Shown in pieces: positions 1-64,000 of a stretch of 64,000 nucleotides of DNA (positions within the stretch are counted from its first letter, which is position 1; each line of letters begins with the position of its first letter). Under the pieces are notes generated by a model. It had not been told where the DNA came from and ran no database searches. It saw only the letters and a program-made list of their open reading frames with translations. Location: assembly GCA_965113315.1 (NCBI GenBank), contig OZ220374.1; one strand, 5' to 3'. This DNA is from Podarcis vaucheri. Its lineage: Eukaryota. Made by a program: the position numbers and the translations under genes.

Positions 1-265
1 AAGCCACCCTCTCAATGCCCCAAACTTATTTTAAAAGTAAAATAAAATAAAATATAGCTATTTATTGTAGAATGAGACTCACTGTAGTTCACAGTGGTCT
101 TTGAGATGCTCTTGGACTACAACTCCCATAATCCCTGACCTTGCTGGCTAGGTCTGGTGGGAATTGTATTTCAACAGCATCTGGCAGCCCCCAAGTTCCC
201 CAACCCTGCTCTAATGGAAGTGACTGAATTGGGCTGCAATTTTGTGCATGCTTAACTGGGGGCAA

Positions 266-630
266 AGGGACATGGGTGGCGCTGTGGGTAAAACCTCAGT
301 GCCTAGGACTTGCCGATCGTATGGTCGGCGGTTTGAATCCCCGCAGTGGGGTGAGCTCCCGTCTTTCGGTCCCAGCTCCTGCCCTCCTAGCAGTTCGAAA
401 GCACACCCAAAAAGTGCAAGTAGATAAATAGGTACCACTTTATAGTGGGAAGGTAAACGCCGTTTCTGTGTGCTGCGCTGGTGCTGGCTCGCCAGAGCAG
501 CTTCGTCATGCTAGCCACGTGACCCGGAAGTGTCTCCGGACAGCGCTGGCCCCCGGCCTCTTAAGTGAGATGGGCGCACAACCCTAGAGTCGGACACGAC
601 TGGTCCATACGGGCAGGGGTACCTTTACCT
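266..630 (+). mobile_element. Sauria SINE (Squam1-type), full length
   Basis: tRNA-like head (GGTGGCGCTGTGG...GGTTTGAATCCC), typical body and (ACCTTT)n tail; 14-bp TSD TTAACTGGGGGCAA at 252-265 and 631-644. Confidence 0.9.
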
Positions 631-1684
631 TTAACTGGGGGCAAGCTACCGTGGGACTAACTTCCGAGGAAGCAAGTCTAGGCTTACGCTGTTAAGCTTA
701 GCAATGAAGAGGGCTTTGATGGGAGAGCAGCATGCAGAGCCCTCTCTAAAGTGTCTTCTTAGGGGTGAGAAAACAACAGTTGGCCAGAGGCTTCCCTCTC
801 CATTCAGCGAGGGATACTCAGCAGCTGCCGTAATCATGTGCCGCAACTCTTAACATGACCTCATTTAGCTTGATAAATTAACTGAGTCTTGCAAGGCTTT
901 CTTAAGAGAGCAGCAGGATGCTTATGAGTGATGTAAGTACACTTTATTCCACAGACTTATTTATGTAGGCAGCGGATTCCGAGAGCGTATTTATGGTGCA
1001 GACAAATTTGGCTTAGGCAGCTGGAACTCCGTACTTTTTTCGCAAATAATCACTGGAATTATCACATTAGTTTTGGAAGATGATATGAGTGAAACTGACA
1101 GATAGAAGACCTAAGGGCTTAGGAGGCTTAATTTTATCCTAAAACCCATCCCCACCAAATGTTTTCAAATTGACATCACAGGCTTCGGGATTATGCACTA
1201 TTGGCACTTCCTTGTGAGCAGAGTTGGAAGTGGAAAATAAAACCAACAGTTACCTAACTGCTTGATTTGATGGGTGCAATCAATCAAAAAGTTTTGAAGT
1301 GACTGGTTAAATGTGCCTTATTAAATCAAAATATACCTTGAGTTAATCAAGTGGCTGCATACTTAAGTCACCATCCTTCAAGGGACGCTTCTCTGCAAAA
1401 AGTGGCGGACCAATATATTTTGCTGCCTGAGGCGAAGGACAAGGTGGCGCTCTCCCTTTTCCAGACGTTGAGAGAAGAGAGTTGACTCTTATGTCAACAT
1501 TGCCAACAGGACTTCATGCTCCACAGCAGGCTAGCAGAGCACATATTATTTATTTTTATTATTTTAAACTTATTTCTTTCATTTACTTGTTTCCCATAAG
1601 GCATCCCAAAGTGATTCACAATATAACCACCTATATAACTTACCTATATAAAATCTTTTTTTTTAAAGCACTTATAAGCACTTA

Positions 1685-1865
1685 CAGTCCTGAAGCTATA
1701 GACACAGATATGGGAGACACATGCTTTATTGTCGGTGGGGCAGGTGAAGGTGTCTGGTTTTGCTGCTGCAGATGTACCATGGCATTTATTTTCTCTGCGC
1801 TCCTCCCAGCGGTCATTCCTCCACTGGTCACTGCTCTGGATGCACAACCTGACTGCCCGTCGTCA
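1685..1865 (-). mobile_element. Degenerate 3' end of an RTE-clade LINE ORF
   Basis: Minus ORF 1644..1847 (RWEERRE...FTCPTDNKACVSHICVYS) resembles the C-terminal Zn-finger-like end of RTE ORFs (FxCxxCxRxCxSRIGLYSH). Confidence 0.55.
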
Positions 1866-3451
1866 GGCACATCAATAATTACAAGCACAATTTTACTAGA
1901 ATTAGATATCACCCTCAAAGGCAGAAAATGAAGGTTCAATTAATAGGGGAAATGAAAATTTAGACAGCAGTTCTTTATACAGCTGCTGCCCACAACTACC
2001 AATATTTTGGAGGCATAACAGACAGCAGCAATTTGGCATGCTGGAATGCTATGTATATATTTATATAGAGAGAGATAGGGAGGGAGAACAGCTTTTCCTG
2101 CAGTTGTTGAGACCTTGAGAATTGACTTGAGAAAGGATGCTGCCAGCGGGTTCCGTTTTTTCAGAGCCATCAGCCAGAAGTCCCTTACTGTCATATGCTG
2201 ATCTGAGGACATTTCAGTCTCCTTACCTTCATCACTCCTGCCCAAGTCAAATAAAAATGTGTATGGCATCTATGCATAACCAGTTGTGGTTTTTTTGGGC
2301 AAGGAACTTTTTCATTGGTTGGTTTAAGTATTTTTAAAAAACAATTTGTGGAATTGAAGGCTTCAAAAACATGATCAACAGGTATTCAGTTTTGAGATTT
2401 CAAATCCACATCCTGGAAAACAAATCATGTGCAAAGTAGCCTCCATGCGCATTTTTCCACGTATTGATTTATATACAGCTTTCCTTTTCTCTATACAGGC
2501 AAGAATGTCAACTCTGTCCTCCTGCATCAGTAACATCCTCTTCACATTTGTTAAGCAAGATTTCACTGTGGGGATATTCCATGACTGCCACCACAATTGC
2601 TCGGACAATCCTATTCACTGTTGCACATACTTTTCCTGGGGTGGACAATTTTCGATCTCCAAGGACAACTCAAGATAAAGGGCCAATTTAGAATCACAAC
2701 AATAAGACAATTGCCATGGGCAGCGTATTTCTCCTGAAAAGCATATTTAACATTTTGCATTGTATGATGTGAATTGTATTGTACACAAACAATATACACC
2801 TTTGTTAAGAGGACAACGGCTGCCTCTAGAATAGTCAACTTTTTTCTTTTTTTTGCAGTGTTCCCCCCCCCCCCAAGGAGGGGCATTGTTGTCTTCTGAG
2901 CTGCTGATGTAACGCCTTGCCATCGGCTTATACCTCAACGCTGGGGAGGGCTGGGTACTTTGCATAGATCACAGGTGAGTTTGGTCACTTAGGGATAACG
3001 TAATCCAACAGCCTGAAATGACTTGAGACTGGGACCCCAGAACCCACTGGCTGAGAGAGGCATGTCCCTGTCTTCCCAGGAGCTCCTTTGGAAGGAGTTG
3101 TTGCTAGTGTACTACAGTTATGAAGGGACACAGTAGAAGCTTGCAACAAAAAAGTGGAAAAGCCCTGCAGGATTTACCCAAGTGTTATGTCCTAAATCCT
3201 GCCCACATGGCCCTCAGATGCATTACTGGAACCGCAAACATTTTACAAACCAATTCTTTCCTTTCTGTTCCAAAAATAGTAGATGCTGCGCTGTTGCTTT
3301 AAACACAGCCCGTGGTATGCTGAATCCCAAGTACTCTGCTCACTGATCCAGCAGCTGCTAGGCTCCTTGGATCATGTGTCAGTTGGCTCTAACATGTAGT
3401 CCTTGCAACATCTAAAACACTCTTAGGATAAGCAGTTAAGTTTTAAAGAAC

Positions 3452-3472
3452 TTTATTTTCAACTTGTTTATT
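3452..3472 (-). terminator. Candidate poly(A) signals of the SSNA1-like gene
   Basis: Two AATAAA on the - strand (TTTATT at 3467-3472 and 3452-3457), 115-135 nt downstream of the stop codon. Confidence 0.6.
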
Positions 3473-3586
3473 GCTTCCATGATGTTCTTTATAAAAAGTA
3501 ACAATTGATACATAATAAAAACATTAATAAACCCACCAATACAAGATCAAAGTGTGACATTTCTTGTATATAACTTTTCACCAAGC

Positions 3587-3964
3587 CTAATGCTGCGTTT
3601 GTTGGAGCCCAAGTGTTTGAATATCCCCAGTCACATTTCTATTTATCGTTTTGTCTAAATTCCCCGTTTCGGCTTTCAAAACGTTCAGCAGCATCCTAGA
3701 GCTTTCCAAGATCTTCTCGTAAGTCAACGCTGCTTCGGCAAGAACTTCGTCAAGTTTCTTCTGTGCAGCATTTTTCTGTGCTAAGTTTTCACACACACAA
3801 TCCAGTTGTTTTGTCAGTGTCTCGATTTTATCCTGGAGCCTACTCTTTTCCTCTTCCGCTTCCCTGATCTGCTTGCTCACTTCTTCTCTTTGCATGTACA
3901 AGTCTTCTATATGTTTCACAAGTTCGTTATTATAGCCTTGTAGAACAGCCCCCTGGTGAGTCAT
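3587..3964 (-). CDS. SSNA1/NA14/DIP13-like coiled-coil microtubule-binding protein; intronless diverged paralog (retrogene), 125 aa
   Basis: MTHQGAVLQGYNNELVKHIEDL...YEKILESSRMLLNVLKAETGNL aligns without gaps to recalled human SSNA1 (hand count about 59/105 identical); single coding exon; Kozak AGGATGA with A at -3. Confidence 0.9.
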   Translation of the reverse strand: MTHQGAVLQGYNNELVKHIEDLYMQREEVSKQIREAEEEKSRLQDKIETLTKQLDCVCENLAQKNAAQKKLDEVLAEAALTYEKILESSRMLLNVLKAETGNLDKTINRNVTGDIQTLGLQQTQH

Positions 3965-4542
3965 CCTGCTGGCTCCACCCTTCAGAGGAGAAGGAAATGA
4001 TTCCTGCTTCCACCAGCTGATCTCACTACTGTCTGCCTGTATTTTATAATTTAAAAAGGAAAGAAAGAAAAATTGCTAAGTGCCTTTGAGCAACACTGTA
4101 AAACCAGCACATACATAATGGAAGCGTCAATATCAATTGTAGAAAATGTGATTAAGGAAACCATCTGAGTAAGTTTCCAAGGATCCTATTTTGCCATTAC
4201 TTTAACTTCTTCCACTCTGACATGCAAGTGGCCAATGGTATTTTCCAAGACGTTATGAAGCTGCTGATATTTTGAGACGGCTCTAAAATGTGTGCACTTA
4301 AGTGTGTGCACACATGTGTGCACTTAAGCTGTGTGCAAGAGAATGTGTAGATGCAAAATGTGTAGATGAATGATGCAGGAGTGAAATTATATAAATGCAT
4401 GTGCCTTTATAGGCATGGGAGAGCACTGAGGAAGAACAGAATAGGGGAAAGAATTGAAGGAAAGTTTAATCTCCCCTTGCCCTCCCTGCTTCTCTCACAA
4501 GGTTCTCATGCTAATAATAAGTCTCCGCCTCCCTTTAATTAA

Positions 4543-5040
4543 TTAATCCAGAATGCGGCAGCTAGACTGGTGACTGGGAGTACCACCAGAACCACATATC
4601 ACTGGTCCTGAGAGATCTGCATTGGCTCCCGGTTCGTTTCCGAGCACAATTCAAAGTATTGGTGCTGACCTTTAAAGCCCTAAACAGCCCCGGTCCTGTA
4701 TACCTGAAGGAGCGTCTCCACCCCCATCGTTCAGCCCGGACACTGAGATCTAGTGCCAAGGGCCTTCTGGCGGTTCCCTCATTGCAAGAAGTGAGGCTAC
4801 AGGGAACCAGACAGAGGATTTTCTCGGTAGTGGCGCCCACCCTGTGGAACACCCTCCTATCAGATGTGAAGGAAATAAGCAGCTATCCTATCTTTAAAAG
4901 ACATCTGAAGGCAGCCCTGTTTAGGGAAGTTTTTAATATTTAATGCTGTGTTGTTTTTAACACTCAATTGGGAGCTGCCCAGGGTGGCTGGGGAAACTCA
5001 GCCAGATGGGTGGGGTATAAATAATAAATTATTATTATTT
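4543..5040 (+). mobile_element. L2-clade LINE 3' fragment
   Basis: Encodes IQNAAARLVTG...[24 protein letters not shown]...LWNTL; (ATT)n tail. Confidence 0.85.
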
Positions 5041-5229
5041 GTCCTAGGATAGGGCCATTAAGGTGCTCTCTAGCTATAGGATGGCTTAGAAAAGTAAATA
5101 CACTGGCAACATGTGCACCAGACTATCCAGGATTGATTTACTGCAGTTTAAGTAAGGTTTCTGGGGAGATTTGCAGGGTTTCAGGGTGCTGAGAAGAATC
5201 CAAGCCTGCCTAAGCATTTGCTTCCTTAC

Positions 5230-5327
5230 CTCTATAGCGTCTGCTTAACTCGTACGTTTGCTGGTAATAGAAGGTAATGCACCATTAAGGCTACCTGTAC
5301 TAGTAGAAGCTCAACTGTGCTTAACTC
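5230..5327 (-). other. Putative non-coding 5' UTR exon 2 of the SSNA1-like transcript (98 nt)
   Basis: Minus-strand acceptor TGTATTTATTTAG|G ending at 5328 and strong donor GAG|GTAAGG at 5229. Confidence 0.5.
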
Positions 5328-5739
5328 CTAAATAAATACACTTAGGGTAATACAGCAAGTCTCCAGGGCACTTTTCTCCCACAATTTCCGGAAGGGCTGC
5401 CTTAGGATTCTGACCCTGGGGTTGAAAGGAGGGGAGTGAGAAATAGGCCAGCTACTAGAACTTTTCTGTCTGGAGGGCTCAGGCGTCTCACCTTCGAGGG
5501 AGAGGCCCGTTCCTGTGCAACCTACAAGAGAGTAGTCCCCAAACTCATCCAATCTCAGCCTGCAAACAGGGACTCTACTACTTTTGATTTTGTTGCTAGA
5601 GGAATCCTCCAGCACAGGCGCCTGCGCAGGAGTAAGTTTGGCTTTTGAAAGCGCAGCTTTTCAAGTGCCCTTGAGGGAGAAGATCCCTACGCTTTCCTGC
5701 ACATCCATAAAGGGGAAAGGGAGCTTCGCGCTGGCTGCA

Positions 5740-5954
5740 CAGTGGTACCTCGGGTTACATACGCTTCAGGTTGCAGACTCCGCTAACCCAGAAATTGTGC
5801 TTCAGGTTAAGAACATTGCTTCAGGATGAGAACAGAAATCGTGCTCTCGCACCGCGAGGCCCCATTAGCTAAAGTGGTGCTTCAGGTTAAGTACAGTTTC
5901 AGGTTAAGTACAGTCCTCCGGAACGAATTAAGTACTAAATCCCAGGTACCACTG
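5740..5954 (+). mobile_element. Tc1/mariner (Tigger-like) MITE
   Basis: TIRs CAGTGGTACCT...AGGTACCACTG; TA flank on the right; same family as copies at 12432, 15091, 26179 and 43713. Confidence 0.85.
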
Positions 5955-6303
5955 TATTCTCTCTCCCCTCAAAACCTTCCGCTAAAGCTGCAAAAGAAAA
6001 GCAAGCAGCGGCGGCGCCCAGCCACCAGTTGGGGGGGATGCCTCCCCAGCAACCCGCACTCCTTGCTTCGCCTCCGCGCCGCGGGCAGCTGTTTTCCCCC
6101 GGACCCAGAATAGACCAGCGGCCGCCCACGTGCTTCCCAGAATAGCTCCGTTGTCACCCTCCTTCCTGCCGCAGATCGCTCGGAATGAGGCGCCGAGAGG
6201 GGGCGGGGCCCGCAGCAGCCACTGGGCACCTCGGCGCGGACACAGGGAAGCGAACACCTCCGCGGCTGCGCACTGCGAGCGTTGAGGCCGCGGCGGCCCT
6301 TAC

Positions 6304-6500
6304 TTCTTCCCCTCCCGCAAGCAAACGCCCTGGCGGGTTGATGCGGCGTCAGCCCCGCCCAAGTCAAGCGTTGCGCGGCGCTTAGTTGTTTGGAAGGAAA
6401 GGCGCCTCTTGCTCAATAAGCCCGCCCGGGACTGTAGCTTCTGCAAAGGCTCGCTCGGAAATCTGTGCCCCGCTTCAGCTCGGTGGAGCTTGGAGTAAAT
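6304..6500 (-). other. Putative non-coding first exon of the SSNA1-like transcript (5' end uncertain)
   Basis: Minus-strand donor GAA|GTAAGG at 6303 inside the CpG island; TSS not determinable from sequence. Confidence 0.45.
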
Positions 6501-7896
6501 CCCATTTAGGTCCATAGGCGCTCACTCTCGGGCAAGCGGGATGGGATCGCGCCTTAAGTGCCCACAGAGGGCTCTGGGCGAAGCGTGTCTACCTAGTTAC
6601 CTGGGAACACGCATAACTGAACACGTTTTACTCCTGGATAGGAATGCTAATAGGACGTCTTCGTGTCCCCACCCCAGAAGGCTTTCCTTGGAGATTCAAA
6701 CTATTGTACAAACTACACACAGTGCAGAAACGGTTCTGGTGACGTTTTGTTCTAAATTACAGGGGCTTGGACTAGATGACCCCCGGGCTTCTTCCAACTC
6801 TATAATTCTACGAAAGTCCCATTCATAGCTACATTTTTCTAGTTCTCCATCCTCACCTCCGGTAACGCCCACTAAATAACTCCGGTAACTTCGGCTTCGT
6901 CGGGGATGGAACAAAACGCGTTTCTGTTATCCCAGCAGAGAACGTCGTTCAGCCGAAACAGGAACCAAAGAAAAACTCCAAGCCACCTAGCTTGAATTTA
7001 TCCACCACTTTACAAGCGTATTTCCGGAGCTCATTCTCGGAGGATTAAGATGGGGGGGGGGGGATACGGGAATAACCGATTGTGGCGGCGTTTCTCCTTC
7101 CCCTTGCGGAAATAGTCGAAGTGGAGACAGCGATCCGTGACGGAGACAGCCGGTGCCGCCCGAATGCGAGGGCTGCAGGCTGCACGGAGACTACCGATGT
7201 TTTCCGAAACTGCAGCGACCGAACAGAAAGCGAAGGGAGGCTAAAAAAAAACCAAACAACCCAAGGGGGGGGCTTGTCGGAGCCTGACGGAAATGGCCGC
7301 TGTTTCCCGAAGGAACTCGCCTTAGCATCCGGAAGGGAGGAGGCGGGGCATAGACTTAAGAAAGAGGGTGGGTTCAAAAAAGAAAAAAGGACTGGATGGA
7401 ATGGGAGGAGCTTTGGCGGAAAGAGCCGATATCAGCCGACGTTAAGCGAAGGCGGCGGCGTCCGAGTTTCCCGGATGTAGTCGGACGGCGGTAGTGTTGG
7501 GAGCTGGAGCTGTAGCTGAAGGGAGGGGGGAGGAGGTGTTGGCGGCGGCGGCGGAGGGCGAGCGAGCGAGCGAAGGCGGCCAGTGGCAGCAGCGGAGGGG
7601 ACGCGGCCGCCTTGTGCCTCCCGCGCCCCGCTGTGCGCGTGTGTCCGTCCTGCGGGGGCGCCTCTCCTTCTCGCTGGTGCGGAGAGGAGGAGATGGGCCC
7701 GTGAGCGCTGCTTCCCCTCACAGCCGAGCTGCCTGAGCCGCCCCTCCTCCGCCTCCTCCTCCCTCCCTCCCCCTCCTCCTCCTCCTCTTCCCTGTCCCCG
7801 GTCGGAGCGCTGCCTCCCCCTCCCCCCTCGGCGGCGCCCGTGGCCCGGCCGCGCCCTCCTGGTCCCCTCAGTCTCTCACACACAGGCCGGGCATTG

Positions 7897-7937
7897 ATGG
7901 TAATGTATGCGAGGAATAAGCAAAGACTCAATGATGG
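7897..7937 (+). CDS. WAC: WAC exon 1 coding part ([14 protein letters not shown])
   Basis: ATG at 7897; donor GG|GTAAAT. Confidence 0.95.
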
Positions 7938-10900
7938 GTAAATAACCCCCTTTCTCGTTCCGCCCTCCTCCCGTCTTACTCTCTCTCGTCTCTCTCTCTT
8001 TTTCCTACCCCCCCACCCCCACCCTCAATACCAACGGCCAGTAACGGTCGCTCGCTAACGTAACGTCTTTTTCTCCTCTCTTTCCAGCTGTCACGACCGC
8101 AAGGGGGACTCGCAGCCCTACCAGGTACCGACTTCTTCGCCCGCCGCAGCCCCACAAACCGATAGGCCCCTGCGGCGGCGGCAGTAACTGGAGTGTGGGA
8201 GGGCGAGCGAAACTACTCGAGCGCAGGCCTCGGCCGCCGCTGCAGGCCGCGGGGGAGGGGAGCCAACCGCTTCCCTTCGCTCTGCTCCGCGCGCGGCGGG
8301 CCGGGAGGGGGCAAGGGGGCGGCGGCGACTCTGGCTCTTGCTTGCTCTCTTACCCCCGCGACCGCGAGGGCTTGAGCGCGAGCTGAGGCGGCGAGAGGCG
8401 CTTGGCGGCGGGGCAAGGAAGCGAGAGGCCTAGGCCCGATGCGGGCCGCAGGAGGCGGAGGGCGGCATTGTTTTTCCTCCCCCCTCCCCCGAGCGAAACC
8501 CATGGGATGGCGGTAAGCGGCCGGAACCCGAGTCCGAAAAGGCCTCCCGAGTGCCGCTGACCGTCTTCCCTTGCCGTAGGAGACGAGATAGGAGCCGGGA
8601 TAGGTTCTAGGCCTTGGGCTTGTAGTAAATCCCGAAGGGAATTCTAGTTCATCAAACCCTTTCTGTCAACTGAGAAAACTTTAAATTGGGACCATGTTGA
8701 AGGTACCCCTGAAGAAATTTGGGAAATGGCCGGAGTGAAGCTGTGGGGGGGGGCGCGGGACATTTGAGGCTTTCCCTTTGTCATCTCCCCAGTGTTAAAA
8801 GGATAGGGAGGGCTGGAGGTGTAAATACGGTCATTTACAGGGGTTTTTTTGACCACTACACTTACATACCTGAGTGATCAGATGAAAGAGGCAGCTTTGA
8901 CAACTGGAGGCTGCAGTCAGTGACAGCACATCTAATGTAAACATTCATCACACAGCCTTGTGAAAAGGGGCATGGAGAGAGGTTCTGGACAAGGCCCTGT
9001 TGTGTTTAGTATAACACAAGGTGGTGTGGATGCTACAAAGCTGCACATTCCACTCGTACTACTACAAAATCTATCAAGCCCTTTGATTCTTTTGCCAGAA
9101 ATCTCCCCGCTCTTTAAAGTGCGTAACAATCTCAGTTCATAGATGAGTGGTACCACTGGTTAACATTGACTATTTGGTTAGATTGTGTGGGATATATTTT
9201 TAAGGGGGGAAATGGAGAGGATGTGTTATTGAAACTGGTATCAAATGCCTTAAAGATTTTTCAGTGTCACCTGTATATGGTAAAAGGTATTCTCCATTTA
9301 GTAAATAAATAATAGCATCCTGCAGATGAAATAATTCTGTTGGACTGTGTGCATAGTCCAAGGTGTTTCAGCCAAGGTGGTACTTAAGACTTATTTGAGA
9401 ATAGTCTCCCATTAAACACAATGAAATATACATAGTTATGATGTAGCACATCAAAAAGAAGCTTGACTTGGTTGAACATAGGCATCGTGTTAACTGTACT
9501 ACTCTGAATAAATCCCAATACTGTATTGGAAATAGAATGTTTGTAATAAATTGGAATTAGGGTTGAAAAACCCAGAATTACTTGCTATTAAGTTTATAAA
9601 ATGACATAGCACTAGTTAGGATCTAGACAATTGTGAAACTAGTTCCATGACTTAAGAGGATTTCTAGGCTTGATTTATTTTGGACAGCAGCTTCATGCTG
9701 CATGGCAAACTGTTTTTAAAAAAGATATTTCAAAACACAGCTTGAGAAATCTGTACTTGTTATTTCTTTCAGGCTCTTAAATACTCATCAAAGAGTCACC
9801 CCAGTGGTGGTGATCACCGGCATGACAAGATGCGAGACACCACAGACCCTTCACCACCAAATAAAATGTTGCGGCGATCTGATAGCCCTGAAAACAAGTA
9901 TGGTGACAACACTGGACACAGTAAAGCTAAAAGCATGCATACTCACAGAGTTAGAGAAAGGGATGGTGGTGAGTTAAACTTTAACTGATTTGTATTCAAA
10001 ATACTGCTAGTAATTGAAATAAATCTTGCACCAAAACAAAAGCACATTCATTGGGGTGAAGAATTTACCTCACCATTATTTCAGTTCATTCACAACACTG
10101 CCACAGGTTCCTTATCCCTGTGTTAGGGGGCTTTAGACCTGGCTGCTTTTGTTGTCTAGTCAGGATGGCTTCATAAACCTGGGCTTTTTGTAGAAACTGC
10201 CCTCCAGTGCAATCTAGCATGGTGGCGTTTGAAGGAAATGATACTGTGTCTTTTGGTAGGCAGGCCTTCATGTGCCTGATATAAAATTTGTTCTTCCCGT
10301 TAAGTACAGTTTACAAGAGAGACAGTGTAGTGTAATGTCCCTGTACTGGAGGTATCTGGCTTCAGATACCCTTACTCAAGCTTAAAGCTTGCTGGATGGC
10401 CTTGGGAAGCTACATATCTCACTCAGCCAAACCTTGCATTCAGGGAAATTATGAAGATAATGGGGTTTACCATAAATACTCTGAAAAGAGCTATATGTCG
10501 AAAGATAGGGATACAAATGTTATGAATAAAATAAAGTGAACAAATAGTGAAGTAAGCAATATATAAAACAAATTCTTAATGCAGTGAGTTAACACAGTTC
10601 TTGTGTCTTGGTTTTATTAAACAAAATTTATATACCATGTTATTGTAATAAAACCTATTACGTGGTTATTTGAGATTTGTAAGAATAGAAATAACAGTAA
10701 TTCCATGAAGCATTTTCTTTAATGCTAAGGCTATTACAAATCAGCATTTAAGTTTCTTGGGACAGTGAGGAGGTTTTTGTTTTTGACAAATTATCATGTT
10801 AGGTATCCTTACTGTCACATAGGTATCATATTGTTGTAGTTAAATGCTCTGATAATGACTGCTATAGAAGAAGAAACTTTTCAGGTTCTGTTATATTTCA

Positions 10901-13900
10901 TATTCACCACTGCACTTTGAAGGTTGTAATTGACAGCCCAAATCCTGTTCTTATCTATAGCTGTTGTGATGAAGGGACAACTACAGTGCCATCTTGCATG
11001 AAGTGTAACTACATCTCAAGAAGTCTGATTCTAAAAAGAGAAAGTCTCATTCCAATACTCCACTGGAGATTCTCACTAATGCTGGATGAATGGGCTGCTT
11101 CTGAAACTGTATGGGATTGTGTATATCCCATGTCCCCACCTTCTCCTTGCCCCTTGCTCCCTGTTCCCGAGGTTTTCATGTGATGTTCATGGGTAGTGTT
11201 AGGACTTTCCTCCAGTACTGGAATAGCATTGATGAAGCTGCTGATCTGGTAAAGGCAGCATCTGCCTACAGGCCTGTGATGCTTTTCTGCCACACTATAG
11301 TAGAGTAATGGGCCTTTAGTAGTTTTTACTACAGGTGTGCAACTTCCACAAAATTCAACTTGTATCTGTAGCTTTGAGAAGTCGCCAATTCTGTTACTCA
11401 GAACTAAATTGGATAAGATAAAAAATCAAGCTCTTTTCTTTCTGTTAACTATTATGGGGAATCAAAAAATGTCCGTAACCACCTCCCCCTTCACAGAAGT
11501 GGATGGGGTTTTCAGGCACAGCAGCCCCTCCAGAGTGGATTTTTTGTATTTTTAATTCATTTTTACAACTTATAAATACATCATACAATATTCATCATTC
11601 TCTTGTCCTTGGACTTGCCAGTCCATCTCTCCATGGCATTCTAGGTAGTCTTTTGTCGGCTGCATAATCTATTATTCCACCCAATTTCTTCTCAAATCTT
11701 CCTTTATTTAATGTTATCTGCTGCTCATATGTTCATTCCTACTTGTAGGTTGAATTGACTATTATACCCTCTAAGATACTCTCTAAAACACTTTGAAGAG
11801 TGGATCCAGAGTGGATTAAGCCTGCCAATTTAGAGGCAGATGCATCCGGGAATTTTAAAAGTTTGTTAAAAGAAAAAAAATCCGGTTATTTTTTGCCAAG
11901 TGTGGTTGCAATTTGCAGGTGAAATTTGGGGGTGAAATTGCCAAATTTCAGCTGCAGTAATTCCCCTTCAAAGCCATGATTTTTACTATTTTGGGGTGGT
12001 TGTGGTAGGAATCATAACATGGTAGCTGTGGAGGAGAAACACCCCCAGGAAAGACTGGAGTGGGTAAAATATCACCCTGAAAGGATTTTATTACACCTAG
12101 GGTCATTGGTAGATTTGGGGTGGGCTTCTGCCCCCATCAATGATTTTTTGGGATATAGCCTTTTCTTTTTGTGACATATCACCATTGACTTGCATAGAGA
12201 AGGGGTGTTGGCATTGGGGGGAAAATAGCATAGGTTAAAATAAACAGCATAGATTGAAATGAGCAGCAATTTTTAATGTTTTCTTGAACATTTCCCCCCC
12301 AAATTGGTGTGCTCTGGAAAATAATTAATTGTGATTAAAATCTAGACCTCTTCATCAAACTGAAAGATTCTCCTTGCCCTCCTGCTCCCTCCCCATCAGA
12401 GCTTAGTGTTTCTCTAGTCAGCTTGGCTTTACAGTGGTACCTCTAGTTATGAACTTAATTCATTCCAGAGGTCCGTTCTTAACCTGAAACTGTTCTTTAC
12501 TAGAGGCGTGCTTTTGCTAATGGGGCCTCTTGCTGCTGCTGCACCACTGGCACACGAGTTCCATTCTCATCCTAGGGCAAAGTTCTCAACTCGAGGTAAC
12601 TTCCAGGTTAGCGGAGTTTGTAACCTGAAGCGTTTGCAATTCGAGGTACCGCTGTACTTAAAATAAAAATAACAACAACAACATGCACTTAAAAAATGCA
12701 GTGCTTTAAGGGCAACTGAGTCCACAAAGTGAGTTGAGACTTTAGGGAGTCTGTGCAATTTGACTTGGGACTATGAAAAGCTCACACAAATCACCCCTTT
12801 TGGACTCATAATTTTGGAGGTACACAGAGATGATGCACATCTCCAGTATTTACCTTTTAAATGCACCTGTGCCACAGATCCATGCTTCAGGGTATTAGAT
12901 GTTTAGACTTGCATGGATTCTTCATTCACAGTATCAGTGACTTGTTCATCTTTGGTTAGAAAATAGGGGTAGCAGTATTAAAATATAAGGTAATGTGTTA
13001 TATTTGCCAATATCTTAGTACCGTACGTCAAGAATGTTTCTGTGGGGAGTTTCATTTTTAAAGGATGGTATGCAATTGTGACTTTACTAGCATCAGTAGA
13101 ATTGGGAGGGAGACAATTTTTAGGGAGTTGAGTAACTCTCTGGAGCAAATTTAGGAGGATCACCAAAAATTACTTCCCTCCCTGTTCTGCCGATGGATCC
13201 CTTCAATCAGTGGGCAGTCACCATTGTATATAGTACCACCGTGGGAATCATCTTGCTCCCATAGTCCATGTAGAAATTAATACAGATCATCTTGACCAAT
13301 TTGCTTGGAAGTAAACTCAAAGGTAGTAAATGTGTGCTTGTCATTTTAAAAATGGTAGAATAAATTTAATCTTGGGGGTATTCATCCTTTCGAGAAAATA
13401 ACGTAAGTCCTAAACTTCAGTTGCTTACAATTTAAAGGGCTTGCTCTTAATGTTGAACCCTGTTTTGAAACTGAGATACTGGTATGATCACTTTGTACCT
13501 GGAGCAGGGGCACGTCTTTCTTGAAAATGCCTTTCCTTGGCTAGAACTTTGAAGGAACGTACTGTACTGGGTAGGTGGGTATAAACTTGAAAATATGAAA
13601 ATTGGGGGAAGGTAGCAGAAGCTGTTACGTTGAACAGCCACTCCAGAAGTATATTGATCCATTTGGTTGTGCAGTAGTACCCAAGTGGGCTCTTGCATGT
13701 TTCCTCGTTGACGGGAATGAGTGTGAAGCTTTGTATGTGACCATGTTGGGTGTAAAAAAAGCAGGACTTTGATGTTACTGCCTCTTGGAGACCTTTGTGG
13801 GGTCCCTGAAAGTTCTGTGTGATATAAAAACCACAAGAGACACTAATTGAATGCCTGATCATGGGGCGGTTTCCTAGTGGATTAGCTTTTTGATGATGAT

Positions 13901-16900
13901 GATAATAATTATTTAATTTGTTTGTCTGTCTGCTTGCTTACCACCCACCTGACCAGGTTACCCCAGCCACTCTGCAGCTTCCAACAAATTACAACACACT
14001 AAGACATTAAACATTAAAAACTTCCCTATACGTGTACAGTGCTACCTTCAGATGTCTTCTAAAAAATAAGATAGTTGTTTATTTCCTTGGCATCTGATGG
14101 GAGGGTGTTCCCCAGGGCTGGTGCGACTATTGAGAAGGCCCTCTTCCTGGTTCCCTGTTACCTCACTTTTTGCAGTGAGGGAACTGCCAGAAGGCCCTTG
14201 GAGCTGAATCTCAGTGTCCAGGCCGAATGCTAGATTTAATTTTTCATAATTCCTAACACAATTTATTTAGAACAGAATGGTAGGTATAATAGTAGGCAGG
14301 AAAGTTTGATAAATCTGGAGGTCATCCTTTGAAGTGTTAAGTTGTTTAACATGGCTGTTCTGATCTTCATTTGCACTTTAATGAATTAAGTCTAATTTTA
14401 TATCCATTGAACTTGTTAGAACTTATTTGTAAGAGTAGACATGTTTAGGATTTAGCTGTCAGACATTTTTCGATTTTGGCTTTAGTTGAATTAATTTTTA
14501 AAATGGATTATATAAACATATAAAGAAAAATATATTGTCTTCAGTTGACTCCATCCTTTAAAAATTATTGAAAACTAAATATCAAGTATTAATAAAATTA
14601 TAAAACAGAGACAAATGTAATCTTCATAAAGTCATATTGACATAATTGCCAATAAGCACAGACCAAACAAAATAGACAAAATTAACACTTGCTGGGCTAT
14701 TTGTATTTTTTTATTCTGCCAGGAAAATAGATGTAGCATTTGCTTTCTGTAAATCAGGTAAGTTAATTCTGCTGGGCAAATTTAGTTTTGTAGCTATTGT
14801 CACTTAGTGACTAAAAAGTTTGAATCATAGAGATTGCCCTTCTGTAAGCTAAACTTTTAGAATTAGAGAGTTCTCAAACTCAAGATTCAGTTTATGACAC
14901 AGCTAATATTCTCAGCCTAGCTTCCCTCCCCCTCTTACTGCACAAATTATTAATGTGGAAATATTAAGCCTCAGTGCCTTTTTGTGCCATTGAACTTAAC
15001 ATTTTTGCTTAATCTTGGAAAATGATGTAGACCTCTTGAAAATCTTTATACTTTGTCCCAAGGCAAGATTCCAGGTTCAAGTTATCTGTACAGTGGTACC
15101 TCAGGTTAGAGGCGCTTCAGGTTACAGACTCCGCTGACCCAGAAAGAGTACCTCGGGTTAAGAACTTTGCTTCAGGATGAGAACAGAAATCGTGCTTCCT
15201 CGGAGCGGCGGCAGCGGGAGGCCCCATTAGCTAAAGTGGTGCTTCAGGTTAAGAACAGTTTCAGGTTAAGAACGGACCTCCGGAATGAATTAAATTCTTA
15301 ACCTGAGGTACCACTGTATATGCATGGGAAATTTAGGACTCCTTTCAAGCAGCAGCCATCCATACGCATAAAAAGCCTCTAACAAAGTTCAGAGGCCCAT
15401 CCTAGAGCCACAGCCCAAAATGTATGGAGGGCTGTTATTGGAATGTGGTTTTGACCCTCACCCCAATGCAAGAGCAGAAGCAGTTTATGCTCATGCCAAG
15501 TTTGGTTTTTAATTTTATGTTTTAAAACTCTTATCATTTATATTAAAAATGATGCGTAGCTGTTGAATATCGTAAAGGGGTGTGTGTGTGTGTGTGTGTG
15601 TTTATTGATCCACGAGTAAAAACAAGCTTCTATGTGCAAACCTTGTATCTGGCAGGCACATGTGTTGGATACAGTGCTGTTGCACAAACTAATGATTGTT
15701 ACTGGTCCATCAAATATGATGGTGACTGATCACTTGTTTAGAGAGAAAAAGCAAGGAAAGAGCACTTGTTTAGAGAGAAGCATTCTGGTGATGAGTACTT
15801 TTAGAGTGGCTGCTGCTAATCACATTTTAGGTCATATAGGCAAGTACAGCAGTGGATATAGCTGCATTCTTCAAGGTTTTTGGATCAGCAGCAATATTTT
15901 CTTCTCCAATGCAAAAAGAGTATGAGTATTAAATATACTTAAGGACAATTTCAAATAATATCCCTTACAAAGCATTCCCTAAAAGAAGAGCTGCCAATTT
16001 GTTGCTTTGGCAAAACATTGATCTGTGCCATTTTTTCCCCAACTCCAGAAGGTTATACAAGATAGAAGTAGGGATGTATTGCTTTTCTATAAAATTAAAA
16101 TAGACAGCTTCCAGAGATTAAACATGTAATATAGTAAAAACTATTATAATGTCTAAACCATCATTAAACCTACCAGTTATTAAACACACAGAGAGATCAA
16201 TATGTATAAAATAGGAATCTGGTGAGGATGTTTACAGGCTTGATCCCGGAGAAGTCTCATATTATAAAAGGTGTTCCCTCAGCTTTCCTGGACCATCTCG
16301 TGTGGATTTTAAGGCTCAAAACCAAATTGAAATTCAACTAATTGGCTTCCAGGACTGTCTCCATATGTTTAAAGTAATAGGATCATAGTAGACTGTAACT
16401 GTATAAAAACTGTGTGTTTATTTTGCTTAGTCTTGGTAGTAAAATGTTCGTGTTGGTTTGTGTGACGTTTCTGAAAATGAAGATGGTTGGTTTGATTTTA
16501 ATTAAGAAATTTGCCATCTCACAGTTCTTTAATTACCCATAGTAAAATCACTTCTATATATGTTGGAAATGGTTCAATGAAATCTCATCTGTATCTGGTA
16601 AATCATGGCCCCAATTTCCAAAACTTCTTTCACTTATTGTTCAACTAATCCAGTGTATTACTATGCCTAGCAGATTTGCAGAGTGGTTCCATTGCGGTTC
16701 TGTTTTTCCCCTCAGTATTTCATATAGCATATGTTTTATTACCTCTGGTGCTAGCTGCCATTTTGCAATGATCTATAATGTGCATCTCAATATAATGGAG
16801 AACATATCTGACTTACAATAAAAAGGACATAATATTCTTTGTCCTGCAAGTGGACATCTAGACCCTTTCCAAAAACTTTGAGCCATCCCAGTGCAAGAGC

Positions 16901-19900
16901 AGAAGCATTTTGTGCTCTACTACAGAAGTGGTCTTGAAATTATCCTTTTCTGAAATGTCCCCCCCCCCCCAATTTTTTTTATTGATTTTCACTATTTCAA
17001 TTGTTATATTGAAGAATAACTTAAAAACAGACAAGGTTTGCCTGTGCAATCAAAACTTCTGCTTATAAAAATACTTGTGTCTAGCACTTGAGTTGCTGAA
17101 CAGCTGTAGAGTGTGTATTATTTTAATTAAACACAGGGAAGACAGGATGCTGGTGATCATGGGTTCCTGCAGTGTCAGAATATGCAGCTTGTTCTGGGCA
17201 GAGTTGTGGTCCCTCTGAAGCAGCTCATGTACAAATTTGGGATACTCGCTAACATAGCCACTGCTACCTGTGCATCCAAGGAAAACTATCAGGGGTGCCT
17301 TTCCCTAGCTACAGCTTGTTCACTAGCGTGATTTCCTAAATATGGTTGGCCTGGCATTAGTTACTCATAGCATAGTTTGGTTACTTCCGGACTAGATTAC
17401 TGTAATGCTGTCTATGTGGAGTTGCCTTTGAAAACCAGAGACTTCACTTAGAACAAAATACAGCTGCCAGACTCACTCCCCCCCCCTTGGAGAAAATGGA
17501 ATGGAAAAGATGGTTATTTGGGAATACAGTTGGGCAGGCAGGAAGGTTAAGTTCCCACGTGTGACTTCTTACTGGTATTTAGTTGTGAGATCTATCCAGG
17601 CTTGAACTAAGGCACTTACCAGCAACATTTTCGGTTTGGTAAATTAGAACTCTCCACATCTCCTTAACTAGGAAACAATGCTTGCAGCCTGATTCCATGC
17701 AGAATTAGACAGACTGTCTTGCCAGAGTGGTGCATGCTTTAGTTATCTCCCACTTGCTCTACGTTGGGCTACCTTTGAAGGTGACTCGGATACTGCAGCT
17801 AATCCAGAATGCGGCAGCAATACTGATGACTGGGAGTGGTCACCAAGACCATATCACACTGGTCTTGAAAGACCTAGATTGGCTCCCAGTACGTTTCTGA
17901 GAACAATTTAAAGTGTTGGTGGTTGTTGTTGTTTAGTCGTTTAGTCGTGTCCGACTCTTCGTGACCCCTTGGACTAGAACACGCCAGGCACTTCTGTCTT
18001 CCACTGCCTCCCGCAGTTTGGTCAAACTCATGCTGGTAGCTTCAAGAACACTATCCAACCATCTCATCCTCTGCCGTCCCCTTCTTGTGCCCTCCATCTT
18101 TCCCAACATCAGGTTTTTTCCCCAGGGAATCTTCTTTTCTCATGAGGTGGCCAAAGTATTGGAGCCTCAGCTTCATGATCTGTCCTTCCAGTGAGCACTC
18201 ATGGCTGATTTCCTTAAGAATGGATGCGTTTGATCTTCTTGCAGTCCATGGGACTCTCAAGAGTCTCCTCCAGCACCATAATTCAAAAGCATCAATTCTT
18301 CAGCGATCAGCCTTCTTTATGGTCCAGAGTGTTGGTACTGACCTTTAAAGCCCTAAACGGCCTCAGCCTACTATACATGAAGGAGCATCTCCACCCCCAC
18401 CCTTCAGCCCGGACACTGAAGTCCAGCTCTGAGGGCCTTCTGGTGGTTCCCTCCCTGCGAGGTTGCAGGGAACCAGGCAGAGGGCCTTCTTGGTAGTGGC
18501 GCCCATCCTGTGGAATGCCCTTCCATCAGATGTCAAGGAAATAAACAACTGTCTGACTTTTATAAGACATCTGAAGTCAGCCCTGTTTAGGGAGATTTTT
18601 AATGTTTGATATTTTATTATGCTTTTAATTGTGTTGGGAACCGCGGTTTTAGGTGCACCTAATCTGCAGAGGATTGGATTGCTAGCACCGCCAGGTGATG
18701 GAGGCTGTTAGCAATGTGTGCATTTGTGTTGGGTCAGGAGGGAGCTGTACCCTGCTCTTAGTAGACAGAAGCAGGTAGTAGCCCATACATTGAATCTAGG
18801 GTGAAGGAGGAAGGGATACCGGACATTTTAACTGGACAGCAAGAGACAGGCCCTCAAAACAGTTGTTTTGCACATAATGCAAAGTGCTACATAAACTAGC
18901 AGAAGCAAAATGCAAGCTCACAAATTCACCCCTCTTCCAGCATTGCTATGAGAAGGAGATTGGAAGCATCTGTTTCCTGTTTTAAGCTAACTGCACTACA
19001 TCATGTCTGAACTGGGGAAACACTGATTAAACATGGTTTTGTTACAAATCATAAACCACAGTTTGATTCTGATTTGTTTCAACAAGCCATCATTTAATGT
19101 TGTGTCCAAAACATGTCATTCATTGTCAACAGCCTATTTGGAGGTTGTGCCATTTAGCTGAGCCCTAGCAGTGGCAAAAGAAAGAACCTAAAAACAGACA
19201 TCTTTCTGTGTTTGGGAGGGAGCTTGTGCAAGAGAAAGGGAATGGCAGTACAGAGGTAGGTATTAAAGAGGACCTGAAACATAGGGGTGTGGTGCAACAT
19301 TCACCAGCCTAACAGGAGGCATGCCTAAAAACTATACTGTTGGCACCTGTGGCCATCTTCCCATCATTCCATTCAGAAGCATGGGTGTTTGGCCATGGAT
19401 TGGGGGAATAAAATTAACAAAATATTGGCAGAACATGTTGCTTGCTGTGCCTGTAATAATTTTGCTTAGTTTTGCATTTAAACAAATTAAGTTATGATTA
19501 AAATCCAGATATTGAATAAAGACATTTTAATTGGCTTGGGTTCTATATCTCCTTTGTGTTGGTTTTCATAAAAACAATACCTGCTGAGTTAGGAGTATAC
19601 ATTAATGTAAATGTGCATAGACATGCAGATTCAACAGTACAATCCTATGCATGTTTACCTTAAAGTAAGTCACACCATGTTGAATGTACTAATTCAAGGT
19701 AAATTTGCATGAGAGTGAGCCTTTAATAGTAGAATAGTTGGACATAAACAATAAAGAAATATACAGCTAGACAGATCTACAATTTTTGCTGTCTAAACTG
19801 AAATAATTTTTAAAGCAAGGGCCTTCCCTGTTTTAGAATATAGAACACAGATGAGCAAAATCTGGAGCTGCAGTTCATTCCTTTCATGCTAACATGCTAT

Positions 19901-22900
19901 ATCTCTGACACTATTGTGTCTGCTTTATGTTGTTGGAGTTGTCCTGTGTGGCAAAAGGTCTGTTGCAGTCTTGCCAGCAGGGCGAAGAAGTCTGGCTGTG
20001 CCAAGTTTGCAATAAACAGTACAAATAATCACACTTAGATTCAGTGGCTATTTCAGGAGTGGTGGTCCCAAAAGGTTTCTCTGGTTGGTCTTGTTGGGGA
20101 CTTTTCAGCTTGTGCAACCTGAGGAAATGGACAAGCTATTTGGAAAGATGAGAGCTACCACATGCACTCTTGATCCTTAACCTTCCTGGCTTATTAAATC
20201 TGTCAGGCAGTTGGTTCAGATAAGATAGTAAATCCTTTATTGTGGGAGGGAGAAGTTCTAATGACCCTGAAGGAGGCTGCAGTGAAAAACCATCTAACAC
20301 ATAATTTACTCCCCTCCACATGCTTTTTCTTCATGTTATCAGTATAATTGTGGTGTGTGTGTCATTTTGTTGCCATTGCTTAGCAGTGATTTGACTCCTA
20401 ATTGTCTACTTCAGATTGCCAGAAATCTACCAGTAAATTCCTATCTACCTTTGGTCCATCGTGTATTGAATTTTTCTTACCTGGTTAAGGTGATGAACAT
20501 GCGATGACAATATTGCGCTAGGTTTTCTTGGATGAAACTGATAATTGGGATCCTTTCCAATCTGGTTTCCAGGCTTCGTTTTGGAACTGAAACTGCTTGG
20601 TTGCCTTGGTAGTGGTTGTTTACTGGGTGATAAAATGCGGGGCGGGGAGTTGGCATTCGTCTGTCTGGAGACAATGGAGTGTACCTCCAGGGTTGATGTC
20701 AGACCACACAGAAGTGACCTAGGGGCACAAGCCTGGGCAGTGTGTATGGAGGAGGTCCTGGGCTATCCAGAAGACAGAACCCCTGATGTGGTCTAAAGGA
20801 ATTAAAGTAATACGCTTGGCACCAGCTTGGCTACAGGGGTTGCTAGGAGGTGGTGTACAAGGTGCAATCCAGCTGTTTTAGGGACTTCACTCCAGATTTG
20901 TGTATGATTTATTCCATAGCCTTTTCTTCCAAAGATATCTCACAAAGCAGTAGAGGTTTAGGATCAGAGTTTTCCTTCTCCTGGGTGGACTACCTTCCCA
21001 GGTTCACAAGTCCCATCTGCCCCTCACCTCCCTCTGCAGCACTTGCAGAAACCTCCTTCTTGGCTGTAGGACCCACTATTGGTCTCATCCGCTCAATGCA
21101 CTGGAGCCTATCTTTGCATGCAGGGGAAGTCCCTAGTTCACCTGGTTTAGCCGGCCTGTTGAAGCAGTTTCCTGGGGTGTGGCCGCTGCCACATGCTGAC
21201 AGCTTCTAGGAGCCAGAGGTGAGAGTAGAGTGCCAGGTGGGAACCAAAGGTAGACACCCCAGAAGGAGCATGACCTGTCCCCTACAATAGGTATTATCTC
21301 TCACTTAATGCCCCATATACCCTTCCCCTAAACCTCTGGGAAGTGTATCCCTGTTAATTCCCTTAGTCCTCTTGGTAGCTTTTGATGCCATCAGCCATTG
21401 TATCCTTCTGGGTTATTTCTCCAGGTTAGGAGTGGGGAGCCCTGTTCTGAAGTGTGTGCTCCAGAACATCATGCTGGGAGACTGCTAACATGACCATTGG
21501 CCTGTGGGATGGTATTTCAGCATGTCTTCCATGTTTTAACATCTACATGAAACAGATGGAAGATGCTTTCTAATCTCAGGGCAGCAATGGAAATACTGAA
21601 TTGTAGACAGGCAGCTGTTTTGGCCTAGATGAGGGTAAACAAACTGACAATCTGGACAAGATGAAATAATCATGGATTAGGTATTCTGTCTGTTCTGGAG
21701 GTGCTTGCAGTCCCACTGAAGCATCACGTTTGAAGTTTAGGAGTTCTCTTAGGCTCAGATATGTGCTGGATGCTAAGGAGCAGGCAATGACCACGAGTGA
21801 TTCTGTCTTGAATGCAGACTGTGTCATTTCCAGGAGAAATTAGACCTAGTGTCAATCATTCATGCTCTTGTCAGCACCCTGTTGAATTATTATTACAATG
21901 CACTCTACATGGAGCTGCCATTGAGTACAGTCTGAAAGCTACTGTTGGTTCACAATGTGGCTGCCCAGATCCTGACAGAGTGCTTGTTTATATTGCTTTC
22001 AGGTTCAATTTAAGGTGCTTACTTTGATCTTTTAAAAATCCCTAAATAATGTGGGACCAACTATTGGGAATCACATTCCTCCATATGAACCTGCTTGGGA
22101 CTTTAACACCACTTCATAGATTTCTTTTGGTTCTGCTGCTGTCTGAAATAGGTTATATGAGGACCCAGGAAAATGTGGTGTTGGCAAAAAGCCTCACCAC
22201 ACCCCTTTCAGTGGGCAGTGAAGATTATTTTAAGCAAGTTTTTGTAAGATTCTGACTTTATCTAGTGTTTTGCTGCTATTTTTAAATGCTCTACTGTGGT
22301 TTTGCTATAATTTATTGTGGCTGCCAGTGAATATTTTATCTCTGTGTTATGCTTAAGCAGCCTTGTGTGCATGGTTCAGTAATATAAATAATAAGCATTC
22401 TGAGAATGTTTTCCTGCCTTGTACATTTATCAGTGAGCCATGGGACCAGTATTAAGAAGTTGGTGAAATCATCCCATTCATGAATTGGAAGTTATGTTAC
22501 TGGGTTCTGATAAGGTGAAATGCTTCAGCAGATGCATGTGAGGCAGAACTTGGTACAGAGTAAGATGGTTGAAAGTAGGAAGTGGTAGCATAATACTAAA
22601 ATGTCACTTATTTTTCTACTTGACTAGATGTAGTACTGCTTGGGAAAGAAACTGGGCCACTTGCATTCTTCCATTCTTGTATTTCTTACCTTTATCTAGA
22701 AGATGCTTGGCAAAAATTTGTAGCCTTTGCTTTACCAAGGGTACATGTACCAAGCATAACTCTTATATATAATTCAGGGGAATCTTTTTGTTTCCTTGCC
22801 TGTTCTCTGTTGAAGTTCCTCCCAACCTTAATCTTTACCCTGCACTTCTTATAAGCATGTATGTACACAGCCAGAGGGAAGAACAAGCCCATGCTGCTGT

Positions 22901-25900
22901 GAGAAATATACTGTGTTTTCTAAACAACTGTTTAGGTGGAGTATCTCCATCCTGAAGAGAAGCATTACAATTATTTAATTATGCATACATGTATGCATAC
23001 ATACATACATACATGCATATATACCCCGCCCATCTGGCTGGGTTGTCCCAGCCACTGTAGGCAGCTTCCAACACACATAATAATAAAACATCAAACATGA
23101 ATAGTAACAATCTAATCCAATATAAAAAGTGACAGTAACTTTAAAATAATCAGTTTATATAAAATAAAGCAATATTCAGGAATCCAATAGTAAACAGTAA
23201 AATTAAACATCAGCACATAATAATTAAACAGTTTACACCTACCGATTACAATAAAGAATTACTAATCTATAATCATTAAAAAATAACAGCGAATCACAAT
23301 GCATAAAATACAACAAAACATACAAAATGGTGTAAAATGATCAAATTGAGAAACAAGGACACACAACTTACAAAATTATTTTTTAAAAATATCCCTGAAC
23401 TCCTCTTTTCCCAGCTGCTTCTTTTGCTCTCAAAAGTCATGGACTTCCAGGGCTGGAGGGTGGGGCAAGGCAGATGGAAGATCCATTGCCTGCAGAAAGT
23501 CTCTCTCCTCTCACTCCTAAGGTAGTGGAGGAGCTATATTCTCCCTCCCCACCCCCTCGGTATAGAATAGTGTTAAGAGCTCTTGCTGTGCCCTCTTTCC
23601 ATGTTGGTGTCTACTCTTGGGAAACTGGGTTAGCATTCACGGGGTGAGGTGACATTTATGGTTCATGCATTTTTGTAAAACTCAGCAGTACAGGAAAACA
23701 TAGTGCTACTATGGCTCCCACATTTCCAGAGCAATGCAAATTTTGAGCCCTGTAAATGGTGTCTTTACGGCCACTGATAAAACATAGTGGTATCCTTTCA
23801 CTATTTTTCTACCAAGAGAAAGTTTACTTGTGCAACAGTGACAGAACTGCTGTGATCATCTGTAGGGGATGCTTATTAAGCTAAGTAATAAAATAAGTGC
23901 TTTGTTTTAGGTTTGGATTACTAATATACAGTTGACTCACAACTTCTGTGCGAGTTACTTTCTATGTATGGCATGTAAAGCTGAAATAACCCTGAATCTG
24001 CCCCCACCCAAGCATCCCTACCTTTCTGAAGCTGGCGGTCTGAGCAGGCCTTTGCCCTCCATGCAAGGTGGAGAGCTTTTAAACTGTCCGCACATTTATG
24101 AATTTAATATGTGCAACATTAACTGGCCAGCCACCAAGTGTGTAAAGCTGTGATTGTGGAAGTTAAATGCCATGCAGGGTGCAAGTTGGCTATAAAACTT
24201 TTAGAGAGGATGCTTTTGTTCTTTCTCCTAGTTCTTGGCATTGGCTTACTTTGAGAGAACTCAAGATGCTGCTCTCATTCTTTCAATAGAGAGCATTTGT
24301 TTTACAGTCATACCTTGGGTTAAATATGCTTCAGGTTGAACGTTTTCAGGTTACGCTCCGTGGTGACCCAGAAATAATGGAATGTATTTCTTCCGGGTTT
24401 CGCGGCTTGCACATGCACAGACGCTCAAAATGACGTCATGCGTGGAAGTGGCGAATTGCGACCCACGAATGCGCAGATGCGGGTTGCGTTCGCTTCAGGA
24501 TGCGAACGGGGCTCCGGAACGGATCCCGTTCGCATCCAGAGGTACCACTGTATTTATAGCATAAAAGCATTTCTGGATACTACATAAGGTGGTAAAAAAT
24601 AAAATTAGAAGTTTGGATAACTTAATGCAGGGGTAGGGAACCTCTGGCCTATGGGCTTCATTAGGCCTACCAGGTTTTTCTGTTTTACCTGCAATGCCAT
24701 TTTGGCCAAGCCATGCCTATTTGCCCTGTACCTGATGTCACATCTTAGGAAATGTATGCTTGCAATACAAACACTATTTACTAAAATAATGCAAAATTGT
24801 AGTTTACATGTGATAGGCATTCAAAATTAGAAAACATAAGCTACGTGAGGTATGTTCATTCGCTTATTTTTTCAGTTTTGTTAATGTTTTATCAATTATA
24901 AATGTCTTATTGATTTGTTAAACATATAATATGACTTATGCTGTAATTCTGATGTTTTGCTTATTTTTTTGGTTGCTGGTTTGCTAAATAATATAATATA
25001 AATATAATACAGATTGCAATTGTTTTACTGATGATTTGTTAATTATATAATTTATGCTGTAATTGGGATGTTACTGTTACTTACTGTTTCTAAGCCGCTT
25101 TGGGATTCATTTGAATGGAAAGTGGCATAGAAATACAATGAATCAGCAATCAAATCAGATGTGCAGCAAGTAACAGTCTGGCTCAACCAAAATGAGATTT
25201 GAAGGCACTGCTGATCAGAGGTGCTTGCTGATTGTCTGGTCTGGAGGAGAGCTTTGCAAGACTTCACAAGACTCGATAGTCTGCTGATCGTTGGGTCTTG
25301 TGAAGCCCTTTGCACTACACTGAGATTGAATTGATTATTTGATAGGCCTGTCATATAACTGGGTTCTTTATATTGGTGATTACAAGACTAATTAACTTAT
25401 TTGATTAAAAAATACCGCTGTAAGTATGTGATGAAAGTTGTGTAGGAACACAGAAAATAAGATGCAAGCAAATATGGTTGACTTGTATTCAGTTAATGCA
25501 GCAGAGTTGAGAAATGATAGTGCTTCTGTAGTGTTTTTGTTTTGATGACTCAGCTCAGCAACTGCTTCAGTAAGTGTGTTGTAATGTTGTTTAGCAATTA
25601 GCAGGTTTAATATTCAGCATTTCCAGTAATTATTGGAGAAGAAATATAAGAGCTACCTACCTGAAATTCATTTTTGTAACTTCTGTTTTTGAACACGATA
25701 CCGTAACATTTTAAAAATACCAGTCCGTTTAGACATGCTTACAAATAATAAAGAAAAACTGGTAGTCTGTGGCTTGAACACCTGACTTGATTCTGGCCTA
25801 GAAGCCTCACCAAAAGCTTCTACTAATTCTTGTGTCTTTTTCTTGGCATCAGTGGGAACAAAGCTAGTTAATACAACGTTGTGCTCTCTAGACTTTTATC

Positions 25901-28632
25901 TAGTGGTTGCTATGTTTCATAAAACCCTTTATATAGCTTCTTTACAAAAGCAGGCACATTTACCTTTTTACTTCTGTACTATTTTTAATGATTTTCCAGG
26001 TTTTATCATTTATGTGTTCCGCAATTGGGATTACTTATGCACGGTGTTCTGCTGTGCATCGTGTCTTCATATGAAGATGCTTCAGAATACATTTAACCAT
26101 TTTAAAGAAGCCTTTATTCAGATCTTTACTGTTGAAAGAAAAAGAAATATTGCACTTTAAATGACTGATATTTTATTACAGTGGAACCTTGGGTTACCTA
26201 CCATCCGCCTTATGAATGCTTTGGGTAACGAGCTCCGCTAACGCGGAAGTAGATTCTCCTGGTTGTGAACTTTGCCCCAGGATGCGAGCAGAAGTCGTGC
26301 GGTGGCAGCGGGAGGCTCCATTAGCGAAAGTTCGCATCATGTTAAGAACAGTTTCAGGTTAACAACAGACCTCTGGAATGAATTAAATTCGTACCCGGAG
26401 GTACCGCTGTATAGCATCTGTGGTTGAAAGTTAAAATTAAGCAAAATGTTTTCAACATTAGTTATTTGAGTTGTTAGTGATGAAGTTTGATGCTATTTGG
26501 GAAGTCTAAACTCTAAAAGAGAGAGCCAGTGTGGTGTAGTGGTTAAGAGCGGTAGTCTCGTAATCTGGTGAACCGGGTTCGTGTCTCTGCTCCTCCACAT
26601 GCAGCTGCTGGGTGACCTTGGGCTAGTCACACTTCTCTGAAGTCTCTCAGCCCCACTCACCTCACAGAGTGTTTGTTGTGGGGGAGGAAGGGAAAGGAGA
26701 ATGTTAGCCGCTTTGAGACTCCTTCGGGTAGTGATAAAGCGGGATATCAAATCCAAACGCTTCTTCTAAAAGATCCAGTTGCTCTTTACACCAGGGGTGG
26801 CTAATCTGTAGCCCTCCAAATGTTGGACTCCAACCCCCATCTGCCACAACAAGCATGTCCAGGGGTTGGAGTTGATGGGAATTGTAGTTTCACAACATCT
26901 TAAGGGTCAAAGGTTCTCCACGTCTGCTTTACATAGTTTAAGATGTGATAGTATTGTAAAACATCACTTCCTCCCTCATCCAACCATTCACATTGGTTAG
27001 AATTAATACTGTTGTACCTTTTAAGGCCACAAAAGCATAATACAGACATTGAGCTTAATTATTATATATGATAGTAGTCCTTATCCATTTTATTAGCACC
27101 AATAAATCTCTTGCAGCTAAGGCTGTGATAGGGGAGTGATACTGGATTTATTTTCTAACAAGAATTTGAATACTGTGCGTGCAGATTAAAGATAATACAG
27201 AACCAGAAAGAGGTTTGCTTGAAATATATTTCAGTGTACAAAGAGGAACAATTTCCTTTTCCTATTTGAACATGCTGCTTTGTAGCTAATAAATCACAGC
27301 TTATGTATGTGGTATTAAACCATAGCTTGGGCTTGCTTGTTCTTCTCGTTCTTTCATATAGCTGGAAGGTAGGTCTTCTGTTAAGTTTTGATTCACTTTC
27401 AAAGAAATTTGGTTTTGTGTTACATATGAATTGAGGATTGTGGTTTTCAGCTAACAGTGATTACCAGTGTTCTGGCAATGAGCTACAAAACCATAAATGA
27501 CTTGGGGCCTTTATACCTGAAGAAGCACCCTGGAAGCATTGATGGAGAGCTTCTGACCCTTGTTAGCATCCCATCTTTGTGTGTTGCACATAGTGTGATG
27601 TGGGAGAGAGCCTTCTCTTGTGGCACCCTGCTTGTAGAACATCTGCTTCACTTATTTGACTGGCATTAGTCTTGTTTTCATTTCGGCACCAGGTTAAACT
27701 TGGTTATTTGCTTAAGCTTTAGTAATTGTTAATCTCACTGATTAATTTGTATTGACTGTTAATTTTATGTTCAGATTATTTATTTTATCAACTCCCGGTT
27801 CATTGTTGGCTTTATTACAAGATCGGTGTAGCCTGCCCTGAAATTCTCGGATAGAGGACATACTATTTGATGTAAACTGTGGTGCTTAGCTCATACTTGA
27901 TCTAAAGCCAAGATTCTTTGAAAGTGAAACTAAGTTCTGCAGAAGACTTCCTGACCCTGCAGAAGGAGCAGAGAAGTCCATTGACCTGATCGTTTACCCT
28001 TGGTTGGTGGAGGTTCATGCATATAATGCTGAACCATGGTTTAGCATTTTATGCAAACCGCACTTATATTTTGAGTAGCAGTAGAGCTTCTACTTCATAA
28101 TGGATCTTAATCTATGGTTTGCTGCTTTAAAATGCTTTTCCTGGAATTCGATTGCTTCTTAGGCATTGCTATTTTGTCCTAGTCTTGCAAATGCATAATT
28201 TTTCCAGTATGTCCAATACTGGACAGTTTGCTGCTAGACAATCAGGGGGCTTTGCAGCTCAGTACAACATTAGAAATGCTGGAAGTTGATGGTTTCGAAT
28301 AAAGAAAGAAATAGGCAGTTTTCAGGTAAAATATTGCATACTCTCATTTTGTAAGGCTATGACACTCCTGGTTCTCAGTCTTAGGTGTGAAGCCTGTTGC
28401 ATCTACATCATGGAGGTGTTTGGCTTCCTAAAATAAAGCTTAAAAGAGGAGTTATTTCTGTTCCAGAAACTATGTCTGCACCTTTACAGAAGGTGTGTCC
28501 AGTGGTATATGCAAATAAGATTTCTGTTCTAGACCAGCCATTGTTCCTGCCTTGATGGCTATTGTTAATCCTTTTACCCAGAACCCAATAGCTGGATGAA
28601 ATGGGTGTTAATCAGGGTTTGGGTGACATTGC

Positions 28633-28663
<31 letters not shown>

Positions 28664-31600
28664 TGGTGTGATGCATAAGACCCCCACCCTTTTCACTTTG
28701 CAAACCTAAAATTTCAGGGGTCAGCAACCTTTTTCAGCATGCTGGTTCCTGGACTGTTCCCAGGGCGGATTTAGAAGGCGATTGGGCTGAATCTGGCCCC
28801 TGGGCCTTAGTTTGCCTACCCATGATCTAGATCAAAGAGTGAGACAACTGAGTTCTGTAGCATAGACAATGTGAGATTGGTGCTATCTGGTGTTTTCCTG
28901 CTGTCTTGAGAGATTATAAAGGGTTCCCTCAAACTTTCTCACACTAGAGCAACGATTTTCAACCAGTGTGCCGTGGCACCCTGGGGTGCCTTGAATGATG
29001 GTCAGGGGTGCCACGGCCAACACTAGCCTGTCCCCCCCCCTTGTGCTCTCGCATCTCTGCCTTCCAAAGGCTTGCACAGCTGTTTGTTGCAGCAGCTCTG
29101 ACTACAAGCTCCCCAGGCAAACGGTGCCTTGGGGGCTGGCCAGGGGTGCTGGTTGTCAGGAGTAAGCAAGCAAGTGGACAGACAAGTCCCAGGCCCCTGT
29201 GGGGCAATGTGAGGAGACGTCTTTCTTTGGGGCAGAGACCAGGGACAGTAGCAGCAGCTGCCCGGAGGACTCCCGAGGAGAGGGAAGAGGAGCAGAGGCT
29301 GAGGGAATACTCTACAAGGGAGGGTGTTCTAAAAAGGGTGAGAGGCTGCTAGCTCTGCAGGCAAGGGGTGACATAACTGGGCACTTGAGCCCCACAGGGG
29401 TGCCGCAGAAAGAATATAGTTGGTCAAAGGAGCCGTGGACTCAAAAAGGTTGAAAACCTCTGCACTAGAGGATAACTGTGCCACCTCGTTCCCCTTCAGT
29501 TGCTATGGAGAGTGTTAGATGTTTTCCCTATCAGAACAGACAGGGTTAAGAACACTTTGGGCAGAAAGATTGTATAGTCTTCTAGATGAAGAGTTTCTTG
29601 CTTGCTTTTTTTAAATGAAGGCACTAGAGTTTTAGGATCCGTATTATTAGAGCAATGACTGTCTATCCTCCAGGGCCTCAAAAGCCAGTGGGATGTTTCC
29701 AAATGCAACAGCAAAAGAACCCATTGGTTCCTCTAGAGAGCTCCAGTCAAATTTGAATTGCCTCATGGGTTTTCATGAGGATGTAAGGTTTCTTTTAATG
29801 CCTCTGTGATATTTATATTTGGAAGCATTTTTTAAGTGTAGCAAGATAGAGTCCCAGTTTGCTCTTCTGAATAGCTGCAGTCCAAAATGAGTGAATGAAT
29901 AAATTTACATTGTGAATTATTGAGGAGTTTGAAGGGTTTCCCTAAAGAACAGCCTTGCAGTTACCTTGCTAAGTAAAAATTAAAGATGAGCTTGTTTTTA
30001 TCCCAACTTTCATGAGGCTTCTGTCTTATCCATTTCAGTGGCATAATCACCTCTCTTTTTACCAGAGTTTCAGTTCCCTGGCTAAAGGAACTCCTGGAAT
30101 AATAATAACAATAATAATAATTCAATTTATTACCTGCCCTTCATCATCAGGTTCCAGGGTGAGTTCGAACAATTTTAAATTCAATTTTAAAACCGTGAAA
30201 TCATAGCTTGGTATAGGGCTTAATTCTCTGTATTGTATGTGCAATACACCTTTTAATTATATATTATGCTGAAATCCTAAGAAGGAATGAGAAAACCCAC
30301 TCCTGTTAGCAAATGGGCTTGACTGTATCAGGTGTGTACACCAAGGGGGGCGGGGATTATGTTTGTTGCTTGCAAAGAGCACAGAGTGTTTTCTATTGTA
30401 CCTTATCAGATAGCAATTGGTATTCTCTTAATATTTTCCTCAATATTAAGGAATGTGCTTGGTAAATGAAATCTGGAATTCACAGTGTCCAGCCTGTTTT
30501 CTGGGTCTTCATGCCTTGATTACTTCATCTTAGTATTGTGAGCTTCTTAAATCCATATGTTGTATGTTAGCAAAAGTAGAGACTGGTGGCGTGAACCTGT
30601 TAATAGGCAAGCTTCCTGTAGAAAGACTTTCCTGTTGAAGAGCTTCTGGGCTGTTGCCTCTTTTTCTCCTGTTTTGTCTAGTGGAGCGTTTCTTACATTG
30701 ATTTAAATCAGGGTTTCTGAACTTCTGAGTTCATTGTCTCCTTGTTGAACTTTTAAAGTTGCCATCAACCCACACCTCAATTACTAGGAATGTAAAGGAA
30801 ATAAACTAAAGGAATAACAGTATATATACAACTTTTATTAGTTACCCATCACTATTACTAGGAATAGCAAATGTAAGAAAAGGAAATAGAACAAGTGAAA
30901 AGAACGATGAAACCATGCCATTCTGTGCATGCCCTTTATTTCTGAGCTTCATAGTTTCTGTTTTTTTGCTCTGTGCTATGTAAACTTACGTTACCCCCCT
31001 GAGAGTGCTGTTAGACTCAGGTCCTGCTTGCATGCTTCCCACAAGCATCTGCTTGGCCACTGTGAGAACAGGATGCTGGACTACATGGATCATTTCCCTG
31101 ATCCAGCAGGTTGTTATGTTCTTATAGCCCTTTACAACCCCATGGTCTTTATTCACATCCTGCATCGTCCCATTTACCCCAGGAGGTCAATATAAACTGC
31201 TTTGAGAAACCCAGAATTAAATTACAGGGTGGAATTGCCCTGTTTTTCTTCTTCCCCACCCCTAGAGCTTCACATTCCTATTATATATTTATTTATAAAT
31301 ATATTCATAAAATGTTTGTTAAAAGTATGTATCAAACTTGAACTTTTCATGTCAAGAGCAAATTTGATATCTTTTTGATTCAGTGAGTGCGTGACACCTT
31401 GTCATCTTTATATGCTAGCAAATGAAACTTCCATTTTGCTAATATGAGCAGAGGTTTCCCAAATCCAAGTCTTGATTCAAATCTAGAGATAAGTGCTTGA
31501 ATTCTACCAGGGTGAATTGATGTAAATTAAATAATGATTTAAATCAGCAAGAGAAAAAGTTGGAGTTCCCACTGATAACGGCAAATATTTATTAAAACAA

Positions 31601-34600
31601 TGGTGTTTTATTTTACAACTAACAATAGTTACTGTATTTGTGTATAAGACCGTCGATCTCCTTAAAAAAGCTCAACAAGTTTGGATGCAGTAAATATATT
31701 GGTGCTTTGAATATTTAATTAAAAAAGCGAAGTTGCTCTGTTTGAAGTTAAAATATTGATTTCTTAATTTTGGGTTCAAAAAAATAGGGGTTGTCTTATA
31801 CATGGGGGCATCTTATACACGAGAAGATACGGTATTTTCTTACAACCAGGCCTTTCATCTATTTATTTCATGTTATACATCTTACAGACTTTGTTTTTTT
31901 TATAAAAAACAGCAACAACCCCTATATAGTTCAAAATATTGCTGTACAAGTCTCTCCTATGACTGGCAGCCATGACAATTGATTAAGTACATCAGATTAT
32001 TTTTATTTTTATTTTCTTTCCAGTTATGCTCCTTTATATTTCACTTTGCCTTGGCTTTGCAACCCTTTGGTTGCAAAGTAGCAACCAAAAATGAAATTCC
32101 AGTGACTGATAATTACTGGCAGACTAGAGCAGTTTATATTCACAAGGTGATGGTGGTTATGTTGAGCTGGTACAGTGTAAGGGCAGTATTCTACCAACTT
32201 CTCCATCAGCATAAGAATTGTCACTAGCACAATGAAACTTTGCCCATCCCCCTCTATGCACACCCCACCACCCCACCATTTCCCTGAATCTGTTCTGGGG
32301 GGTTGGGGAAAATCTAGAACAGATTTAAAGGGGTGTACGAGAAGGGGGAGAGTTCTTCTGTGCAAGCAGACAGCTTTGTGCTGATGAAACTACTTAGCAC
32401 TAAATTGAATAAAATCCTAAGTATTCATACGTGAGAAATGATCAAATTGGCTCTTTTGCATAAAAGTCCTTTGGCTCAAATGTATCTGATAGAGGGTCTT
32501 GATTTGGCTTAGAGATTAACTGTAGTGCTTATATCTAGATATTTAATATTAACTTATTTAAAAGAAACGTTGGCTGAAATCCAACACAATGTGAGTTGGC
32601 ATCTGCAATCTGACTACCCCTTCCTCTTCTGTCTGCCTGCAGTCCCCCACCCACCTGCTCCAGAGTTTTGAACAAGGCATAGTGTCAAGGGTTAGCTGCA
32701 GAGGGAAGAGACAAAAGGAAAATTGTGTTGTTCAAGCAGAAGTCTGTAACGTTGGCAGATACACAACTGAATACCACCCTTCGTATATATACTTAAAAAG
32801 CAACACACACCATTTTTATCCACCCTAATTCTCACAGCCCAGCATTTGTGAGTGTGTCTTTGAACTTATATTGCAGTGGTGGTCTTTAAGGCATACTTAA
32901 TATTCTACATTTGACTCCCAGATTTTATAATGCTCCGATTTTAGATTGTTCTAGTGGTGAATGTGTTGACCTACATTTATGCTAACTTTTAGCTTTCAGA
33001 ATAGAAATGGCCTGGCCATTTTGAAGTACACATAGTATTTTCTCATTTGGAAGGATTTTTGTGCAAATAAGTTGCCTAGTAGTATTTCATGGATTGTTGT
33101 AATTTAGCTGTCAATGTGGTACTAGGATTACTTTTGAATTAGGTGCTCCCATTTTGAGTGAGGAAAATGCACATTTCCTACTTTTATAGTAATTGCGGGT
33201 TTTTTGGATAATGATGTATATACTTCAGCACTCTGGATCATGTGAAAATGCCCTACTTTGAAATCTCTGTAAATAGGTAGTCTCAGATATTATTATGTAT
33301 GAAAAACAGACTTAAATGGATTTTAAATGCCTTAATATAGATATAGGTTGAACAATAAGTTTCTCTTTGTGTTTTGTAGAAGTTTGAGTCATATTTAGGT
33401 AAAATCCTTTCTTTTCATTGGTTATATAGCAACTTTACAGGCTAATCCTATTTAGCTGAGCTAACAGAGCCATGCATAATTTTTAAGGGAACAGGAAACA
33501 CTTCAAATCAATACATATCAGGATTATAATTTTATATTGGTCTGTCATCTGCTACATGATATAGTAAGCATTTTTACTTGTATCTGAAAATTAATATAAA
33601 CCTTTAATTTTATTTTTTTAGGGACCAGTTACTCTCCACAAGAAAATTCTCATAACCATAGTGCTCTTCATAGCTCAAATTCACACTCTTCTAATCCTAG
33701 CAATAATCCAAGTAAAACATCAGATGCAGTAAGTATCTACGGTGAATTATGCAACTTTGTTTTACTTTATTTAACCCACAGACAGTGCTTTCTCTGGCTA
33801 ATTTTCAATTAATGCAAATTATTAGAGCAAGACTGGTCAGACTGTGTTCCACATTCAGTATTTGAGTTCATAGCATGTAAATTGAGTGATAAATACATAT
33901 TTCAGAAAGCTATTCTCTTGCATATTGTTTTGAACCCATTGTTTCTTCAAGTCTGGTATGGCAGTAGGTTTAAAAACTCTGGCAAATAGAACATTTCTAA
34001 GAGCCATGAAGGAAGATATAGGTGTACTGTTGGAAATATTTATACCCGTTGCAGATGTAACATTGGCGTGTGTTTAGGGAGTAGACTGTGGGATTGTGCA
34101 TTCTGTCCCTTGGTTTGTCTGATTGAATGTTCAATTCCAATTTAAAGAAATTTGGACAATCCCAGATTCCTTTTCACAACATTGATACAACCCAGTTTGG
34201 AAACGGAATTTGGATTGTCCTCAGATTGAGCTAGAAGTAATTATGATCAGACTTAAACCAAGGCAGGTGGGAAGGCATGCACAAAAACATGATCCAGTGC
34301 TGGAAGTCTAGTTGGCATTGTCTGCACTGACCTTAAATCTCTATGAAGACAAGGGTTCCTCTTACTAAATTAAAGTATATGTTAAAGGACAAACTGGAAA
34401 GAGGGGTGGTGTTTTTGTGTGTGTATAATATATTAAGCTGATTCCATCACTTTTGCCCTCCCTTCCCCAAGTCCTATGATTCTGCAGATGACTGGTCTGA
34501 GCACATTAGTTCTTCTGGCAAAAAGTACTACTATAACTGCCGAACAGAAGTTTCCCAGTGGGAAAAACCAAAAGAATGGCTTGAAAGGTAAGTACTAATA

Positions 34601-37600
34601 TAATAGGTGAAATGCAGTGTTGTACACTTGATATGATTTAACTGTTTGCTTTTTCCTCTCCAGAGAGCAGAGACAAAAAGAAGCAAGCAAAATATCTGTC
34701 AACAGTTTCCCAAAAGACAGAGATTACAGGAGAGAGGTGATGCAGGCAACTGCTGCTAGTGGGTTTGCTAGTGGAAGTATGTATGTTTTAATACAATAAA
34801 AAAACCTGCCTATCCATTTTCTATGCTTTGTCAGTAATTTCACATCAAAACAAATTTTACAGATATGCTAGACTTTATATGTGTTTTCTTGATGTACTTG
34901 TGCCTGATTCTTGCATAGACACTGAAATGGTTCCTGTGATTTATTTTATGAGCATGAATTGTACTCACAGTCCTTGCACAAAGCACCATAAACTGGTGCT
35001 TTCCCCCTTTTCTTCAATGACAAGTTCACCAGCATGTCTAAAGTTCTCTGTTTCGGTTGAGAATCAAGGTTGCTTTGTGTATTTATTAATTTCAAAAATG
35101 GGTCAGTTTAGGAATTGTTATAAATATTGCACATTCCACCTTTCTCATGAATTTCAAGCACAATTGTAATGTCAGTATTAAAGCATACTGAAGATTAAAC
35201 CTTTCGTTCTTATATTAAAAATATTCTCCTACGTCCCTTTACAACTTCAATGTTGTGTAGGTTTGAATACAAATGCTTCTGAGTTTTCAGCCTTGGCGTA
35301 ATTAATTTAGAGATGTGTCATTAGTTTTTATTATTTCATGCTGGAATACGAGATGCAAGTGTGTTTAGCTCCCTATAACCCTTGAAGGCAGTAATGTCAT
35401 TGCTTCTCAATAATATTTTAGCAGCTTGTCCCCAGAACTGGTAGTTCCACCTCCCTCAGAAGATGAGGGGGTCCTGGTAGAGGGCAATCTTTGTGGCAGC
35501 CCCTCTTTCCTCCCCACAGTTGCATTTGGTTTCTTCACTATGTAGCTTTTTGCAAATGTTGAAGATACATCTCATTACCCTAGCCTTTTGACACCTGAGA
35601 TGTGCGTTTCCTGTAATTGGAATCTGTTTTAACTTTTTAAATTTATTATGAATTGTTCAGATTGGGCTGTTCCTCTTGCAAAAGACTCAGGCAGGAGCAC
35701 ATAATTGTGTGAGATAGACTGCTTCTCAGTTTTTTCCTCCTGCCTAGGACAGAGCTCTCACTATTTTGTTGGCTGTTAGTCAGCAGAGTCCTCTTTAACT
35801 CCTTTCTTTGTTATTCTTTGTTACTTAGTAATCTTCCTCTTCTTTAGTTGTAGGATACTTTTTCCTGTCTTTGTTACTGTTTGGTGTCTGTCCATTTTTT
35901 TACTGTTTGGTTTCTGTCCTTTTATTTGTCCTCCACTGAGGTAAAAACAACAACCTTTGTCTCCTTGCTAAATATCTTTTGCTATTCTATGCTCAGTGTT
36001 TTACTTCTGTTTAATTCTTTACTACTGGTCTTTGTTTCTTGTTGCTGGCTGTTTCCGTTTTGGCGGTGCCTTTAACACCTAAGAAGTGTGTTTTTGGCCC
36101 ACTCAATTCCTGTGATTGGAACTGTTTTAACTGTTTTTAATTTTATATTGTTGTAACCCTCCCTGGGACCTACTGCTAATAAATTTAACAACAGCAACAA
36201 CAACAAATAATGGAATTTGGTACTGAAGCACTCAAACCTTTGTAGTGCGGCATTTGTAGATATAATATGAATATTAGAAAAGTTAAATTTGATAAGTACA
36301 TCACAGCATTGAGTATTTTATGAAATAATGTTCATTCTTCACAATTGGAGCTAGAATAGGATTAAAGTTCAGTAAATGCAGATATATTTACTTGGTCAGT
36401 ATTGGAGCTCTAATTTGGTCTTTTCCGTTTCTCATTGCAACATTGTGAATGATAAACAAAAGTGGAAGAGAAGCATTCCAGTGATGCCGCTAATATGCTC
36501 CCACAGAATATTTTGTCTCAGACAAGCAGACACAACGACAGAGACTACAGACTGCCAAGAACAGAGACTCACAGTAGTTCGACCCCAGTACAGCATCCCA
36601 TCAAAACAGTGGTTCACCCATCTACTACCCCAAGTTCTGTTCCACCTAGTCCATTTTCTCTACAGTCTGACCACCAGCCAAAGAAATCGTTTGATGCAAA
36701 TGGAGCATCTTCCTTATCAAAACTGCCTACACCCACCTCTTCCATCCCTTCACAGAAAACAGAGAGAAAAAGTTTGTCAGGTAAAAACGTTTTTGGCTTC
36801 TCCATGTTGTTACGTCAGATGACTATAGAATACACAACCTTTAGAGCTGTAGCCTGCTTGCCCTATGCCGAGGAGTTGAGGTTTACATTAACCATGAATT
36901 TTAAACCTAGAGCTCCAGCTCATATATTTGGTTGTCACCTAATGACATGTGTTGCTATTTTTATTTTTTTTGACATGACATTTTCAGTGATTTACTCATT
37001 TTCTTATATCTGAAAAGTATGCTTAAACATCAAATTGCTTCAAGCCTTTTCAGGAAAGCATAAGTGGTATAACTAGCTTGTTTGACATATTTGTGTGATT
37101 AGTATTCCTACACAGCCTCTCTGAAGCCACTGTGTTAAGAGATCTTGACACCTGGCATTGAAACTTTAGAATACTGTGGGATGTATATGATTGGTGCTCT
37201 TGTGTAAGCACAAGGTCTGATCCAGCAGCAGGTGTCCAATAATGGGGGAGAATGAGAGATTTTTGTCTAGGCCCTTCCCCCCTCCACCTGTATGTACATA
37301 ATTTCATTTGTGTATTCTGAATGTCTCTGATATTCTCCAACATCAGGACACCTGACCAAATAAACTCTAATTTTGAACCTGTTTGACAAATGTGTGTCCT
37401 GTTCCTTGCTGATACCATCCAAATTATGTATGCTTACAATACTGTACAAACCCATACATTAAGGTTTTGCAGGTGCCACCAAATCCAGTAAGTTTCACTT
37501 CTGCAGGTAACATTGGTGGTGCTTTGCCCTTTCGGGAGTGATATAAAGACATTCGAAACAGGCTTTGGGTCTAAATTCAGGAACTGTATCAGTTACACTG

Positions 37601-40600
37601 TCTACAGGCATTATTAGATTTTTATGTTAAATATTAATAGTTTGAGCACAGGATGTTTGAGAGTTTGATAGATATTTTTTCCTGACAGTGCACAAAGTTT
37701 AGCAGATGCCCTAGGGTGTGCACGACATCTTTCACAAGCACAACACACCCATTGAATTTGCTATGTGCTGAGAAGTAGAATGGCTGTTGCATGAGTGGGC
37801 TGCCACAAATATCACCCTTTGCTTTTACTTTGTAGCATTGTTTTTATCTCATTAACCACTTTGGAAATTCAAGTGTTCTGTAATGCATTTTTTTTTTAAA
37901 AAAACAAAACCCTATATAATGGGAGAAATTTAAAACCAGCCACAAAATTTTGTATAATTTTGGCAAGTTTGATTTATTACTGTATTTAGAGTATGTGAAA
38001 GAATATGGGTCATGATGGGAAGAAACATAAATATCTCTGTTTCTTCAGAATCTATGTCAATGGACAAGTCTCTATCCCACTCGTGCACAACTCCTTCCAC
38101 ATCATCTGCTTCTGGGCTGAATCCAGCTTCTGCACCAACTTCATCGGCTTCAACAGTTCCTGTTTCACCTGTCTCACAATCCCCAATTCCTCCATTACTT
38201 CAGGACCCAAATCTCCTTCGACAGTTACTACCTGCTCTTCAAGCCACATTGCAGCTTAACAATTCAAGTGTAGATATATCCAAAATAAATGAAGGTAAGA
38301 CAGATTTTTAATAGTTTGTCCTAATACTGTATTGAACAGAGTGATTACATATCTAGAAGTTACACTTCTACATAAGGTAGATTTAAAGTCTTAGTTTAAT
38401 GCAATGACTGTATCGTGCACTTTGCAAATATGTGTCCAAGCGAACATTTACTAAGGTGATGGGCAGGAAGGAAAGATTTACAGGGATGAATTAGAGACAT
38501 AGAGACTGACTTGGAAAAATATGAGGGAGTAGGGGAGAATCCAGCTGGTGATTCCCTGCTATAAATGCCTGCCACCGTATCCGTGTAACATGACAAATGG
38601 GGTTGGGAACCTCCATGTTTTTCTGCCTTTTATCTTGCATGAAGCCAAGACTGGCTGTATTAATGAATTGGAAATTATTTTCAATGTACTATTTGCATTG
38701 AGCTTAGGGGAAAGTGGGGGCAACAAATGGAACTACTTGCATTTCAGCCAGTGAAAGTTGATTAACATCTTAAATTTGATTTTAGTACAGTGCATTTTAA
38801 ACTGCAGTGCTGAACTTAACCATTGAACCCAGCGTGGCATACATCTTAGTAGAACACACACAGGATTGCACTACTGCAGATCCCTGCAGATTCCTACAAT
38901 TGCTGCTGCACTTACAGGAATAATGTGTACAATTCTGGTCACTGCAGCTCAAAAGATAGATCTGGAAAACGGGATATTCAGGACTTTTTAGTTTTGGGGA
39001 AATGGAAAGTAGAGGAAGTCATGATAGAGGAGAATAAAAATGTGTAGACTGGAGAAAGTGGATAGAGAGAATTTTTTCTCACTTAACATTGAATGAAACG
39101 GAATGTTGGAAGATTCAGGACCAAAAAAACAACAGTGCCACTTTGCATAATACATAGTCTTATCCTCCATTACTTTGTCATTTAACTATCAGTGGCTATT
39201 AGTCACAATGTCTATGTTCTGCCTCTACTGTTTGTGCCAGTATACATCCGAATACCAGTTGATAGAGAACAGAAATGGGGAGAGTACTGCTGCTCTCATG
39301 TGCTGCTTTTGGGCTTTCCTTAAACATCTTGTTGGCCACAGAGAGAACAGGATTTTTACTAGAGGGACCTTTGGTCTGCTGCAGGTTCTTATGAGAAACT
39401 GGATCAGGAACTTAGTTTTAGGGAATACAGTGGTGCCCCACAAGATGAATGCCTCGCAAGACGAAAAACTCGCTAGACGAAAGAGTTTTCCGTTTTTTGA
39501 GTCATTCCGCAAGACGAATTTCCCTATGGGCTTGCGAGTTCTTGCGAGTTTGTTTCCTTTTTCTTAAAGCCGCTAAGCCGTTAATAGCCGCTAAGCCGTT
39601 AATAGCCGCTAAGCCGCTAATAGCCGTGCTTCGCAAGACGAAAAAACCACAAGACGAAGAGACTCGCGGAATGGATTAATTTCGTCTTGCGAGGCACCAC
39701 TGTAGTATTTTCTTTCAAAAATAAGTACTGTAGATACACTGTTGCTGCTTTTCAGGGAATGAAAGTGGTAATCTTAATTTGTCTGTTAGTTCTTACAGCT
39801 GCTGTGACACAAGCTTCTCTACAATCTATACTTCATAAAATTCTCACTGCTGGACCATCTGCTTTTAATATAACTTCCCTGATTTCTCAAGCAGCACAGC
39901 TTTCCACACAAGGTATTTTGGAAGCTTCTTTTTGTCTCCGTGTAAAATTGCCTTGTACGCTATTAGACTTCGGTTCATTTTACTGTAGAGGGATTCAGTT
40001 AGGAAAAATGTATCAAGTGTTAGTCCTAGTCAGAGTAGACCAATTAAAATAATGGACATAACTAACTTATATAGATATAACCTTTAAAGTCAGATTCCTA
40101 AAGGGTGTTCAGAAAAGCTGGTAGCTTCCACTGCAGCAACAATTTGTTGTTCTGTTATTCTGAACATATTTATGGAGGATGAGATTCAATTGTTTGATGC
40201 ATTCAGTCCAAATGTTTCTGGACCAGCCAAGCATAATAGCATTCTAAATAATCAGCATTTACTAAAGCAAACAAAATTGACACTGCATACATTCTGTTGG
40301 ACTGAGCTGCATGTGTGAAGATGTTGTTATTTCTCTTAACAAGTTTTATTGCTTATTCAGATTCCGGAAGGGGAGACCAAATCTATTCCAACTATAAAAA
40401 AGCTAATACTGTAGTGATCTAGTTCAAGTTCTTACTATGCGGTACTTACTATGAATACCTAAAATAGGTTATCTAGAAAACTCCTGCTATGCGCTATATT
40501 ACTTTGAACTTAGTGGAAGCATTGGGAGTTCGATTAGTTCTATTAAAAGCTAATAATCATAAGCAGAAAATGATCCTGACTAAAATTAACTTTCTTTAGT

Positions 40601-43600
40601 TTTTGTTGTTTGGTCTTCTGGGTCTATCTAGGGACAAAATGCCCTCACTGAAAAAAATTGAGAGCTGAAATTAGAACTTCTTAAAGAGAGCTCTGTGGTC
40701 AGTGGTAGATGTCAAAAATTAAGTAGTGCATGGCCTAGAGGCTGCAACTAACAAATTGAATAATTAATAATATATATTGGAAAATACACTTTGCATTTGC
40801 AGGTATATAAGTATTTTGTTTGCCATTTAAAAGATCCCTTTGCCCCCCAGTCTAAAACTGGCTCAGTGTGTGAAGTGGGAATTATTATGCCCATCAATTA
40901 TTATTCATATGCAACTTGACTGCCTGCTACTTTAAAGTAAGCTTTTTTGTGTAGTTCCACATGATATACAGTATATTTTCAGACTCTTCATGGGCAAATA
41001 TATTTGACTATGCATGCCATGTGATAAGCCAGACTATGGCTCGCTGGGATCACATGAATATGTGGTCTCCTAAAGAGGAGTTCAGTTGTTTTGCTCCTCC
41101 CCAACCCTTTTTATTCCCATGCTAAGCTAAATCAAGATTTGGCTTAGCGTGGCATCGAAACCAGTGCTTGTGGTCAAGTGCTCTCCTTGCTAACCACAAA
41201 CTATAGCTAAGGTTTGTTCCATGACTTAGCTTAGTGTGGCACAGGAGTGAAAAAGAACAAGGACAGTATGTACTTAAATTGCTTGTTTAATAGTTTGGTC
41301 AGTCTGAGGCTGAAGCATCTGTGTATGTAAGTACAGGATTTACACTCGATTATATAAATTGGTGTGTGAGGCTTTAAATAGTTAACTTTAAGTAAAACCA
41401 TTTAAGCAGTGAAAATTCCATACAGATTTAGGTGCTGAAGTAGCAAAAGATAGTCCAAAGCTTTTAAACCCTTCAGCACCTAGTTTCAGCAAACAATAGA
41501 ACGGCATCATCTGGATATGACTCCTGTTACAGCATAAAAAGTTGCTGAGTTTGTAATTCTTAGTCCTTCATGGAGCAACTGTTTTATGTCTCTTGGCTTT
41601 CTCATTTGGTCACAGCTCCTCTTCCCCCTTCCATTGCTTAAGTCTTCCAAGCTTTATTTCCTAAGAATACTTAAAAAAAATACTTAGATTGAGTAAGATT
41701 TTTAAAAATTGTCATGGTCTTATTTACAGCTCAGCCATCTAATCAATCCCCAATGTCTTTAACATCGGATGCCTCATCACCAAGGTCATACGTATCTCCA
41801 AGGATAAGTACGCCTCAGACTAACACAGTTCCTCTGAAACCTTTGATAAATACACCCCCTGTATCCTCACAGCCAAAGGTAAGATTTTAATGAGTTACAG
41901 CAGGAGTAAAACTCTGCTTCTGTTGTTAAAGCAGACACAAGACTCCAACATTGTAATGTTTTAAATATTTCTTAAAAAATATTTTTGGCTGTTTCTTGTA
42001 TTAAACAAGAAACCCAAAGGATAAGAATCTCAATGTTTAGTATTTCAACAGTTTTCATTAGATGACCTTTAATGGATGCTCTAGTTTCTGGTGGAAAAAA
42101 ACAAGTTGCTTTAATTATTATTATTTTAGTCTATAACTGTCACTGGTTGGACTTGGTAACAAAGTGGCTAAGAGTGAGCTAGGAATTCCCAGTACAGATC
42201 TTGCCTTCGTTTTATTGGTAGGCAGCCTCAAGCAAACCACTCTCATCTTCTTCTACCTTCAACATGGGCATAATAATAGTGGCCTACTTTAAATGTTAGC
42301 AGGATTTCTTTTCCAAAAAAATATTAGTCAATATTCTGTGCTTACTTAGCACAGTCCTTATCGGGCTTTGTGGGAGGAGGTTTAGACAAACTGGTGTCCA
42401 TCTATTACATTATTAGTTCTCTACAATAATTTTAATAGACAGCTTTCACTTCTGTCCTTTCCATACCACCCACAGTTCTCTGAGCAGTTTGACAAAGTCT
42501 AGCATAAATTTTATCATATCAGCCAGTCCCAGTTAATCTAGCTGTCCTTGTTGGCATCCATCTATCTTGGGAAACAATGGAGGAGTGCACCTTTGGGGTA
42601 AAGTCAAATTTTGAAGAGTTACAGCATCTGCTGTGACTGTAGAGACCAATAAAGAAGAGACATGTTTTGTTGCAGCTAGGGCAGATGTGTGTGGTTGTGG
42701 TGCTTCAGATGCACCATGGTCTGTCTCCAGGCACTGAAGTAGTCTGCAAGGGATTCCCACATGGCAGGATTGATGTTGCCAGCCTTGTTTGCAGGATAAT
42801 TGAAGATCATGGGCTGTTTTGAAAGTTGGAGTCTTGTATAATGCACTAACGTGGTGCCTATACGGCTCCCTCCTCCTGCTGAAATTAGACTTAAAAGAAG
42901 CATTCTGCTGTAGCCAATAGACTAGGTTGAGGTGTGTGCTCAGTTGTGGTGTGTGTGCTGCCCACAACAGTTTCTGGGGTTTGCAAAGGTGTCTATTGGC
43001 AGTCCCTGCTGTAATTCAACTAGGAAGTTACCAATAACAATAGCAAAGTACCCGCTGTCCTTGTTATATATCTGTCTCTTCCTCTGTCCTTTTAAAGCAG
43101 CTCTATTCCATTCCAGTTTTCAGATTTATCCTCCCAACAGTTGGTCAGCATTCCGTCAACACTGAACATGCTTAGTCTGTACTGAACTGTGTCTTGGTCC
43201 CTTAAATATTGTAATAAAGTTTTTGTTTTTGTAGGGGTACTTCTGCTAACCTTAGGATTAGCCTCTGTCTTCTGATACCTTCTTTGTATGGGGATTGTGT
43301 GTGTACAGTTTTGAGTATCTTTGTTCATGCAATTTGAGTTAAATTAAATTAGAAGACATCCTTCCTTCCATTTCTGTGTACTATGCCTGAAATAAGTTGC
43401 AGGAGGTATCCCACTTCTAATCCTGATTGATAGCCTTCAGTTTAAGGTTATTTGAAGTAATACTGAAATGTGGTCAAATTTTGAACTTTCAGGTTACTAC
43501 TTCAGGTGTTAAGCAAGGACCAGTTTCACAGTCAGCATCTCAGCAGCAAGTGATTGCTGACAAACAACAAGGTCATGAACCTGCTTCTCCTCGAAGTCTT

Positions 43601-46600
43601 CAGCGTTCAAGGTATATATTACATTGGTATTGGCTTTTGACTTCACCATATCCTATTCTACCATGTGTTGCTTTTTGGAGCTGCATGCTCTCATCTGCAA
43701 ATACTGCCTGTAAAGTGGTACCTCGGGTTACATACACTTCAGGTTACATACGCTTCAGGTTACAGACTCCGCTAACCCAGAAATAGTACCTCGGGTTAAG
43801 AACTTTGCTTCAGGATGAGAACAGAAATCGCGTGGCGACAGCAGGAGGCCCCATTAGCTAAAGTGGTACCTTAGGTTAAGAACAGTTTCAGGTTAAGAAC
43901 GGACCTCCAGAACGAATTAAGTACTTAACCCGAGGTACCACTGTACAGTATTCTTGCATTCAAAGTTGGGGAGAACATTACAGTCTCAGTGCAATTGCAG
44001 GATAGATTATTTACACATGGCCAGTTATTGGAGTTAGTGGCCTATTAACTGTAGTGTCTAGATTTCAGTTTTATGTTTGTACAGGTGAGCTAACACCTGT
44101 ACATCCTGGAATTCTGTTGCCTTAAGTTATGCAGGAAAAACAGGAAGGACTTCACAAGCTGCTTCTTCACCACAAGTGTGTGTATTCAGTTTTGAGACAT
44201 GAATGGAAATCTTGGGGGCTTTTTGTGTATTGTCTTTGAAGCCAGCATAAGCTATTCATGTTAACAGAAATGTGGCAGTGCTTAAACACATCTCTGCTGT
44301 TGGTGAATGTAAAGATAAATTCTTAGTCCCATTATTAGGTGGTACGGGGACAGAATTTCCATATTAAATTCCTAGTATTGTTTTTAAAACCTGTATGTTA
44401 CCATTTTAAGTAAACAATTTGAACACAGTTGCATTTCAGAAATTTGCTTGGTGCTTTTTAAACAGTTGTGGCTTTTTTGGTTGTGTGATAGTAGCAGATA
44501 AGCTTATGAAGGCACACTAAAATTTTGAATTAAAGGAAATCTGTCATTGTTGAGCCCTCCTTTTAAGTGTATGATTTCATTGAGATGAATCAGCTCAGAT
44601 TTTTAATAATGGTAGTTCTGAATTGTTCTTTATGTAGCTTTGATCTTCAGGTTTGAGCTACATTTTGTCCAGTAGAATGCATCATATCTTGAAAAAAGGT
44701 GCTTTAAAAAAAAAAATAGAGCTTGGAGACTAAAAGGAAATGTTTACATGACATAAATATCATGTTTAAAAATAAAAATAGGGATAAAATTATTATTGGC
44801 ATTGTTGGTTAAGATTAAGGCAGTCAAATTCTGGAAGTGCTTTGCTTCCGGGTTGTTTGGTTTCTAGGTGGTGTTTTTTCCCACCCCCTGGGATAGGGTT
44901 GCCAAAGAAATACTAGGAGCAAAACAGTTTTTATGTGTGCAGGGCAAGGTTTCAACAGCCATCATAGGGTCAGGAAGTGCATAATGCGAACAAAAGTACA
45001 CTCGTGCACAAATACACTGACTGCAACTGACAGAAATAATTATGTATACTTGATTAATATGCTATTCATTAAATTGTCCTAGTATACCCAATATTGTGCT
45101 TTGGTCTGAATTAAGGCTCACTATTGATGCATAATGTCAACTCCTAATCTTATGCAAGTGGCTTCTCAGGATTATCTTCTGCTCTGTGCCTACTGTTGGA
45201 TTGGCTTCTGGTTGGTGTAGAATACATGTGTGTGCTAAGCCATAATTGACTTAGTGTGACATGTGATCCCCGGGCCACTGGCCACATGTACAGCTCTGTT
45301 CTGAATCAGAGCATAATCCAGTTGCCTGGAGTAATTCTTACTTGCAGAGGTTACTAGTCAAGTGTCTTCAGTACAAAAATGTCCGAGCACTGGAGAAGCA
45401 TAGATACTAGGCATGGTGTCCTTTCATTTCACCTCAGGCATTTCCCAATTTGGGGCAAGTGGGACTTTGGGCAAATCCCTGAAACAAGAGTCTGGGAGAC
45501 TAGTAAAAGAGAACAATTCTATAAAAAGAATTGTTGCTTAATATAACGTTCCATCTTTGCTGCTCCTATTTGCCACTCTAGCCAATATGAAGAAAATTCC
45601 TTTGTTTAGGATGGTGTGGGTTCTGCAATCAGAACTAATGCAGGTGGTGCCACTATCAGTATACTAGTATAATATCCTGGTTTACAGAACTGTTAGGATG
45701 TCTTTTGTGGAATTGACAGGCAGTGTGATGTGGATGGTGAAACTGGATGTAAAAGACAAAAGGTGCTAGGCACATACACTTAATATGTGGGCCTGTGGAA
45801 GTGATTTATAAAACCTGTGGCACCTGCTTGTCATAGGAAGAGAGTTACTGGTGTGTTCTTGGAAAAGAATGGGGTTACCTGCTGTTGGGACTAATGACAT
45901 CAGGGAGGCACATAGAAGACATTAAATAAACTTCCTTTTTAAATAAACTTCAGGAGAGTTTGGTTTCTCCCCTCCCCCCATACCCATGTCAATTGAGACA
46001 GAATTAGTTTGAAATCCATTGAAGCCATGAAGAAAACAATCCTCACTAATGACTTAGTTATTGTCTTCTCACAGACAATTTGCAAAATGATAATCTCATG
46101 ATTTAGGGGACGCGGGTGGCGCTGTGGGTTAAACCACTGAGCCTAGGACTTGCCAATCAAAAGGTCGGCGGTTCAAATCCCCACGACAGGGTGAACTCCC
46201 GTTGCTCGGTCCCTGCTGCTGCCAACCTAGCAGTTCGACAGCACCTCAAAGTGCAAGTAGATAAATAGGCGGGAAGGTAAACGGCATTTCCGTGCGCTGC
46301 TCTGGTTCGCCAGAAGTGGCTTAGTCATGCTGGCCACATGACCTGGAAGCTGTACGCCGGCTCCCTCGGCCAATAAAGCGAGATGAGCACCGCAACCCCA
46401 GAGTCTGGCACAACTGGACCTAATGGTCAGGGGTCCCTTTACCCTTTACCTTTAATCTCACGATTACTGGCTATGCAACTTTCAGGTGAGCATTTTCCCA
46501 TGGAAGAGATTGGAACTATTCTATATAGTCTTTGTAGAGTTGGAAGGGACCTTGGGCATAATCCAATCTATGCCGAATCTACTGTGCAGGGTGCAGATTA

Positions 46601-49600
46601 AGCATCCCTGACAAGCTAACTCAACAAACATTGATTCATTCTTTTTCTTTTAGTAGTCAGAGAAGTCCATCTCCTGGTCCAAATCATACCTCCAATACAA
46701 GTGCTTCTAATACGACAGCACCACAGAATGCATCCGCACGACCTACGTGTTCATTAACACCCACGTTAGCGGCACATTTCAATGAAAACCTTATAAAGCA
46801 TGTCCAAGGGTGGCCTGCAGATCATGCAGAAAAGCAGGTGAGTGTACATTTTGTAGTGTTGGGCAGAATCCAGTGTTGTTTGAGTAGATTTCCGCTTGCA
46901 CAATAGGCTTTCACTTTCCTCTCCTATCCCCTGCACACCTCCAAAATTTGCCTTAGACTTTGGGAAGCAGATTTTGACAGTACATAAGGGGGCTGCAGTA
47001 AGGAGGAGGTGGAGATGAAATACTTTTTTGCTTGCAACCCTTTGGATTACAGCACTTTAGCTTCCTTTTGAATGTGTTTTAAATTTCCTCTGTTCAAATT
47101 CTTGTGAACACCAATGATCTTTAAAGCAAATAATTTAATGCTAGTGAATATTTCACAGCTTGCATTTCCATTTCCATGGAGGTTGGAAGCACTGGAATTG
47201 TTCTTATGCATGGGTGTAATACTGTTGTAGGTAGTTTGTGTTGGGGTATCCCAACAGTTTGGTGGGGGAAACAGGTTGTAGAATAGGTATAGTGATTTTT
47301 TATATACTGGGAGATTGAAGTACCTTAAAATTGTTAGCCAAGAAACATGTTGTTTTATTTAGATTTTCCTCATTTTAATCCCGTGATTTAGGGCAGTGTT
47401 ACATTAGATAAGCTTTTATAATTTGTCAGTTACCTGGTTCATGGTTGTCTGCAACAATTGACCTTGGTGACTGGGGACTGTCTGACCTGGAAATTCAGTG
47501 ACACTTTCACTCCTGCTTTAAAAGATTACTTGCCCTTTAAGGCAAAAATGTGGGAGGGGAGAGTTCTGTGTACCAGGCTACATAGCAATGCACTGTTACT
47601 GCCAGGTTTATGGTTCTGTTCTCCCTTTTTGGGAGGGTAGATGGCGAGCAGAGAATAGGACTAGTCACTGTTTTTGTCGTTTGAAGCAAGGAGCCTTCCT
47701 ATTCACAGCAAGTAGAGCAGAGGATGAGTGAGTGTATTTGCAGGTTTAAAATATATTCCTCTATTATCCAGCAACCTTACCTTGTGAAGGAAGTTTAAGT
47801 TGAGAGTTATATAGACATGGCCCCCTTTGTTTCATGGCTTAATAAGATTTGAAGCTGCCTTAGCTATTCAGATTCAGTCATTTGTTTTCAGGCAAACTTG
47901 CATGCCTGTTGAAGCAGAAAAGAAGCTGAGAAGATTACAGTGGTGTTAGAAATCATTGTTGAGGTTTAGAAAGGCTTACAGAAAAATATTTACTTTTCAA
48001 TCCAATGCTGTACAAATTAAAAGTTAAATGTTGTTTTCTGTAATTCTCAAAACCAATAACCCTTTTCTCCATGTCAGTTTTATAAAGTTGAATGAAAAAA
48101 TAACCAGTTAACTGTAAAGTATAAAAGAATAAAATTTCTTTTTAGTTGTGGTTTTTAAATTTTAGCTAACTGGGCCTTTCTGTTTTGACCTTTCAGACTT
48201 CATAGTAATTATTGATAATGTTGTAAGATAAGGCATTGCAGCACAGATGCAGTGTTTTAAATATTACAGTTTTAACATGAACTCTAGTCAGTGTAACAGA
48301 AACATCCTGTAGCAGAGAGGACTGAAACTTCATTACAGTGTATATATAATGTAGTACTGTCAGTTTATAATTTGTTCTGGTCAGACAACAAATTTTACCA
48401 GAGCACATGAACTTCACAAAAAGCCATACAACACGAATATCTTACCTAGATAAGGGATAGGGAACCCCAGATGCTGTTTGGACTCCAACTCCCATCAGCA
48501 TCAGACAACATGGCCAATAGTCGGGGGTAATGAGGTTAATAATCAAACAACAACTGGAAGGGCCACAGGTTGGACATCTCTGATCTAGATGCTTTGTGCA
48601 AAAGTTAGTATGAAAACATCATGAAAACACCATGAAAGGGGATAGGGAAGCGTTCTAAAAACAATCCAGTGAGGACCGAGTATGCTCAGGGGGGTAAGAA
48701 TGCTAATGAGTGTTTTTTGTCAGTGTGGTGGAATATGGAATGGCGTATGCTGAAAGAGAGCATTGTTGGTATCAGTCTGTCTTGAGAGACAATGGAATGC
48801 GCTTCTAAGAGTGAAGTCAAACCATTGGAGAATCACTGTGGCTGCAAAGACTGGTAACTCATAACTGCTGCCTCCCAAGCCTGGGCAGTATGTTTGGAGG
48901 TCCTGGGCTGCCCAGACAACAACACCCACTCTCTTCTCAGCCAATACACCATACAACCATCTTAGGGATTGCACTCCAGATTGTGTAGGATTTGATGCTT
49001 AAACTTTTCTTCTGAGGATGTTCCACAAGGCACTGGGTTTTCCTCAGGTTTACGGCCGAAGCCTTTCTCACTGATGAGTGAGAAGGCAGCCACAAGACAG
49101 CAGAGGTTTAGAAGAGACCATCGCTGGCTGGGATCTTGATCACAGGAGTACTCCACGCTGTAGTGTTTTGTGGCAGCTCCCACGTCATTCTTCTAGTTTC
49201 CATATTCGGGGAAATGCTTGCCCAGATCCTTGACTTTTCAGTCAATCTCTTTCCAATCCCAGAATCAATTTCAGTCAGTGTACTCTGTTAAATCTTAGTA
49301 GGATAGCAGTTCTTCATGTTGCCTAATCTACATTTGATGGCTCTACTTTTAGGGTGCTGATTCTCGCCCATCTTTTGCAGTTGTAACCAGTACAGGAGAA
49401 GTGCTTTATGCACTCTGATGGAAGGAAACCCAACTTCCACATGCAACATTGCAGCCAGTGTACCATTTGGTAGGCACAGATGGACTTTTAAGAATTGGTT
49501 TTGGATTACTCCAAGGCATTTTAACTCCAAATTTTTACCTCGCACTGTATTTGGGCAAAGATCTGATAAATAAAAATTACAATGGTTGAGGCCAGTAAAT

Positions 49601-50802
49601 TTTTACCGATTCCCTATGAAAAGTCAGTTTTAGACACAACATTTCGTATAGCTACTCTGCCTAGATAGACAAATTCATTAAATACCTAGGTATTTTTAAA
49701 AGATGTCTTAAATGTCTTAAGTGCAGGTGGGGAACATGCTGTTGAACTTGGGTTCTGCCATGGGCTTTCCATGTGTATATGGTTGGCCACTTTGAGAACA
49801 GTGTTGGACAAACAGACTGTTTGGCCTGATCTGTTGGGCTCTTCTTACATTCAGACTACTTCCTGTAATGGACAGTTCTGGGTTCTTGCTGACAGACAGC
49901 ACCACACTTTAAATACCCATTTGAATTAAGTAGGTGAAGCACCATGTTGCTGGCATATAACAGGACTGGGATTTTACCATTTTGAATGAATGGCAAGAAA
50001 CTGAGGGTTCTGAGATTCTTTTGACACCAATACCATACTTTGTGTTTACGTCCAGAAGTTACTCCAAAAGCTGCAACACACTTTCCAACTCCTCCTCTTA
50101 ACTCTTTTAGGCATCGAGATTACGTGAAGAAGCTCATAACATGGGAAGTGTCCACATGTCAGAAATTTGTACTGAATTAAAAAACTTAAGATCTTTAGTT
50201 CGAGTATGTGAAATTCAAGCAACTTTGCGCGAGCAAAGGTAAGAATTCTGGGTTTCTCATCTTGATTTCCCAAATCCTTTTCATCAGTGTTTTTGTTTCA
50301 TAATGTTTTATAAACTTAAGAGCTACTGAGCAACTTTCCCTAGCGTACAGTCAGGGGCTAAAAACTGTTACAGCTTAACATATAGGATGACATTGACTTA
50401 AACAGGAATAATACCTCCCTCCACAGCCATTGAACTACTGAAGGTGCCCTTGTGTGTTCCTGGATCTTGAACAATTATTTAGTCCATTATGTGTACCATT
50501 AAGGTAGGTCAATTATTTCTAGGCCCAGCAATTTTGTCCTTTTTAAAAATAAAAAATAAAATGCATACAAAACTGTGTTTATCACAGTATTATCCCTTCA
50601 ACCTATTGTAGATTGAATAACTAACTTTAAGAATGTGCATGTCATTATTAAAGTACTAATTCATGGAGTAAATTACTCATCTAAGAATGGATTTGACATG
50701 CCAGTACTAATTGCTTTCTTTTCCCTTTGTAGGATACTATTTTTGAGACAACAAATTAAAGAACTTGAAAAACTAAAGAATCAGAATTCCTTCATGGTGT
50801 GA
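7897..50802 (+). CDS. WAC: WW domain-containing adaptor with coiled-coil, 14 coding exons: 7897-7937, 8088-8124, 9773-9968, 33622-33728, 34472-34587, 34664-34776, 36463-36780 (or -36771), 38049-38294, 39790-39912, 41730-41878, 43493-43611, 46654-46837, 50111-50238, 50733-50802; 648 (or 645) aa
   Basis: All introns GT-AG and phase-consistent; translation runs from [14 protein letters not shown] to [10 protein letters not shown] and matches recalled vertebrate WAC throughout. Confidence 0.97.
8088..8124 (+). CDS. WAC: WAC exon 2 ([12 protein letters not shown])
   Basis: TTTCCAG| acceptor; CAG|GTACCG donor. Confidence 0.95.
9773..9968 (+). CDS. WAC: WAC exon 3 ([10 protein letters not shown]...RVRERDG)
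   Basis: TTTCAG| acceptor; G|GTGAGT donor. Confidence 0.95.
12432..12654 (-). mobile_element. Tc1/mariner MITE in inverted orientation
   Basis: TA TSD, CAGTGGTACCTC TIR; body is the reverse complement of the 5740/15091 family. Confidence 0.85.
13900..14230 (-). mobile_element. L2 LINE 3' fragment
   Basis: Reverse complement of the L2 3' region seen at about 4740-5040. Confidence 0.8.
15091..15316 (+). mobile_element. Tc1/mariner MITE
   Basis: TA TSD on both sides; TIR CAGTGGTACCTCAGGTTA...TAACCTGAGGTACCACTG. Confidence 0.9.
15580..15601. repeat. (GT)n microsatellite
   Basis: About 11 GT units. Confidence 0.9.
17750..18640 (+). mobile_element. L2 LINE 3' fragment interrupted by Bov-B
   Basis: [18 protein letters not shown]...WLPVRF...FKVL at about 17765-17920 resumes as [12 protein letters not shown] after 18328. 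Confidence 0.85.
17921..18327 (-). mobile_element. Bov-B (RTE) LINE, 5'-truncated
   Basis: [18 protein letters not shown]...[13 protein letters not shown]-type Bov-B C-terminus; (CAA)n tail; 9-bp TSD AGTGTTGGT at 17912-17920 and 18328-18336. Confidence 0.92.
20650..21320 (-). mobile_element. Non-autonomous element with an RTE-type 3' end
   Basis: Minus strand ends ...ACTCCATTGTCTCCAGACAGACGAATGCCAA; related ends near 42550 and 48765; sits within older L2-like sequence. Confidence 0.55.
21330..22330 (+). mobile_element. Old degenerate L2 LINE RT/3' region
   Basis: Remnants resembling LDLSAAFDTIDH, LFNIYM and [13 protein letters not shown] motifs. Confidence 0.55.
24305..24550 (+). mobile_element. 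Tc1/mariner MITE, related subfamily
   Basis: TA TSD; imperfect TIRs CAGTCATACCT / AGGTACCACTG. Confidence 0.8.
26179..26409 (+). mobile_element. Tc1/mariner MITE
   Basis: TA TSD; TIRs CAGTGGAACCT / AGGTACCGCTG; body shared with the 15091 copy. Confidence 0.85.
26521..26764 (+). mobile_element. tRNA-derived SINE (Squam3-like), full length
   Basis: Box A TGGTGTAGTGG, box B GGTTCGTGTCT, MIR/CORE-like GGGTGACCTTGGGCTAGTCAC, (CTT)n tail; TSD TCTAAAAGA at 26512-26520 and 26765-26773. Confidence 0.85.
28634..28662. repeat. (TCAA)n microsatellite
   Basis: About 7 tandem units. Confidence 0.9.
28950..29462. mobile_element. hAT-family non-autonomous element
   Basis: 8-bp TSD CACTAGAG at 28942-28949 and 29463-29470; imperfect TIRs CAACGATTTTCAACC / GGTTGAAAACCTCTG. 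Confidence 0.88.
33622..33728 (+). CDS. WAC: WAC exon 4 ([12 protein letters not shown]...KTSDA)
   Basis: TTTTTAG| acceptor; GCA|GTAAGT donor. Confidence 0.95.
34472..34587 (+). CDS. WAC: WAC exon 5, WW domain ([28 protein letters not shown])
   Basis: WW signature W...YYYN...WEKP; CCCCAAG| acceptor; AG|GTAAGT donor. Confidence 0.97.
34664..34776 (+). CDS. WAC: WAC exon 6 (EQRQKEA...GFASG)
   Basis: Follows a 76-nt intron; CTCCAG| acceptor; A|GTATGT donor. Confidence 0.95.
36463..36780 (+). CDS. WAC: WAC exon 7 (MEEKHSSDA...KTERK[SLS]); alternative donor at 36771
   Basis: Matches the WAC S/P-rich region; donors A|GTTTGT (36772) and CAG|GTAAAA (36781). Confidence 0.9.
38049..38294 (+). CDS. 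WAC: WAC exon 8 (...[18 protein letters not shown]...ISKINE)
   Basis: TTCTTCAG| acceptor; G|GTAAGA donor. Confidence 0.95.
39428..39702. mobile_element. Tc1/mariner MITE (distinct family) with an internal 18-bp tandem repeat
   Basis: TA TSD; TIRs CAGTGGTGCC..CAAGA / TCTTGCGAGGCACCACTG; about 3 copies of TAAGCCGTTAATAGCCGC. Confidence 0.85.
39790..39912 (+). CDS. WAC: WAC exon 9 ([12 protein letters not shown]...QLSTQ)
   Basis: CTGTTAG| acceptor (alternative TTACAG| 9 nt downstream); G|GTATTT donor. Confidence 0.92.
41730..41878 (+). CDS. WAC: WAC exon 10 ([21 protein letters not shown]...SSQPK)
   Basis: TTTACAG| acceptor; AAG|GTAAGA donor. Confidence 0.95.
42548..43000 (-). mobile_element. 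Degenerate element with an RTE-type 3' end
   Basis: Shares TTGGCATCC.TCT.TCT.GG.ACAATGGAG...AAGTCAAA terminus with the 20650 and 48763 copies. Confidence 0.5.
43493..43611 (+). CDS. WAC: WAC exon 11 ([10 protein letters not shown]...RSLQRS)
   Basis: TTTCAG| acceptor; AG|GTATAT donor. Confidence 0.95.
43713..43943 (+). mobile_element. Tc1/mariner MITE
   Basis: TA TSD; TIR (C>A)AGTGGTACCTCGGGTTA...TAACCCGAGGTACCACTG. Confidence 0.9.
46104..46452 (+). mobile_element. Sauria SINE, full length
   Basis: GGGACGCGGGTGGCGCTGTGG head, (ACCTTT)-like tail; TSD TAATCTCA[T/C]GATT at 46091-46103 and 46453-46465. Confidence 0.92.
46654..46837 (+). CDS. WAC: WAC exon 12 ([11 protein letters not shown]...[10 protein letters not shown])
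   Basis: TAG|TAG tandem acceptor; CAG|GTGAGT donor. Confidence 0.95.
48763..49260 (-). mobile_element. Degenerate element with an RTE-type 3' end, related to the 20650 copy
   Basis: Shares the terminus and GCCTGGGCAGT.TGT.TGGAGG..TCCTGGGCT..CCAGA with the 20650 copy. Confidence 0.55.
50111..50238 (+). CDS. WAC: WAC exon 13 ([12 protein letters not shown]...QATLREQR)
   Basis: TTTTAG| acceptor; AG|GTAAGA donor. Confidence 0.96.
50733..50802 (+). CDS. WAC: WAC exon 14 coding part, coiled-coil end ([22 protein letters not shown])
   Basis: TTTGTAG| acceptor; TGA at 50800-50802. Confidence 0.96.
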
Positions 50803-50970
50803 AAAAGTTGTGAATAATTGCACATGGGTTTTGAGTACAGGAACTGTAAAACTGATTGCCCAGTCTTAACATTTTTGAGCTGCATTTGAGTAGACTTTGG
50901 ACCGTTGAGTTGGGCAAAAATAAAAAAGATAACATGGGAAAGGGGACAGGAGGGGTGTCATTCAGGGGAA

Positions 50971-51173
50971 NNNNNNNNNNNNNNNNNNNNNNNNNNNNNN
51001 NNNNNNNNNNNNNNNNNNNNNNNNNNNNNNNNNNNNNNNNNNNNNNNNNNNNNNNNNNNNNNNNNNNNNNNNNNNNNNNNNNNNNNNNNNNNNNNNNNNN
51101 NNNNNNNNNNNNNNNNNNNNNNNNNNNNNNNNNNNNNNNNNNNNNNNNNNNNNNNNNNNNNNNNNNNNNNNNN
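50971..51173. other. Assembly gap (203 N) within the WAC 3' UTR
   Basis: Run of N. Confidence 1.
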
Positions 51174-52164
51174 TTAGTTAATTTATCATTCAGAAATCTT
51201 GCATTTCCTAAAATTCAATGCAAGCGCCAGGCGATCTGTGTCTCAAGGCTGCAACAGTTTGAAACAGTTTGGGTAATGTACAAAATATCATGAAACAACT
51301 GTTTCCACACTTGCACCGAATCAAGAGCAGTGCTTCTCCATTTCTGTTTTACAGAGCAGTGTTTTTCATTTTCTGTGTTCATTTCCCCCTTAAAATCCTA
51401 GATCTGATTTTATCAGCTTTTTTTTTTTTAATTCTAATTTCCTCCTTTCCTAAAGCACTGTTGCTATGGCACTTTTCTATAATCTTTTCATTCCTGTGTA
51501 CAGTAGCTTAAAATTGCAGTGATTGAGCATAACCCACTTGTTTGTATAAATTATTGAAATGTATTTCCATTTGCACCCTGTAAGAATGGACTGGTAGTAC
51601 TGCTGGGCATGTGTGCTGAAAGTACATCCCTTTTTCAAATTATAAGGAAACAGCCCAATGAACATGTCAACATGGTTGTGGGAGGGAAAGAAGGAAAAAA
51701 AAACTAGTCAGATGTGAATTGTATCTGTTGTAATAAACATGTTTAAAACAAAGAAACACTGGTTTTCATTTCCTTTGGTCGAAACATTCGAATTTGGCCT
51801 CTTTGGGGATTTGTTTACCGAAGCTATTCTTGTTGAATACTTTTTTACTTATCTGAAAATAAGTCCTCAAGGGAGGCTTTATTTTAAAAATTGTAAACAG
51901 AAAATTGTGTATAAAATATTTAATGACATTCAACAAGGATCATTGACACCTCCCCAACAGTTGTCATATGTTAACTCCTGGTTTTACCTGTCCTGCTATT
52001 ATGACATTTCATTTCGAAGGATGTTTGTGTTGTAGCTAACTGTTCAAGTCTGGTGCTGACTGCTGTTCTTAGCCATCACAAAACGCTGACTTTGTGTAAT
52101 TGGAGTTTCTCACTATTTGAAAATGGTGGGAAGGCTCAGCTTTGTATATTGTTTCCTAAAGTAT

Positions 52165-52176
52165 ATTAAAAATAAA
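52165..52176 (+). terminator. Probable main WAC poly(A) signal
   Basis: Adjacent ATTAAA and AATAAA preceded by TGTA motifs and followed by a T/GT-rich tract; proximal AATAAA at 51732-51737. Confidence 0.65.
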
Positions 52177-53709
52177 AAAGAAACTATTGCTACTACAAAA
52201 TAAACTTGGGTTTTCTTTGCAAAAAACTGTTAGTCATAATATACTGCCACAAATCTTTGTACATTCCCAAACTTGTCCGTTTAGAATTCTTGTTAATGCT
52301 GAAAGATGAAGGAATTGCAAACTTTGCTAATGTTCATGTGTTGCTTTAAACACCTTCAAAGGTGCTGAAACCTCATTAATAGATTCGGTAGAATCTTGGC
52401 TTTGATACATATGTTTGCCTCCTGATTTGTGATGCTGTTGCCTTTTATCTTCAGTAATCTCTGCTTACATTTTTGCTTTTGTCATTTTATAAGAAATTTC
52501 AGTTTTGTTTTTTCTTTTGGGGGCCTCTGAATAAACTAGGGACTGCCCATTCTTGTTTGTGTTGTCTGCCATATGCAGGAATCATGTCCACCCTCTAAGT
52601 TTTAGCATTGTATGGTAAAGGTGGTATACTAGCATTACATAGTAAGATTACAGCATAAGCCTAGTATTGTGGAAGTTCATTACGTTGAATCATTTGTGAC
52701 ACATTGCGAGCCTGGAAAAAAAGAACCAACTCTGCCAAATTATTTTGTCTGGCTATCTGACTACTTGTCCATTGGCAACCAGGTAAGTGACTTGTTTAAA
52801 TGCTGTTAACTTGCCTATAATAAAAGAGTTTTGTATTGAGAAATTGGTGAGGAATTTTTAATTTGTGTAAGACCTCACTTTGCATCTACTCAACCTCCAT
52901 GCGTTTCAAAGGAAATGAAGTTGAACTTCCTTCCACTGGTTTCAGTAGCTGCTGGCTACACATCCACAAGGCTTGATGACTTGCCTTCTGTTACTCATTT
53001 CACCAACCTGTCCACTTTCTCTGAACAAACTAGTTTTGTAGGTGAAACATTTTTTAAAAAGCAATTGACATTTAAAATACGCAGTATTCACCCCCAAGAA
53101 ATACTATGAATTTATACAGTACCCCACCTAACAGTGCTTTTCTCATTGCTGGTCTAACTTCTTGTTCCCTGCTATCTTTGTATAATATCCGATACCAGGT
53201 GTTCATGGACTATATGAATCTTTGGCATGACCCATGGATACTATTCTTGTACTAAAAAGCTTCCGAGCTGCTTGTAAGCCACTCAATACTTTATTTTGAT
53301 GCACTGAATTAGTTTCTTGAAGAAATGAGCTTTGTCAAATCAGCAGCTTAAAAGTTCGCTAGAGCTTTTTATATACCGTTGGGAGGAAATTTAACAAAAA
53401 AAGCTGTATGTGAGAGCAGTTATATGCATGTCAAAGTAGTCAGCTGAGCTATGTCTGTGTATGCACGCTTGCTGATTCTGTGTAAACACACATTTGCTGT
53501 GCAAGCACTGAATCATCATTGACAGTAACATTGTCCAGATAACCTGTTTTGAATGTGTGTGTGTTTTGGGGGGAAAGCAAGCATTCTAGATGTTTGTGTA
53601 GAAAACATTGGAAATATCTCCTTGTCTTTCTCTTAACTGGAAAGGGGGGAGAGTCTAATGTAACATTCTCTCTCATCTGCTGTTCCTAGAGGATAAGGGC
53701 TATGAGGGT

Positions 53710-54025
53710 AACCACAGAGCCTAGGGCTTGCTGATCAGAAGGTTGGCGGCTTGAATCCCCGCGATGGGGTGAGCTCCTGTTGCTCGGTCCCTGCTCCTGC
53801 CAACCTAGCAGTTCAAAAGCACGTCAAAGTGCAAGTAGGAACCGCTCCAGCGGGAAGGTAAACGGCGTTTCCGTGTGCTGCTCTGGTTCGCCAGAAGCGG
53901 CTTAGTCATGCTGGCCACATGACCCGGAAGCTGTACGCCGGCTCCCTCGGCCAAAAGCGAGATGAGCGCCGCAACCCCAGAGTTGTCCACGACTGCACCT
54001 AACTGTCAGGGGACCCTTTACCTTT
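53710..54025 (+). mobile_element. Sauria SINE, slightly 5'-truncated
   Basis: Body closely matches the 46104 and 60523 copies; CCCTTTACCTTT tail. Confidence 0.9.
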
Positions 54026-55826
54026 TAATCAGCACATTGTTTTTTTGTAAAGAGTTCCAATTGTTCTTTTTCCTAGGTTCAGAATGCTTACTACTTGGCC
54101 AGGCAACAATTATATTACAATAAGCTACCAGTGTTCCATAATAATGGTTGCATTAGCCAATTACAGACACTTGGTTTTTCATGAATTTGAATTGCATTTG
54201 TTTCAAGTTTTGTTCAATATATTACTACCTGACACTGAGGTGTGTGGGGTTGCATCCCAAATAGCATGTCCTTTTCAGGCATCTTACTCCCACAAGGCAC
54301 AAGACTTTCCAAATCTCAGACAGATTAAACCCATCCCCATTTTATAGGCAATTTAAAAAGGTGCACATCCTATAAGCTTCCTGTTGACTTCATTGGGATA
54401 CATGGCTTTGTTTTTCCTGCTTAAGTCCTTTGTTTATCCTATGGGCACGAGATATTCAGGTATTAAACTAGTCCTTTAAGAAACCAGACTTGTGGGGAGG
54501 GATTCCCCCTTATAGAGGCAATGGAAAAAAGCAAATGGATAGCTATTACTCAGCTGAGCTTTCCAGCCTGTCAATTTCCTTGTGTGCTCCCCGGCTTCCA
54601 ACCCCAGAACCTGTTGATGCAATTTCAGTTTCAGTTTCTCATTCCAATAGAAATTAATGGAAAGCAAATCAAATAAATGAAGTATTCATTTTATTTCCCA
54701 TTTTCATCCTACAAATGAATGGGGCGCTTCAATTTTTTTTGTTAGTGCGCCCTGGTCATTGAGAGGCAAAGTCATATTTTTAGGGGAATTGTGACCTTTT
54801 GACCTGGGAGACATTTCAGTCTTGGAAACCACTTAGCTGGCTACAGATGGAAGTTTGGTAAATGTAGCATCAGTAGACAAGGAGTAGGGAACTGAGGCAT
54901 TCCAACTTAATTTCATGTTGTTGGGAGGTGGGGTGGGGAGAGCTAGAGAAAAGTGGCAAAAAGAAAAGGGGTGCCCTGTCCACTGCCAGCATGTGCTTCC
55001 CATAATATTACTCCCAAGAGAATCTGGTCCTCAATGGAAAAAGGCTCCCCACCCCTGCAGTAGACTTGTAGCCTTTGCTTGGTAGCATAGTTTTAAAAAC
55101 ACATGAATCTAACTGGCAGTTTGGTGCTGTGCATGTTGTGATGTGCGTTCAAAGGTTGCTGAGTAATCAACTGGCCAAATGAAGCAGTCAGCACTGCTCC
55201 TTTTGGGTGATCTTCCTCATTCAAAAAGCATGCAGGCCGCTTAGGCCAGTGAAGTACAAAGTTGAAAGTTTGTCAGCAAGAAACATGAAGGATGCCCTGA
55301 GACATGAAAGAGCAAGGAGAGGAGGGTGCCAGAAGATGAGCATCTCCTCATAGCTGTATCCAGGGTCATGTTGCTAGGATACCAAGTGCCCTGCTGCCCA
55401 GTAAAGGGGTTTTGTTCAGCTCGTAAAAACAGAATCCCCAATTATGTTTATTCTCTTCCCCTTTAGTTCCAAAGAAGAAAAAATCGCACACAGGTAAAAG
55501 AAGCTGAATGTCCTGCACGGCACCTGCCCTTCTCCCAGAGTGGTTGGTTAAGGTACATCTGTGGGGCATGTGCCAATATAGCTTCGCACTCACCCCAGCC
55601 TTTGGCTGCAAGGCGCAAGGCTTGGGAGTTCAGAGTGGCAGACAGCCTTCTGGGCAGGGAAAGAGCAAATGGATGGTAAGACTTGAATGACAAGGTAGTC
55701 AGATGTGTACTAAAGGAGAATAAGGATGAATGAATTATTTGCCTCAGCTTCAGAGCGGAAGATACAGGGCACGTCTCTGTGCTGGAACTATTGGCAGGAA
55801 GGGTAGTGCGCGGAACGGAAGGTAGT

Positions 55827-56183
55827 AAAAAGGCAAAAGATAACCCCTGGACGATTAAGTCCAGTTGACTGGGGTTCGGCAATAATCTCGCTTTTCAAGC
55901 CGAAGGAGCCAGTGTTTGTCCACAGACAGCTTTCTGGGTCATGTGGCCAGCAGAACTAAACCGCTATTGGTGCACAGAGGACCGTGATGAGTGCCAGAGT
56001 GCAGGGAAACACAGTTTACCTTCCCACTGCAGCTGTTCCTATTTGATTGCACTGGTATGCTTTCAAACTGCTAGGTTTGCAGAGGCTGGGACAGAGCAAC
56101 GGGAGCTCACCCCGTTGTGCGGCCAACCTTCCGATCGGCAATCCCCCAAGCTCAGTGGTTTAGACCACAGCGCCACCCGCTTC
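55827..56183 (-). mobile_element. Sauria SINE, different subfamily
   Basis: Reverse-complement head CCACAGCGCCACCCGC and GGGAGCTCACCCCG; AAAGG tail. Confidence 0.85.
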
Positions 56184-56327
56184 TGACAAGAGATGACATT
56201 CTAGGCCTCAAAGACAAAATTAAAGCGAACAAACACCAGGTCTGGCTAGCATCTATCCAAAAGTTATCGGACTCAAATGTAAAATTGCTTATCTAAATAT
56301 GTAACTTGTCCCTCAGTTCTGCCTCCA

Positions 56328-56515
56328 TACCTGGGGACTGGAAAGCAGACAATGTAACTCCAATCTGGGGGATCCTGGAAATTGCAGACCAGTTAGCTTA
56401 ATGTCTGTCCCAGAAAGACTAGTGGAAAGTGTTGTTAAAGATAAACTAACCAAGCATATTGAAAAACCGTGCTGAAGCAGAGTCAGCGTGGCTTCTGCAA
56501 GAGCAGGTCCTATCA
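56328..56515 (+). mobile_element. CR1 LINE reverse-transcriptase fragment
   Basis: DWKADNVTPI...DPGNCRPVSLMSVPERLVESVVKDKLTKHIE...SQRGFCK resembles the CR1 PGNYRPVSL...QHGF motif. Confidence 0.8.
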
Positions 56516-59500
56516 GAAGCCTGTTGGAGGTGATTCAGTTGCAGATCCATGAATGAGGTCTCTGCCTAAACAGCAGATTGTGTGTGTTGTTGCGCCATCT
56601 ACTGGCCGTCACAGCAATATATTCCATAAGGATACAATGGTCAGTGAAGTGGGATTCCAAATAGGAAGCCCACAAGATGGAAATTCGTTTAACTACCTTT
56701 CCAGCCATCTGTGTAGTAGAAATGAGATGACTGGAGATTATCCTGGATTCCCTGGTCTGCACACTGTGATATTCTCCAGAGGTTGGTGACTACAAAATCC
56801 CATCATCCTTGACCATTGGCTTTGCATGGGGCTGGTGTGAGTTGTAGTGCAGAACAGCTAGAATGCTGAACATTGGCTGCCGCTGGTGGAGACTCTTAGC
56901 CAGTCAGAGTGGATGCTTCCTTCCTATGTATTCAAATGAGTAGCATTAAACTTCAGTTAGGTGTACTTTTGCCAGTCTGCAAAGGCACTTGGTTTAGCTG
57001 TTCCCACTTACGTTCCTGCACTGGAGGTTAGTTTGATAAGTAAGGTGTGAATCTTGGATAAGACATTATCCCGTCCTGTGTGTGCTCTGCAATAATTTCT
57101 CTCCTGATACCCAAATGGAGGAAGAAAATGCACTGCCTCAGTCAGGTGATGGCAGCTCTCGTCATCATTGCCCCACAGTTTCCCCCTGTTTTACTTTTGA
57201 GAAAGTGTCAAGGGAGAGGATCTCTTCCTCAGAGTGAAGCATTTTGGGCACAGCAGCTTTGCTACAATGGCTGGAAGTTCTGTTGAAAACTGGGAAGTTA
57301 CTTTAAACAGAACTTCAAGCTGCTGGCCAACTTTCCCAGAATGCCTCACTCTACAGAAAGACACCCCCCCTGCCCCTTTCTCATAGTGAGGGTGGGAGAG
57401 GAGAGCCCACACAATTTTGAGGCACTTTATTAGAGCATCATTACAATTTTGGTAAACTTCAGCATAATTTGCTGTGGCATATTAATTGATACAGGAAGGC
57501 CAAGAGAAATGAAACACAAGAAAGCATTTGTTTCAACAATTGTGATCAGTAATTACTCAGGTTTTAGCATTCCTCTAAGCCAGTCGTAACCAATCTGGTG
57601 CCTTCCAGACATTTTATTTTATTTTACTGAATTGAATTGAATTTATATACCACTCTATGCCCAGAGGTCTCAAGACGGTTCACAGTTTTGAACTCCCACT
57701 ATTCCCAGCTGGCAGGACTTGGGTGAAAGCTGCTCTGCTCTAAACACTGACACTCAAATTGCCACGTAGGACAGCCTGTCCTGGAGTTCACCAATTCCAT
57801 GCACCGGCTACTGCGATTCTGGTTTCTATGCTTGCTTTTGTTTTGCAGTGTTTGCAGATGGCAGGAATGAGAGGCGAAATGCTTCCCATGGGCTTGCTCT
57901 GGAACAGGGCTTCTACCCAGACTATTTGTCCCTTTAGCCTGGCATTAATTCCGATTGGCAGTGGCTTCCTATGGCCTCATGCCACGATCTTCCACTACTT
58001 GGTTCTTTAAGAGCAAACTGGAGATGTCAGATGTGGAACGTGGGTCATGCATTTGGTCTACCATTGAACTGCAGCTATGGCTGCAGAGACATTATCTCCT
58101 TGCATTTGTCATCCATGGACCTATGTTACGTGCACCACCAGGTCCAGCACTTCCTCCTATTGTCTGACCACTGATAAGGCAGCACCAGTTTTCCAGGGGG
58201 ATATAGATGCAGGACGCAATCTCAAGGGTGATGTCACTGGCTCTAACAGGTGCCAATTCAAGGAGCTGCTACCTGGAGAGGAGGTAGTGGGTACTTGCAC
58301 ATTCAGAAGCTTATCCCCGACAGGGCAATATAGCTGTTAATTTTGGGAGAACTAGCAGACCCCACTAGATGGCAGCAACACACTAGAGATCTTCATTGGT
58401 ATGTGGTTGGAGAGCAAACCCCATTCCTCATTCCTTTTCTCCTCTTGCTCTTACAGCTTTCAGTTTTTAAAGTGTTTCTTCCCATCTCTCCTTTACAGGG
58501 TAGAGACCCCTCTGTCTGCCTGCCAGCCAGCCCAAAATCCAAGTGTTCTTAAATGTAAAATAGGTTATTGCATTAATTCACAAAGCCCTGGGCAGCCTAG
58601 GCCAAAGGTACCTCAAGGCGCATCCGATTCCTTATGCTTGATCACTGAGATCCTTTGATGGGGCAGGTTTGTTGGTCCTCTGAGGTTCAGTCCATCTTCC
58701 CCAGAGAGCAAACCTTTGGTGTGGCAGGACCTGCCCTGTGGAACTCCTTGCCAACAGAAGGTCAAATGGAATTTCCAGTTGAATCTTAGGACTCATCCAG
58801 GCTTCATTTGGTGCCTCATTTATAGGGATAGGAGCTGCAGTTTGTTCCGATTCAACAGTAAAGAGGAGATTTTCCTGGGGAAGTGTTCCTGGACTTCTGT
58901 TTTTATTTCAGAACATGTAAAATAAAACAAAAACCCAAACCATATTTGAATGCTTATTCCTTGCAAGTGTTTCCTCTAAATGACGCATTAGATTGCAGTG
59001 TTTTCCCCCCAGCCCCTTTCTTTGTGATCCTTTTTTAAGCTTGTACATCAGGGTTGTAGTCCAAGAACATATGGAGTCCCTGTTAGAGTATAGTTGACTT
59101 CAAGGTCCTTGCAGCTCTTGCAAATCAATCTCCAAAGTGCCTTTTTGTGGTTTGGTGCCCTTTAAATCCATAGTTAATAGGCAGAAGGGGGTCAAACCTA
59201 TTGAGGTGACTTTTTGCACCACAGCCTTCAGCCCCCGTGATTCAAAATAAAAAATCAGAAGTTGCCTTAGAAACCAAGTAGTTAGGAGTAAGCGCAAGGT
59301 AACAGTGGAGCCCAGAATGGATAAAATAAATCCACACAAAGCACTTTAAGAGTTCAGGGCAGCTGCCAGATTAAGAACAGCTCCAGCAACTCATGCAACA
59401 AACCATTTCAAATGGGATTATAATAGCAGCTGGAGGGGAACCTAAGCAAACTCATCCTTATCGATCCGTGAGAAAAAAATAAAAGTTCACAGGGGGGGAA

Positions 59501-60204
59501 ACCCACACATGTAAAAAAAAAGCTCAATGCAATGGCATTGTCAGATAGCATACAATTTTACACTGGATTTCTCTCCCCACCCCCACCCCGCTGCCTCACT
59601 GTGAAATGGGGAAATCAGAATTAAATTGGGGTGGGGAGGAAAGAGTGTAAGCTGCCACATGGAAGAGGGCAAAACAAGAAGTCTTGTAAACATGGGATGC
59701 CCCAAATCTGCCTTCAACGGCTGTGTGCTCACAGCTTTAACATCCTTACAAGGAAAAGACAACTACTTAAGTGCTAACTCGCTTCCCATCGCTAGAGGGC
59801 AAGAAACACGTACACGCTCAACCTACTGTTCCTTTTCAGAACAACAGACTGCAGCAGGTTGTGCAGAGATTTCTGCGCTCCCTCTGGCGTTAAGTGCAAA
59901 TGGCAACTTCTTCCGCAAGTGTAGCGCTAAGCAGAAAGAGGTGGCAAGAATACCTCTTGGATCCTCCACTTTGGAATAAATAGAAAAGAAATGGGGAAAG
60001 ATCCCATTGCCTATGCTGACTTTGCAGGGGGCTTGCCCAGATTTCAGACTCAGGTCTCCAAGCCTTATCTGGAGATGGTGGGCACTGGGAGGGAATGAAG
60101 CAAAATACCTTCCATCTTTTTTCCTCCTCTGGTGACTGGTCACATCCTTTGCTTTGTGGGACCACTTCTTTTCTTTTATTATTTATGTCTGTATCTCACC
60201 CGTC

Positions 60205-61060
60205 CGACATTGAGAGTGTATTAACTTATGGTCTCTCTGTGTGTTTTGGGAGCTGCATGGTCAGGGAAAAAACAATGCTGTCCAGGGTTGTAAAGACTGC
60301 AGAGAGAATAATTGGGTGCACTCTTCCCACCTTGGATCAAATCTATGCTTCCAGGTGCTATAAGAAAGCTGCAGAGATAGCGCAGGATAGTGCACACCCC
60401 AGAAATGATCTCTTTCAGCTTCTGCCTTCTGGTACAGGGTTATAAAGACTAGGACTAGCCGCCTGAGAAACAGTTTCTATCTAAATGCGATTTTGGTTTT
60501 AAATGCAGTGTAAGGAATCTATAGGGACGCAGGTGGTGCTGTGGTTAAACCACAGAGCCTAGGACTTGCAGATCAGAAGGTCGGCGGTTCGAATCCCCGT
60601 GACAGGGTGAGCTCCCGTTGCTTGGTCCCTGCTCCTGCCAACCTAGCAGTTCGAAAGCATGTCAAAGTGCAAGAAGATAAGTAGGTACCGCTCTGGTGGG
60701 AAAGTAAACAGCATTTCCGTGCGCTGCTCTGGTTCGCCAGAAGTGGCTTAGTCATGCTGGCCACATGACCCGGAAACTGTACGCCGGCTCGTCGGCCAAT
60801 AAAGCGAGAGGAGCGTCGCAACCCCAGAGTCTGCCACGACTGGGACCTAATGGTCAGGGGTCCCTTTACCGTAAGGAATCTATGGGAGTATATTGTATTT
60901 TAAAAAATGGGGTATCAGAGTTTTTAGGGGGCTAACCAGGCTGGAACAGCTGGGATAGCAGGCTTGTTGGTTTTGAATGTCTGATGTAGATTTTTTTTCA
61001 ATTTTGTTGTTCTGTATGGGACAATGTCAATAAAGATTTGCATCACATCGTATCATATCT
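60205..61060 (+). mobile_element. Rex1/Babar-type LINE 3' fragment interrupted by a SINE
   Basis: IESVLTYGLSVCFGSC...RVVKTAERIIGCTLP...HP...LFQLLPSG...RTSRLRNSFY; 3' end AATTTTGTTGT...ACAATGTCAATAAAG. Confidence 0.85.
60523..60870 (+). mobile_element. Sauria SINE, full length
   Basis: Perfect 13-bp TSD GTAAGGAATCTAT at 60510-60522 and 60871-60883. Confidence 0.93.
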
Positions 61061-63650
61061 GTGATGGCTCTTGGCTACAATCTATTTTTGATTCCTCTCC
61101 CACCCATCATCCCACACTGAAGACAATCCTTGTGGTCCCTTCCAAATCCTACATTTCTACGATGAGCAATCTGCCTGGGTGTCACAGATTTCAGGAGTGA
61201 AGCAAAAAAGGTGCAGTAGAAGCTCCCGTGAGAAAACACCCTCCAAAGAACTTCACACTGAAACACCTCTGGTCCTCAACTGGATTGTGCAAAAGCTACA
61301 AAAGCACCAGCCCCTTGAAGGCAGATGGCCCCACACTCCAAGGCAGGGCAAGTCCTGTACTGCGGCCTTAAGTCTTTTTCATTAAAATGAATAAAAACTA
61401 ATTGCTCAGGCATTACTAAATAGCACCTATGTCAGGCAAAATTAACATTTTGAAATATAACCTGGAGGCTTCTTCTCTTGCTTTTTGTTGTTGATGATGC
61501 TCATACTCAAGATAAAGCACTGACCTTTAGGAGGCACTCGGGGCTTTGAAATGCCCTTTGCCTGGCCTTGTAGGACAGGTTCAACTGTATTAACCAGCCC
61601 ACTTGTTTGTGTGTATAAGGGATTAGGAAGCAATACTTTGCAAAGCTACCGACTGCAAATTCTAACTTATGCAAAGCCTGATGCCCTAAAGATAACTGAA
61701 GATGTCAACATGTAGATATCATAGAGCTAAGTGTTTGGTGTCCTACAAATTTGGCTTCTGAATACTAGAATTTTTGTAGCATTTCCGAATTTAGCATGGG
61801 GAAATATAATTTTTTTGGGGGGAAGTTCAATTCATCAATTGTGTTGACTTCTGCAATACCCAAAAGTGCAAGTCTAAATGCAGGGAATTATTGCTTGTTG
61901 TATAAGGAGATCAGAAAATCAGATGGTAAGGGTTTATTTTTTAAAAAAAAAATCAAGAGTTTAAATCTAGTAGGGTTTTTTTTTACCCACATATTCTGAA
62001 AACCTCCACTGTTTATGGGGCAACTGCCTTAAGTAATTCTTGGTGACTTGTGCTTCCTTCATCAAGGAGGCCAATGCAATGTAAAAGGAACGGACCCAAA
62101 TGGCACAGTATCCAGAATGAGTCCTAAATTAGATCTAAGTGCGTGGAAATTCAGCATGTATACGTAAATGTGCAGGAAATTTAATCTTTGGAGGTGCAGA
62201 TAATAAATATGGTTCAGTATTCTATAAAAAAGGCTGTGCCATTTCACTTACATGGTGGTAAATGAATAAATGCTTGATTAAATATAGTTGAAATCTATGG
62301 CAAAGCTGGTGGTAACAAGCTGGTTGGTAACTTGTAGGGATTGTGAACTGGAAAGCCATGCATTCAAATTTCTCATTTGTATTTCTGAGGCGATGGCCAT
62401 GCCACTCTTCTCCCAGGCTTAACGCTTGCACTCGTCTGCAATCTTGTGATAACAAAAGTGGCCTCCTTCCAGTCACTATCAGCCTTGCCCTACCTCACAG
62501 AGCCGTTGTGAGGATAACAGGGGAATTTCTCCTGCTCTTTGGAAGAAGGGTGCAGGCGATGGTGTCGATCTTCATTAAGAAATATGATTTTGCCTTGAAC
62601 CGAGATGGATGCTTTAGCTGAGATTCCTGCATTGCAGGGAGTTGGACAATTCTATGACCTCTCCCTGCAGCTGCTTTAAAGCAGCAGGTGAAACTCCTGC
62701 ATGGGGCAGCCTGCTCTTCAATCAGTGCAAATGTGTTGCAAACCCTGCCCTGGGACTGGTTGAGCAGGTGGCTGCCTGGGACTCAGCTGGAGGGCAAATG
62801 GGACCAGAGTTGGGACTGAGCTAGGCTGGAAGCAGGGAGCCAGAAGGTGAGCTGGGTCTGGGTCAGGAGTTTCCCCTCCCCATTTTCTCTCTCTTTTGCA
62901 TGCCTCCCTTTAGTGATGTTAAGCAGACCTGGAGCTGGCGCCTAGGCCTCATTACCTCCAATTACCATAATAGTTGCCTCTTTCTTGTGTGTAGCTTCCA
63001 CCCTCCCTCCCAATTCTCCCTGGGGGTGAATATCTGCCTCTTTTCCACCTTGACTTGCTCTATCGATTCCCCCTGGCCCAGATCCCAGCAGCAAATGCAA
63101 ACGTGTCTCTCTGTCTCTCTTGCTCACTGGCGAGCCAGGGATGGGAGCTCTGCTGCTTGGGCCGCCCTGTTATTGATCACCTGGCTGAGGAACATTTATA
63201 GGCACTTAGAGCCACTTAGACATCGGCAGGGTGAAGGTGTTTTTTTCCCCTCTCTCTCTCCTTTCTGCAATATTTGGGGGCTCTGCAGTCTGAGCTCCAT
63301 GAAAAGGCACAGCAAATAGGATGTCTCCCCTCCGTATTAGCTATTAATAATAACACAGTAATATTATTCTGGGTGTTATTTCTATTACATTTTCATCTCT
63401 AAGGAGCAGGTGTCAGTGCACATTGCCTCTCCTGCTGCTCCACTCTGGCTGCACACACAACGTGCATATTCCACCACCTGCTCCAAAGGATCCCAGGAAC
63501 TGTAGTTTGTGAAAGGGTGCAGAGAATTGGAACCCTGTGGGGAGAAAACTACAGTTCCCATGAATCTTTGGGCAGAAATGTGCTTAAATTGTATGGTGTG
63601 GCTGCAGACTCCAGTCCCCTTTCGCTTTCATGCGCAACAAGTGATGCAGG

Positions 63651-63797
63651 CAGTGGCGTAGCGTGGGGGGTGCAGGGGGGGCCGGCTGCACCGGGCGCAA
63701 CATCTGGGGGTTAGGGTTAGGGGGCGCAAATCCACGGGTTAGGGGGCGCAAATTACTTGCCTTGCCCCGGGTGCTGACAACCCATGCTACGCCACTG
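63651..63797. mobile_element. hAT (Tip100-like) MITE, 147 bp, containing TTAGGG repeats
   Basis: Perfect 8-bp TSD GATGCAGG at 63643-63650 and 63798-63805; TIR CAGTGGCGTAGC / GCTACGCCACTG. Confidence 0.9.
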
Positions 63798-64000
63798 GAT
63801 GCAGGCGCATTTGATCAGGACCAAATAAAATGCCACCGTGAGCCAATTTCCCAGTTCCTCAGGATACTTCTCGAGGCTGGATGTTAAGCAAAGCAAAGCA
63901 AAAATGAGGAGGGAAGAGAGAGGGAGAGAAATGCTGTAAAAGAAAAGGTTGCAGCAGTCTTCAGAGCAGGTTTTCTTTATCTGGAGTCCCCGGGCAGGCT

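Follow-up and report, generated by a model that had tools for sequence, protein, structure and literature searches.

Does the short open reading frame (ORF) that lies beside WAC in the lizard Podarcis vaucheri belong to a working second SSNA1 gene, and, if so, by what route and how long ago did this gene arise? An original prediction made from the letters of the DNA stretch analysed here (64,000 nucleotides of contig OZ220374.1, hereafter the window) had proposed an old retrocopy of SSNA1 kept by selection. The frame under study has the following position.

3587..3964, minus strand: SSNA1-like coding sequence, based on the reading of the ORF, the PDB match, the 98% identity to a Podarcis muralis protein and the predicted single helix.

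The ORF comprises 125 codons plus a stop on the minus strand and, as predicted, no interruption was found in it. Its ATG stands in the context AGCAGGATGA; the good Kozak context claimed earlier holds for the purine at -3 but not for +4, where A takes the place of G. The window ORF encodes a protein of the SSNA1 family. It matches SSNA-1 of C. elegans in the PDB (9dsm; E 4.4e-8), its closest protein match is 'SSNA1' of P. muralis (P0001), and the precomputed PF27720 annotation is present on every one of its database relatives, hundreds of which are named SSNA1. A local Pfam search of the ORF did not return the SSNA1 family model and gave only weak coiled-coil noise; the local Pfam copy probably does not include PF27720. 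The AlphaFold2 model (mean pLDDT 90), for which aligned relatives were supplied, has a single predicted long helix that spans residues 3 to approximately 105 with a pLDDT above 95, while the tail at residues 110-125 scores below 60. The window protein resembles the SSNA1/DIP13 family in its sequence similarity, in its length of ca. 105-125 residues with a predicted single-helix shape and in its conserved terminal segments. Over the first 105 residues it aligns gap-free with six non-human mammalian SSNA1 proteins at 55-56% identity, which agrees with the ca. 56% that had been estimated over 105 gap-free residues against human SSNA1. Within its own lineage, the identity of SSNA1-like to the canonical protein amounts to only 54-58%.

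The 125-residue sequence has no exact match in the protein collection, and five other lacertids carry a 127-residue version. Compared with these five, the window is missing six nucleotides at position 3642 (two codons, Met-Leu), in frame and within the disordered tail. The last part of the tail (3587-3622, minus strand, residues 114-125) forms a C-terminal extension of about 10 residues ending in QQTQH that is conserved in non-gecko squamates. In geckos, python, turtles and birds SSNA1-like stops earlier, before this extension, and some unnamed bird proteins (e.g., P0019 and P0021) run past the usual stop into a similar ...QMFGL... stretch.

Protein searches with a turtle relative and with a turtle canonical protein revealed two gene types, SSNA1-like (type A) and canonical (type B), of which type B is extremely conserved from a brachiopod and molluscs to mammals; the canonical SSNA1 of a lizard is still ca. 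68% identical to that of the brachiopod. In P. muralis, P. raffonei, P. lilfordi, Lacerta agilis and Zootoca vivipara, type A is located on a chromosome of 57-64 Mb and type B on one of 47-51 Mb, the search for the canonical copy having covered these five related lacertids. Both types also occur in Hemicordylus, Sceloporus, Anolis, Eublepharis, Heteronotia and three turtles. SSNA1-like is thus not the sole SSNA1 of these animals, since the five lacertids, other squamates and turtles carry a canonical SSNA1 on another chromosome. It could still be argued from the labels of NCBI and Ensembl, which call type A 'SSNA1' in P. muralis, Anolis and several birds, that the window gene is the canonical ortholog itself, relocated and fast-evolving, and that no second gene exists. 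Against this, the same species have a canonical SSNA1 that is much more strongly conserved and lies on a different chromosome, and the two types part at 100/99 support. This refutes the idea for the five lacertids and leaves it practically no probability.

We built a maximum-likelihood tree from 61 proteins, and in it a branch with 100/99 support sets the type A sequences of squamates, turtles and birds apart from the rest. About 27 intact type A proteins fall in this one clade, so that the orthologs were not found to be disrupted, and the order of branching inside it is broadly that of the species. Variation among the canonical proteins was too small to place the attachment of type A. At six positions the two types are told apart in practically every protein; in type A, for example, residue 58 has changed from Asn to Cys and residue 90 from Gln to Arg. 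There are 47 core positions that are conserved in both types. The protein searches yielded no type A protein from mammals, amphibians or fish. The single clade of squamates, turtles and birds therefore places type A before their split: judged from the protein tree, it is older than the separation of lepidosaurs from turtles and birds, and its age may reach back to the amniote ancestor. By textbook dating, lepidosaurs parted from turtles and birds approximately 280 million years ago.

The position next to WAC offers a further hint of this common origin. The features of WAC and of the sequence just in front of it are as follows.

7898..50815, plus strand: WAC coding exons, with the stop near 50815, recognized by motifs in order and by the WW domain.
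7898..7937, plus strand: coding part of WAC exon 1, with the start codon at 7898 and a GT donor at 7938.
34472-34588, plus strand: exon of the WAC WW domain (Pfam WW, E 1.8e-12).
7880..7894, minus strand: antisense of the bases just before the WAC ATG, reading MPGLC (tblastn of the N-termini of the bird models P0056 and P0027, E 0.009 and 0.03).

We take this neighbour to be WAC because of its WW domain and the short WAC motifs found in order along the window, rather than from a database name. The search of a WAC exon against the ESM Atlas gave noise only, and no WAC chain was found in the PDB. A run of 203 N bases (50971-51173) follows just past the WAC stop codon. With WAC on the plus strand (ATG at 7898) and SSNA1-like on the minus strand, the two genes are arranged head-to-head, as originally proposed.

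Two bird SSNA1-like models (P0056 and P0027) begin with MPGLC, and the score of this match was reached anywhere in the window by only 1-2 of 100 shuffles. This suggests that SSNA1-like of birds lies at the same locus, in which case WAC exon 1 and the bird leader exon would appear to share sequence on opposite strands. The chicken SSNA1-like copy is on a contig of 149.9 Mb, a length that presumably corresponds to chicken chromosome 2, to which we take the WAC neighbourhood to map. These observations bear on a further explanation, in which squamates, turtles and birds each acquired a retrocopy independently and long-branch attraction grouped the copies. All type A proteins do sit on long branches relative to the canonical set. 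They nevertheless have six fixed differences in common and form the 100/99 clade, and the two bird models starting with the antisense of the bases before the WAC ATG suggest the same locus, making separate origins very improbable. We therefore continue with a single type A gene of common descent.

Whether the gene is expressed was evaluated using RNA of a sister species, with the reads mapped on positions 3000-6600. The transcript features on the coding side are the following.

3382..4036, minus strand: coding exon, consisting of a 72-nt part of the 5' leader, the coding sequence and the 3' UTR (transcript contigs X1 and X6 and stranded reads; 3' end within ca. 3382-3463).
4037..4038, minus strand: splice acceptor AG (TACAG/G), where both contigs leave the window and where the P. 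lilfordi model P0195 joins an upstream exon.
3472-3467 and 3457-3452, minus strand: two AATAAA polyadenylation signals seen in the sequence, 115-135 nt past the stop.

The sister-species transcript contigs match the window at 3382-4038 (X1) and 3463-4038 (X6) and then diverge, running on for 514 and 340 letters, respectively, with no match anywhere in 4039-6600. The contig break at 4038 and the lack of a match in 4039-6600 therefore indicate that the exon is spliced at TACAG/G (4037/4036), 72 nt upstream of the SSNA1-like ATG, to a leader located further upstream. Two raw stranded RNA-seq runs of the sister species, of which 12% each was used, cover only 3484-4038 at a depth of 3-13x, and the first mate lies on the plus strand in every pair, which is the pattern of minus-strand RNA. 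In addition, most of the coding exon is contained in 14 small, probable-RNA assemblies from four studies. The SSNA1-like gene is transcribed from the minus strand and spliced. Both the upstream splice acceptor and the downstream AATAAA signals that had been pointed out earlier are in place, and the stranded reads and spliced contigs over the exon show expression in the sister species. The description of the gene as intronless applies to its uninterrupted coding sequence but not to its 5' leader, which contains an intron. The protein of the sister species, with L43I and a 6-nt in-frame insertion relative to the window, is identical to P. muralis P0001.

Short isoforms in Ensembl and UniProt (P0012, P0039, P0042-P0054) have 35-37 internal residues deleted, with boundaries that differ among lizards, turtles and birds. 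The joint of this internal deletion was not found in the RNA reads mapped on 3000-6600. We considered that these isoforms might reflect canonical introns in the SSNA1-like gene and rejected this, given that the boundaries vary by taxon and the joint is absent in the reads; they probably represent cryptic splicing or model artefacts.

The upstream part of the transcript would extend towards WAC through the following features.

4037..6856, minus strand: putative 5'-leader intron (no exon-like RNA coverage except at repeats; best donor at 6857; junction of P0195).
6857..7034, minus strand: putative non-coding leader exon in its minimum extent (mapping of P0195, junction codon, donor score), the true start lying further upstream in the CpG island.
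6035..6163, minus strand: conserved counterpart of the leader exon of Rhineura floridana (tblastn of the N-terminus of P0002, E 2e-13).
5900..8600, no strand assigned: CpG island (GC 0.62, CpG observed/expected 0.91), common to both divergent genes.

At its N-terminal end, the P. lilfordi model P0195 aligns with 6925-6881. The codon at its junction agrees with a splice from 6857 to 4036, and the donor at 6857 (CCGGAG/GTGAGG) is the top-scoring one. The leader is estimated to reach at least ca. 7200-7370, a few hundred bases from the 5' end of WAC, and would probably lie within the WAC CpG island. The putative leader extends from 6857 to at least 7034, the contigs carry 340-514 nt of leader, and the WAC ATG is at 7898. 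If the leader does lie in the CpG island, SSNA1-like and WAC would be served by one bidirectional promoter. An ATG at 7034 (minus strand) in the putative leader exon is the start codon of model P0195 and could possibly belong to an upstream ORF acting on translation. The counterpart of the Rhineura leader at 6035-6163 had no reads in the P. muralis-like RNA runs, with zero depth across 6025-6387, and could represent either a leader in alternative use or a conserved element near the promoter.

The putative leader intron also contains two interspersed repeats (4452-5056 and 5662-6024). Reads of every RNA run pile up on them to a very high depth, on either strand and with numerous loose ends, and the repeats are therefore attributed to abundant transposable-element families. 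An Rfam search of the window gave no match.

The coding sequence of the window and that of the sister species differ by seven single-base differences or polymorphisms, six of them synonymous at third positions and one changing L to I, and the only indel is the 6-nt, in-frame one in the disordered tail. With 76 synonymous and 299 nonsynonymous sites, this corresponds to a pN/pS of approximately 0.04, far from a ratio near 1, and the neutral probability of at most one nonsynonymous change is ca. 4e-4. In the 105-residue core of the five lacertids the summed pairwise differences amount to 36 for type A and 26 for the canonical protein, while for deeper squamate pairs type A has changed at 1.3-5.3 times the canonical rate (mean 2.8). 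As read from these substitutions, SSNA1-like in lacertids is under purifying selection. The stem branches of 0.44 and 0.47 changes per site are long and therefore point to an early rapid divergence of type A. The gene would thus have passed through a rapid early divergence followed by purifying selection in lacertids.

These data also allow weighing whether the locus is a transcribed processed pseudogene whose frame has stayed open by chance. The gene does sit in an antisense transcription unit close to a promoter, a setting in which passive transcription often occurs, and expression could be explained in this way. Chance would, however, also have to account for ca. 27 orthologs with intact frames in lineages that split about 280 million years ago, for a synonymous to nonsynonymous ratio of 6:1 with an indel that stays in frame, and for a divergence within lacertids as low as that of the canonical gene. 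We consider a pseudogene highly unlikely on these grounds, and regard the locus as a functional gene in what follows.

The gene structure of the canonical type provides the main clue to the route of copying. In turtle canonical isoforms the N-termini swap just before I19 and one isoform diverges after K84; a canonical model of the donkey (Equus asinus) diverges after residue 106. These isoform models, rather than genomic DNA, would place the canonical coding introns after codons 18 and 84, and the window ORF is continuous across both positions. The loss of all coding introns at once, together with a new chromosome and a restricted set of taxa, is the signature of retroposition. RNA-based copying is most likely, more so than other modes of duplication, and it is the missing introns on which this reading rests. 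We looked for a poly-A tract or target-site duplication and saw none downstream of the 3' UTR; their erosion is expected after ca. 280 million years.

The lack of such traces would equally suit a DNA-based or whole-genome duplicate that lost its coding introns later, and so would the presence of a leader intron. The absence of coding introns was read at the window's locus, and in the tree the canonical proteins vary too little to place type A relative to their clade, which gives this alternative additional room. On the other hand, it requires that both putative canonical coding introns went missing together. In the searches type A came up in sauropsids only, with no fish, amphibian or mammal among its carriers, which speaks against a duplicate dating from early vertebrates, and the tail and 'KKE' motif of type A are most like those of the reptile canonical type. 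A DNA-level duplication is unlikely in our view. We conclude that the second SSNA1 gene of reptiles and birds is most likely an ancient retrocopy that is transcribed, intact and constrained and that stands beside WAC in the window. The retrocopy originally proposed is in this way supported by the parent located elsewhere in five lacertids, by the absence of the putative parental introns, by transcription and by purifying selection.

Based on these data, we propose a theoretical scheme for the origin of the gene. Reverse transcription of a spliced canonical SSNA1 mRNA would have yielded a copy that was inserted at the CpG-island promoter of WAC, on its divergent side. This would predate the split of squamates, turtles and birds and so have taken place roughly 280 million years ago or earlier. 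The resulting minus-strand transcript would consist of a non-coding leader spliced to the single coding exon at 4036 and would be polyadenylated near 3380-3460.

The distribution of the two types outside squamates and turtles raises the question of what happened to the parent gene. Only retro-type SSNA1 was seen in birds (P0025, P0216, P0033 and others), with no bird canonical SSNA1 among the best 120 of 973 matches to the turtle canonical query, nor in the crocodilian and turtle clusters. Conversely, only the canonical type was found in crocodilians (P0142, P0200) and tuatara (P0062), where our searches gave no retro-type. A differential sorting, in which birds kept only the retrogene and crocodilians and tuatara only the parent, is a tentative reading that we hold at somewhat less than even weight, and the pattern may instead reflect assembly or annotation gaps in GC-rich bird genes. 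If the sorting is true, 'chicken SSNA1' would be a retrogene without a parent, and six changes would have become fixed in a protein that has otherwise hardly changed between molluscs and mammals. What is annotated as SSNA1 in chicken and many other birds is of the retro-type and not the ortholog of human SSNA1, which matters for cross-species work. A search of the literature found no paper naming SSNA1 among the genes missing in birds.

SSNA1 has been studied for its role in centriole stability, ciliogenesis, microtubule branching and the sensing of microtubule damage, and the canonical protein is among the most conserved small cytoskeletal proteins. The distribution of conserved residues gives indications on what the second copy may do. 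In both types, the N-terminal motif and the C-terminal segment are best conserved, with residues 11-17 and 82-96 nearly invariant, and the central coiled coil holds most of the type A changes. In the fibrils of C. elegans SSNA-1, triple-helix junctions arise where the overhanging C-terminus of one antiparallel dimer meets the N-terminal region of the next, and L19 and L89 are among the junction residues (PMC12350680). The equivalents of these two residues in SSNA1-like, L22 and L92, are invariant in both types. SSNA1-like would thus keep the SSNA1 design of one long coiled-coil helix with near-invariant terminal segments. By analogy, its self-assembly into fibrils most likely persists, with centrioles, cilia or microtubules as the site. 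Mixed fibrils with canonical SSNA1 may occur, and the gene might have a specialised role or tissue. Having diverged and then stayed constant for ca. 280 million years in reptiles and birds, the second copy amounts to a natural experiment, in which the central coiled coil changed and the junction-forming ends did not.

Inter-chain disulfides through the type-specific Cys56/Cys58 were also considered and dropped, as in the antiparallel register of C. elegans these residues do not face their own copies.

Automatic annotation by NCBI and Ensembl already names the gene 'SSNA1' or 'SSNA1-like', and a description of it as a retrogene was not found in papers; none of the papers found in our literature search describes a duplication or retrocopy of SSNA1 or places SSNA1 beside WAC. 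Retrogenes are generally held to be scarce in reptile and bird lineages.

Among known systems, the closest is canonical SSNA1/NA14/DIP13 itself (9dsm), which SSNA1-like resembles in its similar length, its predicted single long coiled-coil helix, its gap-free alignment over 105 residues, and the near-invariant N-terminal motif (residues 4-17) and C-terminal segment (residues 76-103). It differs from the canonical gene in six fixed substitutions, in having no coding introns, in its location on a different chromosome and in changing 2-5 times faster across squamates, and, in non-gecko squamates, in an extra conserved tail of 10 residues. With regard to the locus, human WAC-AS1, which we take to be a non-coding, head-to-head antisense lncRNA at the WAC promoter, matches the SSNA1-like leader in where it lies next to WAC and in its direction, a correspondence of position only.

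The birds in which only retro-type SSNA1 was seen recall the 'orphan' retrogenes, which persist after the parent gene is gone (Ciomborowska et al. 2013, PMC3548309). The parent gene is, in contrast, still present in the lizard lineage of the window, and its loss in birds is only a possibility. Finally, functional retrogenes are known to recruit the bidirectional CpG-island promoter of a neighbour and to acquire a leader exon at the 5' end (Carelli et al. 2016, PMC4772013; reviewed in PMC5470649). SSNA1-like shares with them an intronless coding exon, a spliced non-coding leader and a divergent orientation relative to a CpG-island gene, the shared promoter being the putative one described above. 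Compared with most catalogued cases, which come from mainly mammalian surveys, it is sauropsid-specific and much older, and it would represent a clean, very old case of a retrocopy surviving beside a CpG-island promoter.

Follow-up and report, generated by a model that had tools for sequence, protein, structure and literature searches.

Fablet et al. are said to have described, in 2009, retrogenes that gained 5′ UTR introns. The available part of PMC4772013 gives 11 human and 12 mouse retrocopies that face another gene head to head, no more than 2 kb away, and reports 36 selectively preserved chicken retrogenes, a list which may include the SSNA1-like copy studied here. Use of a neighbour's bidirectional promoter by a retrogene is listed as a mechanism in the accessible text of PMC5470649, and orphan retrogenes that replaced their parent are described in the available portion of PMC3548309. 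Excerpts of PMC10227977 present human WAC-AS1 as the head-to-head antisense RNA of WAC at 10p12.1, and excerpts of PMC12350680 report the structure of C. elegans SSNA-1 (9DSM) and a microtubule/centriole role for its family.

Our analysis of a 64,000-nucleotide stretch of Podarcis vaucheri DNA (the window) revealed a locus of this kind. It holds a copy of SSNA1 without introns that is likely an ancient retrogene and whose mRNA very probably comes from the CpG island of WAC, on the opposite strand and across one 2,820-nt intron. A literature search, with subscription journals mostly outside its scope, found no description of this copy and no paper naming both WAC-AS1 and SSNA1. The supplementary files of PMC5577775 and PMC10195156, two papers on lncRNA relics in which genes may be given solely by id, showed neither name, and SSNA1 was likewise missing from those of PMC12954441, PMC4290089 and PMC6321700.

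Splice structure of the SSNA1-like mRNA

Four of 24 listed runs were aligned to positions 3001–7800 of the window, two as raw reads (X23 and X21, with only 12% and 6% of the reads used) and two as contigs (X1 and X13). The run search yielded no matching run recorded as RNA; X1 and X13 were taken as RNA by inference, and their spliced contigs argue for it. The runs derive from related organisms (A and B) rather than from the species of the window, and their tissues are unstated. Fifteen of the 35 splice joints were displayed, and our statements on joints cover those 15.

All four runs carry the joint 6857>4036, which removes a single 5′ UTR intron of 2,820 nt with GT..AG ends from the minus strand (4037–6856, donor GAG/GTGAGG at 6856), the acceptor in X13 lying about 4 nt off. 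This is the sole canonical joint among the 15 of 35 displayed. It is covered by 9 reads with 7 starts in X23, all oriented opposite to the WAC reads, by 42 reads with 16 starts in X21, and by a contig of depth 83.7 in X1. X13, from the second organism, contributes a single 940-nt contig joining 7217–6856 to 4031–3460, with the same donor region and with either a small indel or an acceptor shifted onward by about 4 nt. Moreover, a Podarcis lilfordi gene model (P0189) crosses the same junction, from 6925–6881 to 4038–4009. At 4027–4030, 9 of 12 reads in X23 and 42 of 56 in X21 were assigned to this joint; minor leaders are possible, given the remaining acceptor-side reads (3 of 12 and 14 of 56, respectively) and the 20 of 35 joints outside the displayed set.

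The resulting mRNA, entirely on the minus strand, begins with a non-coding exon 1 (6857–7330, drawn from RNA coverage and approximate at its 5′ end), followed by a second exon with an untranslated start of 72 nt (3965–4036), the intronless ORF of 125 aa (3587–3964, supported by the ORF list, protein matches and RNA) and a 3′ UTR (3457–3586) with AATAAA at 3472 and 3457 and contig ends at 3460 and 3490. Start sites were estimated from the end of RNA-seq coverage, not from cap-site data: exon 1 has a depth of 80–125 in X21, contigs stop at 7217 and 7250, reads thin out at 7260–7330, and a low tail extends to about 7550.

The leader is non-coding, as judged from an in-frame stop 87 nt before the ATG of the SSNA1-like ORF, a 15-codon upstream ORF at 7034 and the exon 1 indels by which the runs differ (1, 3 and 13 nt); the sole displayed indel within the ORF measures 6 nt. 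A translated N-terminal extension is ruled out by the same stop together with the frame-breaking indels. A search for structured RNA at 3300–7800 gave no Rfam match at E up to 1. We regard the database models of 78–90 aa that lack part of the ORF (P0012, P0039, P0042–P0053) as annotation artefacts: coverage shows no break, and the displayed joints include none of this kind.

The original prediction had drawn a three-exon leader with junctions 6304>5327 and 5230>4036. The four minus-strand splice motifs behind it were all found in place (GAA/GTAAGG at 6303, TATTTATTTAG ending at 5328, GAG/GTAAGG at 5229 and an acceptor ending at 4037, 72 nt before the ATG at 3964, whose string had been given one T short), but only the acceptor at 4037, one site of the four, is in use. 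Neither junction is among the 15 of 35 displayed joints; instead, the RNA shows one leader exon ending at 6857, with its donor at 6856 outside the region that the prediction had covered. As the main isoform the three-exon leader is ruled out by RNA joints and depth, and it is extremely improbable that it represents a real mRNA or a substantial tissue-specific isoform. Although its motifs exist, the hexamer GTAAGG is over-represented (2 observed vs 0.22 expected), low-depth contigs occur around 5069–5632, and 20 of 35 joints are undisplayed with tissues unstated, both raw runs show a depth of 0 in all four bins of 5081–5720, whereas the direct joint has 51 reads. Depth is also 0 to 0.3 at 6201–6360. 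Furthermore, low-depth contigs pass 5328 unspliced (5252–5508 in X1, 5305–5632 in X13), and we treat the predicted 98-nt middle exon (5230–5327, minus strand) as intron on the basis of raw depth and these contigs. The order GTAAG, acceptor, GTAAG, as in the inner sites, recurs in 90 of 210 overlapping 2,464-nt background windows, and in 182 of 210 with GTRAG, while about 13 acceptors as weak as that at 5328 are expected in the span. By themselves, the inner three sites would be weak evidence. A transcription start just upstream of about 4040, which the prediction had named, besides absence of its two junctions, as an outcome that would speak against it, was not found: raw depth is 0 at 4121–4440, so a start just before the acceptor at 4037 is excluded.

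Two transposable elements fall within the 4037–6856 intron, as had been proposed for the predicted introns. One is a MITE (5740–5954) with 14-nt terminal inverted repeats, 13 of 14 bases being inverted-complementary, recognised by its repeat-level depth. The other is the 3′ fragment of an L2-like LINE on the plus strand (4544–5039), identified by repeat depth with loose ends at 4544 and 5039; we take it to be L2 from a C-terminal motif, and Pfam assigned no family to the piece. Both have many relatives in the reads, 90–99% alike, and are likely later passengers in the intron. The minus strand also has a strong donor-like AAG/GTGAGA at 5491 and a strong acceptor-like site at 5988, with no use among the displayed joints. 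Elsewhere in the window, at about 290–610 on the minus strand, lies a SINE-like repeat that presumably resembles the squamate Sauria SINE.

The CpG island shared with WAC

A continuous CpG-rich island, with an observed/expected ratio of at least 0.6 throughout by CpG computation, spans about 5700–8700 and contains both exon 1 and the first exons of WAC. The 5′ end of the plus-strand neighbour was placed at 7481–8124 from RNA and ORFs: its RNA begins in bin 7481–7640, its start codon is at 7897, and a short exon 2 lies at 8088–8124. We take this neighbour to be WAC from its N-terminus and from a WW-domain exon at 34442–34588 (PF00397, E 3e-12).

In the stranded run X23, the depth over the ORF region is 9.6–17.2 in one orientation and 0–0.13 in the other, whereas at 7641–7800 the orientation is reversed (0 vs 17.9). 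These opposite read orientations indicate that the SSNA1-like gene and WAC are transcribed away from each other. The WAC signal in X23 is 4.7 and then 17.9 from bin 7481–7640 onward, the bin in which the two signals meet, and the main minus-strand 5′ ends fall at about 7220–7330, as estimated from coverage. Exon 1 (about 7300–6857) is thus read in the direction opposite to WAC, from a point no more than a few hundred bases away, and the two genes form a bidirectional pair on opposite strands, with coverage-based 5′ ends within about 1 kb and a common CpG island. The SSNA1-like mRNA starts in the WAC CpG island; between one shared promoter and two starts in one island, we regard the pair as a candidate for sharing. 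An ETS/GABPA-type motif readable on both strands (7329–7335, by consensus match only) sits at the estimated minus-strand start, with a second at 7471. Hence the proposal that a spliced non-coding leader ties the retro-ORF to the WAC island was borne out. Promoter capture, the main inference of the prediction, holds as well, more directly than had been suggested, although the exon model that accompanied it was wrong.

Leaders in birds and in the worm lizard Rhineura were read, at the protein level only, from N-terminal extensions of database gene models. The Rhineura model matches 6163–6062 (73.5% amino acid identity over 34 codons, E 2e-17) and then 4051–3965, which would place its first exon in the proximal island and its acceptor about 14 nt upstream of 4037. 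The window has AA at the Rhineura-type acceptor point, and its pyrimidine tract ends 14 nt before the AG in use (4037–4062, minus strand); the acceptor likely slid downstream. Among birds, residues 32–53 of the goose model P0199 match the antisense strand at 7943–7878 (95% across 22 residues, E 4e-9). Of 10 five-residue N-termini tested, those of the cormorant, quail and swan models match the 64 kb exactly at one place only, 7894, just before a donor-like site at 7879; the other 7 had no exact match in the window, and the extensions of the Lerista, Varanus, Anolis and several bird models did not map to the leader upstream of exon 2. Bird models whose first parts differ come together in a common block, which starts 21–23 codons ahead of the start Met in all 9 models measured; the corresponding distance here is 24 codons. 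Overall, the worm lizard and bird models have other first exons of the same island spliced in 63–86 nt before the start codon, which suggests a fixed acceptor position with donors changing across lineages. The bird gene, too, appears to lie head to head with WAC.

The gene could alternatively have its own promoter in the proximal island (about 6200–6450), with WAC merely a neighbour and the WAC-side start a lacertid add-on. GC boxes at 6427, 6360, 6200 and 6127, a ZNF143-like motif at 6437, the use of a single-copy conserved stretch as first exon in the Rhineura model, and a few X21 reads at 6041–6200, with a depth of 0 in the bins of 6361–6680, would fit such a promoter. However, X21 depth there is about 5 compared with 80–125 over exon 1, the displayed joints include none from this region, bird models start next to WAC exon 1, and there is no break between this island and that of WAC; we therefore consider this reading very unlikely. 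A proximal start at about 6200–6450 would be at most a minor or lineage-specific second start. The conserved non-coding stretch itself (6026–6210, minus strand) is single-copy and, from its Rhineura homology and its depth in X21, a candidate minor first exon, with a weak donor at 6025 and no joint displayed. It is conserved relative to Rhineura about as well as the ORF (78%), and could be a second promoter or first exon.

For the start in the WAC island, the following course of events may be proposed. Reverse-transcribed SSNA1 mRNA would have inserted 2–3 kb upstream of WAC, head to head, before the lizard–bird split. Splicing could then have linked the divergent transcript of WAC to the ORF, using a donor within the island and an acceptor some 70 nt ahead of the ATG, and this splice, together with a poly(A) signal, would have yielded a stable mRNA. 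Later the acceptor position was presumably kept while the first exon turned over, with 6857 in Podarcis, a 6026-like donor in the Rhineura model and, in bird models, donors next to WAC exon 1 as well as at other places. Insertion of the MITE and L2 into the intron would have come later.

The intronless copy and its parent

The 125-aa ORF is 98% identical to Podarcis muralis P0001 (named SSNA1), shares 57–78% identity with full-length SSNA1-like proteins of other squamates, turtles and birds, and matches the C. elegans SSNA-1 structure (PDB 9DSM) with E 4e-8. Alignment to 9DSM showed no identical residues at the positions of the C. elegans key residues Y15, R18 and Y97, and a Pfam search of the ORF gave weak coiled-coil matches only. 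The protein is predicted still to be a coiled coil of centrioles or microtubules, likely with relaxed constraint. Six nucleotides (2 codons, in frame, near 3642) that are missing from the window ORF are present in all four RNA runs and in 127-aa lacertid proteins.

A genome search returned two SSNA1 matches, the window copy on contig C33 and the parent at a putatively unlinked locus on a different contig of 35.6 kb (G000:C173). GT..AG introns divide the coding sequence of the parent into three exons (52, 200 and 102 nt), and its protein agrees at 103–104 of 104 residues with each of three canonical SSNA1 proteins of Podarcis. Aligned to the parent, the window ORF is colinear and runs unbroken, without indels, across both intron positions, with 60 of 104 residues identical. 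Compared with SSNA1/NA14/DIP13, of the same family and with a colinear coiled coil, the copy is intronless, lies on another contig, has a GC3 of 0.47 vs 0.87 and belongs to a faster-evolving group: mean pairwise identity is 73% among 14 like-copies vs 85% among 11 canonical copies, which cover a wider range of taxa, and like-copies appear to evolve faster than canonical SSNA1. Of the displayed read differences in the ORF, 8 of 11 are silent, with most differences undisplayed, and the ORF is expressed in 4 of 4 runs. It is intact, under purifying selection and expressed, as a retrogene is.

The copy is likely an ancient retrogene, with intron loss as the one sign of retroposition; a poly(A) remnant or target-site duplication is not expected at its age. 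That it arose instead by duplication at the DNA level, followed by loss of both introns, is highly improbable, and promoter sharing would still be real. Age would erase poly(A) and target-site marks in either case, and intron status was read in the window species, not in birds or turtles; yet both introns are gone exactly, without indels, and no second SSNA1-like sequence occurs in the 20 kb fetched upstream.

Simple and tandem repeats make up the introns of the parent (L003:1-10000, G000:C173). In intron 1, numerous partial, diverged copies of the beginning of exon 2 occur together with a GC-rich array of repeats in which CCAAT- and GC-box-like words abound. The database names in Podarcis muralis are swapped, the retro-type P0001 being called 'SSNA1' and the parent P0087 'SSNA1-like'.

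Age, birds and known systems

A protein tree of 71 rows separated 33 like-copies from 38 canonical copies by a 100/100 branch, with P0072 grouping with snake like-copies. A 43-row tree with mammals, alligator and amphioxus added again placed the like-copies, here 12, in one clade (100/100). The like-copies of lizards, snakes, turtles and birds are, on these trees, one orthologous clade. Both SSNA1 types are present in geckos, lizards, snakes and turtles, and the copy therefore likely predates the lizard–bird split, about 280 million years ago; neither tree dated its origin against the divergence of mammals. The 120 best profile matches included no like-copy from a mammal or an amphibian, and no crocodilian, tuatara, mammal or amphibian like-copy was named among the matches listed.

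In birds, the WAC-linked retrogene may have replaced the parental SSNA1, a tentative reading to which we give somewhat less than even weight. Among the best 120 of 1133 matches to turtle canonical SSNA1 there was no named bird, while alligator, mammals, fish and molluscs were present. One bird like-type cluster has 271 members, and 80 of 80 rows of bird clusters are like-type, but these clusters were reached via like-type queries, which makes the count circular. Bird assemblies tend to miss GC-rich genes with repeat introns on small contigs; the lizard parent, with its GC3 of 0.87, simple-repeat introns and small contig, is such a gene, so that loss and non-assembly of the bird parent look alike. 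A strongly diverged bird parent would escape the match list as well. Bird proteins named SSNA1, among those listed, are of the WAC-linked type. The original prediction had raised mammalian WAC-AS1 as a possible ancestral host or a relic. That mammalian WAC-AS1 is a relic of the SSNA1-like gene is unlikely, and the joint reading, in which the parent was replaced in birds and WAC-AS1 is the transcription unit that survived loss of the ORF in mammals, is quite unlikely.

The mechanism is a textbook way of switching on retrogenes, and this case is unusually old and traceable. One retro-ORF and one acceptor position are combined with different first exons of the same island in lacertids, a worm lizard and birds, which offers a natural series for how divergent promoter transcripts turn into, and stay, mRNAs. 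Since databases name the copy plain 'SSNA1' in several lizards and birds, cross-species work on SSNA1 may compare paralogues. If birds do lack the parent, an avian centriole protein would be a retrogene product under the WAC promoter; this, or a decayed ORF within WAC-AS1, would account for an avian centriole gene and for a human lncRNA that has been studied intensively.

As in the retrogenes attributed to Fablet et al. (2009), a new untranslated exon and intron join a promoter to a retro-ORF; here there is one intron, and the transposons are passengers. WAC-AS1, likened to our gene by description alone in the available text, is also head to head with WAC, but non-coding. The orphan retrogenes described in the accessible part of PMC3548309 have a possible parallel in birds, where only like-type proteins were among the matches listed, whereas this lizard, turtles and snakes retain an intact parent. 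As far as the available part of PMC4772013 describes it, the HTR7P1/HEBP1 pair resembles our locus in its head-to-head arrangement and its start in a CpG island. The locus described here differs in being non-mammalian, very old and intact across squamates, turtles and birds, with a first exon that seems to turn over while the acceptor position is kept.
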